Part shown: piece by piece, positions 1-64,000 of the stretch | Layout of the letters: each line of letters opens with the position of its first letter | Position numbering within the stretch: position 1 is the first letter of the stretch | Virus record (IMG/VR): IMGVR_UViG_3300003860_000007 | Location: 1 to 64,000 of that record | Length of the DNA stretch: 64,000 nucleotides | Source: a virus | Strand: one strand, 5' to 3' | Notes under the pieces: model-generated | What the model was told of the DNA's origin: nothing | The model's input: the letters and a program-made list of their open reading frames with translations, nothing else | Databases searched by the model: none | Translations under genes and position numbers: made by a program

Positions 1-647
1 TTTAGAAATATAATTTCTACATTATTATAATGAGATAAAATATACTTCATTTTAATTTTATCTTTATTACTATACCAACCTTTTACTTCAAAAAATTTTT
101 GTAAATTTGGACACCAGAAATCAGGAAAATATAAATGTTCTTTTTTATTATCATCAATCCAAATTAAATTTAAATTATCTTTATATGAAACAGGTTTTAC
201 CCAATCTTTATCTAGATAATTTAAAATTTCTGCAAATCGTTTTTCATATGTTCCTTGAACTTTAACTATAGTTCCATCTAATTTTTTAGTTTCGTACCAT
301 TTACATCTTCTACTGCCTCCACTAGCATGCTTACCCCCACCCCCTTTATTATTTTTAGAAATTTGTTCCTTTGCTATTTGTGTATGCTTATATAAACTTT
401 TTCTACCTTTTATGGGTGAAATTTTACCTTTATTTGGATGCCAATTTTTTCCTTTTTCTGTATGACAAGCCCATATATGAAATTTTACATTTTTAAATTC
501 TTTATTACAATATGGACATTGTTTTATAAATTTTTCTTTTTTTACTTTTACTTTTATTATTCCACATTTATCATAATGTTTTTTAAAATTTGATATACTA
601 ATTTCTTTGTTACATTTATCACAAACTTTTTTAGTTCTTGATTTCAT
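1..647 (-). CDS. Zinc-finger + PD-(D/E)xK-fold nuclease-like protein, 3' end cut by window start; paralog of 25099..25764
   Basis: Minus-strand translation from ATG at 645-647 reads MKSRTKKVCDKCNKEISISNFKKHYDKCG...KWYETKKLDGTIVKVQGTYEKRFAEILNYLDKDWVKP...YFPDFWCPNLQKFFEVKG. It is co-linear with, and shares many identical stretches with, ORF 25099..25764. It is absent from the ORF track because it runs off the window. Confidence 0.5.
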   Translation of the reverse strand, partial: MKSRTKKVCDKCNKEISISNFKKHYDKCGIIKVKVKKEKFIKQCPYCNKEFKNVKFHIWACHTEKGKNWHPNKGKISPIKGRKSLYKHTQIAKEQISKNNKGGGGKHASGGSRRCKWYETKKLDGTIVKVQGTYEKRFAEILNYLDKDWVKPVSYKDNLNLIWIDDNKKEHLYFPDFWCPNLQKFFEVKGWYSNKDKIKMKYILSHYNNVEIIFL

Positions 648-703
648 ATGAATTATTTTTTATTTATTATATTCATATTAACTCTTTTAGTTTTGCTACT
701 TTT

Positions 704-731
704 AAAAGTAACTCCATTCCATTACTACTAC
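704..731. repeat. Weak copy of dispersed R repeat (GTAACTC-N-CATTACTACTAC)
   Basis: aaaagtaactccattccattactactac resembles the repeat at 4396, 4643, 13785, 24912 and 25074. Confidence 0.3.
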
Positions 732-735
732 TTAG

Positions 736-807
736 TGCGGATAGAGGTAATCGAAACCTCATCTTAAGTTTGGAAGACTTGTACACTAGCCATTGTGCTA
801 TACCCGC
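736..807 (-). tRNA. tRNA-Gly (anticodon UCC)
   Basis: Manual cloverleaf: acceptor GCGGGTA/TATCCGC, D-arm GCAC-AATGGCTA-GTGT, anticodon loop CTTCCAA, T-arm GAGGT-TTCGATT-ACCTC. Confidence 0.6.
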
Positions 808-930
808 ATGATACTGAGAAAATTTAGAAGAATAAATTGCCGCGCCATTGCGGCTATTTCCCCTTATTATTATTTGGCGGGGAAATTCAGAATCGAACCG
901 ATGTAATTCTTACAGTTACTACAGTATTTG

Positions 931-1003
931 TGACCCCACCCAGAGTCGAACTGGGACAACTTGCTTAAAAGGCAAGGATTCTATCCATTGAAATTATGAG
1001 GTC
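931..1003 (-). tRNA. tRNA-Lys (anticodon UUU)
   Basis: Acceptor GACCTCA/TGGGGTC, anticodon stem CTTGC/GCAAG with loop CTTTTAA, T-arm CCCAG-TTCGACT-CTGGG. Confidence 0.55.
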
Positions 1004-1044
1004 AATTGCCAACATGTCAAAGATCGTTGTTCTAAGTAGAACGT

Positions 1045-1079
1045 AAAAAAGCGGGAACTTTTGAGGAACCCGCTTTTTA
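1045..1079. terminator. Hairpin flanked by A and T runs (bidirectional terminator-like)
   Basis: AAAAAGCGGG-13 nt-CCCGCTTTTT. Confidence 0.45.
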
Positions 1080-1407
1080 GATTATTATGATTGTCTTTAT
1101 TTACCAATCAAATATATCATATATACTGCGGGCGTAAGTTTTCCTCTAATGCCATTATCATTAGCATTCCAGTTGTTCACCATATGTTTCGCCATGCGTA
1201 TCATTTTCTGCGTTGTTTAATTTATTATTTTATTTATATATATTAGCAAAGTTTTAATTTTTTACCACTAAATGCAAATTATTTATTTTTTTTCTTACTA
1301 ATTTTATACATTGTAAATAGAAAAGTAAATGCTAACAAAATAACTCCTAATTCAAATATAAATACTTTCCAAAATATTATAGTATCGTTCATAACATTTA
1401 ATTTAGA

Positions 1408-1449
1408 GTGTAAATATAATACTAATTTCTGAATTAAAAAAATATTTTA
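1408..1449 (-). promoter_or_regulatory. Copy of conserved ~40-nt promoter-like motif (GTGTAAATATAATAnnAAtTcTGAaTtAAAAAAATATTTT)
   Basis: One of 14 near-identical copies; all lie immediately 5' of minus-strand start codons. Confidence 0.45.
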
Positions 1450-1453
1450 TCAA

Positions 1454-2053
1454 TTATTTTCTAATAATATGATTATTTATTTTTTGAGGCATAGCTGCTT
1501 CTATTAGTTTATCTGAAAATTGAATATTAGGACATTTCTTTTGCGCTTTTTCAAGAAATACTTTATACTCGTTTATATATTTTTTATAGTTCGCGTATAC
1601 ATAAATTAATCTATTGCTTTCTCCAATTGCTATTGTATTTGAGTCTCCTACTCTTTGAACAGTTAAAAATTTAGATTTTGTAGGAAGAACTGTAGTCCAA
1701 TTTTTATTTGTTTCTTGTAGTACTAATTGTTCAGCTTTTAACACTGAAAGAATATCATTGTGAATATTATTAGGTCTAAATTCTAAAAATAAATCTCCGT
1801 TTTCTATTATTACTCCTCTAACATCTTTTCCAAAATTGGTTAAATATTCTGGATTTCTCCATATTATAAAATCTTCATTTCTATAAAAAGGTTTTTTATC
1901 TCCTTTAAGTTTTTGTTTTTCTTGTTCTTCTTTATACTTTTTTTCAAATTCTTCATGTTCTCTTGGAACTCTTGATAAATTAGAATCTTGAGCAATAAAC
2001 TTATCTGATATACTCTCTTCTATTTTAATATTTTCACGAACAATCTTTAACAT
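1454..2053 (-). CDS. Hypothetical protein; N-terminus MLKIVRENIKIEE partially matches the conserved N-terminal module family
   Basis: ORF track; partial similarity to the MKIVRENINEKF...DPIxDMGIG family. Confidence 0.45.
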   Translation of the reverse strand: MLKIVRENIKIEESISDKFIAQDSNLSRVPREHEEFEKKYKEEQEKQKLKGDKKPFYRNEDFIIWRNPEYLTNFGKDVRGVIIENGDLFLEFRPNNIHNDILSVLKAEQLVLQETNKNWTTVLPTKSKFLTVQRVGDSNTIAIGESNRLIYVYANYKKYINEYKVFLEKAQKKCPNIQFSDKLIEAAMPQKINNHIIRK

Positions 2054-2068
2054 TTTTAATTTATATAT

Positions 2069-2278
2069 TCAATTTAAACCTATAGCAGTGAAACCTATTA
2101 GATAAGTATTATACACTTTAAATATATGATATTCTTTTTTAACAGCTTGATATTGAGCATATGCTTCAAGAGATATAAATTCATTAATAGTTACTTTAGC
2201 CTGATCAAAACAATATAACAATACATGATGCTGTCCAAGAGCTGCTGCATAAGTTGCAAAAATTTCTTTCTTTTTCAT
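2069..2278 (-). CDS. Small hypothetical protein (probable start MKKKEIF; ATGA overlap with upstream gene)
   Basis: ORF track. The internal Met at codon 23 abuts the stop of 2275..2655, a typical translational-coupling overlap. Confidence 0.3.
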   Translation of the reverse strand: MKKKEIFATYAAALGQHHVLLYCFDQAKVTINEFISLEAYAQYQAVKKEYHIFKVYNTYLIGFTAIGLN

Positions 2279-2655
2279 AATAAATCTATCATTTCTTGAG
2301 TTAGTGTTCCTTGTAATAATGTACAATTTGCAGGAGACCCCCAATATTCAATTTTATCTACTTCATAAAATCCTATTCTTTTGAACATTGAAGCTAATTT
2401 TTTAGTTATAGAAGCTGCTTGTAATAAAGTTTCAGGAGGAAAATAAGAAAGTAACTGTTTTAACATTAATTTAAATTTTCCAGTTCCTCTATATTCTTTA
2501 AAAACTATACTTCCATTAAGAATAACCAAACCATTTGGATATTCTTTATTTATAATATAAAAATAGTCTATATTACCATATTGTGTTTCAAATATATGTG
2601 GCGTGAAGATCACCTCGTTATCATCGAGTGATTCTCTGACTACTTTAGTATCCAT
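2275..2655 (-). CDS. GNAT-family N-acetyltransferase-like protein
   Basis: FKEYRGTGKFKLMLKQLL resembles GNAT motif A (R/Q-x-x-G-x-G/A). Confidence 0.45.
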   Translation of the reverse strand: MDTKVVRESLDDNEVIFTPHIFETQYGNIDYFYIINKEYPNGLVILNGSIVFKEYRGTGKFKLMLKQLLSYFPPETLLQAASITKKLASMFKRIGFYEVDKIEYWGSPANCTLLQGTLTQEMIDLL

Positions 2656-2694
2656 CTTATATGGTTATATTAAAATTTATTTATGTTCTTAGAG

Positions 2695-2734
2695 AGTAAA
2701 TATAATAAAATTTTTTGATATAAAAAAATATTTT
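2695..2734 (-). promoter_or_regulatory. Copy of conserved promoter-like motif
   Basis: agtaaatataataaaattttttgatataaaaaaatatttt, about 40 nt 5' of the start of 2275..2655. Confidence 0.45.
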
Positions 2735-2745
2735 ATCAATTATTT

Positions 2746-2946
2746 TTATTCTTCTTTTATATAAGCGTTTTTTACTTTAACGTTTTTCTTTACAGCATTT
2801 ATAAACTGCCATGGATTTTCAATTCCATAAATTTCTTTTCTATAATTATTATCATATATTATGACTACACAATATGTAACAGGTTTAAGAGGCACATACC
2901 CATTAAAAAAGGATTTTGGATTATATGATTTAAAAAAATCACTCAT
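2746..2946 (-). CDS. Hypothetical small protein
   Basis: ORF track only. Confidence 0.3.
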   Translation of the reverse strand: MSDFFKSYNPKSFFNGYVPLKPVTYCVVIIYDNNYRKEIYGIENPWQFINAVKKNVKVKNAYIKEE

Positions 2947-3284
2947 TTATGTACTTTAAATCCTTTATCTTTTAGTAGTGCTTGTATACCAGATCTATAC
3001 CAACTAAACGCAGTTTGAGGATTACCTTTAACTGTAATATATTTTGTAATAAAATCTCCTATTTTTTGATCATATTTATGAGGAAACCAGTTATCAGCAG
3101 ATCTTATTATATCTTCAGGAATTTCACGTGTTTCTAAGATTTGATGTAAATGATCTACTATCCATTTATCTAATTCTAACCAAGTATTAAAATCGCGATG
3201 TACATAAAGTCCAATTCCCATATCTTCTATAGGATCCGATTCTTCTTTAAATACTTCATTTATATTTTCTCTAACTAATTTCAT
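2943..3284 (-). CDS. Member of conserved-N-terminal-module paralog family
   Basis: N-terminus MKLVRENINEVFKEESDPIEDMGIG. Confidence 0.6.
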   Translation of the reverse strand: MKLVRENINEVFKEESDPIEDMGIGLYVHRDFNTWLELDKWIVDHLHQILETREIPEDIIRSADNWFPHKYDQKIGDFITKYITVKGNPQTAFSWYRSGIQALLKDKGFKVHK

Positions 3285-4105
3285 TCGTAAAAAGGCATTT
3301 TAACTTTACAAATCTTTCTAATTTTCGCTTCAGTAATTCCATAATGCATAGACATACAAACAGTTCCATCTATTCTTTTTGGAAATCCTTTTAATGATCT
3401 TATATCGTTATCTGATGCATTAAAATCTTCTTTTACATATTCAGGAAATCCTATGCATGATTGTATAGTTCCTGGAACACAAAAATTTCCATACACATGG
3501 TGAAATTTAATATATTCAGGAAGTTTTTTATATTTTGGATAAGTATTTCTAACACAATATAAATTTACTTGACCTTGTACTGTAATGCTTAAATCTTTAT
3601 TTATAGTATAATCAATAATATTCATTTCTTTAAGCCAATCTTTAATCTTTTTAATGATTCCTATACCCATGTCTTGAATAGGATCAGTATCTTCAGCAAA
3701 TTTTTCATTAACTGATTCATTTATTTTTAATACATCAAAATATTCGTCCCAAACTTCTATAGGGGCAGATCCATATGTATAATAATATCCTCCCGAATCT
3801 ATATACCTTCTTGCTGTTATAGCGTTCTGCACATTATCTCCAAAATTAATTATTACTAAACTTAAAATATTTTTTTCTTTGTTTACTTCTTTAACTATAC
3901 TAGTATTGCCTTTACGAATTCTTGCGGTGACCTTTTCAATATTTTCGTCAAAAATAATATCATTGTTTTTTTGATATAAATCTTGTTTAACTATAATTAT
4001 ATCTCCTTTCTTTATTCTCGTAAATTTAGATCCAATACCTAAATCCCATATGGGATCAGTTCCTTGTTCAAATTTTTCATTTATATGTTCTTTTACTATT
4101 TTCAT
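3281..4105 (-). CDS. Member of conserved-N-terminal-module family (module present twice)
   Basis: N-terminal MKIVKEHINEKFEQGTDPIWDLGIG plus an internal second copy INESVNEKFAEDTDPIQDMGIG near aa 130. Confidence 0.6.
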   Translation of the reverse strand: MKIVKEHINEKFEQGTDPIWDLGIGSKFTRIKKGDIIIVKQDLYQKNNDIIFDENIEKVTARIRKGNTSIVKEVNKEKNILSLVIINFGDNVQNAITARRYIDSGGYYYTYGSAPIEVWDEYFDVLKINESVNEKFAEDTDPIQDMGIGIIKKIKDWLKEMNIIDYTINKDLSITVQGQVNLYCVRNTYPKYKKLPEYIKFHHVYGNFCVPGTIQSCIGFPEYVKEDFNASDNDIRSLKGFPKRIDGTVCMSMHYGITEAKIRKICKVKMPFYE

Positions 4106-4129
4106 ATATTCTATTTATCTAACAAAACA

Positions 4130-4159
4130 AAAGGCCAAGATTATAAAACCTTGGCCTTT
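4130..4159. terminator. Hairpin terminator-like (AAAGGCCAAG-loop-CTTGGCCTTT)
   Basis: Perfect 10-bp inverted repeat directly after gene 3281..4105. Confidence 0.5.
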
Positions 4160-4395
4160 CAATATCGTCTGAGAAAAATTAGGAAGCGTGTTTTTATAAG
4201 TTGTCTCTTATGCTCTAACCTACTTATCAATCTGTCCTGTACGTGATTAAAAGACGCCTAAGACACCGCACCTTCGGGAATTACGGCCCTTTCGGGAAAA
4301 TTGATGTTCAGAATCAAGAGCGCTGTCATAGTTTGAATTTATCTAGGTTGCCGAAATCCATCAGCTGGGTTTTAACTATGTTGCCATAGAAAAAA

Positions 4396-4426
4396 GGTTT
4401 CGAAGTACCGCTTGACCTTACTACAG
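4396..4426. repeat. Dispersed R repeat copy (GGTTTCGAAGTAcC-N-CCTTACTACAG)
   Basis: ggtttcgaagtaccgcttgaccttactacag. Confidence 0.5.
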
Positions 4427-4642
4427 ATGTTGTTTAAAATATAACTGAGAATTGTTGTTTTGTGCGTTTTAAGGAATTATCTTTCCGAAAATCGTTGCGG
4501 TGATTTTCAATACCGTGCTGTGTTGTGTAGGCCGAAGCCGCAAACCTTGAGCGTTATTTAACTGATTTAATTGGCATTGCTGCCGATCAATAGTATGACT
4601 CTTTCGAGCCAGAAGTTGCCGAGGCAACGTTTTGTTGGTTTC

Positions 4643-4674
4643 GAAGTATCACAAAAACTTCACTACAGTTTTAT
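4643..4674. repeat. Dispersed R repeat copy
   Basis: ggtttcgaagtatcacaaaaacttcactacag. Confidence 0.5.
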
Positions 4675-4785
4675 TATTAAAAATTTTAAAGAACTTTTAT
4701 ATACTATATATGGATTTAAAAAGTATTAGTTTTATAACTTAATGCATTTATTTCATTAATATATAAAATAAAAGTAGTAAGTTTT

Positions 4786-5361
4786 ATGATTAAAGAAGAA
4801 AAACATCATTATGTATATTTAACTACTAATCTTATCAATGGTAAACAATATATTGGTGATAGAACATGTAAATGTAATCCTGAAAATGATAAGTATTTAG
4901 GAAGTGGCAGACCATATTTTCAAAATGCTATTAAAGAATATGGAAAAAATAATTTTAGCAAACAAATACTTGAATGTTTTAATACAAGAGAAGAAGCTTT
5001 TAATGCCCAAGAAAAATATATTATACAATATAATACGCTTATTCCTAATGGATATAATATAAGTCCTAAAGGTGGCCATAATGTTAAAGAATGTTGGAGC
5101 AAAGAATCTAAAGAAAAATGCAGTAACACTAAAAAAGGAAAAATTGGATATTGGAAAAATAAAAAATTATCAGAAGAACATATTAAACATTTAAAAGAAA
5201 ATCATAAAGGAATGTTAGGAAAATATCATTCAGATGATTCTAAATTACAACTTAGTAATTCAATGAAAATCAAAAATAACGGAAAAGAAACAGAAGAACA
5301 TAAACAAAAAATAAAATTAAGTATGCAAAATTATTGGGCAAAAAAGAAATTAGTGCATTAA
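4786..5361 (+). CDS. GIY-YIG homing endonuclease with C-terminal NUMOD-like DNA-binding repeats
   Basis: HYVYLTTNLINGKQYIGD is a GIY...YIG motif. The C-terminal K/H-rich repeats GKIGYWKNKKLSEEHIKHLKENHKG match the Seg/I-TevI architecture. Confidence 0.85.
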   Translation: MIKEEKHHYVYLTTNLINGKQYIGDRTCKCNPENDKYLGSGRPYFQNAIKEYGKNNFSKQILECFNTREEAFNAQEKYIIQYNTLIPNGYNISPKGGHNVKECWSKESKEKCSNTKKGKIGYWKNKKLSEEHIKHLKENHKGMLGKYHSDDSKLQLSNSMKIKNNGKETEEHKQKIKLSMQNYWAKKKLVH

Positions 5362-5365
5362 TTTT

Positions 5366-5578
5366 CTATCTTGTAATTGCAACATCTCCAGTAGAACTTA
5401 TAACTACAACATAATGTGTATTATTCATATCTAGTTGATAAACTGAAGCTTTTCCATCTAACGTTGTAACTTTATAAGAAGATTGCGGGGGTGCTACAAC
5501 TTTAGTTGCAGCAAATACAGTTATAGCAAAAAGTAAAACAAGTGTTACTAAAACAATAATAAATTTTGGAGTTTTCAT
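5366..5578 (-). CDS. Small secreted or membrane-anchored protein
   Basis: N-terminal hydrophobic signal-like segment MKTPKFIIVLVTLVLLFAITVFAA. Confidence 0.35.
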   Translation of the reverse strand: MKTPKFIIVLVTLVLLFAITVFAATKVVAPPQSSYKVTTLDGKASVYQLDMNNTHYVVVISSTGDVAITR

Positions 5579-5579
5579 G

Positions 5580-6755
5580 TTATTTTATATTAAGTTGATA
5601 TTTACAAAATTCTATCATTTTTTCATCTCCTGTATGTTTTCCTTCTGAATCAGACAATTTAATACAAGGTACCCATTCATCGTCAGGATCAGGTTTTGCT
5701 GCAATTAGTTTAATAACCATATTAAGTGGGTTAACTCCAACATCATTAGATAAATTTGTGCCTATTCCCATTGCGCATTTAATTTCTTTATTACATGATT
5801 TTGTTAATTCAATTGCAAGATCAGGATTAAGATTATCTGAAAAAATTATAGTTTTATCATTGGGGTCAATTCCCATACTTTGATAATGTTTAATAACTTT
5901 TTCTGCAAAATGAAATGGATTTCCACTATCATGTCTTACACCATCAAAAAGCTTTGAGAATTTTTTTCCAAATGATTTAAAGAATGATTCTGTTGTAAAT
6001 GTATCTGTAAGAGCAATTCCAAGATCACCTTGATAAACATTTGACCAGTTTTCAAGAGCTAAAAAATTTGCTTGTTTAAATCCATATTTTGCAGCATGAA
6101 ACATAAACCATTCATGTGCATGAGTTCCTATTGGAGTAAGATTAAACATATGAGCAAAGTGTACATTAGAAGTTCCATTAAAATTATCTCTCATACTAAA
6201 TGCTAAATCTTCTACAACTTCTTTTTGATTTTCATATGAATATCTTCTACGAGTTCCAAATTCAGAAATCTTAACTCCATGATTATTAAATAATGCAGCT
6301 TTTTTTAGATTATTTTGTTCTCTTTCTACTCTTGAATTTATTTTTTCTCCCGTCATTTTAAAATACAATTCAGATATAAGAGCAAGAAGTGGAACTTCCC
6401 AAAGAATTGTACGATACCAGTAGCCTTCTACAGTTACTTGAAGTTCACTTCCATTTTGTATAACTCCAACTTCTGAAGGATTATATCTATATCCTGCCAA
6501 AAAATCAAAATACGCAGGATCGATATATTTACATTTAGTTTCAAAGAAGTGTTTTTCTGCAGTCAAAAGTTTAAGAGAAGACATATGAGAAATTTGTAAT
6601 CTTAGTTCTTCTGCAAATCCTTCTGGAAAATTTACTTTTGAACGAACTATTAATGCATATTTAACTTTTGCTCTTGGAAAAAGTTTTAACACTGCATTCA
6701 TCATACTAAATTTATAAAGATCGTTATCGAGTATTGATGTAATTATAGGTTCCAT
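5580..6755 (-). CDS. pncB: Nicotinate phosphoribosyltransferase (PncB-like); probable start at internal MEPIITS, ORF track gives 5580..6794
   Basis: Motifs DNDLYKFSM, EFGTRRR, GTSNVHFA, PIGTHAHEW, GVRHDSGNP and GIGTNL follow PncB/NAPRTase order. The start is trimmed to the Met adjacent to the upstream stop. Confidence 0.75.
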   Translation of the reverse strand: MEPIITSILDNDLYKFSMMNAVLKLFPRAKVKYALIVRSKVNFPEGFAEELRLQISHMSSLKLLTAEKHFFETKCKYIDPAYFDFLAGYRYNPSEVGVIQNGSELQVTVEGYWYRTILWEVPLLALISELYFKMTGEKINSRVEREQNNLKKAALFNNHGVKISEFGTRRRYSYENQKEVVEDLAFSMRDNFNGTSNVHFAHMFNLTPIGTHAHEWFMFHAAKYGFKQANFLALENWSNVYQGDLGIALTDTFTTESFFKSFGKKFSKLFDGVRHDSGNPFHFAEKVIKHYQSMGIDPNDKTIIFSDNLNPDLAIELTKSCNKEIKCAMGIGTNLSNDVGVNPLNMVIKLIAAKPDPDDEWVPCIKLSDSEGKHTGDEKMIEFCKYQLNIK

Positions 6756-6756
6756 T

Positions 6757-7224
6757 TTATATTTTTTTAGCATGAAAATAAGTGACTCCATCAATTTCTG
6801 TCATATCAAGAATTTTAAATTGATATGCACTAAATAATGCTGTTACAATTCTTGGTGTTAACGATCTATCAATTTTATTATCTAATAAATTAAATATAAC
6901 ATCTATAAGCTTTCCATATAATATATGAGTTTTTAAACTCAACATAGGTTTACTTGCTATAAATTTTCCATATACATAAGTATTCTTTTTTAAAAGATTA
7001 TTAAAATCTTTAATAGTATCGTCTAAATATTTAATTTCATTTAATTTTTTAAGATGAACAAGCGTTTTAATTCCTTTTAGTTCATCTTTATCATAGAAAT
7101 AAAAATGTTTTCCCGAAAGAAATAAAACTTTTTCATCTTTAACTTTTTTATGTTTTTGCACATATGCATGCATAACATGATCATATGTTTCATCTTTATA
7201 TTGAATATCATTAAAACTTTTCAT
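6757..7224 (-). CDS. Hypothetical protein
   Basis: ORF track only. Confidence 0.35.
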   Translation of the reverse strand: MKSFNDIQYKDETYDHVMHAYVQKHKKVKDEKVLFLSGKHFYFYDKDELKGIKTLVHLKKLNEIKYLDDTIKDFNNLLKKNTYVYGKFIASKPMLSLKTHILYGKLIDVIFNLLDNKIDRSLTPRIVTALFSAYQFKILDMTEIDGVTYFHAKKI

Positions 7225-7226
7225 TA

Positions 7227-7592
7227 TTATCTTATTCTAAATGTATCAAAAAATGTTCTAAACGATAGTCTTTTTTTCAAAATTATTGTTTCAGATACGT
7301 ATTGAGTATCATTTTCATAATATTTTGTTCCTTTAGGAATTATGAATTTAAATACAGTTAAGTAAGAATGAGCATCATCTGCCGCAATTTTAAAACTTTT
7401 ATATGAATGATAGCCTATGTTAATAGAAACTTGATCATAATAAAAAGTAGCATCAAATTCTACTTTTTTATTTAAAAGATTTTTAGTATATTGAAAATCT
7501 GTAAACCAAGATATTCCTCTTCTAGTCATAGTTTTATAACAAACTATATCTTTTTTTGCTGTTTTAAGAACATTTTTTCCAGTAAAACACAT
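7227..7592 (-). CDS. Hypothetical protein
   Basis: ORF track only. Confidence 0.35.
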   Translation of the reverse strand: MCFTGKNVLKTAKKDIVCYKTMTRRGISWFTDFQYTKNLLNKKVEFDATFYYDQVSINIGYHSYKSFKIAADDAHSYLTVFKFIIPKGTKYYENDTQYVSETIILKKRLSFRTFFDTFRIR

Positions 7593-7603
7593 ATTTTTAA
7601 TTT

Positions 7604-8508
7604 TTAAAAGATTAGACTTCCTTCATCATCCCAACGACAATATAATTTACTATTTTCTCTTAAGATAACATATTTAAGAGATTCGTTATTGCCTTTAGAC
7701 ATACAATCATCATCAATAACAACTGACATTCCATTTATAGAATAAACTTTTGCACCAAACGGAAGAGTATAAAGAAATTCACCATTTCCCGCCTTTTTAG
7801 GAAACATTCTCTCAGTTCCTATATATGCATTTTCTCCTGTAATATATTTCTTAATAGCACTTATAGTTTCGTCTTTACATGCATTTTCTTTAACCCATTC
7901 ACCTTCGTCATTTATAATAAATCCATCTTTATCTAACTCATAATATATTTTTCTAAAAGTAACTTGATTTGCACCAAGAAATTTACATCTAGCTATAATT
8001 TCTTTTGGAGTATGATTATCATATTCTTTTAACATATTAAGACTTAAACGAATATTAAATCCTCGTGATTTAAGTAAAGAAATTAATTCTGATAAGTTAA
8101 ATTTTAATTTTTTAGAAACTCCAATTATATTTAAATTATTTTCATCAGAAAAAATATCAGCAACAGAAAGACTTATCGTATTTACTTGAAGTTTTTGTAA
8201 TAATCAATATTATCATCATCTAATAATACTCCAGTAGTTTGTAACTCAACATTAGGAAATGGATAATTTAAATCTTTAAATAAAACAGATAAAACTTTTA
8301 AGAAATTTGTATTTTGCAAAGCTTCTCCTGTTCCTGTAAGAATACAAGTATTTACTCCATTCATTACAGCATACTTAATACGTTTTTCTATTTGAATATA
8401 CATAAAAGTATCTTCATATGGAGAATCATGCATTCTACTTACACAAAATGGACATTTATTTACACAACTTTTTGTAGGAACTACGATAGAAATTGTCTAA
8501 ATGTTCAT
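7604..8508 (-). CDS. Radical-SAM activase-like protein (PflA/NrdG-like), disrupted: in-frame TAG at codon 4 and a +1 frame change near 8185-8203
   Basis: Minus strand reads ATG AAC ATT TAG then ...TISIVVPTKSCVNKCPFCVSRMHDSPY... with a CxxxCxxC cluster. ILTGTGEALQNTNF resembles the GGEA/P motif of glycyl-radical activating enzymes. ORF 8182..8433 ends in TAA. The reading frame of ORF 7604..8035 is open upstream to 8203 (LLQKLQVNTISLSVADIF...). Confidence 0.5.
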
Positions 8509-8523
8509 ATATTAATTATTATT

Positions 8524-8564
8524 GTGTAAATATAATACTAATTTCTGAATTAAAAAAATATTTT
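8524..8564 (-). promoter_or_regulatory. Copy of conserved promoter-like motif
   Basis: gtgtaaatataatactaatttctgaattaaaaaaatatttt, just 5' of the radical-SAM gene start. Confidence 0.45.
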
Positions 8565-8574
8565 GCTATTTATT

Positions 8575-9225
8575 TTAAATATTTCCTATAAAAGAAAGTG
8601 TAAGAGAATCTACATAATAAACTTTAGCTTGTGTAAAAGCTTCTATAGTTTCTGACAAATCTGAATTTATTGATTTACACGCATCTTCAATAACATATGT
8701 ATTAAAACCTTCCATTGCTGCATCTATTGCAGTTTCTTTCACACAATAATCTAGAGCTAAACCACATACGTAAACTTCAACTACATTTCTTTCATTAAGA
8801 AAATCTTGAAGTTTTTTAGGAGCATCTGGATTTATTATTTTTGATCTATCAAATGCACTATAAACATGATTATTCCTTTCCATGCCTTTTTTAAAGATAT
8901 AAAAATCTTTTTTGCATTTTGATAAATTCAGATCTGGATGAAATGAAGCACCTAATGTATCTGCTACACAATGATCAGGCCAAAGAATATCTTTTTCTCC
9001 ATTTTCTCTTACGTAACTATCGTAAACAGAAGCTCCGGGATGTTGTGAGGCGAAAGCATCCATTTCTGGATCATGCCAATCTTGTGTAAATATAACTAAA
9101 TCAAATCTTTCAAGGAGATCATTAACTACGGGTACAATTTTGTCTCCATCTGGTACTGCTAGTGATCCTCCAGGGCAAAAATCTCTTTGCAAATCGATCA
9201 CTATTAATGCTTTTTTCTTTATCAT
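8575..9225 (-). CDS. pncA: Nicotinamidase / isochorismatase-family hydrolase (PncA-like)
   Basis: IVIDLQRDFCPGGSLAV and the later Cys-containing segment match the PncA/isochorismatase fold signature. Confidence 0.75.
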   Translation of the reverse strand: MIKKKALIVIDLQRDFCPGGSLAVPDGDKIVPVVNDLLERFDLVIFTQDWHDPEMDAFASQHPGASVYDSYVRENGEKDILWPDHCVADTLGASFHPDLNLSKCKKDFYIFKKGMERNNHVYSAFDRSKIINPDAPKKLQDFLNERNVVEVYVCGLALDYCVKETAIDAAMEGFNTYVIEDACKSINSDLSETIEAFTQAKVYYVDSLTLSFIGNI

Positions 9226-9381
9226 ATCATCTTATAGTTTGAATTTCATATTCATCATATCCATCTCTTGATTCATCTGAATCTATACATACAATTTCTA
9301 ATCCAAATGATTGTAAAGCGTCTGATATATTGTCTACAATTTCATCAGCTCTATCATCATAATCTACTCTAAATTTTGATT

Positions 9382-10317
9382 TCATAATTCTTCCTTTTTA
9401 TTTTTAACATATCTATTGTATATACTATTTTCATTTTCTATTATATCGTGTCTATATATATTGACAGGATTATTTCTTTTGAATTGAGATTTTAAATGTC
9501 GTTGAATGACAGAGTGTTGACGCATTTTATTAATTTCATCCATATATACTGCATTAACAGTTGGTGAATGTTTTTCAATAAAGTCTAAATATTCTTTAAG
9601 TATTCTATCAACTTCTTTATAACCATCTCTAGAATTTCCTGTCCAGTCTGGCATTATTTGTCCAAGATCTCCAAGATTTGTAACTCCAAGGCCATCAGTT
9701 GCAAGTGCAGTTATCGTATTTATTATTGTACTTCCTGCTTCATAATTTCCAGCATATTCATTCATAGTTAACCATTCTGCCATATCATATACTTCTGTTT
9801 TCCAAAGATTTTGTATCATACCATAATCACCTACATCACCATGAAGAGTCCAAAAACCAAGAAGAAATTCTGTATAATTATCAGTAGAAAGAACTATTCC
9901 ACGATGATATGAAGCTAAATCATACAAATAAATCATACGCAGTCTTGCTTTAAGATTTCCATTACGTATACGACTTGATGAACCTTCAGGATTAGGCGCA
10001 TGAAACAGCATATTAGATTCCATTTTGGAATACATAAAATTATATTCTTCTTCAACGCTATGCTCTAAGAATTTTGTACAAAATACTTTTCCTGTTAATT
10101 TGGCTCTTTCTAATTCTTCTGGTTGATTTGAACTTACTGGCAAACTTCTTCCTATAAGTGGAATATTTAATTCATCACAAACTGGTCTAGCAAGTGCTGC
10201 GCAAAGACAACTATCTATTCCACCTGAAATCCCTATAATAAGAGACTTTATATTATTGTTTGTAATATACAGACTTAATTCTTTTCGAATATTCGATACT
10301 GCTATTTGATAATTCAT
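9382..10317 (-). CDS. nadE: NH3-dependent NAD+ synthetase (NadE)
   Basis: PP-loop IGISGGIDSCL (SGGxDS); overall length and layout match NadE. Confidence 0.8.
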   Translation of the reverse strand: MNYQIAVSNIRKELSLYITNNNIKSLIIGISGGIDSCLCAALARPVCDELNIPLIGRSLPVSSNQPEELERAKLTGKVFCTKFLEHSVEEEYNFMYSKMESNMLFHAPNPEGSSSRIRNGNLKARLRMIYLYDLASYHRGIVLSTDNYTEFLLGFWTLHGDVGDYGMIQNLWKTEVYDMAEWLTMNEYAGNYEAGSTIINTITALATDGLGVTNLGDLGQIMPDWTGNSRDGYKEVDRILKEYLDFIEKHSPTVNAVYMDEINKMRQHSVIQRHLKSQFKRNNPVNIYRHDIIENENSIYNRYVKNKKEEL

Positions 10318-10325
10318 ATTATTTT

Positions 10326-10559
10326 TTATTTACGTATTATCCAAAATAATAACCAAAGTATAGTCGTGGGTATCCAAATTGCCCAAGTAAATATTGAAAA
10401 TTTTTCACTATTTTTTGCCCAACATAAAAATGTTAAAATAGCAGAAGTAGCACTCATTAAAAATAATACACCTGGATAAATAGGGATAAAAAGATTTCCT
10501 ACTATTAAAATTACAGTAGTAATTATTAAAGCCATTGTGAAATTTTCAAAAATTTTCAT
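10326..10559 (-). CDS. Small integral membrane protein
   Basis: Two hydrophobic helices. Confidence 0.35.
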   Translation of the reverse strand: MKIFENFTMALIITTVILIVGNLFIPIYPGVLFLMSATSAILTFLCWAKNSEKFSIFTWAIWIPTTILWLLFWIIRK

Positions 10560-10586
10560 ATTTATTTGTGTTTAATTATTAAAAAA

Positions 10587-11090
10587 TTATAAATCATTTT
10601 CTTTGTGTTTACACCAAGTTAGATATTCATCTTGATCTCTTATCCATTGTAATAATTCTGGATCAGTAACTTGTTCATGTTCTATTTTAGACCATAATTC
10701 GTTATCTCTTTCATTTTTATCATATTGATTAACGAAATATATTTTCTTAATTCCCGCTGCTATTATATTTTTCAAACATTCACTGCAAGGTTCAAGTATA
10801 CAATAAAGTTCTGCTTCTTCAATAGCAATTCCATGTTTGGCTGCAAAATTAATAGCATTCATTTCAGCATGAACCTCATATTTTTTAGACCAATTATGAT
10901 GGGCTTCTCTATCAGTTAGAAAATTATAATTAGGAAAATGATCACAACAATTTTCAAATCCTTTAGGTGTCCCATTTATTCCCGTGGAAATAATTCTTCT
11001 ATCATGAACAATAAGAGCTCCCACTTGTCTTGAGACACATTTAGATTCTTGTCCAAGTAAATATGCTGTTTTAAGAAAGAAATGTTTCAT
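10587..11090 (-). CDS. dCMP / cytidine deaminase (T4 Cd-like)
   Basis: HAEMNAI...PCSECLKNI is the zinc-binding H-A-E ... PC-x-x-C deaminase signature. Confidence 0.8.
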   Translation of the reverse strand: MKHFFLKTAYLLGQESKCVSRQVGALIVHDRRIISTGINGTPKGFENCCDHFPNYNFLTDREAHHNWSKKYEVHAEMNAINFAAKHGIAIEEAELYCILEPCSECLKNIIAAGIKKIYFVNQYDKNERDNELWSKIEHEQVTDPELLQWIRDQDEYLTWCKHKENDL

Positions 11091-11338
11091 TTGAATTCTG
11101 CTTCTAAATTTCTTAAATGTTCATTAGTATATTCGTATTCTATTTTATCTTCATAATCATAAAGATATATTTTATCTTTACATACTTTTGTTATTTTACA
11201 CTTAAAATTTTTCCAAGAATAACAATTATATAAATTATCTACAACTCCTGACCAATTATATTTTTTACCTTCAACTAGTTGAAAACCATCATGAGTTACA
11301 AATATCTTTTTGGGTTTTTTCTTAAATGGATTTTTCAT
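11087..11338 (-). CDS. Hypothetical protein
   Basis: ORF track only. Confidence 0.3.
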   Translation of the reverse strand: MKNPFKKKPKKIFVTHDGFQLVEGKKYNWSGVVDNLYNCYSWKNFKCKITKVCKDKIYLYDYEDKIEYEYTNEHLRNLEAEFK

Positions 11339-11538
11339 GGTCTTAAGCTTTTTTGTTCATTTTCTTCTCCATCGCCATCCATTAAAGTAGCAATCATGTT
11401 AATAGATTCAAGAATAGATTGTCTTAACATTTTAATCCAAGTTTCATAATCCTCTACTTTTGTGATATTAGGACGAATTGTTACGTTTTTTAGATTTTCA
11501 CAAACAGTTTTAAGCACTTTCTTTTCTAACTTTTCCAT
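11335..11538 (-). CDS. Hypothetical protein
   Basis: ORF track only. Confidence 0.3.
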   Translation of the reverse strand: MEKLEKKVLKTVCENLKNVTIRPNITKVEDYETWIKMLRQSILESINMIATLMDGDGEENEQKSLRP

Positions 11539-11656
11539 ATTGTTATTTGTTTATTATAATGCTAATATATAAAAAATATGAATACGATGTGATTTTTTGT
11601 TGTTAATTTTTTGTTAAAAAAGCAAAAGGGAGAATTTCTTCTCCCTTTCTATTCTA

Positions 11657-13360
11657 TTAGATTTCAATCTTGTTGATTTCATCTATGATTACCTGTGGGT
11701 TTATTTCAACCTGAGGAATCTTTTCGTAGATGTCTTGACCGTAGCCGTAAAGACGGAATACTCTGTTTCCACCCTTTATAGGAGCAGTTGCTGCATATCC
11801 GCATACGTTGATGATGTATACGTATGGTGTTCCGAACTTCTTGCAGTATCCTGCATAAGAATTTTCTACATTGCTGTATCCATCCTGTTCGTCAGAGATG
11901 ATAAGAATTCTATCGTACTGCTTGTTAGTTCTTTCAAACAACTTGAAGCAAGAACCGAAATCTGTACCGTGACCGCAACATCCGTTGTAGGACATGAACT
12001 TCTGCTTTAACGTATTGATTGAATCGATTGGGTTCCAACCTACAATCTGTTCAGCAGTAGAAGCGAAATGGTATACATCTCCACCAACACCCTTTGCAAA
12101 TGTTGCAGCTACAAGTGCAGCCTTGTCAGCTGGCTTCTTATTGATAGCCTTCTTAGGGTCACCATTAAGATAAATGCTGGAGTATCCACCTTTCATAGAA
12201 CCTGATGTATCGAATACAACTGCTGTTCTACCTTCTGGAAGCAAGTTCTGAAGGTTTGGAATTGACAATTCATATGCTGTTGAAAGTGCCTTTGCAACCT
12301 TAGCCAACTGTGTTCCGTTGAATTCAAGTGTCATCACTTCAAGAGCAATGTCAATCTGGTGTGGCCATACAAGAGACTTACGGATGAATTCCTTTTCAAC
12401 AAGTAAATCGCACGCCTTGTCAAGAAGAACAGTATCATTGGTCTTAAGAATGTTACGTACGTTACGAAGTAATGCAAGGTACCCAATCTTCTTAGTTTCA
12501 ATAAGTTCCTTGTAGTTTTCAGTCTTAGCTTCATTAAGTTCAACAGTTGCCTGTTCCTTAGTGATAGTTCCAGCCTTAACCTTTTCAGCTACAACCTTTC
12601 CTGCTTCAGTATTCTTATCTTCAACAGTGTTGAACTGCTTAAGAACGCCAAGAACAAGAGCCTTAAGAGTTGGAAGACCAACATTACCATTTTCAGGTGC
12701 ATCTAAAAGATATTCATCCTTTTCGAACTTAGTACCCTTAACAGCCTTCAAGTATTCAGCTTCTGATACAAATACTGTTCCATTTATAGGTGTTTCATGT
12801 GGGTGCACTAAGTTAACGATGTCAACAAGGCTTACACCACGTGACTTCATCTGGTACTTAGCTAACTGATATGCATCTGCATGTTCAATTGCATCCTTGA
12901 ATCCCTTCTTAATAGCGTTTGGAATTGGTGCTTCTACACCATTCTTAGCCTGGTAACATGCAAGAATTTCTGCCATGTCATCAAGACGATAAACGATACC
13001 TCCACGATTTTCCTTACGGTCTCTCTTAGAGAAGAATCTCTTAGCGATTTCAGAACCTGCAAGGTGAGGGATTAATTCTACTGCACCGTAATGAGTAACA
13101 GAACGCTGTCCAAATACTGTACGTGCATAGATAAGTGCCTTAGCTGCGAATAATGCATTCTTCTGCGCAACTCTATTGATAACTTCACGGAATCTCTTTT
13201 CACGTTCAGTTTCCTTTTCGTAATAAGTATTATCTAAACCAGTAGATAAAATACCAATTAATTCATGTTCTGGCTTCTGTGTTAAACCAGTTCCACCCTG
13301 TAAAGTTACAGTTTCCTTAACTTCTGGGTTGCTTACTCTCTTTTCATTGTACTTTGACAT
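11657..13360 (-). CDS. Ro60/Rsr-like TROVE-domain protein with C-terminal vWA/MIDAS domain
   Basis: N-terminal region (TGLDNTYY..., ALFAAKALIYARTVFGQRS) parallels the Ro60 TROVE region. C-terminal VVFDTSGSM is a DxSxS MIDAS motif. The gene is visibly more GC-rich than its neighbours and is preceded by AAAGGAGGT. Confidence 0.6.
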   Translation of the reverse strand: MSKYNEKRVSNPEVKETVTLQGGTGLTQKPEHELIGILSTGLDNTYYEKETEREKRFREVINRVAQKNALFAAKALIYARTVFGQRSVTHYGAVELIPHLAGSEIAKRFFSKRDRKENRGGIVYRLDDMAEILACYQAKNGVEAPIPNAIKKGFKDAIEHADAYQLAKYQMKSRGVSLVDIVNLVHPHETPINGTVFVSEAEYLKAVKGTKFEKDEYLLDAPENGNVGLPTLKALVLGVLKQFNTVEDKNTEAGKVVAEKVKAGTITKEQATVELNEAKTENYKELIETKKIGYLALLRNVRNILKTNDTVLLDKACDLLVEKEFIRKSLVWPHQIDIALEVMTLEFNGTQLAKVAKALSTAYELSIPNLQNLLPEGRTAVVFDTSGSMKGGYSSIYLNGDPKKAINKKPADKAALVAATFAKGVGGDVYHFASTAEQIVGWNPIDSINTLKQKFMSYNGCCGHGTDFGSCFKLFERTNKQYDRILIISDEQDGYSNVENSYAGYCKKFGTPYVYIINVCGYAATAPIKGGNRVFRLYGYGQDIYEKIPQVEINPQVIIDEINKIEI

Positions 13361-13404
13361 AGTGTACCTCCTTTTTTTACTATTAGTTTATACTAAAGAA
13401 TTAA

Positions 13405-13635
13405 TTAACATATTACTATAAAATGTTTTCTGTTTTCATTATCTTCACACTTAACAGGCATGAATCTTTTATCTTCATAATCTTCTCTTGCAACTTGCAT
13501 CCAACCATTTTCGGTTCCTGCTGGATTGTCTCTATTTGCTACCTCAAGTATTTCTTCATCAGTAGCGTCCCATTCTGCGCAAACTTGCATATAACATATG
13601 CCTATCATCGGCTGTGAAACTATTACTCTTTCCAT
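13405..13635 (-). CDS. Hypothetical acidic protein
   Basis: ORF track only; GC-richer like the Rsr gene. Confidence 0.3.
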   Translation of the reverse strand: MERVIVSQPMIGICYMQVCAEWDATDEEILEVANRDNPAGTENGWMQVAREDYEDKRFMPVKCEDNENRKHFIVIC

Positions 13636-13656
13636 ATTAAATTTTATTAAAAATAA

Positions 13657-13693
13657 AAAAGCCTGAGTAATTTTTTACGATTTCTCAGGCTTT
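13657..13693. terminator. Hairpin terminator-like (AAAGCCTGAG-loop-CTCAGGCTTT)
   Basis: 10-bp perfect inverted repeat with A and T runs. Confidence 0.5.
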
Positions 13694-13784
13694 GCAATAT
13701 AATCATAAAGTTCAAGTTATGAGCTATGCAAATAAAAGTTGAGAAATCTGAGAAGAGTTTAAATTGAAAATTCTAATAAAGATC

Positions 13785-13813
13785 GTTCGATGTAACTCTT
13801 TCTCTTACTACAA
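13785..13813. repeat. Dispersed R repeat copy
   Basis: gttcgatgtaactctttctcttactacaa. Confidence 0.45.
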
Positions 13814-13913
13814 TCAATTATATTATTATATATAAAGTCAAAAACTCTTTGTTTTTAGACTTAGTGTTAAAATTTTGTTAAAGATTTATTTATTAAAATT
13901 ATAGTGTAAATAT

Positions 13914-13956
13914 AATAAAAATTCTTGACAGAAAAAACTTTTTATGTTAAAATTTT
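13914..13956 (-). promoter_or_regulatory. Copy of conserved promoter-like motif
   Basis: gtgtaaatataataaaaattcttgacagaaaaaactttttatg. Confidence 0.45.
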
Positions 13957-13957
13957 G

Positions 13958-14551
13958 TTAAAATAATGAAATATTTTTGGTACGATGTAATAATCCATAT
14001 ATTATAAATGCATGACCCATCTTTTTATTTGGATCTGTAATAACATCCATAAGAGATTTATTCATCTTAACATGATTGTATCCATCAAAATCTATCAAAT
14101 AAATATCTCGTTTTTCAGTTTTATATAATTCTAAAAGTTGCTTATATGCTTCGCTTTGTAATAAAGCTCTTTTATAAATAGGAATGTAAATTTTAATTCT
14201 TGCTTGAATATATGATAATTTTTCTCCATCCCAATAACTATATAAAGGTTTTGCATCTCTACCCATAGGATATCTGTGAGCAAAATTATCATTCCATATT
14301 TTTTCAGCCCATTCAAAATATGCTGGAGAAGGATCGCCTTTTTCATCTACAAATTCTTTATATACCTTTGATGCTTGCCAGGCGTTTTCTACATTCTTTG
14401 CATAATATCCTTTATACAAATGCCCGCCCGGAAGAACAAAAGGAGATAAACCTTGAGTCCAATTTCCTGAACCTGCTCTTGAAGTTGTATTAATTACTAC
14501 TGCGCCCTCAGGTATCTCATACCTTTTAGCGTATGATTCTACGTATAACAT
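13958..14551 (-). CDS. NADAR-domain (YbiA-like) protein
   Basis: ENAWQASKVY and PMGRDAKPLYSYWDG parallel the EHYFQAQKF and ARMGRDRSKPL motifs of YbiA/NADAR. Confidence 0.5.
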   Translation of the reverse strand: MLYVESYAKRYEIPEGAVVINTTSRAGSGNWTQGLSPFVLPGGHLYKGYYAKNVENAWQASKVYKEFVDEKGDPSPAYFEWAEKIWNDNFAHRYPMGRDAKPLYSYWDGEKLSYIQARIKIYIPIYKRALLQSEAYKQLLELYKTEKRDIYLIDFDGYNHVKMNKSLMDVITDPNKKMGHAFIIYGLLHRTKNISLF

Positions 14552-14553
14552 AG

Positions 14554-14594
14554 TGTAAATATAATAAAAAATTCTGAATTGAAAATATTTATGT
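14554..14594 (-). promoter_or_regulatory. Copy of conserved promoter-like motif; ends at the ATG of 13958..14551
   Basis: gtgtaaatataataaaaaattctgaattgaaaatatttatg. Confidence 0.45.
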
Positions 14595-14742
14595 GTTAAA
14601 ATTTTGTTAAAATGATGAAACTAAACTTTATAGTTAATATATAAATTATATAACCTTGTACTTGGGGGTTTAGTGTTTGAAAGAACATTCGAGTTGGAGA
14701 AATACCAACGAATAAATTCTCAAATATAAAATAACATAAGGA

Positions 14743-15612
14743 ATGAAAATAAATTACTCAACTCAAAGGGTAACTGTGCCCACTGTATACGTGACCAAAG
14801 GTCGCCAAAGAGTAAAACAGTATGATAACACAATCTATCTTAAAAATGGAGACGAATTCGAAATAGAATTATTCAATCCATTACAATCTAAAGTTTTAGC
14901 GAAAATTGAACTCAACGGAAAGTATCTTGGTGCTGGAATAGTTTTACGTCCAGGTGAAAGAATGTTTCTTGAAAGATACATCGAAGAGTCCAGAAAATTC
15001 ATGTTTCAAACATATGAAGTTGATGGTGGTGATACTAATGTTCAAGAAGCTATTAAACTTAATGGAGTATTAGAGGTTAAATTTTATAAAGAAACTGCAC
15101 CTTCACAACCATATTACAGAAGTTCTACTATAACTTACACAACCAATCCAAGTTGGACAGTAACACCTACTTATACACATTATAATACAACAATAGGATA
15201 TTCTGGTGTAAAAAGTTCAAAAGGAGACATAGAAAATCCTGGTGTTGTTTTTGGTAATGCTACTACTTTATCATGTTCTGTGGATAATACAAAATCATAT
15301 GTAGATAGTATGCCCATTGGAGGTGAAGGATTAGGATTTGCGGGATGCGCTGATTTTTCAAGAGACTTTGCTCCACAAGAACAAACAATAGAAACTGGAA
15401 GAGTAGAAAAAGGTTCAAAATCAGATCAAGAATTTTCTACAGATAATACGCAATTTGATGTTTATTATAGTTGGAGAAGTGTTTGGAAAATTCTTCCAGA
15501 ATCTCAAAAGCCACTTATGTCTGAAGACTTAAAAGTATTTTGTACAAATTGTGGAGCTAAAAGAAAAAAATCTTCTCATAAATTTTGCCCAAACTGTGGC
15601 AACCAATTTTAA
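14743..15612 (+). CDS. Hypothetical protein with C-terminal zinc ribbon
   Basis: C-terminal CTNCGAKRKKSSHKFCPNCG; TAAGGA Shine-Dalgarno-like sequence upstream. Confidence 0.5.
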   Translation: MKINYSTQRVTVPTVYVTKGRQRVKQYDNTIYLKNGDEFEIELFNPLQSKVLAKIELNGKYLGAGIVLRPGERMFLERYIEESRKFMFQTYEVDGGDTNVQEAIKLNGVLEVKFYKETAPSQPYYRSSTITYTTNPSWTVTPTYTHYNTTIGYSGVKSSKGDIENPGVVFGNATTLSCSVDNTKSYVDSMPIGGEGLGFAGCADFSRDFAPQEQTIETGRVEKGSKSDQEFSTDNTQFDVYYSWRSVWKILPESQKPLMSEDLKVFCTNCGAKRKKSSHKFCPNCGNQF

Positions 15613-15646
15613 TTATTAACTAAACACAAGGTTATATAAAAAACTA

Positions 15647-15672
15647 AAGAGGACTTTAAGTCCTCTTTTTTA
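15647..15672. terminator. Rho-independent terminator (AAAGAGGAC-TTTAA-GTCCTCTTT then T-run)
   Basis: Perfect hairpin followed by T-run after + gene 14743..15612. Confidence 0.6.
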
Positions 15673-15996
15673 TGAATATAATTCATCAATTTTATTTTGA
15701 ATATTAGATTTTGGACATAATCCTACTTGATGCCAAATATTACCGCCATCCTTAAAAAATATCAATGTGGGAATACTTCGTATACCAAATAATTTAGTAA
15801 CTTCATGACTTTCATCTACGTTACATTTAACAACTTCTATTTTTTGGTTTTCTTCTGAAAGTTCTTCCATAATTGGACCTAATACTCTACAAGGTCCACA
15901 CCATTCTGCCCAAAAATCAACTATTATAGATTTTCCCGAATCTATAAGAATTTCTTTATAATTTTTATCAGTTATTTCTCTCATATTATAATTCAT
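15670..15996 (-). CDS. Thioredoxin
   Basis: WAEWCGPCR active site; about 108 aa. Confidence 0.85.
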   Translation of the reverse strand: MNYNMREITDKNYKEILIDSGKSIIVDFWAEWCGPCRVLGPIMEELSEENQKIEVVKCNVDESHEVTKLFGIRSIPTLIFFKDGGNIWHQVGLCPKSNIQNKIDELYS

Positions 15997-16171
15997 TTAT
16001 TAAAATTTGTGCTGCTATTTCACAATCATATTCATTTTCATATACGTGTGTACTTGCTCCTTTAACTACTGTACCATCTAAAGATTTTACTACAAACTCA
16101 AAATCATTATAAATAGGATGACAATGTATCTCAATCATATACCCATTATATTCGTAGTTTTTATTTATCAT
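15986..16171 (-). CDS. Small hypothetical protein (paralog of 16168..16368)
   Basis: Shares an N-terminal YNGY.I.I pattern with the next ORF. Confidence 0.3.
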   Translation of the reverse strand: MINKNYEYNGYMIEIHCHPIYNDFEFVVKSLDGTVVKGASTHVYENEYDCEIAAQILINEL

Positions 16172-16368
16172 GATACTATCCAGCCATCTTTATTTGCGGT
16201 TAAACGATTTATATACAGTTTTGCATGTAATTCAGCTTCTGATGGATATGGAAAACTTGGTCCTGTTGGTGTAATTATTTTTCCATCTTTCATAATAGTA
16301 TACTGATAAGCTGTATGCGTTTCATTAATACTAATAAGATATCCGTTATAAACAATGTTATTTTCCAT
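16168..16368 (-). CDS. Small hypothetical protein (paralog of 15986..16171)
   Basis: ORF track. Confidence 0.3.
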   Translation of the reverse strand: MENNIVYNGYLISINETHTAYQYTIMKDGKIITPTGPSFPYPSEAELHAKLYINRLTANKDGWIVS

Positions 16369-16381
16369 AATTTATTTATTT

Positions 16382-16458
16382 TGGTTGTCCCGGCAAGGCT
16401 CGAACTTGAAGTCTTCAGAATCAAAATCTGACGTGTTAACCGATTACACCACGGGACA
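16382..16458 (-). tRNA. tRNA-Gln (anticodon UUG), CCA encoded
   Basis: Acceptor TGTCCCG/CGGGACA, anticodon arm TCAGA-TTTTGAT-TCTGA, T-arm CAAG-TTCGAGC-CTTG, 3' ACCA. Confidence 0.65.
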
Positions 16459-17100
16459 ATTTATAAAATCTAATAATTTTTCTATTGTAAAATATTTCAA
16501 TTCATAATATGGTATTCTATATATTCTCCATCCTTTAGATCTTAAAAAATTATCTTTTTTCATATCATGTTCAACCCTTTTTAATCCGTTAGTAAAATGA
16601 GGTTCTCCATCATATTCAATAGCAATTTTTTGATCAACAAAAGCAAAATCTATAAAATAAGGATAAATTGGATATTCATTTATAATTGAATATTTTTCAT
16701 AAAAACTATTATCTTTAAGCATTTTATTTATTATGCTTTCTCCTTTACTCATCAATCTTTTATGTCTATTTGTAAAAGTTGAAATATTATTTTCATCAGA
16801 TAAATAGTCAAAACGTTTTTGTCTTAAAATTTCTTTAGATTGTTCGTTATGATGTTTATCCTTGAATGCGTTAGTTATGTTTCCTTCTTTATAATTTTGT
16901 TTTAATGTGTTTGATTGTTGTAAAATAGACGCATTATTATGTTTTGTTTTTCCTTTTGCCCAGTGTATTTTTTCACCAGTTTTCAATGTTTTTCCCGTAT
17001 CATGTGCTTTACCTTCTTCTGTATGAGTCCTCCAAATATGGCCTTTAATTCCATATTTATTATATTCTTTTTCGCAATAAGGACATTTCATACAATACAT
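16444..17100 (-). CDS. Zinc-finger + PD-(D/E)xK (DUF559/Vsr-like) nuclease-fold protein; putative homing endonuclease
   Basis: N-terminal CPYCEKEY...HIWRTH. C-terminal YFIDFAFVDQKIAIEYDGEPH...KDNFLRSKGWRIYRI is a D...E.D restriction-endonuclease-like core. Confidence 0.55.
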   Translation of the reverse strand: MYCMKCPYCEKEYNKYGIKGHIWRTHTEEGKAHDTGKTLKTGEKIHWAKGKTKHNNASILQQSNTLKQNYKEGNITNAFKDKHHNEQSKEILRQKRFDYLSDENNISTFTNRHKRLMSKGESIINKMLKDNSFYEKYSIINEYPIYPYFIDFAFVDQKIAIEYDGEPHFTNGLKRVEHDMKKDNFLRSKGWRIYRIPYYELKYFTIEKLLDFINCPVV

Positions 17101-17106
17101 TTAATT

Positions 17107-17184
17107 TGGTAGCGGGGAAGGGAATCGAACCCCTGTAGTACGGGTTATGAGCCCGAGCTGGAACCGTCTCCAGTCCACCCCGCG
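17107..17184 (-). tRNA. Initiator tRNA-fMet (anticodon CAU), CCA encoded
   Basis: 5' CGCGGGG with 1:72 mismatch (C1/U72); anticodon stem-loop TCGGG-CTCATAA-CCCGT with three G-C pairs; T-arm AGGGG-TTCGATT-CCCTT; 3' ACCA. Confidence 0.65.
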
Positions 17185-17190
17185 ATATTT

Positions 17191-17397
17191 CTAAAAAGTT
17201 TTAATGTCTAGAGGATTGCTTAAATCAAGATGATCCTCTTTAACAATATAAGTTCTTCCAATCGATTTTTGTGAAAAATAACTCTCAAGTAATTCTCCTA
17301 ATCTAAGATTTGTGTATTGATTTGGATTACTTTCTTTAGATAAAAGAATTTTCACTGCATCTGATCTGTGAATTTCAAAAAAAGTATTTTCTGACAT
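17191..17397 (-). CDS. Hypothetical protein
   Basis: ORF track only. Confidence 0.3.
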   Translation of the reverse strand: MSENTFFEIHRSDAVKILLSKESNPNQYTNLRLGELLESYFSQKSIGRTYIVKEDHLDLSNPLDIKTF

Positions 17398-17446
17398 ATT
17401 TTTAAGTATTTATATTTTATATATCAAAAATTCTAAAAGTTTTGAG

Positions 17447-17734
17447 TTAATTATAGGTAACATTTATCGATTTCATAACCAATTTAGCAAGTTTTTTAGG
17501 CTTTTGTTTAGGATAACGTAAATACCATTGCGCACCATTTCTTCCATGAAATGAACCATAAATTCCATAAAACATTACTTCTTTTATATAACGATTCATT
17601 GAATTATAGGTATAATCGCCGATAACTTTAGTTAAAGGAAATATTTTTCCTTTACGTTTTTCTGATTTCCAAATCTTAAGAATTTTCTTAATTTTTGTTT
17701 TTACTTGCTCCTGTGTATATGTTTTATGTCTCAT
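17447..17734 (-). CDS. Hypothetical basic protein
   Basis: ORF track only. Confidence 0.3.
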   Translation of the reverse strand: MRHKTYTQEQVKTKIKKILKIWKSEKRKGKIFPLTKVIGDYTYNSMNRYIKEVMFYGIYGSFHGRNGAQWYLRYPKQKPKKLAKLVMKSINVTYN

Positions 17735-17744
17735 GATTTTATAA

Positions 17745-25105: not shown

Positions 25106-25764
25106 TTTATATTAAATATTTTTTCATAATTTTGAATATCTGATAAAAATATCATTTCAATATTATTATAATTACTCAAAATATATCTCATTTTCTTTTT
25201 ATCTTCTTCTTCATATCTTCCTTTAACTTCAAAGAACTTTTTTAAATTTGGACACCAAAAATCTGGATAATATGTGTGAATTTCCCCGAATTCATTTGTC
25301 CAAGATAAACCATCAGAAAAAGGCTTTATCCAATCTTTATCTATAATATTTAAAATAACTGCGAAACGTTTTTCATAGGTTCCTTGTACTTTTATCTTTG
25401 TTCCATCAGGTTTTATAATTTCATACCATTTACATTTTCCGCCAGTTATCCATCCTTTATTATTTATAGATATTTTTCTTTTTGTTTCTAAATCTCTTGG
25501 ACCATTTTTTCTTCCTTTCAATTTAGAAGGTCTTCCTTTTTTAGTATCCCAAACTCTATTTTCAGAATGAATAGCCCAAATATGAAATTTTACGCCTCTA
25601 GGATTATCATATTCTTTTTCACATATTGGACATTTATGAAAACCATTAGGTTGTTTATAAATATTAACTTTATTTTGTCTATTACCACATTTTTCATAAT
25701 GTTTCTTAAAATTTGATAAACTTATTTCTTTATTACATTTATCACAAATTCTTTTATTTACCAT
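25099..25764 (-). CDS. Zinc-finger + PD-(D/E)xK-fold nuclease-like protein; paralog of the truncated gene at 1..647
   Basis: CDKCNKEIS...KKHYEKCG, CPICEKEY...HIWAIH, C-terminal YYPDFWCPNLKKFFEVKG; sits inside the tRNA cluster. Confidence 0.5.
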   Translation of the reverse strand: MVNKRICDKCNKEISLSNFKKHYEKCGNRQNKVNIYKQPNGFHKCPICEKEYDNPRGVKFHIWAIHSENRVWDTKKGRPSKLKGRKNGPRDLETKRKISINNKGWITGGKCKWYEIIKPDGTKIKVQGTYEKRFAVILNIIDKDWIKPFSDGLSWTNEFGEIHTYYPDFWCPNLKKFFEVKGRYEEEDKKKMRYILSNYNNIEMIFLSDIQNYEKIFNIKL

Positions 25765-25888
25765 ATTTTTATTTTATATATTCATATAGTAATTCTTTAA
25801 TTTACTACTTAATGTAACACTTGTTCATTACTACATTGCTGAGAAAGCCGAAAAGTGTGTAATTAGCTTTTAACTTTTCCCCCATTTG

Positions 25889-25971
25889 AGACCGAGAAGG
25901 GATTCGAACCCTTGTGAGCTTTCGCTAATGGTTTTGCAGACCATCCTTTTCAACCACTCAAGCACTCAGTC
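25889..25971 (-). tRNA. Type-II (Ser-like) tRNA with anticodon GCA (Cys codons)
   Basis: Acceptor GACTGAG/CTCGGTC, Ser-type D-arm CTT-GAGTGGTTGAA-AAG, anticodon arm ATGGT-CTGCAAA-ACCAT (perfect 5-bp stem), about 14-nt variable arm TAGCGAAAGCTCAC, T-arm AAGGG-TTCGAAT-CCCTT. Confidence 0.45.
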
Positions 25972-26003
25972 AAATTTTATTCCAATATTTCAAATAACTT
26001 ATA

Positions 26004-26045
26004 ATGCAAATATAATACTAATTTCTGAATTAAAAAAATATTTTT
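26004..26045 (-). promoter_or_regulatory. Copy of conserved promoter-like motif (upstream of tRNA 25889..25971)
   Basis: atgcaaatataatactaatttctgaattaaaaaaatattttt. Confidence 0.45.
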
Positions 26046-26158
26046 GCATTTATTTTCTATTTTTTTTACTTATCTTAAAAATTGTATACAAATATAAACA
26101 ATAATCTTGATATAAAAAAATAATTTAACACTTATTTTAAAGAACTATATAAACAAAG

Positions 26159-26183
26159 AACCCTCCGTATTTTGGAGGGTTCA
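26159..26183. terminator. Hairpin terminator-like (GAACCCTCC-GTATTTT-GGAGGGTTC)
   Basis: 9-bp perfect inverted repeat. Confidence 0.5.
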
Positions 26184-26413
26184 GAAAGGAGTATATAATA
26201 AATGATATTATTACCTACGCTTAACTATTCCCTCCGTTTTAACAAAATAACATAACGGTAGCTGCTCGCTAACTTGTGGGAGTTGTTGTGAAAAAGAAGA
26301 ATATGTAGGTTTCAATATCATCACTTAATATTTCTTAATTTTAATATATATCAATGTATATTTGTAAATTATATATACTGAATGCAAAAAGTTTTAAAAA
26401 AATGAAAAATAAT

Positions 26414-26635
26414 TTAATCATTAAAAATTTTAACCAAATATAATGCTTCTTGTCTTTGTAAAAGTTCTTCATTTAATCTATCATGCAGATCTTCTATATT
26501 TACTAAACCATTCTTTTTGGCTGCTTTAACGTAATTATTTATTAGAACCTTACAATTAGTTATCTGATCTTCATTTTGACAAGAATTTATAATTCCTAAT
26601 ATTTTTTTAACTGGTACAGAATTTTTATTTTTCAT
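26414..26635 (-). CDS. Hypothetical protein
   Basis: ORF track only. Confidence 0.3.
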   Translation of the reverse strand: MKNKNSVPVKKILGIINSCQNEDQITNCKVLINNYVKAAKKNGLVNIEDLHDRLNEELLQRQEALYLVKIFND

Positions 26636-26652
26636 GGCATTATATAATTTTT

Positions 26653-27051
26653 TTATTTCATTGTTATCTTATACGTGTGACTATCATCTAAAGAATACGG
26701 AGTTCCTCTTCTAGTATAAACACGAACTTCATAAATTCTATCAGACATATTTACACTACTAAAGTCTAATTTTATTTTAACTACTTCTATAGAAATATTT
26801 TTAGCCCATTTATATGTGTTAAAATTAAAAAAATCACCCGTTATTATTTTTCCTAATAATTTTTGTTTAAATAATTTGCGTAATTGAGCACGTCTTTTTT
26901 TAATTATAGTACTAATGTCTTTTTGTACATTTGTATAATATATTTCATTTTGATCTCTTAAAATAAAATTCTCTTTGTATCCTATACCCATATCTTTTAC
27001 TGGATCGGAATCTTCAACAAATTTTTCATTTATATGTTCTTTAACTATCAT
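26653..27051 (-). CDS. Member of conserved-N-terminal-module family (tandem paralog 1 of 3)
   Basis: MIVKEHINEKFVEDSDPVKDMGIG...KLLGKIITGDFFNF... Confidence 0.6.
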   Translation of the reverse strand: MIVKEHINEKFVEDSDPVKDMGIGYKENFILRDQNEIYYTNVQKDISTIIKKRRAQLRKLFKQKLLGKIITGDFFNFNTYKWAKNISIEVVKIKLDFSSVNMSDRIYEVRVYTRRGTPYSLDDSHTYKITMK

Positions 27052-27054
27052 AAT

Positions 27055-27470
27055 TTAAATCATTCTTAATGTATACATATTTTTGTAGTCTTCTAAAACA
27101 AAAGAATTTCCATCTTCATCATATACGCGAACTTCAGAAAGAGTATCACACCCATATCCATCATGAAAACTTACTCTTATTCTAACTACATTTACAGTTT
27201 TATTTTTTAGTGGTCTATAATAATCTCCTTTTTTAACTAAAAAAGTTCCTGTCATTTCTTTACCAACTAGTTTTTCTTTTAATTCTTTACGTAAAGTTTT
27301 TCTATATTTTTCTACTATCTTTTGAAATTGTTGATATGTGTATGAACCATATTCTTTTTTTGTTTAGAAAAATCATATTCTTCCTTATGACCTATACCCA
27401 TTTGACGAATAGGATCACCTTCTTCTTTAAACTTTTCAAATATATGTTCTTTAACTATCATGCGGGTATT
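27055..27470 (-). CDS. Member of conserved-N-terminal-module family with frameshift in an A7 run (tandem paralog 2 of 3); possible pseudogene or slippery site
   Basis: Minus strand reads MIVKEHIFEKFKEEGDPIRQMGIGHKEEYDFSKQKK. After caaaaaaag the co-linear frame switches to the ORF-track ORF 27055..27255 (...KLVGKEMTGTFLVKKGDYY...). The original frame hits TAG TAG. Confidence 0.45.
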
Positions 27471-27748
27471 CTCCAATGTGTTTTTAAAAATTCTTCTTCA
27501 GTATTAAAAGTTGTTATATCAATATTTTTTGTTATTATAAAATTATACCATAATTGTTCCCATTGATCAACATTTTGTAATTTTCCTGCTTTGTGTCTTT
27601 TCATTAGATCTTTTACATAATTCCAATTATTTATAATTTCTAAAACAGTTTCATTATGAATTATATATTCAGGCACGGACTGTTGAGCTTGCATATTTTG
27701 TTGTCCTGGTCCAAAGAACGCTTGAAAAAAATGTGGTGGTTGTTGCAT
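27458..27748 (-). CDS. Hypothetical Gln-rich protein
   Basis: ORF track only. Confidence 0.3.
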   Translation of the reverse strand: MQQPPHFFQAFFGPGQQNMQAQQSVPEYIIHNETVLEIINNWNYVKDLMKRHKAGKLQNVDQWEQLWYNFIITKNIDITTFNTEEEFLKTHWRIPA

Positions 27749-27755
27749 ATTTATT

Positions 27756-28148
27756 TTATTTAGCTGTTATTACATATTCTTGTTCACCCCAACTAGAGGT
27801 ATTCATATTATATTTTCTTCCTTTATTTGATGTTACTATTAATTCTCTTACATATCCATAATCTAAATCTACTACAACTTCAACACTTTTTATTAATAAT
27901 GATCTTGTCATTTCTTTATATTCTGTAAAAAAATCACCCGTCACAATTTTTCCAACAAATTTTTCACTCAGTTCTTTTTGTAATGAACTTTCCATTATTT
28001 TTAAAAGTTTTCTTTTTTCTTTATTAAATTTTTTCGCGTGAGTTGTACATAACACTTCCATATCAATTTTTTCTTTGTATCCTATACCCATATCGTGTAT
28101 AGGATCAGATTGTTCCTGAAATTTTTCAAATATGAAGTGAGCTTTCAT
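27756..28148 (-). CDS. Member of conserved-N-terminal-module family (tandem paralog 3 of 3)
   Basis: MKAHFIFEKFQEQSDPIHDMGIG...KFVGKIVTGDFFTEYK... Confidence 0.6.
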   Translation of the reverse strand: MKAHFIFEKFQEQSDPIHDMGIGYKEKIDMEVLCTTHAKKFNKEKRKLLKIMESSLQKELSEKFVGKIVTGDFFTEYKEMTRSLLIKSVEVVVDLDYGYVRELIVTSNKGRKYNMNTSSWGEQEYVITAK

Positions 28149-28153
28149 TTAGA

Positions 28154-28930
28154 TTATTTTATTTTGAATAATTTTCTAAATAATCCTCGTGATGCTTTAT
28201 GAGCATCTGCTTTTGCTGATAGATTTTCAGGATTTGAATCAGCATCAATAGCAGTCCAAACTTCCCACTGAAATCCCCATTCAGCAAAAGGAAAATAAGT
28301 ATATCCTTGATCGCCCCATTCTGCTGTCCATGAATTTCTAATAATAAATTTATCTTTAAGATATCCAGCAACACAAACTGCATGTCCACCTAACATTTCT
28401 TGACCAGTAAAATCTGGTTTCCAAAAATCCATTTTATCTGAATTAAATACTGGAAATGCAATATAACAAGGTCCATTAGCAAATAAAGCTTTTTTAAGTG
28501 AATCTACTGTATTGATTTGAGCATATCCTTGAATTTTATATTTAGCTGCTTTAAATTTTAATTCTGGCGTAATAGCTTTAAATTGTCCATAAGGATAATC
28601 TTTTTCTGTAACAATTCCAATCTTATATAAAATATCCATTGTATCTCTTGGTGTCATTCCAGAAGATTCTTGATTTGATCTTAAATTATATACAAATTGA
28701 GGTGATAAATATTCTCTAAGTTCAACATCTGTTAATTCTTCCCATTCTTTAAGTGCTGCTGCAGTTTGTGCAGAGCATGTACCTTGCTGACCTTGATCTC
28801 TTACTGGTCTCATTTGAGGTCTCAAATCCCATATTTCTGGAAGAACTACTCTGTTAGGATATATTGATTCTAACATAAAGTCCCTTTTATCTACGGGAGA
28901 TTTTTCAAGATTAAATAAATACTTTTGCAT
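28154..28930 (-). CDS. Papain-like (C1 family) cysteine peptidase
   Basis: Catalytic Cys context DQGQQGTCSAQTAAAL; His/Asn region LGGHAVCVAGY...IIRNSWTAEWGDQGY. Confidence 0.7.
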   Translation of the reverse strand: MQKYLFNLEKSPVDKRDFMLESIYPNRVVLPEIWDLRPQMRPVRDQGQQGTCSAQTAAALKEWEELTDVELREYLSPQFVYNLRSNQESSGMTPRDTMDILYKIGIVTEKDYPYGQFKAITPELKFKAAKYKIQGYAQINTVDSLKKALFANGPCYIAFPVFNSDKMDFWKPDFTGQEMLGGHAVCVAGYLKDKFIIRNSWTAEWGDQGYTYFPFAEWGFQWEVWTAIDADSNPENLSAKADAHKASRGLFRKLFKIK

Positions 28931-28939
28931 ATTATTAAA

Positions 28940-29461
28940 TTATTTTAATTTATCTACTACACTTTTTATTTTTTCTGCGCTTTTTATAATGTGATCTAAT
29001 GTATCTAAAAAATATTGATTAACTGGAGTATACTTATTACGAAAATCTACTGATGATCTTTTGTCTCCTGGCATAATTTCTTTATCTTGCCATATATTAT
29101 ATACTGGTTCAAAATATATTTTTATTGTTCTATATGAATATGAACTTGGAATGCCTGCACCTGTCACTCTATATAATGCCGTAATTATATCTGGAAATTT
29201 TACATCATCTTCATACCATAATTGATTAGCGCCTTGTTTTACACAAAATTTAATAAGATTTATTCTTTCAAATGTATTTTCTGCATAATGAGTTACTCCG
29301 ATTACTAATATATCATTATATGTTGATTGAGAAGTAATTTCTTCTCTAGAGTATTCCGGAAATTTTTTTAATATTTGAGCAAGTGGACCAATACCCATGT
29401 CTTTAATAGGATCTGATTCTTCAGAGAATTTTTCATTAAGATATTCACGTACACGGTCCAT
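28940..29461 (-). CDS. Member of conserved-N-terminal-module family
   Basis: MDRVREYLNEKFSEESDPIKDMGIG. Confidence 0.6.
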   Translation of the reverse strand: MDRVREYLNEKFSEESDPIKDMGIGPLAQILKKFPEYSREEITSQSTYNDILVIGVTHYAENTFERINLIKFCVKQGANQLWYEDDVKFPDIITALYRVTGAGIPSSYSYRTIKIYFEPVYNIWQDKEIMPGDKRSSVDFRNKYTPVNQYFLDTLDHIIKSAEKIKSVVDKLK

Positions 29462-29502
29462 GAAGAGATTTTTTATTATATATTCATAGTCCAGAACAGC
29501 AA

Positions 29503-29536
29503 AAAACCCTTAGAATCATCTAAGGGTTTTATTTTT
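29503..29536. terminator. Hairpin terminator (AACCCTTAGA-loop-TCTAAGGGTT with T-runs on both sides)
   Basis: 10-bp perfect inverted repeat followed by TTTTATTTTT. Confidence 0.55.
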
Positions 29537-29554
29537 GAGATAAGGAATACTATT

Positions 29555-29640
29555 TCTTATCAGGTTTTGGTGTCTCTGAATTGCTTGGAAGCATCTTAGT
29601 AAGATCTTCAGGCTTCATTCCAATGAATTAAAAAAATTTA
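29555..29640 (-). pseudogene. Orphan duplicate of the 3' end of the flotillin gene (about 24 codons)
   Basis: Minus strand encodes IGMKPEDLTKMLPSNSETPKPDKK*, matching the flotillin C-terminus IGVKPEDAIAMLKPKTEVDKK* at 30426..30490. The nucleotide similarity is visible. The HNH gene lies between the two copies. Confidence 0.55.
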
Positions 29641-29691
29641 ATGCATTAAGTACCTCAAAAAATTAAATTTTCATTAATATATAAAATAAAG

Positions 29692-30396
29692 ATGAACTAC
29701 CAAAAAATTTATGAATCTATAATTCAAAAAGCTAAATCTGAAAATAGAGTAAAACACAAAGAAGTATATTATGAAAATCATCATATTATGCCTAAATGTT
29801 TAGGTGGAAATAACGATATATCAAATTTAATTTTATTAACGGCAAAAGAACATTTTATATGTCATAAATTATTAACATATATTTATCCAACGAATAGAAA
29901 AATAATATGTGCTTTACATATGATGACATATTCTTGTAATGAAAATTCTATTAAATCTTCAAGAGATTATAAATTTGTAAAAGAGCTTTTATCAGATAAT
30001 AGTAAAGGAAAAAAACATCCTATGTTTGGAAAACATCATTCAGAAGATGCAATAAATAAAATGAAAAAACCACATAAAAAATATTCGAAAGATTATATGT
30101 TAAGCTTAAAAGAAATTCGTAAAGGAGAAAAAAATCCTATGTATGGCAAAAAACAAACTAAAGAATCAAATGAAAAAAATTCTCAATCTCATATAGGAAA
30201 AAAACATACAACAGAAAGTAAGAAAAAAATGTCTATAACTCGTATATCAAAACATTTTAAACATACAGAACAAACAAAAAAGAAACAAGGAGAATGGCAA
30301 AAAGGAAAAACATATATAGAACTATATGGAGAAGAAAAGGCATCACAAATGAAAGAAAAACAAAGACTTGCTAAATTACAAAAAAATAGGAAGTAA
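29692..30396 (+). CDS. HNH homing endonuclease with C-terminal K/H-rich NUMOD-like repeats
   Basis: YENHHIMPKCLGGNNDISNLILLTAKEHFICH is the HNH core; its close paralog is at 37143..37844. Confidence 0.85.
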   Translation: MNYQKIYESIIQKAKSENRVKHKEVYYENHHIMPKCLGGNNDISNLILLTAKEHFICHKLLTYIYPTNRKIICALHMMTYSCNENSIKSSRDYKFVKELLSDNSKGKKHPMFGKHHSEDAINKMKKPHKKYSKDYMLSLKEIRKGEKNPMYGKKQTKESNEKNSQSHIGKKHTTESKKKMSITRISKHFKHTEQTKKKQGEWQKGKTYIELYGEEKASQMKEKQRLAKLQKNRK

Positions 30397-30425
30397 TTAC
30401 TTCCTATTTTTAAATAAATTTAATT

Positions 30426-31985
30426 TTATTTTTTATCTACTTCTGTTTTTGGTTTAAGCATAGCTATTGCGTCTTCTGGTTTTACTCCTATAAAATTTAA
30501 TAAAGATGTCATATCGAAACCTGTTCCTTTTAAACCTTCAAACATTTTAGTAAGTACTTCTACTGGTATAGTTCCAAATTTTGATGTAGCAGAACCTCCT
30601 TCTTTTCCAGATCCAAAATCTACTATTTTAATATCTTTAACATTTCCGAGATGTGATGTACTTGCTGCCATAACTCCTGCAAATTCTTTTATAACATTTG
30701 GTCCAAGAGTTTGAAGAGCTGACAAAACTTCTAAAAAACGGCCAGTTTGATCAAGTTTTGCATAAGCTTCAGCTTTTTCCAATGTACCTTTAGCTTCTGC
30801 AGAAAGTTTAGCATAAATTGCATTACCTTCAGCCTGTCCTTTTTTCGTAATAATAGCAGCTTCACCCTCAGCTTCTGCATTCTTTTTCAACACAATTGCC
30901 TTAGCTTCACCTTCTGCTTTAATACGCTGTGCTTCTCTTTGTCCTTCAGCTTCAAGAATATAAGCCTGTTTTGCCGCATCTGCATTAATGATTTTCTGTT
31001 GTTTTTGAGCTTCAGCTGGAACAATCATTTCAGCTTCATATTGTTTCTGAGTTTTAAGAGCTCTTTGTTCTTGAACAGCAATATTAGCCTTTTCTGCTGC
31101 AGCTTCTGTAGCTGCTCTTGCTTCTACTACATTTTTCATTGCCTGTGCTTGAGATAAAGGACCAGCCTGATTTGCAATTTCATTCTGTCTATCAGTTTCA
31201 GCCTTCATTTCAGCCTTCCTTACATTCATACTTCTATTAGCTTCTGCAATCTTCATTTCATTCTGGTTTGCAGCTTCAACTGCTAGTCTATTAGCATCAG
31301 TTGTTTTGATTGTAGAATCTCTCAAAGCTTCTGCAGTACCAATTTCTGCGTCTCTCTTGATTTCAGCAGTTCTTTTCTTACCAAGGTTAATAATATAACC
31401 ATCTTTATCAGTTACATTCTGAATGTTAAGAGAATCTACAGTAATACCAAGTTTCTTAAAATCTTCTGATGCATCTTCAAGAACAGCCTGATTAAGTTTT
31501 TGCTTGTCACCGATTAATTCTTCAATAGTCATTTTACCTACTACAGAACGAAGGTGACCTTCAAGATTTTGAAAAATAATTTTATCAACTTCATCATCAT
31601 CTTTTCCAAGGAATCTTTCAACTGCGATTTCCAATAGTGCTTTATCACTTGAGAATTTAGTATTAGCTACGCCTTCTACGGTTGTCATAACTCCGTTTTT
31701 ATTAGGTGCATTATCCACCTTTATGTTAATTACTCGGTTAGACAAATCCATCATCTGTACTTCTTCCAAAAAAGGAAGCTTAAATACACCGCCACCTGTG
31801 ATAAGACGATATCCTTTCGTGCCACCGCCCGCGGCTTTATTTTTTCTACCATAAAGAACAGCAGCTTTATTAGGAGCGATTCGAATATAGTTTTTTACTA
31901 GTATGGCTATTAATCCTACTAAAACTATAATGGAAACAAGCGTGATAGCTGCAACAACTAACATTGATTTTGCTTCTGGGTTCAT
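30426..31985 (-). CDS. SPFH / band-7 flotillin-like membrane protein
   Basis: N-terminal TM segment, SPFH-like core, and a long Ala/Glu/Lys-rich coiled-coil with EA repeats, as in FloT/YuaG. Confidence 0.75.
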   Translation of the reverse strand: MNPEAKSMLVVAAITLVSIIVLVGLIAILVKNYIRIAPNKAAVLYGRKNKAAGGGTKGYRLITGGGVFKLPFLEEVQMMDLSNRVINIKVDNAPNKNGVMTTVEGVANTKFSSDKALLEIAVERFLGKDDDEVDKIIFQNLEGHLRSVVGKMTIEELIGDKQKLNQAVLEDASEDFKKLGITVDSLNIQNVTDKDGYIINLGKKRTAEIKRDAEIGTAEALRDSTIKTTDANRLAVEAANQNEMKIAEANRSMNVRKAEMKAETDRQNEIANQAGPLSQAQAMKNVVEARAATEAAAEKANIAVQEQRALKTQKQYEAEMIVPAEAQKQQKIINADAAKQAYILEAEGQREAQRIKAEGEAKAIVLKKNAEAEGEAAIITKKGQAEGNAIYAKLSAEAKGTLEKAEAYAKLDQTGRFLEVLSALQTLGPNVIKEFAGVMAASTSHLGNVKDIKIVDFGSGKEGGSATSKFGTIPVEVLTKMFEGLKGTGFDMTSLLNFIGVKPEDAIAMLKPKTEVDKK

Positions 31986-32017
31986 TTGTTTATTTGTATT
32001 TAGTTAATATAAGAAAT

Positions 32018-32542
32018 TTAGATTTTTTCAACGATAAGTAAACCTTCTTGTGCTTCAATAACTTTAACAGTTTGGCTTTTTCTTAAAGGCTTGTCACTTT
32101 TATCTTTACATGTATAATATAAATTATCTACATAAATTTCACCAAGACCTTGATCGCCTGAAGCAATTGTTATAGTTCCTGATTTTCCTACAAGATTTTT
32201 TGCATCTTTCACTTCTCCTGCCTGTTGACTATAAAAGGCTTTAATTATTAGAAAAGCAAAAAACATCATTACAAATCCTATTAAAAATCCCAAGAATAGT
32301 TGTCCGCCTATACTCCAATTAAGAAGAGTTTTAGCACATATACCAGCTACTCCAAATCCTGCTAGAAAAGCAGAAATAGTACGAATAGAAAATAGACCAG
32401 GAGAATCTGTGTCTGTATCTGCATGTCCATCAAAATCGTGATGGAAATCAAAATGTGTATCAAAATCGTGGTCTATGCCACCGAAGATTGCTAGAGAAAA
32501 TACTACCAATCCTACAATAAGAAATACTAAATAAAGTGTCAT
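32018..32542 (-). CDS. NfeD-like membrane protein with C-terminal OB-fold (SPFH partner)
   Basis: Multi-TM N-terminus plus a soluble beta-rich C-terminus; immediately upstream of the SPFH gene in the canonical nfeD-spfh order. Confidence 0.55.
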   Translation of the reverse strand: MTLYLVFLIVGLVVFSLAIFGGIDHDFDTHFDFHHDFDGHADTDTDSPGLFSIRTISAFLAGFGVAGICAKTLLNWSIGGQLFLGFLIGFVMMFFAFLIIKAFYSQQAGEVKDAKNLVGKSGTITIASGDQGLGEIYVDNLYYTCKDKSDKPLRKSQTVKVIEAQEGLLIVEKI

Positions 32543-32572
32543 TTTTCGTTTGTTTTTAATTATTAAATGTTA

Positions 32573-32610
32573 TGTAAATATAAACATTATTCTTGATGTG
32601 AAATAATAGT
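32573..32610 (-). promoter_or_regulatory. Degenerate copy of conserved promoter-like motif
   Basis: atgtaaatataaacattattcttgatgtgaaataatag, upstream of 32018..32542. Confidence 0.35.
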
Positions 32611-32631
32611 TTTTGTTAATGTTATGTTAAT

Positions 32632-33231
32632 TTATTTAGTTATTTTTTCTTCAACTGTCATTGATAACATATCTGCGCAATGTATAAGTCTTACTAATGG
32701 ATGATCTATAGCTGTATTGTATGCGTAATTCTGAGGAGAATTTGCAAAGTTAACACTCATTTCAGTAGCACCCATATGCCATCTTATTGCCATTGCTTCT
32801 GCATCTGTAAGTTTCATATATTTTGAAATTAAATGTACGCTTTTTTCTCCATGTCCATACGGAAACTTATCTTCTACAACATAAGCAAGATATTTTTCCC
32901 ATTTATCTTCTGTATTTTTTCTAAATTTTTCTTGTTGTTTATAATAATTTGTTTTACAAACATCATGAAATAATGCAGAAATGATAACAGATTCTTTAAG
33001 ATATTCTAAATCTGGTTTATTACTAATAATAAAATTAAAATTATGAAGTGCAAATTTAAGCACTAACATAGTATGGTCAAGTAAACCTCCTTCATAGTTT
33101 CCATGAAATTTTGTAGAAGCAGGAGCTGTATAAAAATCGGTATCTGTTTGTAACCAATTTAACAATTCAGTTATTCCCGGTCTTGTAATAAAGGATACTG
33201 CTTGATTAAATCCTTCTCTTGATGGTGTCAT
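32632..33231 (-). CDS. HD-domain phosphohydrolase
   Basis: H...HD pattern: LLDHTMLVLKFALHN and SALFHDVCK. Confidence 0.55.
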   Translation of the reverse strand: MTPSREGFNQAVSFITRPGITELLNWLQTDTDFYTAPASTKFHGNYEGGLLDHTMLVLKFALHNFNFIISNKPDLEYLKESVIISALFHDVCKTNYYKQQEKFRKNTEDKWEKYLAYVVEDKFPYGHGEKSVHLISKYMKLTDAEAMAIRWHMGATEMSVNFANSPQNYAYNTAIDHPLVRLIHCADMLSMTVEEKITK

Positions 33232-33233
33232 TT

Positions 33234-33905
33234 TTATTTTTGTTTAAATGTTATTAATAATTCTTTGTTTTCTATTGAGAAATATGATAAAAGTTCTGTA
33301 TTTGTTAAATTAAATGTTTCTTGATACATTTTTATATAAGATTGTTGATCTATTGTTTCTATGATGAATCTTAATTGTTGTTCATAATATAATGAAGTTG
33401 CATATCTGTCTCCATATATATTTTCAAATCCATTATCTTGAATTAAATTATCAACATTTTTCTTTACTAAATATTCGGTTCTTAATAATTGCAAGTAAGG
33501 TTCTATAGATTCATTTACATCATTATATGTGCATCTAACTTCTCCATTATCAAATGTGCCAACATTAAAAATAGATTTAGTATATAACGCCTTGCCCTTT
33601 GTTCCTAAATGCGATTCTGCGATTCCTTGTGCTAATACTAATCTAATATCTACTTTATATTGTTCACATTTTCGAACTAAAAAATTTACATTAATTTTTG
33701 AATCGGGCGCTATATTATCAACCACTTTTTTAACTTCTGTAACTAAATGTTCATGTATCTGTTGTCTTACAAGTATAGGAAAAACCGTTTGATTTTTACT
33801 ATAATTTTCTTGTGTGGTCATCGGCGATGAAAAAGTTTTATAATTCGGATTACCAACATTTAAGAAAAAAAGTATTATAATTATTATTAAAGTTTTAAAA
33901 ATCAT
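33234..33905 (-). CDS. Peptidoglycan hydrolase, glucosaminidase (GH73/FlgJ-like) domain, N-terminal TM/signal
   Basis: AQGIAESHLGTKGKALYTKSIFNVGTF resembles the glucosaminidase motif AQAxxESGWG...NNxFG. Confidence 0.5.
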   Translation of the reverse strand: MIFKTLIIIIILFFLNVGNPNYKTFSSPMTTQENYSKNQTVFPILVRQQIHEHLVTEVKKVVDNIAPDSKINVNFLVRKCEQYKVDIRLVLAQGIAESHLGTKGKALYTKSIFNVGTFDNGEVRCTYNDVNESIEPYLQLLRTEYLVKKNVDNLIQDNGFENIYGDRYATSLYYEQQLRFIIETIDQQSYIKMYQETFNLTNTELLSYFSIENKELLITFKQK

Positions 33906-33927
33906 TCATTAAATTTATGTTTGTTTA

Positions 33928-34455
33928 TCACTCAGTAAAGAGTGATATACTTCCAACATGATGCTCAAAGTCATCATCTTGAGAAGGTTTAATCGGAGTA
34001 ATAACCATTACTTCCACATCATGTTCACCATATATTTCATTTATATATCTTTGTGACGTCGTTAATTTTCCATCTTCTTCAATATGTTTAAGTATCATAT
34101 AGGCTTTATCTTTAATATGGCCATCAATTAATTTAAGTGCATTGAAAGATAACTCTTCTTCCTCTTCAACTATTCTAGCTATGCAATTAAGTAATCTGCT
34201 TTTTATTAAAATATATTTTCCATAAGGAAGTCCCAAAGAATAATTAAGAACATCTTTTGAAAAAACGCCACCCTTGCCTCTTCCCCAAGCTTTAAAAAAT
34301 GTTCCAGTTACATGATCAGGAAGAACCACAGTATGATGGCCTTCAAATAAAGTAACAATATAATTATCTATAACATTTGGAGTAATTTGATCAATAGTAA
34401 CATCAGTAATTACATCACTTACTTCTTCTCCTGTTTGTATTTTATCTTTCATCAT
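33928..34455 (-). CDS. Hypothetical protein
   Basis: ORF track only. Confidence 0.3.
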   Translation of the reverse strand: MMKDKIQTGEEVSDVITDVTIDQITPNVIDNYIVTLFEGHHTVVLPDHVTGTFFKAWGRGKGGVFSKDVLNYSLGLPYGKYILIKSRLLNCIARIVEEEEELSFNALKLIDGHIKDKAYMILKHIEEDGKLTTSQRYINEIYGEHDVEVMVITPIKPSQDDDFEHHVGSISLFTE

Positions 34456-34658
34456 TTTATTTTTATTAGTTTATATGCCATTATTTCTATTAATTCTTTA
34501 GCGGTAATAAATTGTTTATCTTCTATTAATTTTTTTACAGTTCCAGACCAAGTACTTGGATCAACTATCATATCAGGTTCAGTAAGATATTCATATACCT
34601 TTACAAGATTGCCTTCTGTATATTTTTGTACAAGTATTTTTACTCTGGGCTCTTTCAT
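34452..34658 (-). CDS. Hypothetical small protein
   Basis: ORF track only. Confidence 0.3.
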   Translation of the reverse strand: MKEPRVKILVQKYTEGNLVKVYEYLTEPDMIVDPSTWSGTVKKLIEDKQFITAKELIEIMAYKLIKIK

Positions 34659-34879
34659 AAGTTTATTTCTTCTTGTGTTTCAATAACTATAAGCCAATCT
34701 ATTGTATTATTTCTTCCTGCTACTCTAGCTGGAGTTATGCTTATAACTTTTCCATTTTTACCCATTGAATTATTAATGTCCTCTAATTCCTTCATTGTTA
34801 AAGATTCATTTTGAGAGGTACATAAGTATACAATTTTTTGCATATTATTCTGATTTACAAAGTTTATAAGTTTCGTCAA
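34655..34879 (-). CDS. Hypothetical small protein
   Basis: ORF track only. Confidence 0.3.
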   Translation of the reverse strand: MTKLINFVNQNNMQKIVYLCTSQNESLTMKELEDINNSMGKNGKVISITPARVAGRNNTIDWLIVIETQEEINL

Positions 34880-35039
34880 AACACATTTGAAGAGCTAAAT
34901 TTACATTTTTTCTGGACATGTATCTATAAGTTTCTTCACAACTTCCTTCTACTTGAACATCAAAGTTTTCAAAGTTTTCTTTACAAAATACATTTACTTT
35001 TTCAACCACTTGTTTATATATTTCTTCTCTTTCCATCAC
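34845..35039 (-). CDS. Hypothetical small protein
   Basis: ORF track only. Confidence 0.25.
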   Translation of the reverse strand: MMEREEIYKQVVEKVNVFCKENFENFDVQVEGSCEETYRYMSRKNVNLALQMCFDETYKLCKSE

Positions 35040-35455
35040 TTTTGATTTATAACTTTTTCAAATTCTTTTAATTCTTTAATCATTTCATCTGGATAAAATG
35101 TAAGAGCATCTCTTACTGTTTTAGGATCTAATTCAAATGCTTTACAATATTCTTTTATTAAATCATTACTTATATTAAGCTTTTTTTCTTTAACTTCTGC
35201 TACTTTTTTAACGCCTTTAGTATATATCCATTTAGGAAGATATCCTTTATAAGTTTTTCTTAAATATAAATGCCAAAAATCAATAACTGCTTCTTGATTT
35301 ATTTTATTATGTTGTAAAGCATTTGCTTGAAGAGGATGTTGAATTGCAAATCTTCTATTACACATGAAAAAGTGTTTTCTTTTCTCACCAACAGAGAGGT
35401 TTAGATATTCACGAGGATTTGTGAAGATAATATCAATAAAAGGAAATAATTCCAT
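35036..35455 (-). CDS. Hypothetical protein
   Basis: ORF track only. Confidence 0.3.
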   Translation of the reverse strand: MELFPFIDIIFTNPREYLNLSVGEKRKHFFMCNRRFAIQHPLQANALQHNKINQEAVIDFWHLYLRKTYKGYLPKWIYTKGVKKVAEVKEKKLNISNDLIKEYCKAFELDPKTVRDALTFYPDEMIKELKEFEKVINQK

Positions 35456-35565
35456 AGTTTATTAAGTTTTTATTCTAGAGACAGGATTTCCTAGAGAGTT
35501 AAAGGTATTAATTATATGGTAGCTAAGAAAAAAGTTTTGCATTTTTTGTTAAAATTTTGTTAATG

Positions 35566-35946
35566 TTATTTCCAAGGTAAGTTTGTTACAGGGAATAACG
35601 TAGTGCCATTTTGAGGTGGTGGAGATTGATATTGTTCATTTTGTGTTATAGCTGGAGGTGGTTGAGAATTCTTAGTTTTATTATAAGGATTTTTTTCACC
35701 CACAGAATCATAATTATAAGTTCTTGTTAAATCTTCTTTAGTAATTATCATAGGTTTTACTTCTCTAACTATAAATAATGAGGGTTTATTTTGTATATAC
35801 TGAACAAACTGCCATTTTCCAGTTTTTTCAACAGTTTCAATAATAGAAGAAAGTAAAATTTTCATGTCTGAATAATTTTGTCCTTCAAGTTGAAGAGTTT
35901 CAGGAATTAATTTTTGTAATTCTGAAATTGTAACTACGTGTGTCAT
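35566..35946 (-). CDS. Hypothetical protein with Pro/Gln-rich C-terminus
   Basis: ORF track only. Confidence 0.3.
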   Translation of the reverse strand: MTHVVTISELQKLIPETLQLEGQNYSDMKILLSSIIETVEKTGKWQFVQYIQNKPSLFIVREVKPMIITKEDLTRTYNYDSVGEKNPYNKTKNSQPPPAITQNEQYQSPPPQNGTTLFPVTNLPWK

Positions 35947-35965
35947 TTGTTTATGATTTTAATTA

Positions 35966-37138
35966 TTAAAATAATGCTGTTCCAGATATTCTATCAATTT
36001 GTTTGAATATAGATGCTTCATTTTCATTTTTCTTTTCACTAATATATCTAGTTCCTTCAAGAAGATCTTTCATATTTAAGCTGCTATAATTAACTCGAGG
36101 TTTATCAAGTTCTTTTTGTTTAACTTCATTAAATTTATTAATGATTTCTTCTGGAAATACATCAGGACTTAACACAACAAGTTTAATTTGTCGTCTAAGT
36201 CTATCATCAATTTTGAAGGTGGGCTTAGTTTTAGATACAGCTTTTATTAATTTCATTACATCATTTCTTCTTTCCCATAAAGTATCATGATCCATAAGTT
36301 CATCTGATTCTATTTTGATGCCTTCATATATCTTTTCAAATTTAGAATTTGTTATTCTAACTTCAACATCTTTTTCATTTAACCAAGTATGTATTGCAGG
36401 AATATTATCTCCATCATCTCCACAGAAAATTTTACGAAGCATAATCATTCTTCCATTGACAACTTCCATCTTAGTTTTTTCTGCATTTATGATTTTTCTA
36501 AAATCTTCTTTATCTACATTTATAGTTCCTTTAAGATTCATGAAATCTACTGCATCTGCAGTGTTTATCCAATCTTCAAAATGTTGAGGAACATAGAGTT
36601 TACGAGAAGAATTTTTTCCTTGCATAAAAGGATTATATACAGTTGTATAAGCTATTTTTCCTGACTCATATGGCCAAAAACTTACTAACTGTCTCATATC
36701 TTCATCACCAGATACGATTATTGCATGTTGATGTTGTTTATGTTGTATTTCATCTGCCCAAAGAGTTAATAAATCGTCAGATTCGGCTGTAGAAATTCCA
36801 GAAACTGTTATTCCGTTATTTTCAGCTATTTTACAAAATTCTTCTAATGCTGAATAAATATTATTCCAGTTTATATTTGTAGATTTTATTCTCTGCGCTT
36901 TATAACCATCATTTTCTTCTATTTTTATTTCTTTTCTCCATGAACGATCATCTTTAGTAAAAATTACTCTAGAAGGGTTGATTAAACGAATTATAGAAGA
37001 TATATCTATTGATATTTTTCTAATAAGTTGATCTATTTCATTTTGAGAATCAAATGTCATTGTTTTAGATCCATACCCAGATATAATAAAAAGACTTCTA
37101 TATACTAAATTGTTTAAATCAAATAATAAGTTAATCAT
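35966..37138 (-). CDS. rnh: RNase H / 5'-3' flap exonuclease (T4 rnh-like, FEN family)
   Basis: Co-linear with T4 RNase H: VIFTKDDRSWRKE...GYKAQR, AESDDLLTLWADE, AIIVSGDEDMRQL. Confidence 0.75.
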   Translation of the reverse strand: MINLLFDLNNLVYRSLFIISGYGSKTMTFDSQNEIDQLIRKISIDISSIIRLINPSRVIFTKDDRSWRKEIKIEENDGYKAQRIKSTNINWNNIYSALEEFCKIAENNGITVSGISTAESDDLLTLWADEIQHKQHQHAIIVSGDEDMRQLVSFWPYESGKIAYTTVYNPFMQGKNSSRKLYVPQHFEDWINTADAVDFMNLKGTINVDKEDFRKIINAEKTKMEVVNGRMIMLRKIFCGDDGDNIPAIHTWLNEKDVEVRITNSKFEKIYEGIKIESDELMDHDTLWERRNDVMKLIKAVSKTKPTFKIDDRLRRQIKLVVLSPDVFPEEIINKFNEVKQKELDKPRVNYSSLNMKDLLEGTRYISEKKNENEASIFKQIDRISGTALF

Positions 37139-37142
37139 ATGT

Positions 37143-37844
37143 TTATTTTTTAAATTTACAATTGTTAAAATGATATCTTGTCATATTTGGACCCTTTCCA
37201 ATTAATCCACAATGCGGACATATTTTTTTAATATGTTCATGGTGTTTTCCTATTTGTGCTGCACTCATTTTTTGTTTTGATTTTTCTGTATGTTTTAATC
37301 CTATACGCGAATTAGACATATTATCCTTTATTTGTTTTGATTTTTTTATTCCATAAAATTCTTCATACGTTTTTCCTTTGCGTTTTTTATTATATTTTTT
37401 TAACCCCCAAGTATGATAATTTTTACCAAATGCTCCATTGTTAGATCCCTGTAGTTTTTTTCCATTTTTAAACATTCCGTTATGTTTACCAGAACTTTTA
37501 ATACTTAATTTTTCTTTAGTTTCATAAGACAATGATTTATTTGATCTTAATGATCTTGCTAATTCATAATCTCTAGCAGAAATATATTTTTTATTTTTAT
37601 TTACACAAGTCATCATATGAAATGCATATATAATTTTGGTATTTTCGGAATGAATATAACACAATAATTTATGACATACATAATGTTCTCTTGCTGTTAA
37701 TAAAATTTTATTTTCTTTATCATCAGTGCCTCCTATACATTTAGGAATTATATGATGATTTTCATAATATTTTCCATTTTCTTTTAATCTATTTTCTAAT
37801 TTTGCTTTGTTAATTATAGACTCATAAATTTTTTGATAATTCAT
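37143..37844 (-). CDS. HNH homing endonuclease (paralog of 29692..30396)
   Basis: MNYQKIYESIINKAK...YENHHIIPKCIGGTDDKENKILLTAREHYVCH; C-terminal C-x2-C. Confidence 0.85.
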   Translation of the reverse strand: MNYQKIYESIINKAKLENRLKENGKYYENHHIIPKCIGGTDDKENKILLTAREHYVCHKLLCYIHSENTKIIYAFHMMTCVNKNKKYISARDYELARSLRSNKSLSYETKEKLSIKSSGKHNGMFKNGKKLQGSNNGAFGKNYHTWGLKKYNKKRKGKTYEEFYGIKKSKQIKDNMSNSRIGLKHTEKSKQKMSAAQIGKHHEHIKKICPHCGLIGKGPNMTRYHFNNCKFKK

Positions 37845-38037
37845 TTTCCTGGATAAATTTAGTTTCAGGAAGAATATATAAAAATTTTCTTTTATTCATT
37901 TTTTTATATTTAATAATTCCGCCGCGTCTCCAATTGTTTAATGTTTGGCGATGAATCTTAAATATATTTAAAATTTCCCTTTGCGAATATAATTTTTGTT
38001 CTTCCATATATTTTATATATTCATGAAATTTATACAA
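37822..38037 (-). CDS. Small helix-turn-helix DNA-binding protein (excisionase/AlpA-like)
   Basis: SQREILNIFKIHRQTLNNWRRGGII. Confidence 0.4.
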   Translation of the reverse strand: MYKFHEYIKYMEEQKLYSQREILNIFKIHRQTLNNWRRGGIIKYKKMNKRKFLYILPETKFIQENELSKNL

Positions 38038-38182
38038 GTTTTTACATCTATGTTAAATTTATGTTAATTTTTTATATTACCAGTTTTCCAAAAATATTTT
38101 ATATTTTGTCTTTGTTCTATTGTAAGTGTTTTACCCTTCATAAATTTTATAGAATGTTCAATATCATCTTTAGTTATTTTTG

Positions 38183-38653
38183 TCATGTATTGAGTTTTTT
38201 AATTATTTCTTCACGTTTTCCTGTTTGTTTTATTCCTTCATAAAATCTTGTGCATATTACAAATCTTTTTTCTGGAAGCCAAAGAGATAAATCTAAATCA
38301 TCTACTGCAGTCCAATGAAGAGGTTTTATTCTATTCACATGCTCAAGTATTTCTTCTGATCTATATTTTTCCAGTAATTGCATTGTTCTTCCTTTAAGAG
38401 ATACTGTAACATCTATGGGAGCTTTTTTAACTCCCATCATTTCGACAAATATTTCTTGTAAAGAAGTCAACGAATAATGATCTTTCCAATCACTTGATAG
38501 TATAATATCTGTATCAGTCTCATCTATTATTTCATTCAATACTCTTACTGCTTTTTTATTTACTCTATGAACATATCCCCACTTTGTAAGTTTTGGATGT
38601 ATTTCACTTCCCAATGACAATACACCATCAATATCTAAGTATAGAAATTTCAT
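38183..38653 (-). CDS. HAD-superfamily phosphatase-like protein
   Basis: N-terminal LYLDIDGVL is the DxDGV/T motif I. Confidence 0.5.
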   Translation of the reverse strand: MKFLYLDIDGVLSLGSEIHPKLTKWGYVHRVNKKAVRVLNEIIDETDTDIILSSDWKDHYSLTSLQEIFVEMMGVKKAPIDVTVSLKGRTMQLLEKYRSEEILEHVNRIKPLHWTAVDDLDLSLWLPEKRFVICTRFYEGIKQTGKREEIIKKLNT

Positions 38654-38690
38654 AATGTAAATATAATAAAAAATTATGATATTAGAATAT
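38654..38690 (-). promoter_or_regulatory. Copy of conserved promoter-like motif; abuts the ATG of 38183..38653
   Basis: atgtaaatataataaaaaattatgatattagaatat. Confidence 0.4.
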
Positions 38691-38709
38691 AATAGGAGTT
38701 AATATTTTG

Positions 38710-38895
38710 TTAAATTGTAAGATCAATTACTTCTATGTATTCTATTAAAACGCCATGACGACTAGTGCCAGAACCAGAACAACTCATAGCATAGTGTACA
38801 CTTGTTATATTAACTTTAGGATTTTCTTCGATCCATTCATTTATCTCGTTTTCCAACCCATCTGATTCGTAATGTTCAAATACTTTTACTTTCAT
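38710..38895 (-). CDS. Hypothetical small protein
   Basis: ORF track only. Confidence 0.25.
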   Translation of the reverse strand: MKVKVFEHYESDGLENEINEWIEENPKVNITSVHYAMSCSGSGTSRHGVLIEYIEVIDLTI

Positions 38896-39100
38896 CGTTT
38901 TTATGTTTAGTTAATAAATAATCAGAAGTTGAATACATTAAAATCATTGCTCCAACTGCTAATGTAATTATAGGAACAAAGATTAAATTATGAGGAAATT
39001 TATTGTTTCCTATGAAGTATGAAAGTGTTAAAAATAAAAATATTTTTAATTCGCACATCCAAAAGTATCTCCAATTAATCTTTTGTAAAAACTTTTTCAT
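38876..39100 (-). CDS. Small membrane protein
   Basis: Two hydrophobic helices. Confidence 0.3.
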   Translation of the reverse strand: MKKFLQKINWRYFWMCELKIFLFLTLSYFIGNNKFPHNLIFVPIITLAVGAMILMYSTSDYLLTKHKNDESKSI

Positions 39101-39101
39101 C

Positions 39102-40058
39102 TTAATAATTTATTATAATTTGTATCTTCATTACACATGCTAATAAAGTAATAAGAGGATCTATAACCATATTTCGTTGAGCTTGAAATTCTGCTACTGC
39201 AATTATGATCATAGGAATTTTATCTATTTTTGAAGAATGTGTTTTTCTTAAATACTCAATAAAATCTAAACCTAAAGCTGATAATGCTTCATCTATTTTA
39301 GAAGCATAATTCTCAACTATAAATTTATAATTATCTGCTGGTTTATCTGCTTTTCCTAAACATATCTTATATAAATCTTCAAAACTAAAATCAATGTTAA
39401 AATTCTTTTCATTAAGTTCTGTAATCTGTTGAAGATGAAAACTTTGAAGTTTATTCATAAGTCTTCTCATATCTGGAAAATCATTACGAACAAATTTATC
39501 AAGAATTTGATCTGTATATGTTATTTTTGCTGCATTCAAAATCAATGTTACTCGTTTCTTATATTCTTCTATAAGAAATTCTTCTTCCTTATTATCTATT
39601 GCATCATAAGAAATACAATTAAAACGGGATTTTATAGGATCTGGAACCTTTGTAAGATTATTACAAGATGCAATAAATCTTGCAATACTTGCATATTTTT
39701 CCATTGAAGCTTTGAATGCTCCAAAAAATTCTGGCGTTGCTCCATCAATCTCATCAAGAATTACACATTTAAGTTTTTCCTTTCCTCCTTCAAGAGATAT
39801 AGTTGAACAAAAATTTGGAATTTTTTCTCTTAACACTTCGATACCTCTTTCAGAAGATGCATTTATATACAAAGTTGTATATGGTTGAGCTAAGATAAAT
39901 AATGTGCTTGTTTTTCCAGTTCCTGCACTTCCATAAAGTAAAAGATTTTGAACAAGCCCCTGAGATAATTCTGCTTTTATTCTTTTTGGTGCTATTAAAG
40001 TTGCTAATTCTTTTGGACGAAATTTTTCTGTGAACAATTCTTTAGCGGTATTACTCAT
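39102..40058 (-). CDS. Clamp-loader ATPase subunit (T4 gp44 / RFC-like AAA+)
   Basis: KFRPKEL...LLLYGSAGTGKTS Walker A, DEIDG Walker B and an SRF/C-like motif (SRFNCISY), co-linear with gp44. Confidence 0.75.
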   Translation of the reverse strand: MSNTAKELFTEKFRPKELATLIAPKRIKAELSQGLVQNLLLYGSAGTGKTSTLFILAQPYTTLYINASSERGIEVLREKIPNFCSTISLEGGKEKLKCVILDEIDGATPEFFGAFKASMEKYASIARFIASCNNLTKVPDPIKSRFNCISYDAIDNKEEEFLIEEYKKRVTLILNAAKITYTDQILDKFVRNDFPDMRRLMNKLQSFHLQQITELNEKNFNIDFSFEDLYKICLGKADKPADNYKFIVENYASKIDEALSALGLDFIEYLRKTHSSKIDKIPMIIIAVAEFQAQRNMVIDPLITLLACVMKIQIIINY

Positions 40059-40296
40059 ATATCGTTTTTGTTTTGTATGTATAAAATAGAACGCAGTTTT
40101 TTAAAAATGTGTTAATTAACACTGAACATTAATTTCTGTTCCATCATCTAATCTTATAGTAGCGAGACAATTTTCATCCATAAATATAAGTGTTCCTTCA
40201 AGAACTTCTTGTTTAATGTTTAACCATTGAACTCTTTCGCCCACATTTGATAAATAATCAAGAAAGGGAATTCTTTTTTGTGTCTTTGTCATGATG

Positions 40297-40893
40297 TTAC
40301 TGTTTTTTATATAAAATATTAAATTTTTCTAATGCCATTTTAATTCTCTTATCATGTTCAAACGCCCATTCATATTTATCAATATCTTCAACCGGAATCC
40401 AATGCACCATATCTACTTCTTCACTGATAAATTGTTCAATATCTCTTGGAAGTAATTTTTGTGCAAGCGTAAAATCAAAAGCTAAACAATAATTTAATGC
40501 TATATTTTGACGGCATTCTTTAGATTCTGTTTCAACATAAAAAGGTTCTTTATTATTTGTAAATGCAAGATATTTTGAATAATCTTCAATAAGAAATGAG
40601 GTTTCTTCATATAGCTCTCTTCGTACTGCATCCCAGCCATTTTCATTCCAGTCTATGTATCCTCCTGGAGCTACCCATTTTCCAGGTTCGTCTCTTATTA
40701 TTTCAGATCTTTTTTCTCCAAGAACATGCACGCCATCACTAAATTCACCAAATACTATCGCTACTACTGCAACTGAACGAGATTCCCAAACTTCTCTTTT
40801 CTTAAAGAATTTTGAAAGTATCCAATAAATCCATTTTGGAAAAATAAAAACAAAATGGCAAGAGTTTAATTTATTAGTAAATATCGGTATCAT
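40297..40893 (-). CDS. Nudix hydrolase
   Basis: Nudix box GGYIDWNENGWDAVRRELYEETS (Gx5Ex7REUxEExGU). Confidence 0.7.
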   Translation of the reverse strand: MIPIFTNKLNSCHFVFIFPKWIYWILSKFFKKREVWESRSVAVVAIVFGEFSDGVHVLGEKRSEIIRDEPGKWVAPGGYIDWNENGWDAVRRELYEETSFLIEDYSKYLAFTNNKEPFYVETESKECRQNIALNYCLAFDFTLAQKLLPRDIEQFISEEVDMVHWIPVEDIDKYEWAFEHDKRIKMALEKFNILYKKQ

Positions 40894-41186
40894 TTTTTAT
40901 TTTTTATATTTTTTATCATTTCTATAAGATTTTCAGCCATGCCTGTTGATTTATCTTTACACCCTAATAAATCTTCATACATTCCTAAAAAATCTTCTTC
41001 AGATACAGAATTAACTATTACACATTGATATTCTATTCCATATTTTTTTCTACAGTAAGTATCGAGTTTTGCTTTGGCATGCATTTTAGACATACAATTT
41101 TTTATTACCATTTCTTTACCGAAAAAATTTTGAAGTTTGCAATGAACTTCATACTTAAGTCGATAGGATTTACTATATTCAGCCAT
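40890..41186 (-). CDS. Hypothetical protein
   Basis: ORF track only. Confidence 0.3.
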   Translation of the reverse strand: MAEYSKSYRLKYEVHCKLQNFFGKEMVIKNCMSKMHAKAKLDTYCRKKYGIEYQCVIVNSVSEEDFLGMYEDLLGCKDKSTGMAENLIEMIKNIKNKK

Positions 41187-41188
41187 GA

Positions 41189-41509
41189 CTAAAGTTTATT
41201 AATGATATCTAATATGTCATTATATGCTGTAATTTTTCCACGAATAAAATTACGTAAAAGCTTGTAATCAGGATCAAGTTCTTCATATTCTTTTTCCATT
41301 TCATTTTCACGTGTTACTATTTCTTCAACTAGCTTTCCTACAACTTTATCATTTTTAATATCTGAATAAGATTTATCAAATACTATTTTATCTGCAATTG
41401 CATCTGCAACAAATTGAGGATTAAAATGACTTGATGCATCAAGTTGTCCTGCCAATGAATTTTGAAGAAGAGTTACAATAATTTCTTTTGCCCTTGCGTT
41501 ATTTTCCAT
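41189..41509 (-). CDS. Hypothetical protein
   Basis: ORF track only. Confidence 0.3.
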   Translation of the reverse strand: MENNARAKEIIVTLLQNSLAGQLDASSHFNPQFVADAIADKIVFDKSYSDIKNDKVVGKLVEEIVTRENEMEKEYEELDPDYKLLRNFIRGKITAYNDILDIINKL

Positions 41510-41521
41510 GATTTTTTATTT

Positions 41522-41563
41522 ATGTAAATATAATCAAAATACTTGATATAAAAAAATATATTA
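41522..41563 (-). promoter_or_regulatory. Copy of conserved promoter-like motif
   Basis: atgtaaatataatcaaaatacttgatataaaaaaatatatt. Confidence 0.4.
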
Positions 41564-41791
41564 CCAAGATATTGTTGTTTCCACTGAATTTCCTTTTGAC
41601 CATACTTCAATATTAAAACCATCTTTTACAAGCCAATCTTTTGTAATCTTAAAAAGATGTTCATTTATTTCTAATTCAAATTGGCCTTCTCTTACTTTTC
41701 TTTCAATATAAGATTTAATACGAGTGTATTGTTCTTGGCCCAATTCTGTACCCCATCCTTCTGCTTTTTCTCTTGCTTCTTGTGCGTTCAT
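41561..41791 (-). CDS. Hypothetical protein
   Basis: ORF track only. Confidence 0.3.
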   Translation of the reverse strand: MNAQEAREKAEGWGTELGQEQYTRIKSYIERKVREGQFELEINEHLFKITKDWLVKDGFNIEVWSKGNSVETTISW

Positions 41792-41792
41792 A

Positions 41793-42059
41793 TTATTTAC
41801 ATTTTTTAATTGTATCGCCTACATTAAATGTTTGACTTATAGCATTTGCAAATGCTGAAGTGCATACAAAAGATTTAAATGTTCCATCGGCATCTTTTAA
41901 AACAAAAGAACCCCATTTTCCCGTTGAATCTTTTGTAGATTCAGCAAACATAATAACAGGGCATTTCATTCTAGCAAGTACTTGTTCTGGAAAATCTTGT
42001 CCACATGAATTTAACATAAATGTTAATAACACTATTAAAATAAAACCTTTAATTTTCAT
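41793..42059 (-). CDS. Small secreted protein
   Basis: Signal-peptide-like N-terminus with a Cys. Confidence 0.3.
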   Translation of the reverse strand: MKIKGFILIVLLTFMLNSCGQDFPEQVLARMKCPVIMFAESTKDSTGKWGSFVLKDADGTFKSFVCTSAFANAISQTFNVGDTIKKCK

Positions 42060-42313
42060 ATTGATTTATTATTTAATTTATCTTCTTTAATCGTAGTTTT
42101 TGCAGAATTAACTAGTAGCCATAAACCATCTATAGCCATAGCTAAAGAACATCCTGTACAAAATAATGCTACTATCCATACCATCCACCCCGGAGTATTT
42201 ACATCTATTAAACTTCTTACTACTATGCCCCCAATAACTCCCATTGAAATTGCACCTAAAATAAGAAACCACCAATAAAATTTAATTCGTTTTCCTGTTA
42301 TTTCTGTTCTCAT
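42056..42313 (-). CDS. Small membrane protein
   Basis: Two TM helices. Confidence 0.3.
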   Translation of the reverse strand: MRTEITGKRIKFYWWFLILGAISMGVIGGIVVRSLIDVNTPGWMVWIVALFCTGCSLAMAIDGLWLLVNSAKTTIKEDKLNNKSI

Positions 42314-42606
42314 TATTTAAGTATTTTAATTTGTTTTGCTAAAAACCATTTTCCACCTTGACTTGCGGGTCTATTAAATTCTGTGTAATCTTTCATTTCA
42401 ACTTGTAACCAGACTCTACCTTTATTGCTTAAATGTGGTGCATCTGGATGCTCTGTACAATGCCAAAAAGGACGTACCTTATATCCCTTTGTTGGATAAG
42501 ATTTTGCATCTAACCATACATTTGCTTGTAATTTTTCACTTTTATTTATGAAAAGAGATGTAATTTCTCCTGATTTAAGTTGTCTAAATAACTTATATAC
42601 TATCAT
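42313..42606 (-). CDS. Hypothetical protein
   Basis: ORF track only. Confidence 0.3.
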   Translation of the reverse strand: MIVYKLFRQLKSGEITSLFINKSEKLQANVWLDAKSYPTKGYKVRPFWHCTEHPDAPHLSNKGRVWLQVEMKDYTEFNRPASQGGKWFLAKQIKILK

Positions 42607-42804
42607 TTCTTTAAATCGTTATCAAGTTTATTTAATATTTCCACTCTTGCATTTTCTATTTTATACATAATTAAAGCACCAATAGATCCCATAAAAAAGG
42701 AATCAGTTGGATGAATAATAGTAAATATCATTAAAATAATTACTAAAGATAAGTAAAATAAACTGTAGTCTTTTGTTTTCATGTTATGTATTTTTATTTT
42801 GAAA

Positions 42805-42843
42805 GTTAAATATAATATAAATTCTTGATAAATAAAAATATTT
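42805..42843 (-). promoter_or_regulatory. Copy of conserved promoter-like motif
   Basis: gttaaatataatataaattcttgataaataaaaatattt. Confidence 0.4.
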
Positions 42844-42915
42844 AATGAATATTTTTTTCAAAAAATTAAAACAACTTATATTATTTTTTATATAAAATTT
42901 ATATAATGATTAATC

Positions 42916-43719
42916 ATGAAAGATTTTAGAAAAACAGAAAATGGATTTTTTATTTGTGAAGAATGTGGGATAATAACTAAAAGAAAATCTGGGTTAAGTA
43001 AACATATTAATATTCATCATATTAATGTAAAAACATATTTTGATAAATGGATAAAAGATATCGATGATGATAAATGTAAAATATGTAAAAAAGAAACTAA
43101 ATATCTTAACATAAAAACTGGATATAAAAATACTTGTTGTAAAAAATGCGAAAATTTATATAAACATAATAGAACAAAAGAAGAGTGTATTAAAAAATAT
43201 GGAGTAGAACACCCTTTGCAAGATATATCTATAAATGAAAAACAAAAACAATCAATGATAAATGTTTGGGGTGTAAGTAATCCTGGCCAATCAAATGAAT
43301 TAAAATTAAAAAAGAAAAAAACTTTTGTATTAAGATATAAGTGTGAAAATCCTTTACAAATTAAAACAATATTTTATAAAACTCAAATATCTGGATATAA
43401 TTGTAAATTATTCAAAAATACTACTATTTATTATAGAGGCTCATATGAATTAGATTTTTTAGAAAAATATTATGACATATACCCCGATATTGAAAACGGT
43501 CCATCTATTAAATATAAAATCGGTGTAAAAAATAAAATATATTATCCGGACTTTTTTATTCCGTCATTAAATCTTATAATTGAATGTAAAAATTCGTATT
43601 TAGCTAAAAAAGATAAAAAACTTATAAAGATTAAAGAAAATGCATGTATTGAAAACGGTTTTAATTATTGTATTATAATAAATAAACAATATGAAAATTT
43701 AAGATGGCTCAAGAATTAA
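42916..43719 (+). CDS. Zinc-finger protein with C-terminal PD-(D/E)xK-like motif; putative homing endonuclease-like
   Basis: CEECGIITKRKSGLSKHINIHH is C2H2-like, plus further Cys pairs. C-terminal YYPDFFIPSLNLIIECKNSY. Confidence 0.4.
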   Translation: MKDFRKTENGFFICEECGIITKRKSGLSKHINIHHINVKTYFDKWIKDIDDDKCKICKKETKYLNIKTGYKNTCCKKCENLYKHNRTKEECIKKYGVEHPLQDISINEKQKQSMINVWGVSNPGQSNELKLKKKKTFVLRYKCENPLQIKTIFYKTQISGYNCKLFKNTTIYYRGSYELDFLEKYYDIYPDIENGPSIKYKIGVKNKIYYPDFFIPSLNLIIECKNSYLAKKDKKLIKIKENACIENGFNYCIIINKQYENLRWLKN

Positions 43720-44400
43720 TCCTATTCCTGAAATATTTTTTATATTTAATTTTATTTTATTTTCTTTAAATGTCTTTCGTAAATAAGATAAATAAACATC
43801 ACAAGATCTACCAGCAAAATAATCATTTGGTTTTCTCCAAACTTTTTCAAGTATAACTTCTTTTCTTACAACTTGTCCGTAATTTATTGCTAATACTTCA
43901 AGTATACTACCTTCTTTAGGAGAAAGCTCTTTAACTTCTTTTCCGTTATAAGAAAGAATTCTACGAGTTGGATCATAAACACATTTTGCAAATTCAATTT
44001 TATCATGCATTTTAACTGTAAGTTTCTGAAGAACTTCAAATGTTTTTGTGTATGAAAGAATATTATGTACAACTGATTTGACAAATACATTATATGCAGC
44101 ATCTCCTTCAAATTTCATGGGTTCATTCACATAAATATCAGCAGGAACAGTAAAAGTTAATTCATTTACAATAATTCCTATGATAGGAGTATATGGCGTA
44201 CTTTTTTTAATAAAACCTACAGCCTTTTTGAAAAATAGAGTATCGTTTGATAAAATATAAGCTTCTGCACTGCCTTGCTCAATTTGTTCAAATAAAACAT
44301 GTTCCATTTTTGCCCCAATTATTTCGTGGCCAGATTCTTTTGCGAATCTTATAAACATATTTAACAAATCAGTGTTTTCTGTATTCACTACAATTTTCAT
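43699..44400 (-). CDS. OmpR/PhoB-type winged-helix transcriptional regulator (degenerate receiver domain)
   Basis: C-terminal LSPKEGSILEVLAINYGQVVRKEVILEKVW...RSCDVYLSYLRKTF...ISGIGLIL matches the Trans_reg_C pattern. Confidence 0.55.
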   Translation of the reverse strand: MKIVVNTENTDLLNMFIRFAKESGHEIIGAKMEHVLFEQIEQGSAEAYILSNDTLFFKKAVGFIKKSTPYTPIIGIIVNELTFTVPADIYVNEPMKFEGDAAYNVFVKSVVHNILSYTKTFEVLQKLTVKMHDKIEFAKCVYDPTRRILSYNGKEVKELSPKEGSILEVLAINYGQVVRKEVILEKVWRKPNDYFAGRSCDVYLSYLRKTFKENKIKLNIKNISGIGLILEPS

Positions 44401-44420
44401 ATGTATTTTGTTAATTTATA

Positions 44421-44460
44421 ATGCAAATATAAACAAAATCTTTGAATTAAAAAAATATTT
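44421..44460 (-). promoter_or_regulatory. Copy of conserved promoter-like motif
   Basis: atgcaaatataaacaaaatctttgaattaaaaaaatattt. Confidence 0.4.
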
Positions 44461-44496
44461 GTTAAAAATTAATTAAGATTTAATGTTAATGTTTTG

Positions 44497-44697
44497 TTAA
44501 TGTTCTTTTATGTAATGAGAAATTACACTTACAAGTGCATCAGATTCTTCTTGAGTAAATTCTCCATTTTTTACGGCTTCTGTCATTCTTTTTTTCACAT
44601 CTCTAAGATATAAAAAATCGCTTAATTTTTCAAATATGAATATTAATATACATAATCCGGTAATAGACATTGTGATAATAAATAAAATGTTATTCAT
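44497..44697 (-). CDS. Small membrane protein
   Basis: One TM helix. Confidence 0.3.
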   Translation of the reverse strand: MNNILFIITMSITGLCILIFIFEKLSDFLYLRDVKKRMTEAVKNGEFTQEESDALVSVISHYIKEH

Positions 44698-44712
44698 TGT
44701 TATAATATTAAA

Positions 44713-45495
44713 TTAAAATCCTAAGTGTTTTCTACGAACATATTCAAGATCATATGAAGTTGTTGTTAATGGAAATTCTGGATTATTAAAAGGATAATGC
44801 CATGGCCACATAGTCCTCCAATGTACTCCCCATTTTTTAGTAAGATATTCAAAATTTATAATATTTACTTCATTTATTCTATTCCATAAAGCTTCATCAC
44901 ATCTTTTCGTTTGAGCTCCTGTTTTATAATAATCTGTTCCTCCGCCATGATAATATACATGATCAAGCCCCATTACTCTTTTTATTGGATTATGTTTAAG
45001 TCTCATTATATAATCAGCATCTTCTCCATATGCAGGATATAAATTTTCATCAAATAATCCATATTTTTGAACGACCCAATCTTTTATAAGAAAAAGTTCC
45101 CAAGATCCAACTTCAGGAAAATCTCCAGGAGAACTATGAACTATACCTACTTCAGGATCACTTGCTTTTTCCATCATTTCATCTAAAAATCCCGGTGTAA
45201 ATTCAATATCATGATTACAAATTATCCAATAAGGAGCATTCATAAAACATTTTATTATTAAATTCCATGCGCCAGAACATCCTACATTTGCGGGCATATG
45301 CGTAACAATTATATTTTTAATATAAGGATGTGGAATTTTTGCAATATTATCAAGTTCTTCAATTAATTGACCACGACCGTTATTATCAAATATTACTAGT
45401 GTATCAGTAGGATAATCAACACTATCGATTAATTTTTGTATCCAATGTGGTCCATTAACTATGGCAGTTCCTATTACAGGAATAGATGTATTCAT
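44713..45495 (-). CDS. GT-A fold (GT2-like) glycosyltransferase, tandem paralog A
   Basis: VIFDNNGRG..., DxD-like YGEDADY. Confidence 0.45.
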   Translation of the reverse strand: MNTSIPVIGTAIVNGPHWIQKLIDSVDYPTDTLVIFDNNGRGQLIEELDNIAKIPHPYIKNIIVTHMPANVGCSGAWNLIIKCFMNAPYWIICNHDIEFTPGFLDEMMEKASDPEVGIVHSSPGDFPEVGSWELFLIKDWVVQKYGLFDENLYPAYGEDADYIMRLKHNPIKRVMGLDHVYYHGGGTDYYKTGAQTKRCDEALWNRINEVNIINFEYLTKKWGVHWRTMWPWHYPFNNPEFPLTTTSYDLEYVRRKHLGF

Positions 45496-45506
45496 AAATT
45501 AATTTA

Positions 45507-46280
45507 TTAAAAACCTAAATATTTTTGTCTCATAAAATAAATGTCAAATGAATATGTAGTTAATTGCATTCTTGGATCATTGAAAGGTGTTTGATATGGA
45601 TTAGTTTCCCAGTCATATCCCCATTTTCTATCAATGTAATTAAGATTTAGACTATTTACATATTTTAATTTTTCTGATAAAGAAGGATCACTTTTTTTAG
45701 TATTTTCGCCTGTTTTATAATAATCAGTGCTTAATCCGTGATAATAAGGCTTACTTAATTTATATATAGCTTTTAATGGATATATTTTTAATCTTATAGC
45801 ATAATCTAAATCTTCACAATAAGCAGGATACAAATTTTCATCAAATAAGCCTCTATATTGAATACTCCAATCTCTGATTAAAAATAAGTCATAACTTCCA
45901 TCTCCAGTATCACCCGGTTTTCCAAAAATTATACCTACATCTAAATGTTTATTTGCGGTTTCTACCATTTCTTCTAAAAGTCCTGATGAAAATGATATAT
46001 CATGATTACAAAAAATCCAGTAAGGAGCATTCATATAACATTTTATAGTTAAATTCCATGATGCTGCTAAACCTATATTAGCAGGCATATGTGTTACTGT
46101 AATTTTTTTAATAAACTTATGAGTCATTTTTTTCATATTATCTAACTCTTCGTCTATTTCTCCTCTGCCATTGTTATTAATAATGACAAGATTATCTACT
46201 GGATAATCTATGCTTGCAATTAAACGATATAACCAATATGGATCATTAACTATTGCAGTGCTTATTACTGGTATTGACAT
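45507..46280 (-). CDS. GT-A fold (GT2-like) glycosyltransferase, tandem paralog B
   Basis: Co-linear with 44713..45495 (HMPANIGLAASWNL, YCEDLDY, YYHG, YYKTG). Confidence 0.45.
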   Translation of the reverse strand: MSIPVISTAIVNDPYWLYRLIASIDYPVDNLVIINNNGRGEIDEELDNMKKMTHKFIKKITVTHMPANIGLAASWNLTIKCYMNAPYWIFCNHDISFSSGLLEEMVETANKHLDVGIIFGKPGDTGDGSYDLFLIRDWSIQYRGLFDENLYPAYCEDLDYAIRLKIYPLKAIYKLSKPYYHGLSTDYYKTGENTKKSDPSLSEKLKYVNSLNLNYIDRKWGYDWETNPYQTPFNDPRMQLTTYSFDIYFMRQKYLGF

Positions 46281-46382
46281 AATTAAAAAAATTAGTGAAT
46301 TATAATATATATAATCACTAAAAAATAGAAGTTTCCGGCGGGGTAGGTCTATATCATGTATGCCGGAAACTTCTGAAAAATA

Positions 46383-46583
46383 TTATATTACTTTGAAAAG
46401 AAAAAGAGAAAAAGATAATAAACAAATTCCTAATAAAGTTAGATAACCTATTCGTATAGGTCTTTTGAAATCTGCCCACTCTTTTGATAACTTTTTCATT
46501 ACAATATAATAGCTTATGCCTACTATTGTTAAGAGTACTACTAAATTTAGTAATTGAGGCAAAATGCTTCTTAAAAAGTCCAT
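46383..46583 (-). CDS. Small membrane protein
   Basis: Two TM helices. Confidence 0.3.
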   Translation of the reverse strand: MDFLRSILPQLLNLVVLLTIVGISYYIVMKKLSKEWADFKRPIRIGYLTLLGICLLSFSLFLFKVI

Positions 46584-46600
46584 AATTTTAATTATTAAAG

Positions 46601-46801
46601 TTAGCGAATTTTACGAATAAGAATGTGTTTAGAAAGAACCATATATACGTTACAAGATTCAGTGATGTTGTAAACATGAAGTTCATTTTTAACTTTATCA
46701 ATTCCTTTAATTTGTACAAGGTCATTAGCGTGAGTAATATAAACTCCGTCTTTTTTCAATTCGTCTACTGGAAGAGATGGGTCTTTAAGTATTGGTTTCA
46801 T
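46601..46801 (-). CDS. Hypothetical small protein
   Basis: ORF track only. Confidence 0.3.
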   Translation of the reverse strand: MKPILKDPSLPVDELKKDGVYITHANDLVQIKGIDKVKNELHVYNITESCNVYMVLSKHILIRKIR

Positions 46802-46963
46802 ATTGTAAATATTAAATTAAAACTTCAAATTATTTGCTCCAATATATAGATTCGAACTATAAGCCTTTTCAGGTTCCTGGCCTCTATTTGGGCTCTCATC
46901 CAAATGAGTAAAGGAGTATATTTTTAATTTTAAAGAACTGTTGTATTAATTATAGTGTAAATA

Positions 46964-47005
46964 TAATACAAATATTTGATACAAAAAAATATTTTTCCAT
47001 TTATT
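46964..47005 (-). promoter_or_regulatory. Copy of conserved promoter-like motif
   Basis: gtgtaaatataatacaaatatttgatacaaaaaaatattttt. Confidence 0.4.
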
Positions 47006-47020
47006 TTAACAAAATCTTAA

Positions 47021-47242
47021 TTATTTTTCTACAGCCATTAAAAGTTCAAGATCTTTAAAAACTGCTTCTACTATTTTTATTTTATCTTTATAAGCTGAAA
47101 TATGAGCATCCATTACAGTTGTTAAATAATCTGCGCCTGTTTGTTTTTTAAGTTTTTCTATTTCAGCAATAGCATTTTCATATACAGTTATTAAACTTGT
47201 ATATTTCTCAATGATTCTTTCGTACTCTTCTTTTTGTGTCAT
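47021..47242 (-). CDS. Hypothetical coiled-coil protein
   Basis: ORF track only. Confidence 0.3.
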   Translation of the reverse strand: MTQKEEYERIIEKYTSLITVYENAIAEIEKLKKQTGADYLTTVMDAHISAYKDKIKIVEAVFKDLELLMAVEK

Positions 47243-47249
47243 GATATTT

Positions 47250-48011
47250 TTATTTTAATCGATTAAAAAATAATTCTGGTTTAAGTATTTCTTCTACAGT
47301 TGGAGGTTTATTATGAGCTAATATTTGTATTCCTTTTTTGAGCCCATATTTATCTAAAAAATCTCGTAAAAAATAATAAGAATAAACATATTTATTATTC
47401 ACTTCATTATTTTTATCTAATAAATCTTCTATAGTTTGAGGAATTTGAATTTTATCTAATGGTGAACATTCCTTTAAATGATACACAACATATTCGCACG
47501 TACCTTCTTCTATAAAATCTGCACTAAATTGAGAATTATAGGTTGAAACTGTTCTTAATATTTGATATTCTGGAGAAACTGATAAACTATCATTTTTCAT
47601 CAGTATTGTTAGCTGATGAAAATATACGTGTGTTAATTCATGAAATACAACTGCTTTAACACTTCTTTCTCTATATGAAGTTAGCATTTTTCGAAATTTA
47701 GATAAATCTTTATATTCATAACAAAGATATTTTTCTCTATTGGTTATAGCTATATCATTAGGAGGATAAAATTCGCCTAAATTATCTTCAGGAGAATCAC
47801 CCAAGTCATCGGTATAAAGATTAACATCATATAATGTATCTATTTTATATTCATATTCTTTAATAAGACTTTCATTATTATCTTCAATATATTTTGTTAT
47901 TCCATATCTTGAAGGTGCATGAAGATTATTATACATAATATCCTTTTGAAAAGGAGATATCATAATAAGCCATAAAATAAAAATACCTACAAGATTATTG
48001 ATACTATTCAT
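47250..48011 (-). CDS. Secreted HExxH zinc-metallopeptidase-like protein
   Basis: Signal peptide; VVFHELTHVYFHQ contains HExxH. Confidence 0.4.
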   Translation of the reverse strand: MNSINNLVGIFILWLIMISPFQKDIMYNNLHAPSRYGITKYIEDNNESLIKEYEYKIDTLYDVNLYTDDLGDSPEDNLGEFYPPNDIAITNREKYLCYEYKDLSKFRKMLTSYRERSVKAVVFHELTHVYFHQLTILMKNDSLSVSPEYQILRTVSTYNSQFSADFIEEGTCEYVVYHLKECSPLDKIQIPQTIEDLLDKNNEVNNKYVYSYYFLRDFLDKYGLKKGIQILAHNKPPTVEEILKPELFFNRLK

Positions 48012-48022
48012 ATATATTTTTT

Positions 48023-48063
48023 ACAAATATAAACCAAATTCTTGAATAAAAAAAATATTTTTA
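48023..48063 (-). promoter_or_regulatory. Copy of conserved promoter-like motif
   Basis: tacaaatataaaccaaattcttgaataaaaaaaatattttt. Confidence 0.4.
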
Positions 48064-48328
48064 TATTTATTTTAGTAACTATACCATTTTAATATACGTG
48101 TCGCGCGAGGGTTTTTATGATTCAGTCTAGAGTATCTGCATTCCTAGAGGGCTTTAGTCTTCAGTTATATGCAGTCAGTGAAAATAGTTTCGCACCAAAA
48201 TTAATGTTCTGTTAAAAATAATTTAAAAATAAATGCATAAATATTTTTTTATTACATTAATATTGTTTATATTTGTTCTCAACATAAATATATAAAGTAA
48301 TGAATGCAATACTAAACAAATAAACAAG

Positions 48329-48850
48329 ATGGAAGTAATTAACAAATTAATATTCAAAAAGGCTTCAGGGGAAGTCGTTGATAATGTAGAAAAATATGTT
48401 AAGGATTGGACTAAAGAAAATCCTTATGGAAAAATTATTGTTGGATGTGATAGTCAAGTACATGGACGCAGAATCAAATATTCAATAATTATTTGTATGC
48501 ATTTTATTGACAGAATGCAGGTTGGTCACGGATGTCACTTATTAATATGTGATATTTGGGAAAAACGAATGAATAAATCTCAAGTTGATGAAATGCCATC
48601 TAAACTTTGGAAAGAAGCTGAATTTGCATTACAGACTGCAGAATTGGTAAATGGAACAGATGAATACTTCAAAAATCATATAGAAGTTCATTTGGATTTT
48701 AATTCAATTGCTGAATCTAATTCACATCAAAATCTATCCAATAGAATGTATGCATCTGGTATAGGATTGCTAAGTGGATATGGATATAAGGTTTTTGGAA
48801 AGCCTTTCGCAAAAATTTCCTCAAACTGTGCAGACCATTTCTGCAGATAA
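48329..48850 (+). CDS. Hypothetical protein
   Basis: ORF track only. Confidence 0.35.
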   Translation: MEVINKLIFKKASGEVVDNVEKYVKDWTKENPYGKIIVGCDSQVHGRRIKYSIIICMHFIDRMQVGHGCHLLICDIWEKRMNKSQVDEMPSKLWKEAEFALQTAELVNGTDEYFKNHIEVHLDFNSIAESNSHQNLSNRMYASGIGLLSGYGYKVFGKPFAKISSNCADHFCR

Positions 48851-48854
48851 TTCA

Positions 48855-48882
48855 AAAGCCCGTATTTCTCGGGCCTTTTTTA
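48855..48882 (+). terminator. Rho-independent terminator (AAAAGCCCG-TATTTCT-CGGGCCTTTTTT)
   Basis: Perfect hairpin plus T6 directly after + gene 48329..48850. Confidence 0.65.
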
Positions 48883-48917
48883 ATTTTAATATAGATGAAT
48901 AAATATAATAAAAGGCC

Positions 48918-49256
48918 ATGAAAAAACTTCTTATTATTTTATTATTATCTTTAAGTTTAATATCTTGCAGTAAATATTATACAATGGTTATCTATGATAG
49001 AACGTATCCTGCGGCAGATTCTGAAATAGCATATGCAGATTTATATCAACATTTGAAATCATATAATATGGAATCTATTCCACTTGATAAATGGATTTAT
49101 AATGACATGCAACATGATACTATTCATATTACTCAAAAAATGGCAGCAAAAGAAATAGGTAAAAAAGATAATGTATTATTTGTATTTACAGAATTTAAGT
49201 ATCCAAAATCTTCATATTATAAATTTGTTATAAGATATACAGGAAAAAAGTACTAA
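48918..49256 (+). CDS. Putative lipoprotein
   Basis: LSLSLISCS lipobox-like sequence after the signal peptide. Confidence 0.4.
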   Translation: MKKLLIILLLSLSLISCSKYYTMVIYDRTYPAADSEIAYADLYQHLKSYNMESIPLDKWIYNDMQHDTIHITQKMAAKEIGKKDNVLFVFTEFKYPKSSYYKFVIRYTGKKY

Positions 49257-49296
49257 ATTATTTTTTTATATCAAGTATTTTGTTTATATTTGTATA

Positions 49297-49761
49297 ATGA
49301 AAATCTTAATCACAGGAAGAAGAAATTTTAATAAAATGATGGAATACAATGGTATCACTGATGCTAATGTAGAACAACATGATGATACTATGTTTATTTC
49401 AATCGTAAGTCCCGTAGAACCAGATTTATCTAAAAAAGATAATTCAGATTCCTATTTCAAAGAATGCCATTCAAATGTAAAAGTAATGTCTTTTGGAGAT
49501 TATATGGATAGTGAAGCTAAAAGCAATCCTAATGTATTCACAAAAGAACAGGCTAAGGAACTTTATGAGTTTATTATTAAAAATAAAGATAAGAAAATGG
49601 CCATTTTGCACTGTGGCGCTGGAATTTCAAGAAGTGGAGCAATCGGCACTTTCTTATTTGAAAATTTTGGTGATGGCAATTACGAAGAATTCAAAAGAAA
49701 AAATCCTCAAATTTGTCCTAATCCAAGAGTTCTTAGATTACTTAATGAATGTAAGAAATGA
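49297..49761 (+). CDS. Dual-specificity / tyrosine protein phosphatase
   Basis: HCGAGISRSG is the CX5R PTP loop. Confidence 0.7.
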   Translation: MKILITGRRNFNKMMEYNGITDANVEQHDDTMFISIVSPVEPDLSKKDNSDSYFKECHSNVKVMSFGDYMDSEAKSNPNVFTKEQAKELYEFIIKNKDKKMAILHCGAGISRSGAIGTFLFENFGDGNYEEFKRKNPQICPNPRVLRLLNECKK

Positions 49762-50513
49762 TATTAACAGAAGATCAATTACTGATGTTAAATAAATGTG
49801 TAGCTCAGGGGCCTATAGATAAGGCCTCTGTAGTTATATTTGGCAATGAGTTTGGAACTGCTGGTGGAGAAGGTGATACTGAAAGATGTGTTAATAGATT
49901 TATGCATGAATTTGCCACAAGAAAATTATTACAAATAGGTGAAGGATTTTCAACAATAGAAATAGACTCGCCACCTGTAAACTCAACTTTTCTTCAGTTC
50001 ATTTCAAGATTTATGTTAGCACGTAAATATAAAGATGAAAGATTTTTCGGTGAGTTGTCAGAAGAAGGAAAAGTAGTTCTTAATAAGTATATAATGTATG
50101 ACCTTTATAGAAAAGATAGTGCTATAATAAATCTCAGACCACTACCGCGTCACACAGAAAGGCATTGGGACTACTCTAATATAGATGAAAAGGAATATAA
50201 TAGGCAATACAATTTTAGCCTTAAGAAGCCTTTGAATGACAAGTATAAAGAGATAAGATTGACAGCTATGAAAGAAGCTTTTCAATTAGCCAAGAATGCT
50301 TTGATATTAGGATCAGGCGATAAAGATAATAAAAAGAAATTTTTTGAAACGATATATCCTGATATTAAATTTGAAGAATACATATTACTTGGAAATGTAA
50401 AGATATACGTATCAGAATTTCCTAAAATAATTCTTTCAAATTACTATGATCATAGAAGTGGTGTAGGATTAAATGGATTGAAAGAAATCTATAGATTTGT
50501 TAATACCCTTTAG
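49758..50513 (+). CDS. Hypothetical protein
   Basis: ORF track only. Confidence 0.35.
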   Translation: MILTEDQLLMLNKCVAQGPIDKASVVIFGNEFGTAGGEGDTERCVNRFMHEFATRKLLQIGEGFSTIEIDSPPVNSTFLQFISRFMLARKYKDERFFGELSEEGKVVLNKYIMYDLYRKDSAIINLRPLPRHTERHWDYSNIDEKEYNRQYNFSLKKPLNDKYKEIRLTAMKEAFQLAKNALILGSGDKDNKKKFFETIYPDIKFEEYILLGNVKIYVSEFPKIILSNYYDHRSGVGLNGLKEIYRFVNTL

Positions 50514-51021
50514 GTCTAGTATGAATATCACTTATACAATCGCAAACATCTAAAATATCGTCTCTTGTAAATTCACCAGGATTTTGTGCGCAATAAATTA
50601 CTCCACTAAGACTGACATGACCTGGCATCTTTTTTCTTGGAGGATGTACTATTTCTGGAAAATATTTTAATGATGATATTTTATTGTCTTGAAAAGAAAA
50701 ATATCCATATATTTCTCTTGGACATCCTTTTAATGATGTCATATCATTACCCATTATATTAAATTCACCATCTATCACTCCAAATTTTATATAATAGGGG
50801 AAATTTCCTAAATGCTGATTACGTAAATCTACACTACCATATACATCTATAGTTCCATCTATATTGAATGTATATTGATTTTCTGTGAAACCGTGTCTTT
50901 CAAAAAATGCAGTATTTTTACCTATGTATTTATCTAACCATCTTTTTTGAATAGTTTTTAATCCAATTCCTAAATCATGAATTGGATCGCTTTCTTCTGA
51001 AAACCTTTCAGTAATATATTC
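50500..51021 (-). CDS. Member of conserved-N-terminal-module family; probable TTG start (ORF track gives 50500..51069)
   Basis: TTG AAA TTA GTA CGA GAA TAT gives (M)KLVREYITERFSEESDPIHDLGIG directly after the stop of 51033..51470. The ATG-initiated extension overlaps the upstream gene. Confidence 0.5.
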   Translation of the reverse strand, partial: EYITERFSEESDPIHDLGIGLKTIQKRWLDKYIGKNTAFFERHGFTENQYTFNIDGTIDVYGSVDLRNQHLGNFPYYIKFGVIDGEFNIMGNDMTSLKGCPREIYGYFSFQDNKISSLKYFPEIVHPPRKKMPGHVSLSGVIYCAQNPGEFTRDDILDVCDCISDIHTRPKGY

Positions 51022-51032
51022 TCGTACTAATT

Positions 51033-51470
51033 TCAAGTTTTTTCTATAATTTTGAAGTATTCTGCCCAAGTAGAATACTTTTCGTCGCTATATAATATCG
51101 CTAATCCTAAATAATTTTTTTCTAAATTATAGCCTTTTTTTATTTCTTTTTTACAATAATTAAAAAACTCATTATCTCCAAAAAATGCTATATATAATTC
51201 TAGTGATTTAGAATGTTTTTTACTTTTAACAACTACTCCTTTTATATCTTCTTTTGCCCACGGAAGGAAATTTTTTCCAAGAGTATCAGATGGTGAAAAA
51301 TACATTTTTTTAAGATTTGAGGGTGTATCTGCATTATAAAAATCTTTTTTAACTTTTATTGTATCTCCCCTTTTAATATTGCCGAATCCCATCGTTCCTA
51401 TACCCATATCAGCAATAGGGTCGCTTTCTTCTGTAAATTTCTCGTTAATATTTTCTCGTACTATGCGCAT
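51033..51470 (-). CDS. Member of conserved-N-terminal-module family
   Basis: MRIVRENINEKFTEESDPIADMGIG. Confidence 0.6.
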   Translation of the reverse strand: MRIVRENINEKFTEESDPIADMGIGTMGFGNIKRGDTIKVKKDFYNADTPSNLKKMYFSPSDTLGKNFLPWAKEDIKGVVVKSKKHSKSLELYIAFFGDNEFFNYCKKEIKKGYNLEKNYLGLAILYSDEKYSTWAEYFKIIEKT

Positions 51471-51532
51471 CTTCTTTTTTATTTTATTTATTCCAGATTA
51501 GAATGAATAAATAAATAAAATAAATCGCGAAT

Positions 51533-54500
51533 ATGCAATTTTCAAATTTCTCTAGATTAGATGAAGGATTAGCAATCACATTATATAACACGGTTCCTAT
51601 TGAAAATGTAGGAACTCTTAAGTATTTTACAGATAATTCGCAAGGTACTTTTACAAAAAAAGAATTTTGTTGGTCATTTAATAATGAGTATTGGTCTGCA
51701 TGGGAAACACTTACTCAAAATGGTATATCTTCAATAAACACATATGGCAATTATTATTTATTTGTAAAAATTAGATATACATTAAGTTCTGCTGGTTCGG
51801 GAACAGTTAGCACATTTAATCTTAATTATCTTAATGGAAGTGCAACTTCTACATCTCCTGCATATTTTCACGGTGATATTGAATCACGAGATACATCTGC
51901 AGTTATTATTCATGATATTATACAATCGTTTGATGTAATTCCAATTGTTGATGCATGCACATTAAGTGGATATGTAGGTAATTATTATTTAGATAGATCA
52001 CACCATAAAGGTCAACAGCCTATTACTTCTATTACGGGATTACAAAGCGCTTTGAATACTATAACAACTACTCAGGGAATACAAGGTATTCAGGGAATAA
52101 TAGGAACTCAAGGAATTGAAGGGTTACAGGGAATTCAGGGTATTCAAGGAATAGGAACACCTGGAACTCAAGGTTCTCAAGGAACTCAGGGAACACAAGG
52201 AACTCAGGGAGCACAAGGCGCTCAAGGAACTCAGGGAACACAAGGAACTCAGGGAAGACAAGGTATTCAGGGTTCTCAGGGGACCCAAGGAACTCAAGGA
52301 ACACAGGGTACTCAAGGAACTCAAGGTGCTCAAGGAATACAGGGAACACAAGGAACACAAGGTACTCAGGGAATTCAAGGAACACAAGGAACACAAGGGA
52401 CTCAGGGAACACAAGGCACTCAAGGAATTCAAGGAATTCAAGGAATTCAAGGAATGTACGGAATTCAAGGAATACAAGGAATATCTTTTAGCGATGCATC
52501 TTTATCACTTTATGTTCCTTATACTGGAGCAACTCAAGATTTATCATTAAATAATCATTCTATAAAATCAATCGATGCAATTATATTTAATCAAAATATA
52601 ACTATGCCTCGTCAAAATGGACAATTATTTTATGATACATCAAATTATACTCTTGGACTTCATACAGCTGATGATGTAACACTTCAACTTGGTCAAGAAC
52701 AAGTAATGGTAGTACATAATGATACAGGAAACACTATTTATAATGGTGAAGTAGTTTATATTACAGGCACATATAATGTTGATATTCCTAATGTTGATTT
52801 AGCTAAAGCTGATATATTCAGTACCGCTGCTGCTATTGGTGTTGCAACACAAAATATTAATCCAGGAGCAATAGGATTAATAACAACTAATGGCATTGTA
52901 CATGATGTAAGTACTGGAGGATATACACCAGGACAATTTTTATATTTATCAGATATAAGTGCTGGAGGTCTTACGCCAACAGCCGTTATATCACCGAGTA
53001 TATGGGTAAGAGTTGCTAAAGTTATACAAGCAAGTGATACTGCTGGTTCTATATTAGTTTATGTACAAATAGGAAGATCAATTACAACATTATATGATGT
53101 TGGAATAATTAATCCTCAATTAGATGAAACTCTAAAATGGAATGGAAGCAGATGGATAAATTCTACAGGATCTACTGTATCTGCAGGTGCAGGTGTAATT
53201 TATTTTTTATCTGATGAAATTTCTGATATATCTACATATGAATCTGCATCTCACGTTCCTTCTGCTAATCCTGAAGTAATAGAATATAAAGTAATTAATT
53301 CTAGTACGCATTTAGTAATTGATAATTATGCATCAGAACCTAGTAGTGGTTTAGGAATATCTTTAATAGATGGAGGAATATGGGAATTTAATACATTTGC
53401 ATCTGTTGCAGATTCATTATCAGCAACATCAGAAATAAAAACATTTGTATATAAAAGAGATTATTTAGGCGTTGAAACTTCTTTATTTAGTGTAACAACT
53501 GGAGATATAAATTCAGAAACTGTAATGCTTTATACGACTACAAGTGTACAGCCATCATTTGTAGTTAACTCAAGTGATAGACTTATATTTAGATATGAAG
53601 CATGGACTGATTCTTCTATTGATGTTTCAATTAATCTTTATCATTGTGGAAATACTAATTATACTCATATACATACACCACTTGCAACACGTCATAATGA
53701 TTTGGCAGGATTACAGGGGGGATTACCTGATCAATTTTTTCATGTTAATAGAGCACAACTTACTGTAATAGAAAATACCTCTGGAGTTAATACAGGAAAT
53801 CAAGATCTTAGCCCTTATGCTGTTACAGTAAATGTTAATTCATCAATAAACGATGTTAGATCAACTTATATACCAGATTCATCTTTGGGCAATGAATCAT
53901 TTTATTATGATGTATCTAATTATTTACAATCAAGTGCGGGTTCAGGCGTAGGTATTGTTGGAAAATGGAAATACGAAAATATAATATCTGATGCTGATCC
54001 CGGAACAGGATATTTTAGATTAAATAATGCAGATCCTTCATTAGCAACATATGCATATATAAATAATTTTAATTTAGGTGGTGCAGATGTAAAAAATATA
54101 TTATTAAAACTTAAAGTTGGTGACAATTTTTATGTTCAAAAATTACCAGATTCTGCTGAATATGCTACATATGTATTAACTGCTGATGCTTCAAGTGCAA
54201 CAAGTTATATAAAATTAGCTGTTAATTCTATTAATTCATCAGGCTCATCTTTTAGTGATAAAAAGGAATTTGGTTTTATATTTTTATTTACAAGTTCGAC
54301 AGTAGGAGCTCAAGGGATTCAAGGTGTACAAGGAACTCAAGGAACACAGGGTACTCAAGGGACTCAAGGAACTCAAGGTGTTCAAGGGACTCAGGGAACT
54401 CAGGGAATTCAAGGTACAGATGGAATTCAAGGTATTCAAGGTACTCAAGGAACACAAGGAACACAGGGAACTCAAGGAATTCAAGGTATAGATGGAATTC

Positions 54501-55420
54501 AAGGTATTCAAGGTACTCAAGGGATTCAAGGTGCCCAAGGAACTCAAGGCGCTCAAGGTATAGATGGAATTCAAGGTGTTCAAGGTACTCAAGGAACACA
54601 GGGAACTCAAGGTACTCAAGGAACACAGGGAACTCAAGGAATTCAAGGTATAGATGGAATTCAAGGTATTCAAGGTACTCAAGGGACGCAAGGTGTCCAA
54701 GGAACACAGGGAACTCAAGGAACACAAGGTGCTCAAGGAACGCAAGGAACGCAGGGAATTCAAGGAGTTCAAGGAGTTCAAGGAGTTCAAGGAGTTCAGG
54801 GAAGACAAGGAACTCAGGGTACACAAGGAACTCAAGGTGTTCAAGGAAGACAAGGAATTCAAGGAATACAAGGATTAGATGGATTATATGCTGCTCAAGG
54901 AGTTCAAGGTACTCAAGGAATTCAAGGTCCTTCAGATGGTGCACAAGGTACTCAAGGAATTCAAGGAATTCAAGGTATTCAAGGTGTTCAAGGTGTTCAA
55001 GGTGTTCAAGGTGTTCAAGGAAGACAAGGAACTCAAGGAACTCAAGGAAGACAAGGAGCTACATCAGATGCACGTGTTAAAAAGAATGTTCGTCCATACG
55101 TTGATGGTATTAATATAATAGACCAAATAGAACCTGTTATATATCAATGGAATGGTTTATTTGGAACTCCAACAGATGATAAAGATGTTGTAGGAGTAAT
55201 TGGAAATGACCTTGAAAGAATACTTCCTACTGCAGTTTATAGAATTAAAGGAAAATTAGTTGAAGATGGTGTTGAATCTGAAGTAGTTCAAATTGATTAT
55301 CAACCAGTTATTTTAGCTCTAGTAAATGCAGTAAAAGAATTAAGTAAAAAAGTATATAATCTTGAAAAAGAAATGAGACTTTCAAAAGGAGCTCAAGGTG
55401 TACAGGATTTATTAAAATAA
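51533..55420 (+). CDS. Tail fibre protein with two collagen-like Gly-X-Y tracts and C-terminal S74 intramolecular-chaperone autoproteolytic domain
   Basis: Two long (G-T/I/V/A-Q)n tracts. C-terminal ...TSDARVKKNVRPYVDGINIIDQIEPVIYQWNG...YQPVILALVNAVKEL matches the endosialidase/T5-pb1-type chaperone SDxRxKxNI signature. Confidence 0.8.
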   Translation: MQFSNFSRLDEGLAITLYNTVPIENVGTLKYFTDNSQGTFTKKEFCWSFNNEYWSAWETLTQNGISSINTYGNYYLFVKIRYTLSSAGSGTVSTFNLNYLNGSATSTSPAYFHGDIESRDTSAVIIHDIIQSFDVIPIVDACTLSGYVGNYYLDRSHHKGQQPITSITGLQSALNTITTTQGIQGIQGIIGTQGIEGLQGIQGIQGIGTPGTQGSQGTQGTQGTQGAQGAQGTQGTQGTQGRQGIQGSQGTQGTQGTQGTQGTQGAQGIQGTQGTQGTQGIQGTQGTQGTQGTQGTQGIQGIQGIQGMYGIQGIQGISFSDASLSLYVPYTGATQDLSLNNHSIKSIDAIIFNQNITMPRQNGQLFYDTSNYTLGLHTADDVTLQLGQEQVMVVHNDTGNTIYNGEVVYITGTYNVDIPNVDLAKADIFSTAAAIGVATQNINPGAIGLITTNGIVHDVSTGGYTPGQFLYLSDISAGGLTPTAVISPSIWVRVAKVIQASDTAGSILVYVQIGRSITTLYDVGIINPQLDETLKWNGSRWINSTGSTVSAGAGVIYFLSDEISDISTYESASHVPSANPEVIEYKVINSSTHLVIDNYASEPSSGLGISLIDGGIWEFNTFASVADSLSATSEIKTFVYKRDYLGVETSLFSVTTGDINSETVMLYTTTSVQPSFVVNSSDRLIFRYEAWTDSSIDVSINLYHCGNTNYTHIHTPLATRHNDLAGLQGGLPDQFFHVNRAQLTVIENTSGVNTGNQDLSPYAVTVNVNSSINDVRSTYIPDSSLGNESFYYDVSNYLQSSAGSGVGIVGKWKYENIISDADPGTGYFRLNNADPSLATYAYINNFNLGGADVKNILLKLKVGDNFYVQKLPDSAEYATYVLTADASSATSYIKLAVNSINSSGSSFSDKKEFGFIFLFTSSTVGAQGIQGVQGTQGTQGTQGTQGTQGVQGTQGTQGIQGTDGIQGIQGTQGTQGTQGTQGIQGIDGIQGIQGTQGIQGAQGTQGAQGIDGIQGVQGTQGTQGTQGTQGTQGTQGIQGIDGIQGIQGTQGTQGVQGTQGTQGTQGAQGTQGTQGIQGVQGVQGVQGVQGRQGTQGTQGTQGVQGRQGIQGIQGLDGLYAAQGVQGTQGIQGPSDGAQGTQGIQGIQGIQGVQGVQGVQGVQGRQGTQGTQGRQGATSDARVKKNVRPYVDGINIIDQIEPVIYQWNGLFGTPTDDKDVVGVIGNDLERILPTAVYRIKGKLVEDGVESEVVQIDYQPVILALVNAVKELSKKVYNLEKEMRLSKGAQGVQDLLK
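52075..52460 (+). repeat. 9-bp-periodic collagen-like (GGN-ACN-CAR) tandem repeat tract 1
   Basis: GIQGIQGIIGTQGIEGLQGIQG...GTQGTQG coding repeats; spurious antisense ORFs map here. Confidence 0.8.
54290..55080 (+). repeat. Collagen-like tandem repeat tract 2
   Basis: About 260 aa of GxQ triplets (GAQGIQGVQGTQGTQG...). Confidence 0.8.
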
Positions 55421-55429
55421 ATAAAAACT

Positions 55430-55705
55430 ATGAAATTATTCGGAAAAGAAATTGGAAGAGATAAACTATTACATTTTGTTTCAGGATTTATTCTTGGAAT
55501 ATTAGGAATATGCATAACATTAATATTTACTTCAAAAATAATTTTATTAACTTTTTTTGGTATAGCTCTTCCAACATTTGTAGGAATATTAAAAGAGTTA
55601 CGTGATAGTTATGGAGCAGGACAAGTAGAAATGCTAGATGCTGCATTTACTATATTTGGAGGTATGTTAGCGACCATATTGATTTTATTATTTATTTTAT
55701 TATAA
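55430..55705 (+). CDS. Small membrane protein (three hydrophobic segments)
   Basis: ORF track; hydrophobicity. Confidence 0.35.
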   Translation: MKLFGKEIGRDKLLHFVSGFILGILGICITLIFTSKIILLTFFGIALPTFVGILKELRDSYGAGQVEMLDAAFTIFGGMLATILILLFILL

Positions 55706-55740
55706 GAAATTTTAATATCATGCGAGAGAAAATATAAATA

Positions 55741-56193
55741 TTGATAAATATAATAAAAACTATGTGTTTATTTAGAAGCAGTTCAAGTTCACAAGGAGCA
55801 CAAGGTCGTCAAGGTGCGCAGGGCACACAAGGTATACAAGGAATTCAAGGTATTAAAGGTGCTCAGGGAATTTCGGGAATTTCAGGAACTACTGGCTTAC
55901 AAGGTATTCAAGGATCGATTGGAGACGGTGTTACAAAATTATACGTTGACGGTTCATTGAATTCAAGAGATGCTTCAATAAATAGTATTTTTAATATCAT
56001 AAATAATAAACTTGATGCAACTTCTATATTTTATACAAAAATACAATCAGATTCTTTATATTATAAAATAGTTGCAAAGCCACTTAGTTCAACTTCTCCG
56101 GGACTTGTTGGATATATAGCTTTTGATTCAAGTTATTTATATGCATGCGTATCAACAAATAAGTGGACAAGAACAGTAATGTCTGCTTGGTAA
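55741..56193 (+). CDS. Short collagen-like fibre protein
   Basis: SSSSQGAQGRQGAQGTQGIQGIQGIKGAQGISGISGTTGLQGIQGSIGDG followed by a globular C-terminus. Confidence 0.55.
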   Translation: MINIIKTMCLFRSSSSSQGAQGRQGAQGTQGIQGIQGIKGAQGISGISGTTGLQGIQGSIGDGVTKLYVDGSLNSRDASINSIFNIINNKLDATSIFYTKIQSDSLYYKIVAKPLSSTSPGLVGYIAFDSSYLYACVSTNKWTRTVMSAW

Positions 56194-56240
56194 AATAAAA
56201 TAAATTCAAAAGTTATACTTTTAAGGACGAGACAATCTAT

Positions 56241-59200
56241 ATGAAATCAATAATACTAAGATATTTAGGAAAGATATTAAGATTTGCCAATAAAGTTTTT
56301 AGAGTTCCTCATTATAATCTTGTTTTAGAATTTGTAACTAATGCTGGAATTGGTCAGACATTTGATGCATCAATAGGAGTAATACCAGACATTATTCTTA
56401 AATGGGATTTGGGTGATGCATCAACAGTTTTTGCAAATTCTGTAAATCATAATTATACGTATAATGGAAATAAAACTGTCAAAGTATATTCAGACAATGT
56501 AAATGATATCACTGCTATAATACAACGTGTAGGGGGTACTAGTGGTACATTTATAACAGGAACTTTAGATATATCCGCACTTACTAATTTAAATTCTTTA
56601 TTTATATATGAAGCAAGTTTGAATAAAATACTTAATCCAGTTTCATCGCAAGTATTTAGATATTATAGTATATTGGATTCTGGTTTAACTGGAACTTTAG
56701 ATGTTTCAGGACTTACAGGATTAGGTGGAGATTTTGAAGTTTATAATAATCCAAATCTTACACAGATACTTAATCCAGATTCATCTCAAGTATTTACGTC
56801 TTATTATGCATATGATTGTAATTTGACTGGAATTTTAGATATTTCAGGACTTACCGGATTAGGTGGAGATTTTGAAGTTTATAATAATCCAAATCTTACA
56901 CAGATACTTAATCCGGATTCGTCTCAAGTATTTGAATATTATTTTGCATATGATTGTAATTTAACTAGAACATTAGATTTAAGAGGACTTATAGGATTAG
57001 GTGGACAGTTTGATGTTGCGCCAAGTCCGAATCTTATTGAAATACTTAATCCAGATTCATCTCAATTATTTACAGGATATTATGCATATGATTGTAGTCT
57101 TAATGGAACTTTAGACTTAAGAGGACTTACAGGATTAGGTGGAGATTTTCAAGTTAATAATAATCCAAATCTTACACACATACTTAATCCAGATTCATCT
57201 CAAGTATTTGTTGGTTATTATGCATATCAATGTAATTTAACAGATACTTTGGATCTTCGAGGACTTACAGGATTGGGCGGATATTTTGGTGTTGATAATA
57301 ATCCAAATCTTACACAGATACTTAATCCAAATTCATCTCAAGTATTTTATTGGTATATGGCATATGATTGTGATTTAACTGGAACTTTAGATGTATCAGG
57401 ACTTACAGGATTAAGTGGAGATTTTCAAGTTAATAATAATCCAAATCTTACACAAATATTTAATCCAACTTCTTCTCAAATATTTAATACTTATTATGCA
57501 TATGATTGCAGTCTTAATGGAACTTTAGATGTTTCGGGACTTACGGGATTGTGTGGACGATTTCACGTTTACAATAATCGTAATTTAACTCAAATACTTA
57601 ATCCAGATTCATCTCAAGTATTTACACGATATTGGGCATATCAGTGTAACTTAACTGGAACTTTAGATTTACGAGGACTTACAGGATTAGGTGGAGATTT
57701 TGAAGTTTTTGATAATCCAAATCTTACGCAGATACTTAATCCGGATTCATCTCAATTATTTACGTGGTATGTAGCATGCAATTGTAACCTAACTGGAACT
57801 CTAGATGTATCGTCTTTAAGTGGTTTAGGTGGTTGGTATCATAGATTTGATATTCATAATAATCCAAATTTAACATCTATATTATTGCCTACAGCAAGTT
57901 TAGAATTTGTATATTTTCATGCTTATGATTGTTCTTTAGATTTATTTACAGTTAATGATATATTTGCTAAATTAAATACATGGTATAGCAGTAACACTCC
58001 AACGTATTCATTGTATGTAAATCTAAGCGGCGGCAAAAACATGCCGCCTACAGGAAGCTATTCTAATTCTGATATAGTTAGCTTATATTCTATATTTGCG
58101 GGTGCTGGACAGACTCTTGAAATAATTATAAATCAAGAAGAATTTATAACTAAGTGGAAGACAGACAATGATGGCTCAACAAACTCGACATCTATAGGTA
58201 TTCCAACTACAGGTTCGGGATATGACTGCAGTATCTTTTGGGGTGATGGCAGTATAGGTAGTTATACTGGGTCACCCGAATTAATAACTCATGATTATGG
58301 AGAAGCTAGTACATACACAGTTAAAATCTCGGGAACATTTCCAAGGATATTCTTTAATTATGAAAATGACTGTCTGAAGTTAGTGGAATTAGTAAACTGG
58401 GGTGTAGGTGAGTGGGACTCAATGGAAGCAGCATTTGCTGGATGCGAGAACATGGTCGCAACTTACGTAGATGTGCCAAGAACATCGAGCGTAACTAATA
58501 TGGTAGCGATGTTTGATAGTTGTTATTTATTTAATGGAAAAGTAGATTTTGATACATCTAATGTAACAAATATGGATGGCATTCTTTCTTCATGTTATCT
58601 ATTTAATCAATCAGTATCAAAATTTAATACATTAAATGTAACAAATATGTTTATGATGTTTAATTATTGTTTTGCATTTAATCAATTAGTTTCAAATTTT
58701 GACACATCTAATGTAACTAATATGGCAGCGATGTTTAATAGTTGTTATTTATTTAATCAATCTGTTTCCAATTTTGATACATCAAAAGTAACACGCATGG
58801 ATTATATGTTTGCTTATTGTTTTGCATTTAATCAATTAGTTTCAAATTTTGACACATCTAATGTAACAAATATGGATGGCATTCTTTCTTCATGTTATCT
58901 ATTTAATCAATCTGTTTCCAATTTTGATACATCAAAAGTAACACGCATGGATTATATGTTTGCTGGTTGTTATGTATTTAATCAATCACTTGTTAATTTT
59001 GATACATCGAAAGTAATAGATATGCAATATATGTTTTATGATGCTTCTTCATTTAATCAATCATTGGCTACTTTCAATGTTCAAGATGTGTCTTACATGG
59101 ATGATATGCTCAATGGCGCTAATGCATGGTCCACACCTAACTATGACTCTACACTTATTGCTTGGGCAGGTGAAACAAGTACTTATACTGATAATTTTGA

Positions 59201-62200
59201 ATCGTATGCAGTAGACACATCACTTGCAGGAAATAGCAGATGGTTTGAATTGGATAATTGGTTATCTCCTATGATTAGAGATGTTAGTTCTAATAAAGTA
59301 ATATCATTTGAAGAAGATTGGCGCATTTCAGGTATAGATGTATCATCTAAAGATATTGCTGTTAGCTTTAAGTTTATATCAACATACACAGAAGAAACTA
59401 CATATTTTATGATTTCTATATTTGGTAATATTGAATATACATCTGCAGGGATATGGTTAGTTTGGGCAAATGATGGTGTGTATGTTTATTTTAGAATGTT
59501 CGGAGAGTCAGCAGCATATGGACAGTTATTAAGAACTATTCCATATAATAATGGTGATATTGTAACTATCACTAAAAATGGTAGTTATGTTAATTTTTAT
59601 TGTAATGGCGTAATTGATTCTTCTTTTGGTCAACATAGCCTGCATCCTGAGTGGGGAGATAAAGGAGAATACATTATATCTAACATAGATACTAGTAATG
59701 GAGTAATATGGATTGAAGGAACAGAAAATGCTGGGCATAGTTTTCAAGTTGATGATTTTTCTATAATTGCAACAAATCTTCAACCCAATGTTAACTTTCA
59801 TGCTGGAGATGCTATGTATACTTGGGGAGCTCCAACAGTTTCAAGAGGAATTTTGACAAGCCCTCCTAACAATTGGACAATTACAGATGGTGGTCAATTA
59901 CCAATTTTTCAATTTGTGACTAATGCATCAACTGATATATTTGACCCATCTATTGGAGTTTCTGCAGGAACTTTAGTATGGGATTTAGATGATGCATCTT
60001 CAGCCGTAGTTGCAAATAGTTTAGAACATACATATACAAGTGCAGGAAATAAAACCGTGACAATATATGCAGGAAGTGTTAGTGAGTATAGCAGTATTAC
60101 TTCCATAGAAATAAATACAGATAATATAGTAGGAGTTTTAGATATTTCATCATTTTATAATTTAGGAAGTTGGTTTACTGCTAGTCGTAATTCACTTCTT
60201 ACACATATACTTAATCCAGATTCATCTCAGGTATTTGATATAGGATATGCTGCATATGGTTGTGATTTAACGGGAACTTTAGATGTATCAGGACTTACAG
60301 GATTAGGTGGATATTTTGATGTTGATAGTAATTCAAATCTAACTCAGATACTTAATCCCTTTTCATCACAAGTGTTTACATATTATTATGCGTATAGTTG
60401 TGATTTAACTGGAACTTTAGATTTACAAGGACTTACAGGATTAGGCGGAGAGTTTCAAGTTTTTAATAATTCAAATTTAACTTCTATACTTAATCCAGAT
60501 TCATCTCAAATATTTGATGGATATTCAGCAAGAGATTGTAGTTTAGCCGGAACTTTAGACTTAAGAAGTTTAACAAATTTAGGTGGACTTACTCAATGGA
60601 TTGAATTCGAAAAGAATTCTAATCTTACACAGATACTTTTTCCGAATTCGCCTCAACCTATTAAAGAAGGATTAAGTGCTTGGAATTGTAATCTAACTGG
60701 AACACTAGACATATCAGGACTTACGGGATTAGGTGGATGGTTTTCTGTTAGTTCTAATCCAAATCTAACTCAGATACTTAATCCAGTTTCATTTCAAATC
60801 TTCACCTGGTATTCTGCACGTAATTGTAATTTAACTGGAACATTAGATTTAACAGGACTTACGGGATTAGGAGGAGTTTTTCACGCTGATAGTAATTCAA
60901 ATCTTACACAAATACTTAACCCCGATTCATCTCAAATATTTAATACTTATTTTGCATATAATTGTAATTTAACTGGAACTTTAGATGTATCAGGACTTAC
61001 AGGATTAAGTGGAGATTTTCAAGTTAATAATAATCCAAATCTTACACAAATACTTAATCCAGATTCATCTCAAGTATTTATATATTATTATGCATATAAT
61101 TGTAGCTTATCAGGAACTTTAGATGTATCTGGACTTACAAGTTTAGGCGGAGAATTTGATGTCTATAATAATCCAAATCTTATACAGATATTATTTCCAG
61201 ATTCATCTCAAGTATTTACAGATTTTGCATTAAGTTCTAATAATCTAACTGGAACCTTAGATTTAACAGGGCTTACAGGTTTTTGTAAATGGTTTTATGC
61301 GCATAATAATCCAAATCTTATACAAATACTTAATCCAGATTCATCACAAATATTTGAAATTTATTGGGCACATGATTGTAATTTAACAGGAATATTAGAT
61401 GTTTCATCACTTACTGGATTAGGGGGAGATTTTAAAATTTATAACAATTCAAATCTTACTTCAATATTATTACCAACAATAAATCAAGAATTTACAACAT
61501 TTAATGCTAATAACTGTGCTCTAGATGCATCTGCTGTCGATGATATTTTATATAAACTTGATACTTGGTATTCTAGTAATCCGCCAACAACTACTTTAAC
61601 ACTTAATCTTGCTGATGGTAATAACATGTCACCTACAGATGGAAGTTCTAATGCAAATCTGATTCACTTACAATCTGTGTTTACAAGTGCTGGAAAAACT
61701 TTAAATGCAAGTATAAACGATTATATATTTAAGCTTGTAACAGATGCTTCATCAAGAGCATTTGACCCAACAATAACTACTTCTGCTGGAACTCTTCACT
61801 GGGATTTAGGAGATGGTTATATAATAGATTCAAATAATTTTAGTTATAATTATACATTACCTGGAAATAAAACTGTTAAAGTGTATAAAGGAACAACTAA
61901 CGGAAGATCTGGTATTACACAAATAATACTTGACGAGGATAATTTAATTGGAACTTTAGATTTAAGAGGACTTACAAAATTACAGGGATATTTTACTGTT
62001 GCTTATAATTCAAATCTCACACGGATACTTAATCCAGTTTCATCAGAAGTATTTACTACTTATCATGCGTATTTTTCTAATTTAACTGGAACGTTGGATG
62101 TTTCAGGACTTACAGGATTAGGAGGATATTTTAATGTTGGAATTAACCCAAATCTTACACAGATACTTAATCCAGTTTCATCTCAATTATTTAATGAATA

Positions 62201-63113
62201 TTATGTATATTCATCTAATTTAACTGGAACGTTAGATTTACGAGGACTTACGGGATTAGGTAAAGAATTTGCTGTTGGTAATAATCCAAATCTTACACAA
62301 ATACTTAATCCAGATTCATCACAAGTATTTACAGGTTATGCTGCGCAGGCGTGTAATTTAACTGATACTTTAGATTTAAGAGGACTTACGGGATTGGGAG
62401 GGCGTTTCAGTATTAGTACTAATCCTAATCTTACTCAAATACTTAATCCAGATTCATCTCAAGTATTTATTACTTATATAGCATATGGTTGTAATTTAAC
62501 TGGAACTTTAGATGTAACAGGACTTACAGGATTAGGTGGAGAGTTTAAAGTATATAATAATCCAAATCTTACACAAATACTTAATCCAGATTCATCTCAA
62601 GTATTTACTGGTTATGATGTAGATGCTTGTAATCTAACTGGAACCTTAGATTTAAGAGGACTTACAGGATTAGGTGGATACTTTGATGCTACTAATAATC
62701 CAAATCTTACTCAAATACTCAATCCCGTTTCATCTCAAACATATGAATATGGTTATTATGCTTATGATTGTAATTTAACAGGTATTTTAGATGTTTCAGG
62801 ACTTACTGGATTAGGCAGAGATTTTCAAGTTTATAACAATTCAAATCTAACATCGATATTATTACCTACTATAAATCAAGAATTTAGTCAATTTCATGCT
62901 TACGATTGTTCTTTAGATTCATTCACAGTTAACGATGTATTTGCAAAATTTGATACTTGGTATTCTAGCAATCCGCCAACGCAAAGTTTACAAATTTATT
63001 TGAAAGGTGGAAATAATGCATCTCCAACAGACGGATCTTCTAACACAAATATCGTTCATTTAGAATCTATATTTAGTGGAGCTGGAAAAACATTTACTTA
63101 TAATATCAACTGA
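56241..63113 (+). CDS. Giant (2290 aa) repeat-rich virion/adhesin-like protein with three internally duplicated ~500-aa segments
   Basis: About 28 copies of a ~47-aa repeat (LTGTLDVSGLTGLGGDFxVxNNPNLTQILNPDSSQVF...YAYDCNLTG) in three arrays. A central array of ~26-residue FDTSNVTNM..MF..C..FNQS repeats. Three segments each begin P.F.FVTNA...FD.SIGV...WDLGDAS and end ...DTWYSSNPPT...GGNNM.PTDGSSN. Confidence 0.7.
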   Translation: MKSIILRYLGKILRFANKVFRVPHYNLVLEFVTNAGIGQTFDASIGVIPDIILKWDLGDASTVFANSVNHNYTYNGNKTVKVYSDNVNDITAIIQRVGGTSGTFITGTLDISALTNLNSLFIYEASLNKILNPVSSQVFRYYSILDSGLTGTLDVSGLTGLGGDFEVYNNPNLTQILNPDSSQVFTSYYAYDCNLTGILDISGLTGLGGDFEVYNNPNLTQILNPDSSQVFEYYFAYDCNLTRTLDLRGLIGLGGQFDVAPSPNLIEILNPDSSQLFTGYYAYDCSLNGTLDLRGLTGLGGDFQVNNNPNLTHILNPDSSQVFVGYYAYQCNLTDTLDLRGLTGLGGYFGVDNNPNLTQILNPNSSQVFYWYMAYDCDLTGTLDVSGLTGLSGDFQVNNNPNLTQIFNPTSSQIFNTYYAYDCSLNGTLDVSGLTGLCGRFHVYNNRNLTQILNPDSSQVFTRYWAYQCNLTGTLDLRGLTGLGGDFEVFDNPNLTQILNPDSSQLFTWYVACNCNLTGTLDVSSLSGLGGWYHRFDIHNNPNLTSILLPTASLEFVYFHAYDCSLDLFTVNDIFAKLNTWYSSNTPTYSLYVNLSGGKNMPPTGSYSNSDIVSLYSIFAGAGQTLEIIINQEEFITKWKTDNDGSTNSTSIGIPTTGSGYDCSIFWGDGSIGSYTGSPELITHDYGEASTYTVKISGTFPRIFFNYENDCLKLVELVNWGVGEWDSMEAAFAGCENMVATYVDVPRTSSVTNMVAMFDSCYLFNGKVDFDTSNVTNMDGILSSCYLFNQSVSKFNTLNVTNMFMMFNYCFAFNQLVSNFDTSNVTNMAAMFNSCYLFNQSVSNFDTSKVTRMDYMFAYCFAFNQLVSNFDTSNVTNMDGILSSCYLFNQSVSNFDTSKVTRMDYMFAGCYVFNQSLVNFDTSKVIDMQYMFYDASSFNQSLATFNVQDVSYMDDMLNGANAWSTPNYDSTLIAWAGETSTYTDNFESYAVDTSLAGNSRWFELDNWLSPMIRDVSSNKVISFEEDWRISGIDVSSKDIAVSFKFISTYTEETTYFMISIFGNIEYTSAGIWLVWANDGVYVYFRMFGESAAYGQLLRTIPYNNGDIVTITKNGSYVNFYCNGVIDSSFGQHSLHPEWGDKGEYIISNIDTSNGVIWIEGTENAGHSFQVDDFSIIATNLQPNVNFHAGDAMYTWGAPTVSRGILTSPPNNWTITDGGQLPIFQFVTNASTDIFDPSIGVSAGTLVWDLDDASSAVVANSLEHTYTSAGNKTVTIYAGSVSEYSSITSIEINTDNIVGVLDISSFYNLGSWFTASRNSLLTHILNPDSSQVFDIGYAAYGCDLTGTLDVSGLTGLGGYFDVDSNSNLTQILNPFSSQVFTYYYAYSCDLTGTLDLQGLTGLGGEFQVFNNSNLTSILNPDSSQIFDGYSARDCSLAGTLDLRSLTNLGGLTQWIEFEKNSNLTQILFPNSPQPIKEGLSAWNCNLTGTLDISGLTGLGGWFSVSSNPNLTQILNPVSFQIFTWYSARNCNLTGTLDLTGLTGLGGVFHADSNSNLTQILNPDSSQIFNTYFAYNCNLTGTLDVSGLTGLSGDFQVNNNPNLTQILNPDSSQVFIYYYAYNCSLSGTLDVSGLTSLGGEFDVYNNPNLIQILFPDSSQVFTDFALSSNNLTGTLDLTGLTGFCKWFYAHNNPNLIQILNPDSSQIFEIYWAHDCNLTGILDVSSLTGLGGDFKIYNNSNLTSILLPTINQEFTTFNANNCALDASAVDDILYKLDTWYSSNPPTTTLTLNLADGNNMSPTDGSSNANLIHLQSVFTSAGKTLNASINDYIFKLVTDASSRAFDPTITTSAGTLHWDLGDGYIIDSNNFSYNYTLPGNKTVKVYKGTTNGRSGITQIILDEDNLIGTLDLRGLTKLQGYFTVAYNSNLTRILNPVSSEVFTTYHAYFSNLTGTLDVSGLTGLGGYFNVGINPNLTQILNPVSSQLFNEYYVYSSNLTGTLDLRGLTGLGKEFAVGNNPNLTQILNPDSSQVFTGYAAQACNLTDTLDLRGLTGLGGRFSISTNPNLTQILNPDSSQVFITYIAYGCNLTGTLDVTGLTGLGGEFKVYNNPNLTQILNPDSSQVFTGYDVDACNLTGTLDLRGLTGLGGYFDATNNPNLTQILNPVSSQTYEYGYYAYDCNLTGILDVSGLTGLGRDFQVYNNSNLTSILLPTINQEFSQFHAYDCSLDSFTVNDVFAKFDTWYSSNPPTQSLQIYLKGGNNASPTDGSSNTNIVHLESIFSGAGKTFTYNIN
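56520..57920 (+). repeat. Array 1 of ~141-bp (47-aa) coding repeats
   Basis: Recurrent aatccaaatcttacacagatacttaatccagattcatctcaagtattt units. Confidence 0.7.
58550..59060 (+). repeat. Array of ~26-residue surface-protein-type repeats (FDTSNVTNM...)
   Basis: ttgatacatctaatgtaacaaatatg units repeated about 8 times. Confidence 0.6.
60140..62930 (+). repeat. Arrays 2 and 3 of 47-aa coding repeats
   Basis: Same unit as array 1. Confidence 0.7.
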
Positions 63114-63184
63114 CATCAATCAACCAAATAAAAAGAAATATATAAAATAAATTAAAGTAATTTTTTCTATAACTTAAGTAACTT

Positions 63185-63997
63185 TCATTCAAATTGATAA
63201 CACAGAATCTTACTTTTTATAGAGTCCATCTGAAAAACTTTAAAAAGAGAACTTTCTTCTAAAGAAACTCGATACTTCAGTTTCGAGTTTTTTGTGTGCT
63301 TAAACAGTTCTGTCCAGTCTTTAACTTCTTTGCCCAATTGTTTCTTCCATAGATTATTGAGTAAAGTTTTGATAGAAAATTCTGGATAAAATTGTTTATT
63401 TTTTAAAATTATGACGTTAAATCCTCTTCTTGCTATCTCAAGTGACGCATTAATTGGATCAAAATAACTATATTGTGTATTGCCAATTATTGATGTGTAC
63501 ATCGGATTCACTTTAAAAACTTTCATTCCTAAGTTAGTTACACGCTTTGTCAAGTTCTTAATGAAATAGTCTCTTTTCCATAAGTTTTTAGTGAGTCTGT
63601 TAAGTATATGACTTTTATCTAAATTGGCTTTGGCGAGGTTCTTAAGATCCTCAACAAAGACGAAACGACATTTGAATTGTTTTGCAAGTAAACTTATATG
63701 TTTAGCTGCTAATATAGTTTCATGCTTGAGCTTGTTATTAAGATATTTAAAACGTTTACTGTCAGAACTGTTATTTTCATTTAAAATTTTATCAATTAAT
63801 AACTTAAAGTCAAAACACTGAGTATGCAATATCATCTCATTCTCTTTAATAGAAATTCCTATATAATTAGGATTTAAATCAATACCCATGTAAACTTGTT
63901 GGTTTAATTCTACTTTTTCTTTGAGTTCTTCATAAGTAAAATAAACATAAGATTCATTTAGCCTTACACCTACAGTCAAATCATTAGAACTTGACAT
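63185..63997 (-). CDS. TnpB-like (IS200/IS605 OrfB-type) RuvC-fold nuclease lacking the zinc finger; N-terminus may extend beyond the window
   Basis: RuvC-I YMGIDLNPNYIGISI, RuvC-II RFVFVEDL, NPMYTS, RuvC-III/C-terminal FDPINASLEIARRGF (compare D.DxNAAxNIARRG). No CxxC pairs between them. The frame is still open at 63998-64000. Confidence 0.5.
   Translation of the reverse strand: MSSSNDLTVGVRLNESYVYFTYEELKEKVELNQQVYMGIDLNPNYIGISIKENEMILHTQCFDFKLLIDKILNENNSSDSKRFKYLNNKLKHETILAAKHISLLAKQFKCRFVFVEDLKNLAKANLDKSHILNRLTKNLWKRDYFIKNLTKRVTNLGMKVFKVNPMYTSIIGNTQYSYFDPINASLEIARRGFNVIILKNKQFYPEFSIKTLLNNLWKKQLGKEVKDWTELFKHTKNSKLKYRVSLEESSLFKVFQMDSIKSKILCYQFE

Positions 63998-64000: not shown

Follow-up and report, generated by a model that had tools for sequence, protein, structure and literature searches.

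To our knowledge, and in the textbook account, long variable arms in bacteria are confined to the tRNAs for Ser, Leu, Tyr and Sec. Nematodes have nev-tRNAs, class II molecules with non-matching anticodons that retain their Leu identity and so misincorporate Leu. The nearest published relative of the phage tRNA described here is the selC* tRNA-Cys of anaerobic bacteria (Mukai et al. 2017), which has a long arm, U73 and a GCA or UCA anticodon (PMC5389517). The CysRS of D. tiedjei was functional in vitro in a cysteinylation assay with D. tiedjei selC* tRNA-Cys, and selC* tRNA-Cys(UCA) together with an engineered CysRS variant caused the opal codon to be read as Cys in E. coli (PMC5389517). Sharing a long variable arm, U73 and GCA with our tRNA, selC* tRNA-Cys is the best precedent for its charging, and since CysRS cysteinylates this long-arm substrate, a long arm is no block to the enzyme. 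It mimics tRNA-Sec, however, and is found in sel-carrying anaerobic bacteria, often beside selB*/cysS*, whereas our tRNA comes from a phage, folds as an ordinary 7/5 cloverleaf whose D stem has 3 bp, and lies in DNA where 60 ORFs scanned against Pfam included no sel genes. Though alike in arm and Cys identity, our tRNA is not a member of the selC* family. Allo-tRNAs also join a class II body to the anticodon of a class I amino acid, but they keep the Ser identity set (G73 or U73, 8/4 or 9/3 fold), whereas the identity set of the long-arm Cys family characterized below matches its own anticodon. In the portion of the literature accessible to us, we found neither a 7/5 long-arm tRNA-Cys nor its phage family described; such a tRNA is missing from a 2020 review of non-canonical tRNAs, and the paper on the Xanthomonas jumbo phage XacN1 makes no comment on the long-arm tRNA-Cys of that phage.

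The rules by which such a tRNA can be classified are well described. For CysRS the major determinants are U73 and the anticodon GCA, and U73 alone gives minihelices Cys identity; the G15:G48 pair is specific to E. coli and missing from most bacteria (PMC9976931). SerRS ignores the anticodon and depends mainly on the long arm; bacterial tRNA-Ser carries G73 and conserved G1:C72 and G2:C71 pairs, and C2:G71 counteracts SerRS (PMC9976931). Tyr identity needs A73 and U35 (PMC9976931).

The window, the whole 64,000-nt stretch of viral DNA that we analysed, has 28.9% G+C and contains 16 tRNA genes, every one on the minus strand. Among them is a complete, class II-shaped tRNA-Cys(GCA) gene at 25889–25971 (minus strand), identified by ARAGORN, Rfam RF00005 and the profile of its own family. 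ARAGORN called a tRNA-Cys at 25888–25971 (−) with the anticodon GCA at position 35 of the gene and proposed no other anticodon, and RF00005 matched 25889–25971 (−) over its full length with a score unlike that of a pseudogene (57.2 bits, E = 1e-9). Both agree with an earlier, sequence-only reading, which had placed a type II tRNA with the Cys anticodon GCA here, and the locus is confirmed as a genuine phage tRNA gene with a GCA anticodon. Counted from position 1 through the discriminator, the gene is 83 nt long, and it lacks an encoded CCA. The sequence-only reading was silent on this last point, on U73 and on A2:U71.

The 5′ half of the tRNA reads GACUGAG UG CUU GAGUGGUUGAA AAG G AUGGU CUGCAAA ACCAU, and after ACCAU the 3′ half continues as UAGCGAAAGCUCAC AAGGG UUCGAAU CCCUU CUCGGUC U. 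In the ARAGORN fold, GACUGAG (25965–25971, minus strand) pairs with CUCGGUC (25890–25896) to form a 7-bp acceptor stem that includes one G.U pair and begins with G1:C72 and A2:U71; positions 8 and 9 are U8 and G9. The D arm (25946–25962, minus strand) has a 3-bp stem (C10-G25, U11-A24, U12-A23), an unpaired G13.A22 and an 11-nt loop, GAGUGGUUGAA, with G15, G18 and G19. Position 26 is a G, and ARAGORN draws a possible sixth anticodon-stem pair, G26.U44, beyond the stem AUGGU/ACCAU. The anticodon loop CUGCAAA (25933–25939) places G34 at 25937, C35 at 25936 and A36 at 25935 (anticodon 25935–25937, minus strand), and it contains A36-A37-A38, the usual i6A37 context in UNN-reading tRNAs. The variable region UAGCGAAAGCUCAC (14 nt, 25914–25927, minus strand) is organized as U-AGC-GAAA-GCU-CAC, that is, one unpaired base, a 3-bp stem AGC/GCU, a GAAA tetraloop and an unpaired CAC running to C48; RNAfold gave the same structure for this region alone,.(((....)))... 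The T arm is AAGGG-UUCGAAU-CCCUU and the discriminator is U73 (25889, minus strand). The 3-bp D stem, the GAGTGGTTGAA D loop, the 14-nt variable region and the anticodon arm AUGGU-CUGCAAA-ACCAU that had been read from the sequence by eye are all found in it and in the ARAGORN model.

A consensus scan found a terminator-like hairpin on the minus strand at 26158–26182 (9 bp followed by UUUGUUUAU), ~190 nt upstream of the tRNA-Cys(GCA) gene, with 2 such sites seen versus 0.2 expected. This hairpin would probably end the transcript of the upstream gene, so the tRNA gene likely opens a new transcription unit. A sigma-70 promoter scan upstream of the tRNA-Cys(GCA) gene performed at chance level (9 found versus 8.8 expected), and we therefore name no promoter for it. 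The neighbour of the tRNA gene encodes a 221-aa protein, which occurs on contigs of 0.2–1 Mb. Elsewhere, the window encodes a TROVE/Ro60-like protein and a HAD domain of the kind seen in 'Swiss Army Knife' RNA repair proteins, and its stop-to-stop ORF statistics gave no clear sign of TAG recoding, although a suppressor tRNA is present. A megablast of positions 24000–27000 against GenBank phages returned no match, so that collection holds no close sequenced relative. The window's 5′-3′ exonuclease most resembles its counterparts in Lak megaphages, at 32% identity across 98% of the protein, and Lak-A1, Lak-A2 and Lak-C1 each carry the 81-nt tRNA-Cys; the DNA therefore comes from a distant, AT-rich relative of the Lak megaphages.

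Measured against the known identity rules, the window tRNA fits tRNA-Cys at the sequence level in all but the length of its variable region: it has U73, G34-C35-A36, G15 with a 15:48 Levitt pair, and a 3-bp D stem with a 13.22 mismatch. Canonical bacterial tRNA-Cys shares U73, GCA, G15, the 3-bp D stem, the 13.22 mismatch and A37 within A36-A37-A38, but its variable loop is only 4 nt long and its D loop is shorter, whereas the window tRNA has a 14-nt hairpin region and two more D-loop bases; its 15:48 pair is G:C, versus G15:G48 in E. coli tRNA-Cys. The class I 4-nt variable loop that the window tRNA lacks is a structural habit of tRNA-Cys and no known CysRS determinant. From the tRNA-Ser set only G1:C72 is present, while G73, G2:C71 and a Ser-type arm are absent. 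Bacterial and phage tRNA-Ser resemble the window tRNA in their class II shape, GAGUGGUUGAA-type D loop and G9, but theirs alone are G73, G2:C71, a variable stem of 4–8 bp followed by one unpaired 3′ base, and Ser anticodons. Bacterial-type tRNA-Tyr likewise has a 3-bp variable stem, a 3–4 nt loop and three unpaired 3′ bases, and its anticodon GUA is one base from GCA, but its overall similarity to the window tRNA is low (19.6 bits). Tyr identity itself was ruled out, the window tRNA having U73 and C35 instead of A73 and U35.

Arm geometry was compared with that of Ser, Leu and Tyr tRNAs from those phage contigs that also carry long-arm tRNA(GCA) genes; the tRNA-Ser set was G73 after we corrected 19 ARAGORN register shifts in which an extra 5′ U had been paired to G73. 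Phage tRNA-Ser arms have stems of 4–8 bp (at least 4 bp in 80/83) and mostly a single unpaired 3′ base (57/83), tRNA-Leu arms mostly have 3–4 bp and two unpaired 3′ bases (60/77), and tRNA-Tyr arms mostly have 3 bp and three unpaired 3′ bases (21/31). Long-arm phage tRNA-Cys has 3–4 bp, a 4-nt loop and three unpaired 3′ bases in 27/43 cases, with four in 9 more. With its 3-bp stem, 4-nt loop and three unpaired 3′ bases, the window tRNA is thus Tyr-like and not Ser-like in arm geometry. The acceptor end separates the groups as well, G2:C71 being found in 18/52 of the long-arm Cys family versus 83/88 of phage tRNA-Ser.

We also built a sequence profile for each tRNA group and scored the window tRNA against it, both natively and with the anticodon and discriminator masked. 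The long-arm Cys profile (73 genes) gave 56 bits native and 40.5 bits masked, the short phage Cys profile 34.6 and 17.3, the Ser profile 28.8 and 22.9, the Tyr profile 19.6 and 9.6, and the Leu profile 11.2 and 11.0. Natively, Ser is the top score outside tRNA-Cys; with masking, it becomes the best match outside the tRNA's own family. The picture that these comparisons suggest is mixed: the body resembles Ser in sequence and the arm resembles Tyr in geometry, while the identity set belongs to Cys. D-arm and variable-arm similarity and the profile scores give conflicting signals on ancestry, which may lie with Ser, Tyr or Cys. The class II shape with a Cys anticodon, originally proposed for the locus, holds, and the masked profile shows a body resemblance to tRNA-Ser, whereas U73, A2:U71 and the Tyr-type arm do not fit a serine tRNA.

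It is on this body that the case for a missense tRNA would be built, one charged by SerRS through its long arm and placing Ser at UGU and UGC, either always or in competition with Cys. The enzyme's indifference to the anticodon and main reliance on the long arm (PMC9976931) favour such a tRNA, as do the Ser-like D arm and body (22.9 bits in the masked Ser profile) and the long-arm allo-tRNAs with G73 or U73 through which E. coli reads non-Ser codons as Ser (PMC5389517). Against it, the window tRNA has U73 where bacterial and phage tRNA-Ser have G73, and A2:U71 where they have G2:C71, and its 3-bp stem with three unpaired bases lies outside the 4–8 bp with one unpaired base of phage tRNA-Ser. 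Further evidence bearing on this question came from relatives of the tRNA and from the proteins encoded in the window.

A sensitive blastn search with the 83 nt against GenBank phages led to two phages that differ greatly from each other and both carry long tRNA(GCA) genes. The tRNA-Cys of XacN1 is 89 nt long, has U73 and carries the variable-arm sequence AGCGAAAGCUCA, identical to that of the window tRNA; the tRNA(GCA) of the Prevotella megaphage Lak-A1 is 81 nt long and also has U73. In the same search, a Brevundimonas phage had a tRNA-Trp(CCA) that combines a long arm with G73. A strict pattern derived from the window and Lak tRNAs matched only 2 IMG/VR contigs, and looser patterns were then used: one combined the D loop and anticodon loop (G13 and A22 included, C48 not), and the other used only the anticodon loop and T loop at a spacing set for a long arm, leaving the D loop unconstrained. 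Neither pattern included the discriminator. Together, IMG/VR, XacN1 and the Lak megaphages yielded at least 73 distinct long-arm tRNA(GCA) genes, whose variable regions span 10–20 nt and usually consist of a 3–4 bp hairpin plus about three unpaired bases. Among the matches listed, the discriminator was U73 in 70/73 and A73 in 3/73; counted by source, again among the matches listed, U73 occurred in 50/53 aligned genes and in 21/21 further members from the D-loop-free scan. The window tRNA fits this family in its 7/5 cloverleaf, GCA, U73, G15:C48 and variable region of at least 10 nt, and it aligns without conflict. The long-arm GCA design is shared by many unrelated phages, so that the idea that such a tRNA is atypical for a phage tRNA set stands in comparison with the textbook tRNA but not among phages, where it is common.

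We scanned 185,579 bacterial and archaeal genomes, one per species, with the D-loop/anticodon pattern and obtained at least 120 loci, mostly non-tRNA; among the matches listed, 7 had a tRNA(GCA), 2 of them with a long arm. One of these two is identical to a viral contig, and the other lies on a small MAG contig as part of a short-plus-long pair, and both look phage-derived. The scarcity of long-arm matches listed in cellular genomes, and the phage-derived look of both, suggests that the family is mostly phage-borne.

Conservation of the fold was assessed in an alignment of 53 distinct long-arm tRNA(GCA) sequences, the window's included, from the matches listed, with pairs counted for a 7/3/5/5 cloverleaf plus variable stem. 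Standard pairs form in 95.6% of cells, and 22/23 pairs show changes on both sides. The covariation score is 0.879, compared with 0.228 for shuffled partners and at most 0.172 for partners slid by 1–3 columns. All 7 acceptor pairs and 4/5 T-stem pairs covary, the exception (53:61) being an invariant G:C, and compensatory changes occur in 3/3 D-stem pairs across the family. The acceptor and T stems are paired in 98–100% of cells, which fixes the arrangement as 7/5. G15:C48 is invariant (53/53), with C48 outside the search patterns; the invariance of the D and anticodon loops is partly built in by those patterns, the first of which specified G13 and A22. These observations establish that the cloverleaf of the long-arm tRNA(GCA) family is under selection.

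The same data speak to whether the gene might be a decaying pseudogene of tRNA-Ser(GCU) or tRNA-Tyr(GUA) with a point mutation in its anticodon. Each of the changes GCU → GCA and GUA → GCA takes a single base, and the Ser-like body and Tyr-like arm would suit such a descent, but the cloverleaf is perfect, the Rfam score is high, and upwards of 70 divergent phage genes retain GCA, U73 and the long arm together, with compensatory changes. The comparative data refute a one-off pseudogene accident, and we regard decay of this kind as extremely improbable; an anticodon mutation in a Ser or Tyr tRNA may still be the distant origin of the family.

The alignment also bears on the proposal that the tRNA is tRNA-Sec-like or of the selC* type, reading Cys codons while delivering Sec or working with a SelB-like factor. 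The possible sixth anticodon-stem pair G26.U44 in the ARAGORN drawing would fit, but the 26:44 pair is not maintained across the 53 sequences. The fold is 7/5 and not 8/5, 9/4 or 8/4; the D arm has a 3-bp stem and an 11-nt loop instead of a 6-bp stem with a tetraloop; and the discriminator is U73, not G73. A scan at Rfam gathering thresholds gave RF00005 as the only match at the site, with no tRNA-Sec, and a Pfam scan of 60 ORFs in the 64-kb window, part of a contig of at least 200 kb, found no selA, selB or selD and no selB*/cysS*. Sec-like identity, which the sequence-only reading had offered in passing, is unsupported given the 7/5 fold and the 3-bp D stem, and we accord it next to no probability.

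Long arms are not limited to Cys among these phages. Among the tRNAs on the same contigs as long-arm tRNA(GCA) genes, that is, among the matches listed, long-arm isotypes had the following discriminators: Thr, U73 in 10/11; Asn, G73 in 5/6; Trp, G73 in 3/3; Val, A73 in 10/10; Ile, A73 in 8/8; Pro, A73 in 5/5; Asp, G73 in 4/4; and Lys, A73 in 6/10 and U73 in 4/10, the short Lys tRNAs being mixed likewise (A 28, U 18). These match the discriminators typical of short tRNAs of the same isotype on the same contigs. In XacN1, the long-arm set has at position 73 A in Lys(CUU), U in Gly(UCC), A in Thr(UGU), G in Asn(GUU) and U in Cys(GCA). Its tRNA-Lys(CUU) and tRNA-Cys carry an identical hairpin, AGCGAAAGCUCAUC, and the AGCGAAAGCUCA of the window tRNA's variable arm also recurs in that tRNA-Lys(CUU). 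Ser tRNAs with mutated anticodons would show G73 throughout; that the discriminator instead tracks the anticodon marks these genes as cognate isoacceptors with an extra hairpin. The retention of U73 in 70 of the 73 relatives listed, within this wider pattern, argues against a missense tRNA. XacN1 offers a further objection: its tRNA set is reported to span all 20 amino acids, and the 89-nt long-arm gene is its sole tRNA-Cys.

The Cys codons of the window point the same way. They make up 1.37% of codons in 63 window ORFs (177 TGT, 36 TGC), and CxxC motifs are in excess, with 14 seen versus 3.8 ± 1.9 in shuffled proteins and 0/1000 shuffles reaching 14; SxxS showed no such excess over shuffled proteins in the same 63 ORFs. 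The WCGPC active site of a thioredoxin (15670–15996) aligns with solved thioredoxins, both of its Cys being encoded by TGT. In a dCMP deaminase (10587–11090), HAE...PCxxC and a second zinc site align with T4 Cd (PDB 1VQ2) and use TGC and TGT. A papain-like protease (28154–28930) matches Pfam Peptidase_C1 and encodes Cys52 as TGC within QGQQGTCSAQ, which we read as the putative catalytic site. Because these three enzymes need Cys at TGT and TGC, a tRNA that delivered Ser there would damage them. Insertion of Ser at Cys codons, which had been raised from the long arm and Ser-like body, therefore finds little in its favour once U73, A2:U71, the 3-bp stem with three unpaired bases, the discriminator counts and the needs of these enzymes are set together, and we judge it very unlikely. 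Minor serylation of the window tRNA may nevertheless occur, by analogy with allo-tRNAs, on which SerRS may accept G73 or U73 (PMC5389517).

We think it probable, judging from sequence features and comparison, that the gene encodes a functional class II-shaped tRNA-Cys charged by host CysRS, in line with the fallback of the sequence-only reading, an unusual Cys tRNA, which U73 with GCA, the 7/5 fold and the family's conservation favour. Host CysRS would charge it with Cys, and the charged tRNA would read UGC and, through G:U wobble, UGU as Cys, the phage copy thereby supplementing the host tRNA-Cys pool while infection runs. Charging and ribosomal use are both inferred; the 60 window ORFs scanned against Pfam include no aminoacyl-tRNA synthetase. 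In class I synthetases such as CysRS, the variable region of the tRNA faces solvent. CysRS would be expected to leave the region there, so the arm should be tolerated. The long arm would not act as a serine identity signal, its geometry and the acceptor end lacking what SerRS requires. As to its origin, the arm may be the leftover of a class II ancestor, an inserted hairpin or an adaptation.

Under the last of these, the tRNA would still be charged with Cys, and its hairpin would set the phage copy apart from the host's, which could let it evade a host nuclease or toxin that targets tRNA or be recognised by a phage factor for processing, modification or repair. The recurrence of the design in very different phages is consistent with this, as are the at least nine phage loci at which a normal and a long-arm tRNA-Cys stand side by side, a hint that redundancy between the two forms may be incomplete. 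So are the identical AGCGAAAGCUCAUC hairpins on the XacN1 tRNA-Cys and tRNA-Lys(CUU) and the RNA-repair and quality-control proteins (TROVE/Ro60-like and 'Swiss Army Knife' HAD) in the window. Phage tRNAs are known to counter tRNA-cleaving defences (PMC10264068, PMC11555353). Yet we identified no tRNA-Cys-specific nuclease or arm-binding factor here, and among the matches listed the variable regions of phage tRNA(GCA) form a continuum between 4 and 20 nt, some having a stem and others none, in keeping with neutral gain and loss. Moreover, some defences hit class II tRNAs or their variable loop, as Septu does with tRNA-Tyr (PMC13096335), so an arm could be a liability; work on bacterial Schlafen proved to have no bearing on class II tRNA targeting. 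An adaptive hairpin on this tRNA thus seems to us unlikely. We are similarly doubtful, if a little less so, about the broader proposal that the arm seen on tRNA-Cys and certain Thr, Lys, Asn, Trp, Gly and Val tRNAs of phages is no relic but a selected addition, one that separates phage from host tRNAs for defence escape or for handling by phage RNA-repair or modification proteins, or else confers a regulated dual Cys/Ser identity.

The reading of the window tRNA as a CysRS substrate with an added hairpin has consequences for how such genes are understood. Phages routinely use the class II scaffold for tRNA-Cys with the Cys identity marks kept, and less often for other isotypes. For annotation, isotype-specific models may report a Ser/Cys conflict or recoding at these genes, and caution is warranted before a change in the code is read from them. 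For identity rules, the family constitutes a natural experiment in which the anticodon and discriminator, and not the arm, go with identity. If true, partial serylation, which we grade as unlikely, would be a source of programmed mistranslation, and a selected hairpin or dual identity would be an undescribed layer of phage-host conflict over tRNA. In phage tRNA sets, long-arm tRNA-Cys is a regular feature that has been too little described, and that large phages keep it, at times beside a normal one, poses a testable question in phage biology.

Normal tRNA-Cys genes (71–75 nt) and long-arm tRNA-Cys genes (85–89 nt) were found together in at least nine IMG/VR loci (L036, L045, L056, L064, L261, L267, L278, L320 and L337). 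The two genes were separated by 5–12 nt in five of these nine loci and by approximately 90 nt to 2 kb in the other four, and a similar pair, with 16 nt between its members, was found in a small MAG contig (L131, 6937–7109). The normal and long-arm forms may thus be non-redundant. A large group among the matches listed consisted of phage tRNA-Cys genes of 76–79 nt (in viral loci such as L010, L012 and L018), which carry a class II-type D loop (GAGUGGUCGAA) and U73 together with a variable loop of only 6 nt (AUCACC). These look like either hairpin-less descendants of long-arm tRNA-Cys or precursors that never had the hairpin.

Enlarged variable regions were also observed on other isotypes. The Xanthomonas jumbo phage XacN1 (locus L244, covering XacN1 positions 30000–70000) has long-arm forms of tRNA-Lys(CUU), tRNA-Gly(UCC), tRNA-Thr(UGU) and tRNA-Asn(GUU) (at L244 564–652, 9054–9139, 12570–12660 and 15980–16068), each of which keeps the usual discriminator of its own isotype; the variable hairpin AGCGAAAGCUCAUC is identical in its tRNA-Lys(CUU) and its tRNA-Cys. 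Brevundimonas phage Bajun carries an 88-nt long-arm tRNA-Trp(CCA) with G73 (L002, 294–381), annotated simply as tRNA-Trp, the body of which shares 82% identity over 65 nt with the window tRNA-Cys. Within the window, an 81-nt tRNA-Pro(UGG) (24269–24349, minus strand; Rfam 51.3 bits) has A73 and an unstructured 9-nt variable loop, making it a second normally class I tRNA with a larger variable region in this phage.

Comparison of discriminators is subject to an artefact. In 19 phage tRNA-Ser genes (L009, L010, L013, L029 and others), ARAGORN drew an extra 5′ U pairing with G73, so that the register is off by one and a false U73 is reported, a trap for automated discriminator statistics.

The window tRNA set also includes a suppressor tRNA with the amber anticodon CUA (18769–18842, minus strand; Rfam tRNA 59.8 bits), which ARAGORN labeled 'Pyl' and which has C1:G72 and A73. 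Its presence suggests that TAG is a sense codon somewhere in this phage, as has also been proposed for the Lak megaphages; stop-to-stop ORF statistics confined to the window gave no clear sign of TAG recoding there. Dispersed among the tRNA genes are homing-endonuclease-like genes of the GIY-YIG/NUMOD3, DUF559/Vsr-like, HNH and DUF7487 types (4786–5361, 29692–30396 and 42916–43719 on the plus strand; 16444–17100, 23406–24209 and 37143–37844 on the minus strand), of which the 16444–17100 ORF overlaps the 5′ end of tRNA-Gln (16382–16458) by 15 nt.

Among the remaining genes, that at 51533–55420 (plus strand) probably encodes a tail fibre, a protein of 1295 aa in which collagen repeats are combined with an endosialidase-chaperone (S74) domain at the C terminus. 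The neighbouring gene (56241–63113, plus strand) encodes a protein of 2290 aa containing both PKD and DUF285 repeats. An SPFH/Band 7 (flotillin-like) protein (30426–31985) adjoins an NfeD-like protein (32018–32542), both on the minus strand, and a Band 7 protein also lies within the XacN1 tRNA region (L244, 1116–2027).

The minus strand further encodes a TROVE-domain (Ro60-like) protein (11657–13360) and, at 38183–38653, a protein that carries the HAD domain of the 'Swiss Army Knife' RNA-repair proteins. No Y RNA was detected in the window at the Rfam gathering threshold. Together with the tRNA array, these two proteins point to a possible module for RNA quality control or repair. An NAD+ salvage set, likewise on the minus strand, comprises nicotinate phosphoribosyltransferase (5580–6794), an isochorismatase-family protein that is possibly a nicotinamidase (8575–9225) and NAD synthase (9382–10317), with a NUDIX hydrolase in addition (40297–40893); this set may counter NAD-depleting defences.

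Follow-up and report, generated by a model that had tools for sequence, protein, structure and literature searches.

A conserved ~22-residue junction peptide precedes dozens of unrelated small domains in a huge uncultivated T4-related phage

A peptide module of ~22 residues, with the consensus Φ-[KR]-E-x-Φ-N-E-K-F-x-E-[ED]-S-D-P-Φ-x-D-[ML]-G-I-G, precedes dozens of unrelated small domains in a huge uncultivated T4-related phage of Bacteroidota that is known from metagenomes. The module is undescribed. It sits at the starts of genes and also between domains, and it is thus a junction peptide and not solely an N-terminal tag. The reading that we favor, tentatively, is that it combines a leader like the capsid-targeting sequence (CTS) of T4, ending in Φ-N-E, with a second conserved peptide, and that together they load and release internal proteins. 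We analyzed a window of 64,000 nucleotides (positions 1 to 64,000 of IMG/VR record IMGVR_UViG_3300003860_000007) and related loci.

The module and the genes that carry it

We searched the window with a profile HMM trained on 218 copies of the module, all from loci other than the window. It matched at nine places and no others (33-47 bits, i-E 1e-11 to 5e-16): 51396-51461, 29387-29452, 26980-27045, 3210-3275, 50962-51027, 3659-3721 (an internal copy), 28080-28139, 27390-27455, and 4031-4096. The best score in ten shuffled windows was -3 bits. The nine genes named in the original prediction all exist, and all lie on the minus strand. Ten module copies had been claimed for them; nine are complete, and the tenth (in 1454..2053) is a leader alone. 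The features are as follows.

1454..2053, minus strand: leader-only relative, 199 aa (MLKIVRENI..., MLKIVRENIKIEES...); no HMM match
2943..3284, minus strand: single-unit module gene, 113 aa; module 3210-3284, 39.5 bits; ATGA overlap with the upstream gene
3281..4105, minus strand: two-unit protein, 274 aa; modules 4031-4105 (N-terminal) and 3659-3721 (internal), 33.0 and 35.6 bits
26653..27051, minus strand: single-unit module gene, 132 aa; module 26980-27051; cargo a long helix and an SH3-like beta-barrel
27055..27461, minus strand: frameshifted third member of the paralog triplet; ATG start at 27461
27355..27361, minus strand: A7 run at the frameshift point; in-phase heptamer A_AAA_AAG
27756..28148, minus strand: single-unit module gene, 130 aa; module 28080-28148, 34.6 bits; short leader MKAHFIFE
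28154..28930, minus strand: Peptidase_C1 (papain-family cysteine peptidase), Pfam PF00112, E 4e-20; flanked by module genes
28940..29461, minus strand: single-unit module gene, 173 aa; module 29387-29461, 46.1 bits; singleton cargo
50500..51036, minus strand: single-unit module gene, 178 aa, TTG start; module 50962-51036, 36.6 bits; LRR-like cargo
51033..51470, minus strand: single-unit module gene, 145 aa; module 51396-51470, 46.9 bits; cargo start ...GNIKRGDTIKVKK

The TTG start predicted for one member stands, but it lies not at 51021 but at 51036, where it shares bases with the TGA that ends the upstream gene (cTTGAaa). Similarly, the predicted frameshift in the third paralog is present, with the start moved from 27470 to the ATG at 27461. 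The zero-frame product of this gene (27315-27461, 48 aa; P0001) carries the module at 27390-27461 and has been recorded from several sources; the -1 frame encodes the C-terminal domain (27055-27255). A 1-nt change, or a -1 slip at the A7 run, restores a full-length paralog, and the run may mark a deletion in the homopolymer or be a -1 slippery site. The intact triplet members, 27756..28148 and 26653..27051, share 50 identical positions in a global alignment. The leader-only relative at 1454..2053 is without the NEKF...DPIxDMGIG core, its leader being fused straight to a domain. That domain follows a complete module in locus L051 (33% identity; 47% to L022).

We numbered module positions relative to the D of D-P. 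The modal leader of the 152 N-terminal copies has 10 residues, from Met at -16 to Glu at -7, and ends in I/L/V-N-E; a shorter variant has eight (MRAKFINE or MKAHFIFE). This first part reads MK[LI]V[RK]E[HY]INE at N-termini and ΦKE[SN]ΦNE within proteins. Position -9 is I, L, or V in 76, 12, and 4% of N-terminal copies, and L, I, or V in 42, 28, and 25% of internal ones, and position -7 is E in 93-98% of copies. Conservation is equal between the 152 N-terminal and 80 internal copies. It is highest in K-F-x-E-[ED]-S-D-P-I-x-D-[ML]-G-I-G, on the C-terminal side of Φ-N-E. The E, K, F, and S of the module are 85-98% conserved although they were absent from the criteria by which instances were selected, and each position of [ML]-G-I is conserved in at least 89%, in part forced by the selection pattern. 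Position +5 is limited to M or L.

At the DNA level, identity is 0.55 at codon position 3 versus 0.78 at position 2, and synonymous codons encode 33% of the identical residues. Because third positions are the least conserved and synonymous codons are used, selection maintains the module as protein and not as DNA. This codon pattern largely refutes a DNA-level cassette boundary, in which the conserved ~66-75 nt would be a recombination or gene-conversion site and the conserved peptide a by-product. MegaBLAST of a 4-kb region against GenBank phages, which returned nothing, also speaks against such a boundary. Cassette-like gain and loss between syntenic genomes and the existence of units both fused and split would fit it, but we consider it very improbable.

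The original prediction could match the module to no named domain, and profile searches against Pfam, PHROGs, NCBIfam, and PDB sequences likewise gave no match. It was also not found in GenBank phages, Lak included. Two patterns (EESDPI[AKE]D and M[RDK][IRL]VRE[NY][IL]N) revealed no relative in 185,579 bacterial and archaeal species (GTDB, one genome per species), and every module context examined is a tailed phage. These results bear on an earlier analogy with polymorphic toxins, in which the module would be the trafficking anchor for a family of toxins or effectors that a secretion system exports. A common N-terminus on variable C-termini is what such families display, but the motif recurs internally, family searches of the cargo gave no toxin or immunity matches, and the cargo is instead ankyrin, LRR-like, SH3-like, or helical. 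The analogy is not upheld, and we give this reading the least credence of all.

Recurrence, cargo, and turnover

The module genes of the window are a fraction of a much larger family in the genome. At least 61 instances were found in the ~150 kb sampled of the ~400-kb genome, and 1,581 protein clusters (representatives at 50% identity) carry the module. The original prediction treated it as an N-terminal tag, which proved too narrow. In related contigs it recurs within proteins about every 125 residues (median over 63 spacings, 125). Multi-unit proteins have 2-10 junctions each, with a module before every ~125-residue bead. The same units are fused in one relative and split in another (L004 versus L006).

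Two syntenic relatives, L046 and L032, share with the window a backbone of HD protein, C1 peptidase, orf96, and orf73 at 56-73% amino-acid identity, and their module genes differ from those of the window in number, position, and cargo type. These differences support the rapid turnover that had been proposed. In L003 and L020 the portal gene is closely followed by module genes, and in L051 they fall within a run of baseplate genes, but many, including those of the region first flagged, are found among tRNA, homing-endonuclease, and metabolic genes and not among head genes. The relatives encode a T4-type portal (phrog_213) and baseplate wedge (phrog_219), and the closest portals are those of Lak and other huge phages of 462-735 kb. 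The T4 late-promoter motif TATAAATA is not enriched in the window.

BLAST clustering placed 217 cargo units in 68 clusters, in agreement with the claim that C-terminal parts differ between subfamilies. The window contains the 26653/27756 pair with its frameshifted member, a helical type (2943), a singleton (28940, with no family match), and an LRR-like pair (the second unit of 3281 and 50500) joined in one single-linkage cluster. By eye, the first unit of 3281 and 51033 have a common [KR]-G-D-x-I-x-V-K just after the module, and they are unclustered at BLAST E<=1e-3. The cargo type of 2943 (LYxxRDF...IPxDII) recurs in relatives; in P0040, 6 of the 10 beads are of this type as judged by eye. 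Ankyrin repeats (Pfam) and RNA-repair-type enzymes are found as cargo in related proteins. Cargo is basic (median pI 8.8) and is preceded by an acidic leader.

AlphaFold2 (AF2) models predict that the module is flexible beside confidently folded cargo. Module confidence was low in two unrelated contexts, in which the cargo (LRR-like in one, helix plus SH3-like barrel in the other) was modeled confidently. In 3281..4105, mean pLDDT is 43-61 in the blocks that hold the two modules, and most of residues 150-274 score >90. The first bead, which contains ...IKKGDIIIVK, was poorly modeled; the second is LRR-like, with weak LRR fold matches.

A flexible peptide at every domain boundary, acidic beside basic cargo, could be an uncleaved structural linker or folding aid, that is, a conserved spacer or cap for folding or solubility with no part in targeting or processing. 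However, linkers are normally poorly conserved, and here conservation exceeds 85% at ~11 positions over 1,581 clusters. Furthermore, the module is kept at the extreme N-terminus of single-domain proteins, where there is nothing to link. We regard a linker as quite improbable.

Cargo of this kind also raises the possibility of a universal handle on substrate receptors. The peptide would dock onto one phage or host machine (for example a protease, chaperone, modification enzyme, or polymerase), and the variable binders (ankyrin, LRR-like, SH3-like, and winged-helix-like) would recruit host targets by the logic of F-box, SOCS-box, or ANK-PRANC proteins, with no need for packaging. Classic protein-binding folds do predominate in the cargo, and the ankyrin and LRR domains would suit adaptors no less than injected proteins. 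The ~18 near-invariant residues hold more information than a cleavage site requires, and the flexibility predicted for the peptide is typical of docking motifs. Fast turnover and dozens of copies in each genome are what one would expect of arms-race families, and many copies lie outside structural gene clusters. The handle leaves unexplained the N-terminal leaders like those of the T4 family, ending Φ-x-E at residue 10, and the leader-only versions on enzymes and acidic proteins; up to 10 handles per multi-unit protein would be unusual for receptor families. In this docking-handle reading the multi-unit proteins would be multivalent adaptors. We consider the handle rather unlikely, and somewhat less likely again its fuller form, a phage counterpart of F-box and SOCS-box receptors in which interchangeable binders plugged into one machine retarget many host proteins such as defence factors.

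The neighboring peptidase and a model for loading and release

The papain-like protease predicted beside the triplet is indeed a Peptidase_C1, and it is a candidate for the processing protease. It is a conserved backbone gene, with orthologs 71-73% identical in L046 and L032, and it is flanked by module genes in both loci as in the window. A signal peptide or prodomain is not evident by eye. These properties are consistent with a cytoplasmic polyprotein: the C1 peptidase would recognize the junction and cut where Φ or M/L occupies P2 (such as Φ-N↓E or [ML]-G↓I-G), and the beads would be separated in the infected cell with no head targeting. The junction has several hydrophobic-P2 sites, and the M/L limit at position +5, the coexistence of fused and split units, and the ATGA or TTGA overlaps of tandem genes would also suit this scheme. 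However, Lak megaphages encode a homolog of the peptidase (31-33% identity) yet have no module, so the enzyme has another primary role. Their copy immediately follows the portal gene, with TAG-recoded genes around it (in-frame TAG codons: 10 in the portal, 4 in the peptidase, 11 in the next ORF), which points to head maturation and would fold cytoplasmic processing into the reading that we favor. In addition, adjacency could be incidental with at least 61 module copies per genome. Purely cytoplasmic processing thus appears unlikely to us.

The favored head-loading model divides the module into two parts. Part 1, the short amphipathic segment ending Φ-N-E, would be the counterpart of the T4 CTS and prohead-protease site. 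Part 2 (K-F-x-E-[ED]-S-D-P-Φ-x-D-[ML]-G-I-G) would be a docking peptide for one conserved phage partner. Since its D-[ML]-G-I-G is similar to the L-G-I by which encapsulin peptides are anchored, the simplest candidate may be the core of the prohead or the inside of the HK97-fold shell. Single-unit proteins and multi-unit polyproteins would be recruited into the assembling head, and a phage protease, either gp21-type (cutting Φ-x-E↓) or the C1 peptidase with Φ at P2, would cut at each junction. The cuts would release diverse small domains (ankyrin, LRR-like, SH3-like, helical, and some RNA-repair-type enzymes), which may travel with the DNA into the next host, like the internal proteins of T-even phages. 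Head targeting, the position of cleavage, the protease, and ejection are our inferences, whereas the motif, its periodic recurrence, its selection as protein, its predicted flexibility, the diversity and turnover of the cargo, and the T4-type, Lak-like lineage are results of the analysis.

The predicted resemblance to T4 capsid targeting holds in part. The 10-residue leader ending INE, the T4-type portal and baseplate, and the flexibility of the module agree with it, but the strongest conservation lies downstream of the proposed cut, 1-15 residues past the scissile bond, more than a simple CTS or cleavage site would account for. Enzymes and very acidic proteins also bear other leaders that end in Φ-x-E at residues 9-12. 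[LIV]NE falls within residues 5-16 of 7.1% of non-module ORFs versus 1.9% of internal windows, an enrichment that takes in some degenerate family members and compositionally biased N-termini. We looked for a gp21-type protease with T4 gp21 as a tblastn query and with an HMM made from five gp21 homologs; neither search gave a match in the window and ~80 loci (~700 kb in all, covering part of the ~400-kb genome), and no encapsulin shell gene was recognized among window ORFs scanned against Pfam and PHROGs. The many module genes placed among non-head genes, the adaptor-like ankyrin and LRR cargo, and the unenriched late-promoter motif also weigh against head loading, and the copies near the portal and baseplate genes weigh in its favor.

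If the module is a head-loading and processing signal, the set of internal proteins would be far larger and more modular than in any studied phage, with at least 61 units per genome that are often strung into polyproteins. The signal would be a simple, portable mark for finding virion-delivered takeover and anti-defence factors in metagenomes, with a possible use in loading foreign proteins into capsids. Should the module prove to be a handle that docks onto some other machine, it would represent a new phage adaptor system. In either reading the motif flags 1,581 so far unannotated protein clusters.

Comparison with known systems

In T4, the CTS is a 10-residue peptide, MKTYQEFIAE, which is cut once; in T-even internal proteins it is the sole shared part, and Alt is cut at ITE-6 and LTE-619. 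The module resembles these systems (the CTS, IPI-III, and Alt) in its ~10-residue leader from Met to a terminal Φ-x-E (MKTYQEFIAE versus MK[LI]V[RK]E[HY]INE). It also shares with T-even internal proteins a small, mostly basic, and diverse cargo that turns over between related phages, and with T4 the portal and baseplate lineage. In contrast to the T4 CTS, conservation of the module runs on, and more strongly, for 15 residues past the putative cut, and the module repeats before each bead, up to 10 units; to our knowledge, so many junctions per protein are without precedent among CTS systems. Copies number at least 61 per genome versus a handful in T4, ankyrin and LRR-like cargo is found here, and the loci sampled yielded no gp21 homolog. 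The N-termini of prohead proteases of T4-like cyanophages and pelagiphages also show a likeness: the gp21 proteases of S-SM2, Mosig, and CP30A start MKLIREEIE, MKLISEEIQ, and MKLIIEEPV, which the module leader resembles.

Paralogous families with a conserved N-terminus and a diverged remainder also occur in phiKZ, 201phi2-1, and SPN3US, where gp53 and gp54 have an identical 15-residue N-terminus. Head proteins of these giant phages carry N-terminal propeptides that are cleaved after Glu in a three-residue motif, some at multiple sites. The giant phages differ in that their motifs read [SAG]-x-E and no ~22-residue module is common to their propeptides; the families lack periodic beads-on-a-string and have no sequence similarity to the module described here.

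Viral polyproteins processed by papain-like proteases likewise have several units per ORF, a repeated conserved junction, and a papain-family peptidase encoded alongside. They differ in that module units also exist as separate genes with an N-terminal junction, and in that the peptidase here is C1A-type and is found in Lak phages without the junction. F-box, SOCS-box, and poxviral ANK-PRANC proteins are similar in combining a short conserved handle with variable ankyrin or LRR binders in large, fast-evolving families. The module has no sequence or fold kinship with them and is an unstructured ~22-mer that is repeated within a protein. We know of no partner complex in bacteria or phages.

Encapsulin targeting peptides such as NTGGDLGIRK and DGSLGIGSLKG bind HK97-fold shells via L-G-I (PMC7925596). 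Like the module (S-D-P-I-x-D-[ML]-G-I-G), they are short and flexible, and in both Φ-G-Φ comes after an acidic or Gly run, an apparent sequence likeness of 4-5 residues. Encapsulin peptides are usually C-terminal and encoded beside the shell gene, whereas the module is longer, stands before its cargo, and is phage-borne. They load unrelated cargo into an HK97-fold shell, and the module likewise precedes unrelated cargo. If true, the likeness of the module to both the T4 CTS and encapsulin peptides would connect cargo loading in phage heads and in encapsulins.

Module copies, their conservation and their distribution

All nine genes that had been predicted to carry the module (the ~22-residue peptide Φ-[KR]-E-x-Φ-N-E-K-F-x-E-[ED]-S-D-P-Φ-x-D-[ML]-G-I-G) are present on the minus strand of the window. 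A six-frame scan of the window recovered nine full copies, with seven residues invariant in their alignment. We searched the window with a profile HMM of 218 instances, exclusively from loci other than the window, and it matched precisely these nine copies (33-47 bits, against a maximum of -3 bits in ten shuffled windows). The partial tenth copy proposed at 1454..2053 keeps only the leader, the N-terminal part of the module, as MLKIVRENI, and went undetected by the HMM. The frameshifted member and the TTG-start member both exist, with starts at 27461 and 51036 rather than at the coordinates first assigned. The TTG at 51036 overlaps the TGA stop of the gene upstream, and tandem module genes overlap by ATGA or TTGA. 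The neighbouring papain-like protease (28154..28930) was confirmed as a Peptidase_C1 (E 4e-20).

In the frameshifted paralog (window 27312-27361, minus strand), the frame is lost at caA AAA AAG, an in-phase A_AAA_AAG of the canonical -1 slippery type. Shifting by -1 at this heptamer yields a full-length paralog, and the zero frame stops 17 codons on, at two consecutive TAG codons. TAG recoding was rejected as the cause, because read-through of TAG-TAG in the zero frame does not restore the homologous domain. The gene could be a homopolymer-deletion pseudogene or a case of programmed frameshifting.

Across 71 IMG/VR loci, the motif was found in 175 distinct ORFs, mostly as a single copy (134 ORFs), with two copies in 24, three in 14, four in one and five in two. 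Successive copies are spaced by a median of 125 residues, and the last is typically followed by ~100-150 residues. At least 61 instances fall within the ~150 kb sampled from the phage population of the window. A HMMER scan of 1.84 billion representatives returned 1,581 proteins at E<=1e-3 (87 at E<=1e-30), including P0040, a protein of 1,203 aa with 10 module copies. The module had been described as an N-terminal tag. It does occur at N-termini but also internally, so it is better described as a junction. From Φ(-9) to G(+8), the logo of the 152 N-terminal copies is near-identical to that of the 80 internal copies. The common core is Φ-N-E-K-F-[T/x]-E-[ED]-S-D-P-I-x-D-[ML]-G-I-G, in which E, K, F and S are 85-98% conserved although they lie outside the selection pattern. 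N-terminal copies are additionally preceded by M-K-[LI]-V-[RK]-E-[HY], and internal copies by a weaker Φ-K-E-[SN]. A toxin anchor is the least probable explanation that we considered.

Among the nine window copies, pairwise identity at codon positions 1/2/3 is 0.67/0.78/0.55 and one third of identical residues are encoded by different codons. It is therefore the peptide that is conserved and not the DNA; on the same analysis we rejected recent DNA duplication or gene conversion, and we regard a DNA-level boundary function as highly improbable.

The module had no match in Pfam, PHROGs, NCBIfam or a PDB sequence-profile search, and on these searches we rejected a known-domain explanation. MegaBLAST gave no match to the region in a set of 50,697 phage records that covers Lak and the huge phages LR7565xx, and tblastn matched neither the consensus module nor the 10-module P0040 there. 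The module was not found in GTDB species representatives, and we found no publication that uses DMGIG, DLGIG or INEKF in this sense. In the Jug-phage paper, on Bacteroides phages of 360-402 kb, none of the terms 'paralog', 'ankyrin' and 'N-terminal' appears, and 'motif' is used for DKTGT only. The motif family is large and appears to be undescribed.

Cargo domains and gene turnover

BLAST clustering grouped 217 cargo units (the variable small domains, or beads, that follow each module copy) into 68 clusters. The cargo types include ankyrin repeats, LRR-like repeats, SH3-like barrels, a helical 'LYxxRDF...IPxDII' type and, by eye, a winged-helix-like type. Some large proteins combine module beads with enzymes. 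Examples include P0078, which joins them to a nucleotidyltransferase and a DUF6267 with a ligase-like KxDG motif, and another large protein with a 2H phosphoesterase. Most of the cargo is basic, with a median pI of 8.8, and the module is acidic. In L051, a contig from the same phage population as the window, a 91-aa module protein (6787-7062) carries a DnaJ-like CxxCxGxG zinc-finger segment (by eye) as cargo. It is flanked by a gp25-like ORF (by eye) and, beyond a GIY-YIG-like gene, by a gp6-like baseplate wedge gene.

The AF2 model of the two-unit protein 3281..4105 has an LRR-like bead (residues 150-274) mostly at pLDDT >90, for which Foldseek returned weak LRR matches, and both module copies lie within blocks of mean pLDDT 43-61. 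The module came out in both AF2 cases as a flexible peptide with no packing against its own cargo. Such flexibility would suit a passive linker, a reading that we consider very unlikely. The model in which the module is a handle that docks binder domains onto one machine explains why the cargo is of the binder type and why the information content is high. It leaves the leader features unexplained, and we hold it to be unlikely, if the strongest of the rivals.

Module genes differ between relatives around a stable backbone. The order HD protein - C1 peptidase - orf96 - orf73 of window 26.4-29.5 kb is kept in two related loci (L046 and L032) at 56-73% amino-acid identity. The window has one module gene upstream of the peptidase and three downstream. 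L046 has one ankyrin+LRR two-unit gene upstream and none downstream, and in L032 we found a degenerate copy of 61 aa together with a 130-aa gene whose cargo is different. The same units are present both fused and split in another pair of loci (L004 and L006).

Phage lineage and other genes of the window

The window has a GC content of 28.9% and 16 tRNAs, one of them a CTA-anticodon suppressor. Shine-Dalgarno sequences are almost absent upstream of its genes, and several genes are preceded by TAnnTTTG-like motifs, a promoter consensus typical of Bacteroidota. The T4 late-promoter motif TATAAATA is not enriched in the window (20 observed vs 23 expected). Window proteins are on record on a 405,016-bp contig, and one of them (P0195) additionally on a 378,433-bp ENA contig; P0133 led only to a 2.7-kb contig, and the 270-aa and 2290-aa genes at the window ends had no match on record. 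The IMG/VR contigs UViG_3300003860_000003 and _000004 come from the same phage population, as L035 and L073 match at 99.85% nucleotide identity. In related contigs we recognised genes for a T4-type portal (phrog_213, E 1e-48) and for a baseplate wedge (phrog_219). The closest portals are from Lak megaphages (~40% amino-acid identity) and 462-735 kb 'uncultured phage' genomes LR7565xx.

The CTA-anticodon tRNA (amber suppressor; 18769-18842, minus strand) lies within the 16-tRNA region and was labelled 'Pyl' by ARAGORN. The window genes are intact under code 11, TAG terminates only 5 of the 58 long ORFs, and TAG is recoded in related Lak phages. Homing-endonuclease-like genes are dispersed among the tRNAs and module genes.

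Homing-endonuclease-like genes in the window
16444-17100, DUF559/Vsr-like
23406-24209, DUF559/Vsr-like
29692-30396, NUMOD3
4786-5361, GIY-YIG-like ORF (by eye)
25099-25764, zinc-finger ORF (by eye)

Other genes form an NAD salvage set, comprising a nicotinate phosphoribosyltransferase-like gene (5580-6794, by eye only), a nicotinamidase/isochorismatase (8575-9225), an NAD synthase (9382-10317) and a NUDIX hydrolase (40297-40893), which could jointly rebuild NAD during infection. The gene at 11657-13360 (minus strand) codes for 567 aa and has a TROVE (Ro60-like) domain; an Rfam scan of the window returned tRNAs only and no Y-RNA-like gene. The plus strand at 51533-63113 encodes a collagen-repeat protein of 1,295 aa that ends in an S74 chaperone domain (tail-fibre type), and after it a protein of 2,290 aa that contains PKD and DUF285 repeats. 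Transcription of both diverges from that of the module genes at 50500-51470.

Leaders, candidate proteases and comparison with known systems

The modal N-terminal leader has 10 residues, the last three being I-N-E. Two further conserved leaders, MKF[TS]SYxxWLNE and M(M)SFYPRLLE, which end in Φ-x-E at residues 9-12, were identified from N-termini and domain borders in eight loci (L002, L011, L057, L015, L021, L034, L048 and L062). The DPIxDMGIG part follows in some and is absent in others. The first leader occurs on RNA-repair-type (nucleotidyltransferase/ligase-like) enzymes and the second on ~520-aa proteins that are PD-(D/E)xK-like by eye; a 2H phosphoesterase with a weak match to anti-CBASS Acb1 is also among these proteins. 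More broadly, [LIV]NE falls within residues 5-16 of 7.1% of non-module ORFs vs 1.9% of internal windows, and several of these ORFs are extremely acidic, reminiscent of scaffold and core proteins such as T4 gp22, gp67 and gp68. Very acidic low-complexity proteins of 322-656 aa with EDLEDED repeats are encoded in two of the compared contigs (L037 7270-9048; L073 12426-13394 and 14842-16812); they have N-terminal ...LNE leaders, match no family and are candidates for a scaffold or core role.

In two loci (L003 and L020), module genes are found a short way downstream of the portal. Those of L051 belong to a run of genes in which we also see a gp25-like ORF (by eye) and a gp6-like baseplate wedge with homology to the L006 wedge matched to phrog_219.

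No gp21-type protease was matched in the window and the other loci searched, which represent the smaller part of the genome. The C1 peptidase belongs to the backbone of the lineage. In Lak-A1 (MK250016.1, 4939-8936), its homolog directly follows the portal and precedes a 417-aa protein that starts with MRTFINDILNE and has a very acidic central region; in-frame TAG codons number 10 in the portal, 4 in the peptidase and 11 in the 417-aa ORF. Because this order matches the usual portal - protease - scaffold arrangement, these phages could conceivably use a papain-type head protease, and by gene order such an enzyme may serve as the head-maturation protease of the lineage. The junction would fit either Φ-x-E↓ or papain-type hydrophobic-P2 specificity. 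Cytoplasmic processing by the C1 peptidase next to the module genes is, in our judgement, improbable. PHROG scans gave no informative match for unknown L073 ORFs or for the acidic protein of Lak. The leaders FINDILNE of Lak and FNINDYLD of the portal-proximal L020 protein look alike, but we discarded this as evidence because BLASTP gave no significant match.

We tentatively interpret the module as a signal for head loading and processing, a reading that falls short of even odds. It explains the leader, lineage, flexibility, cargo diversity and turnover. The best-conserved 15 residues, after the proposed cut, are unexplained by this model alone, and proteins with 10 junctions are without precedent for it.

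One of the nearest known systems is the T4 capsid-targeting sequence (CTS), the ~10-residue MKTYQEFIAE, which is the sole feature common to diverse T-even internal proteins and beside which these are cut once. Alt has cleavage sites at ITE-6 and LTE-619, and N-terminal propeptides can stay identical between giant-phage paralogs. Like MKTYQEFIAE, the module leader has ~10 residues and ends in Φ-x-E. The N-termini of the prohead proteases of S-SM2 (MKLIREEIE), Mosig (MKLISEEIQ) and CP30A (MKLIIEEPV) closely resemble the module leader MKLVREHINE. The module end D-[ML]-G-I-G resembles encapsulin targeting peptides (NTGGDLGIRK; consensus DGSLGIGSLKG), in which L-G-I provides the anchor to the HK97-fold shell (PMC7925596); at the level of sequence, we treat this resemblance as a lead. 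If the handle model were true, the module would represent a new kind of system. If head loading is true, it would represent the CTS/internal-protein principle of T4 in a bipartite, intraprotein-repeated and greatly expanded form.
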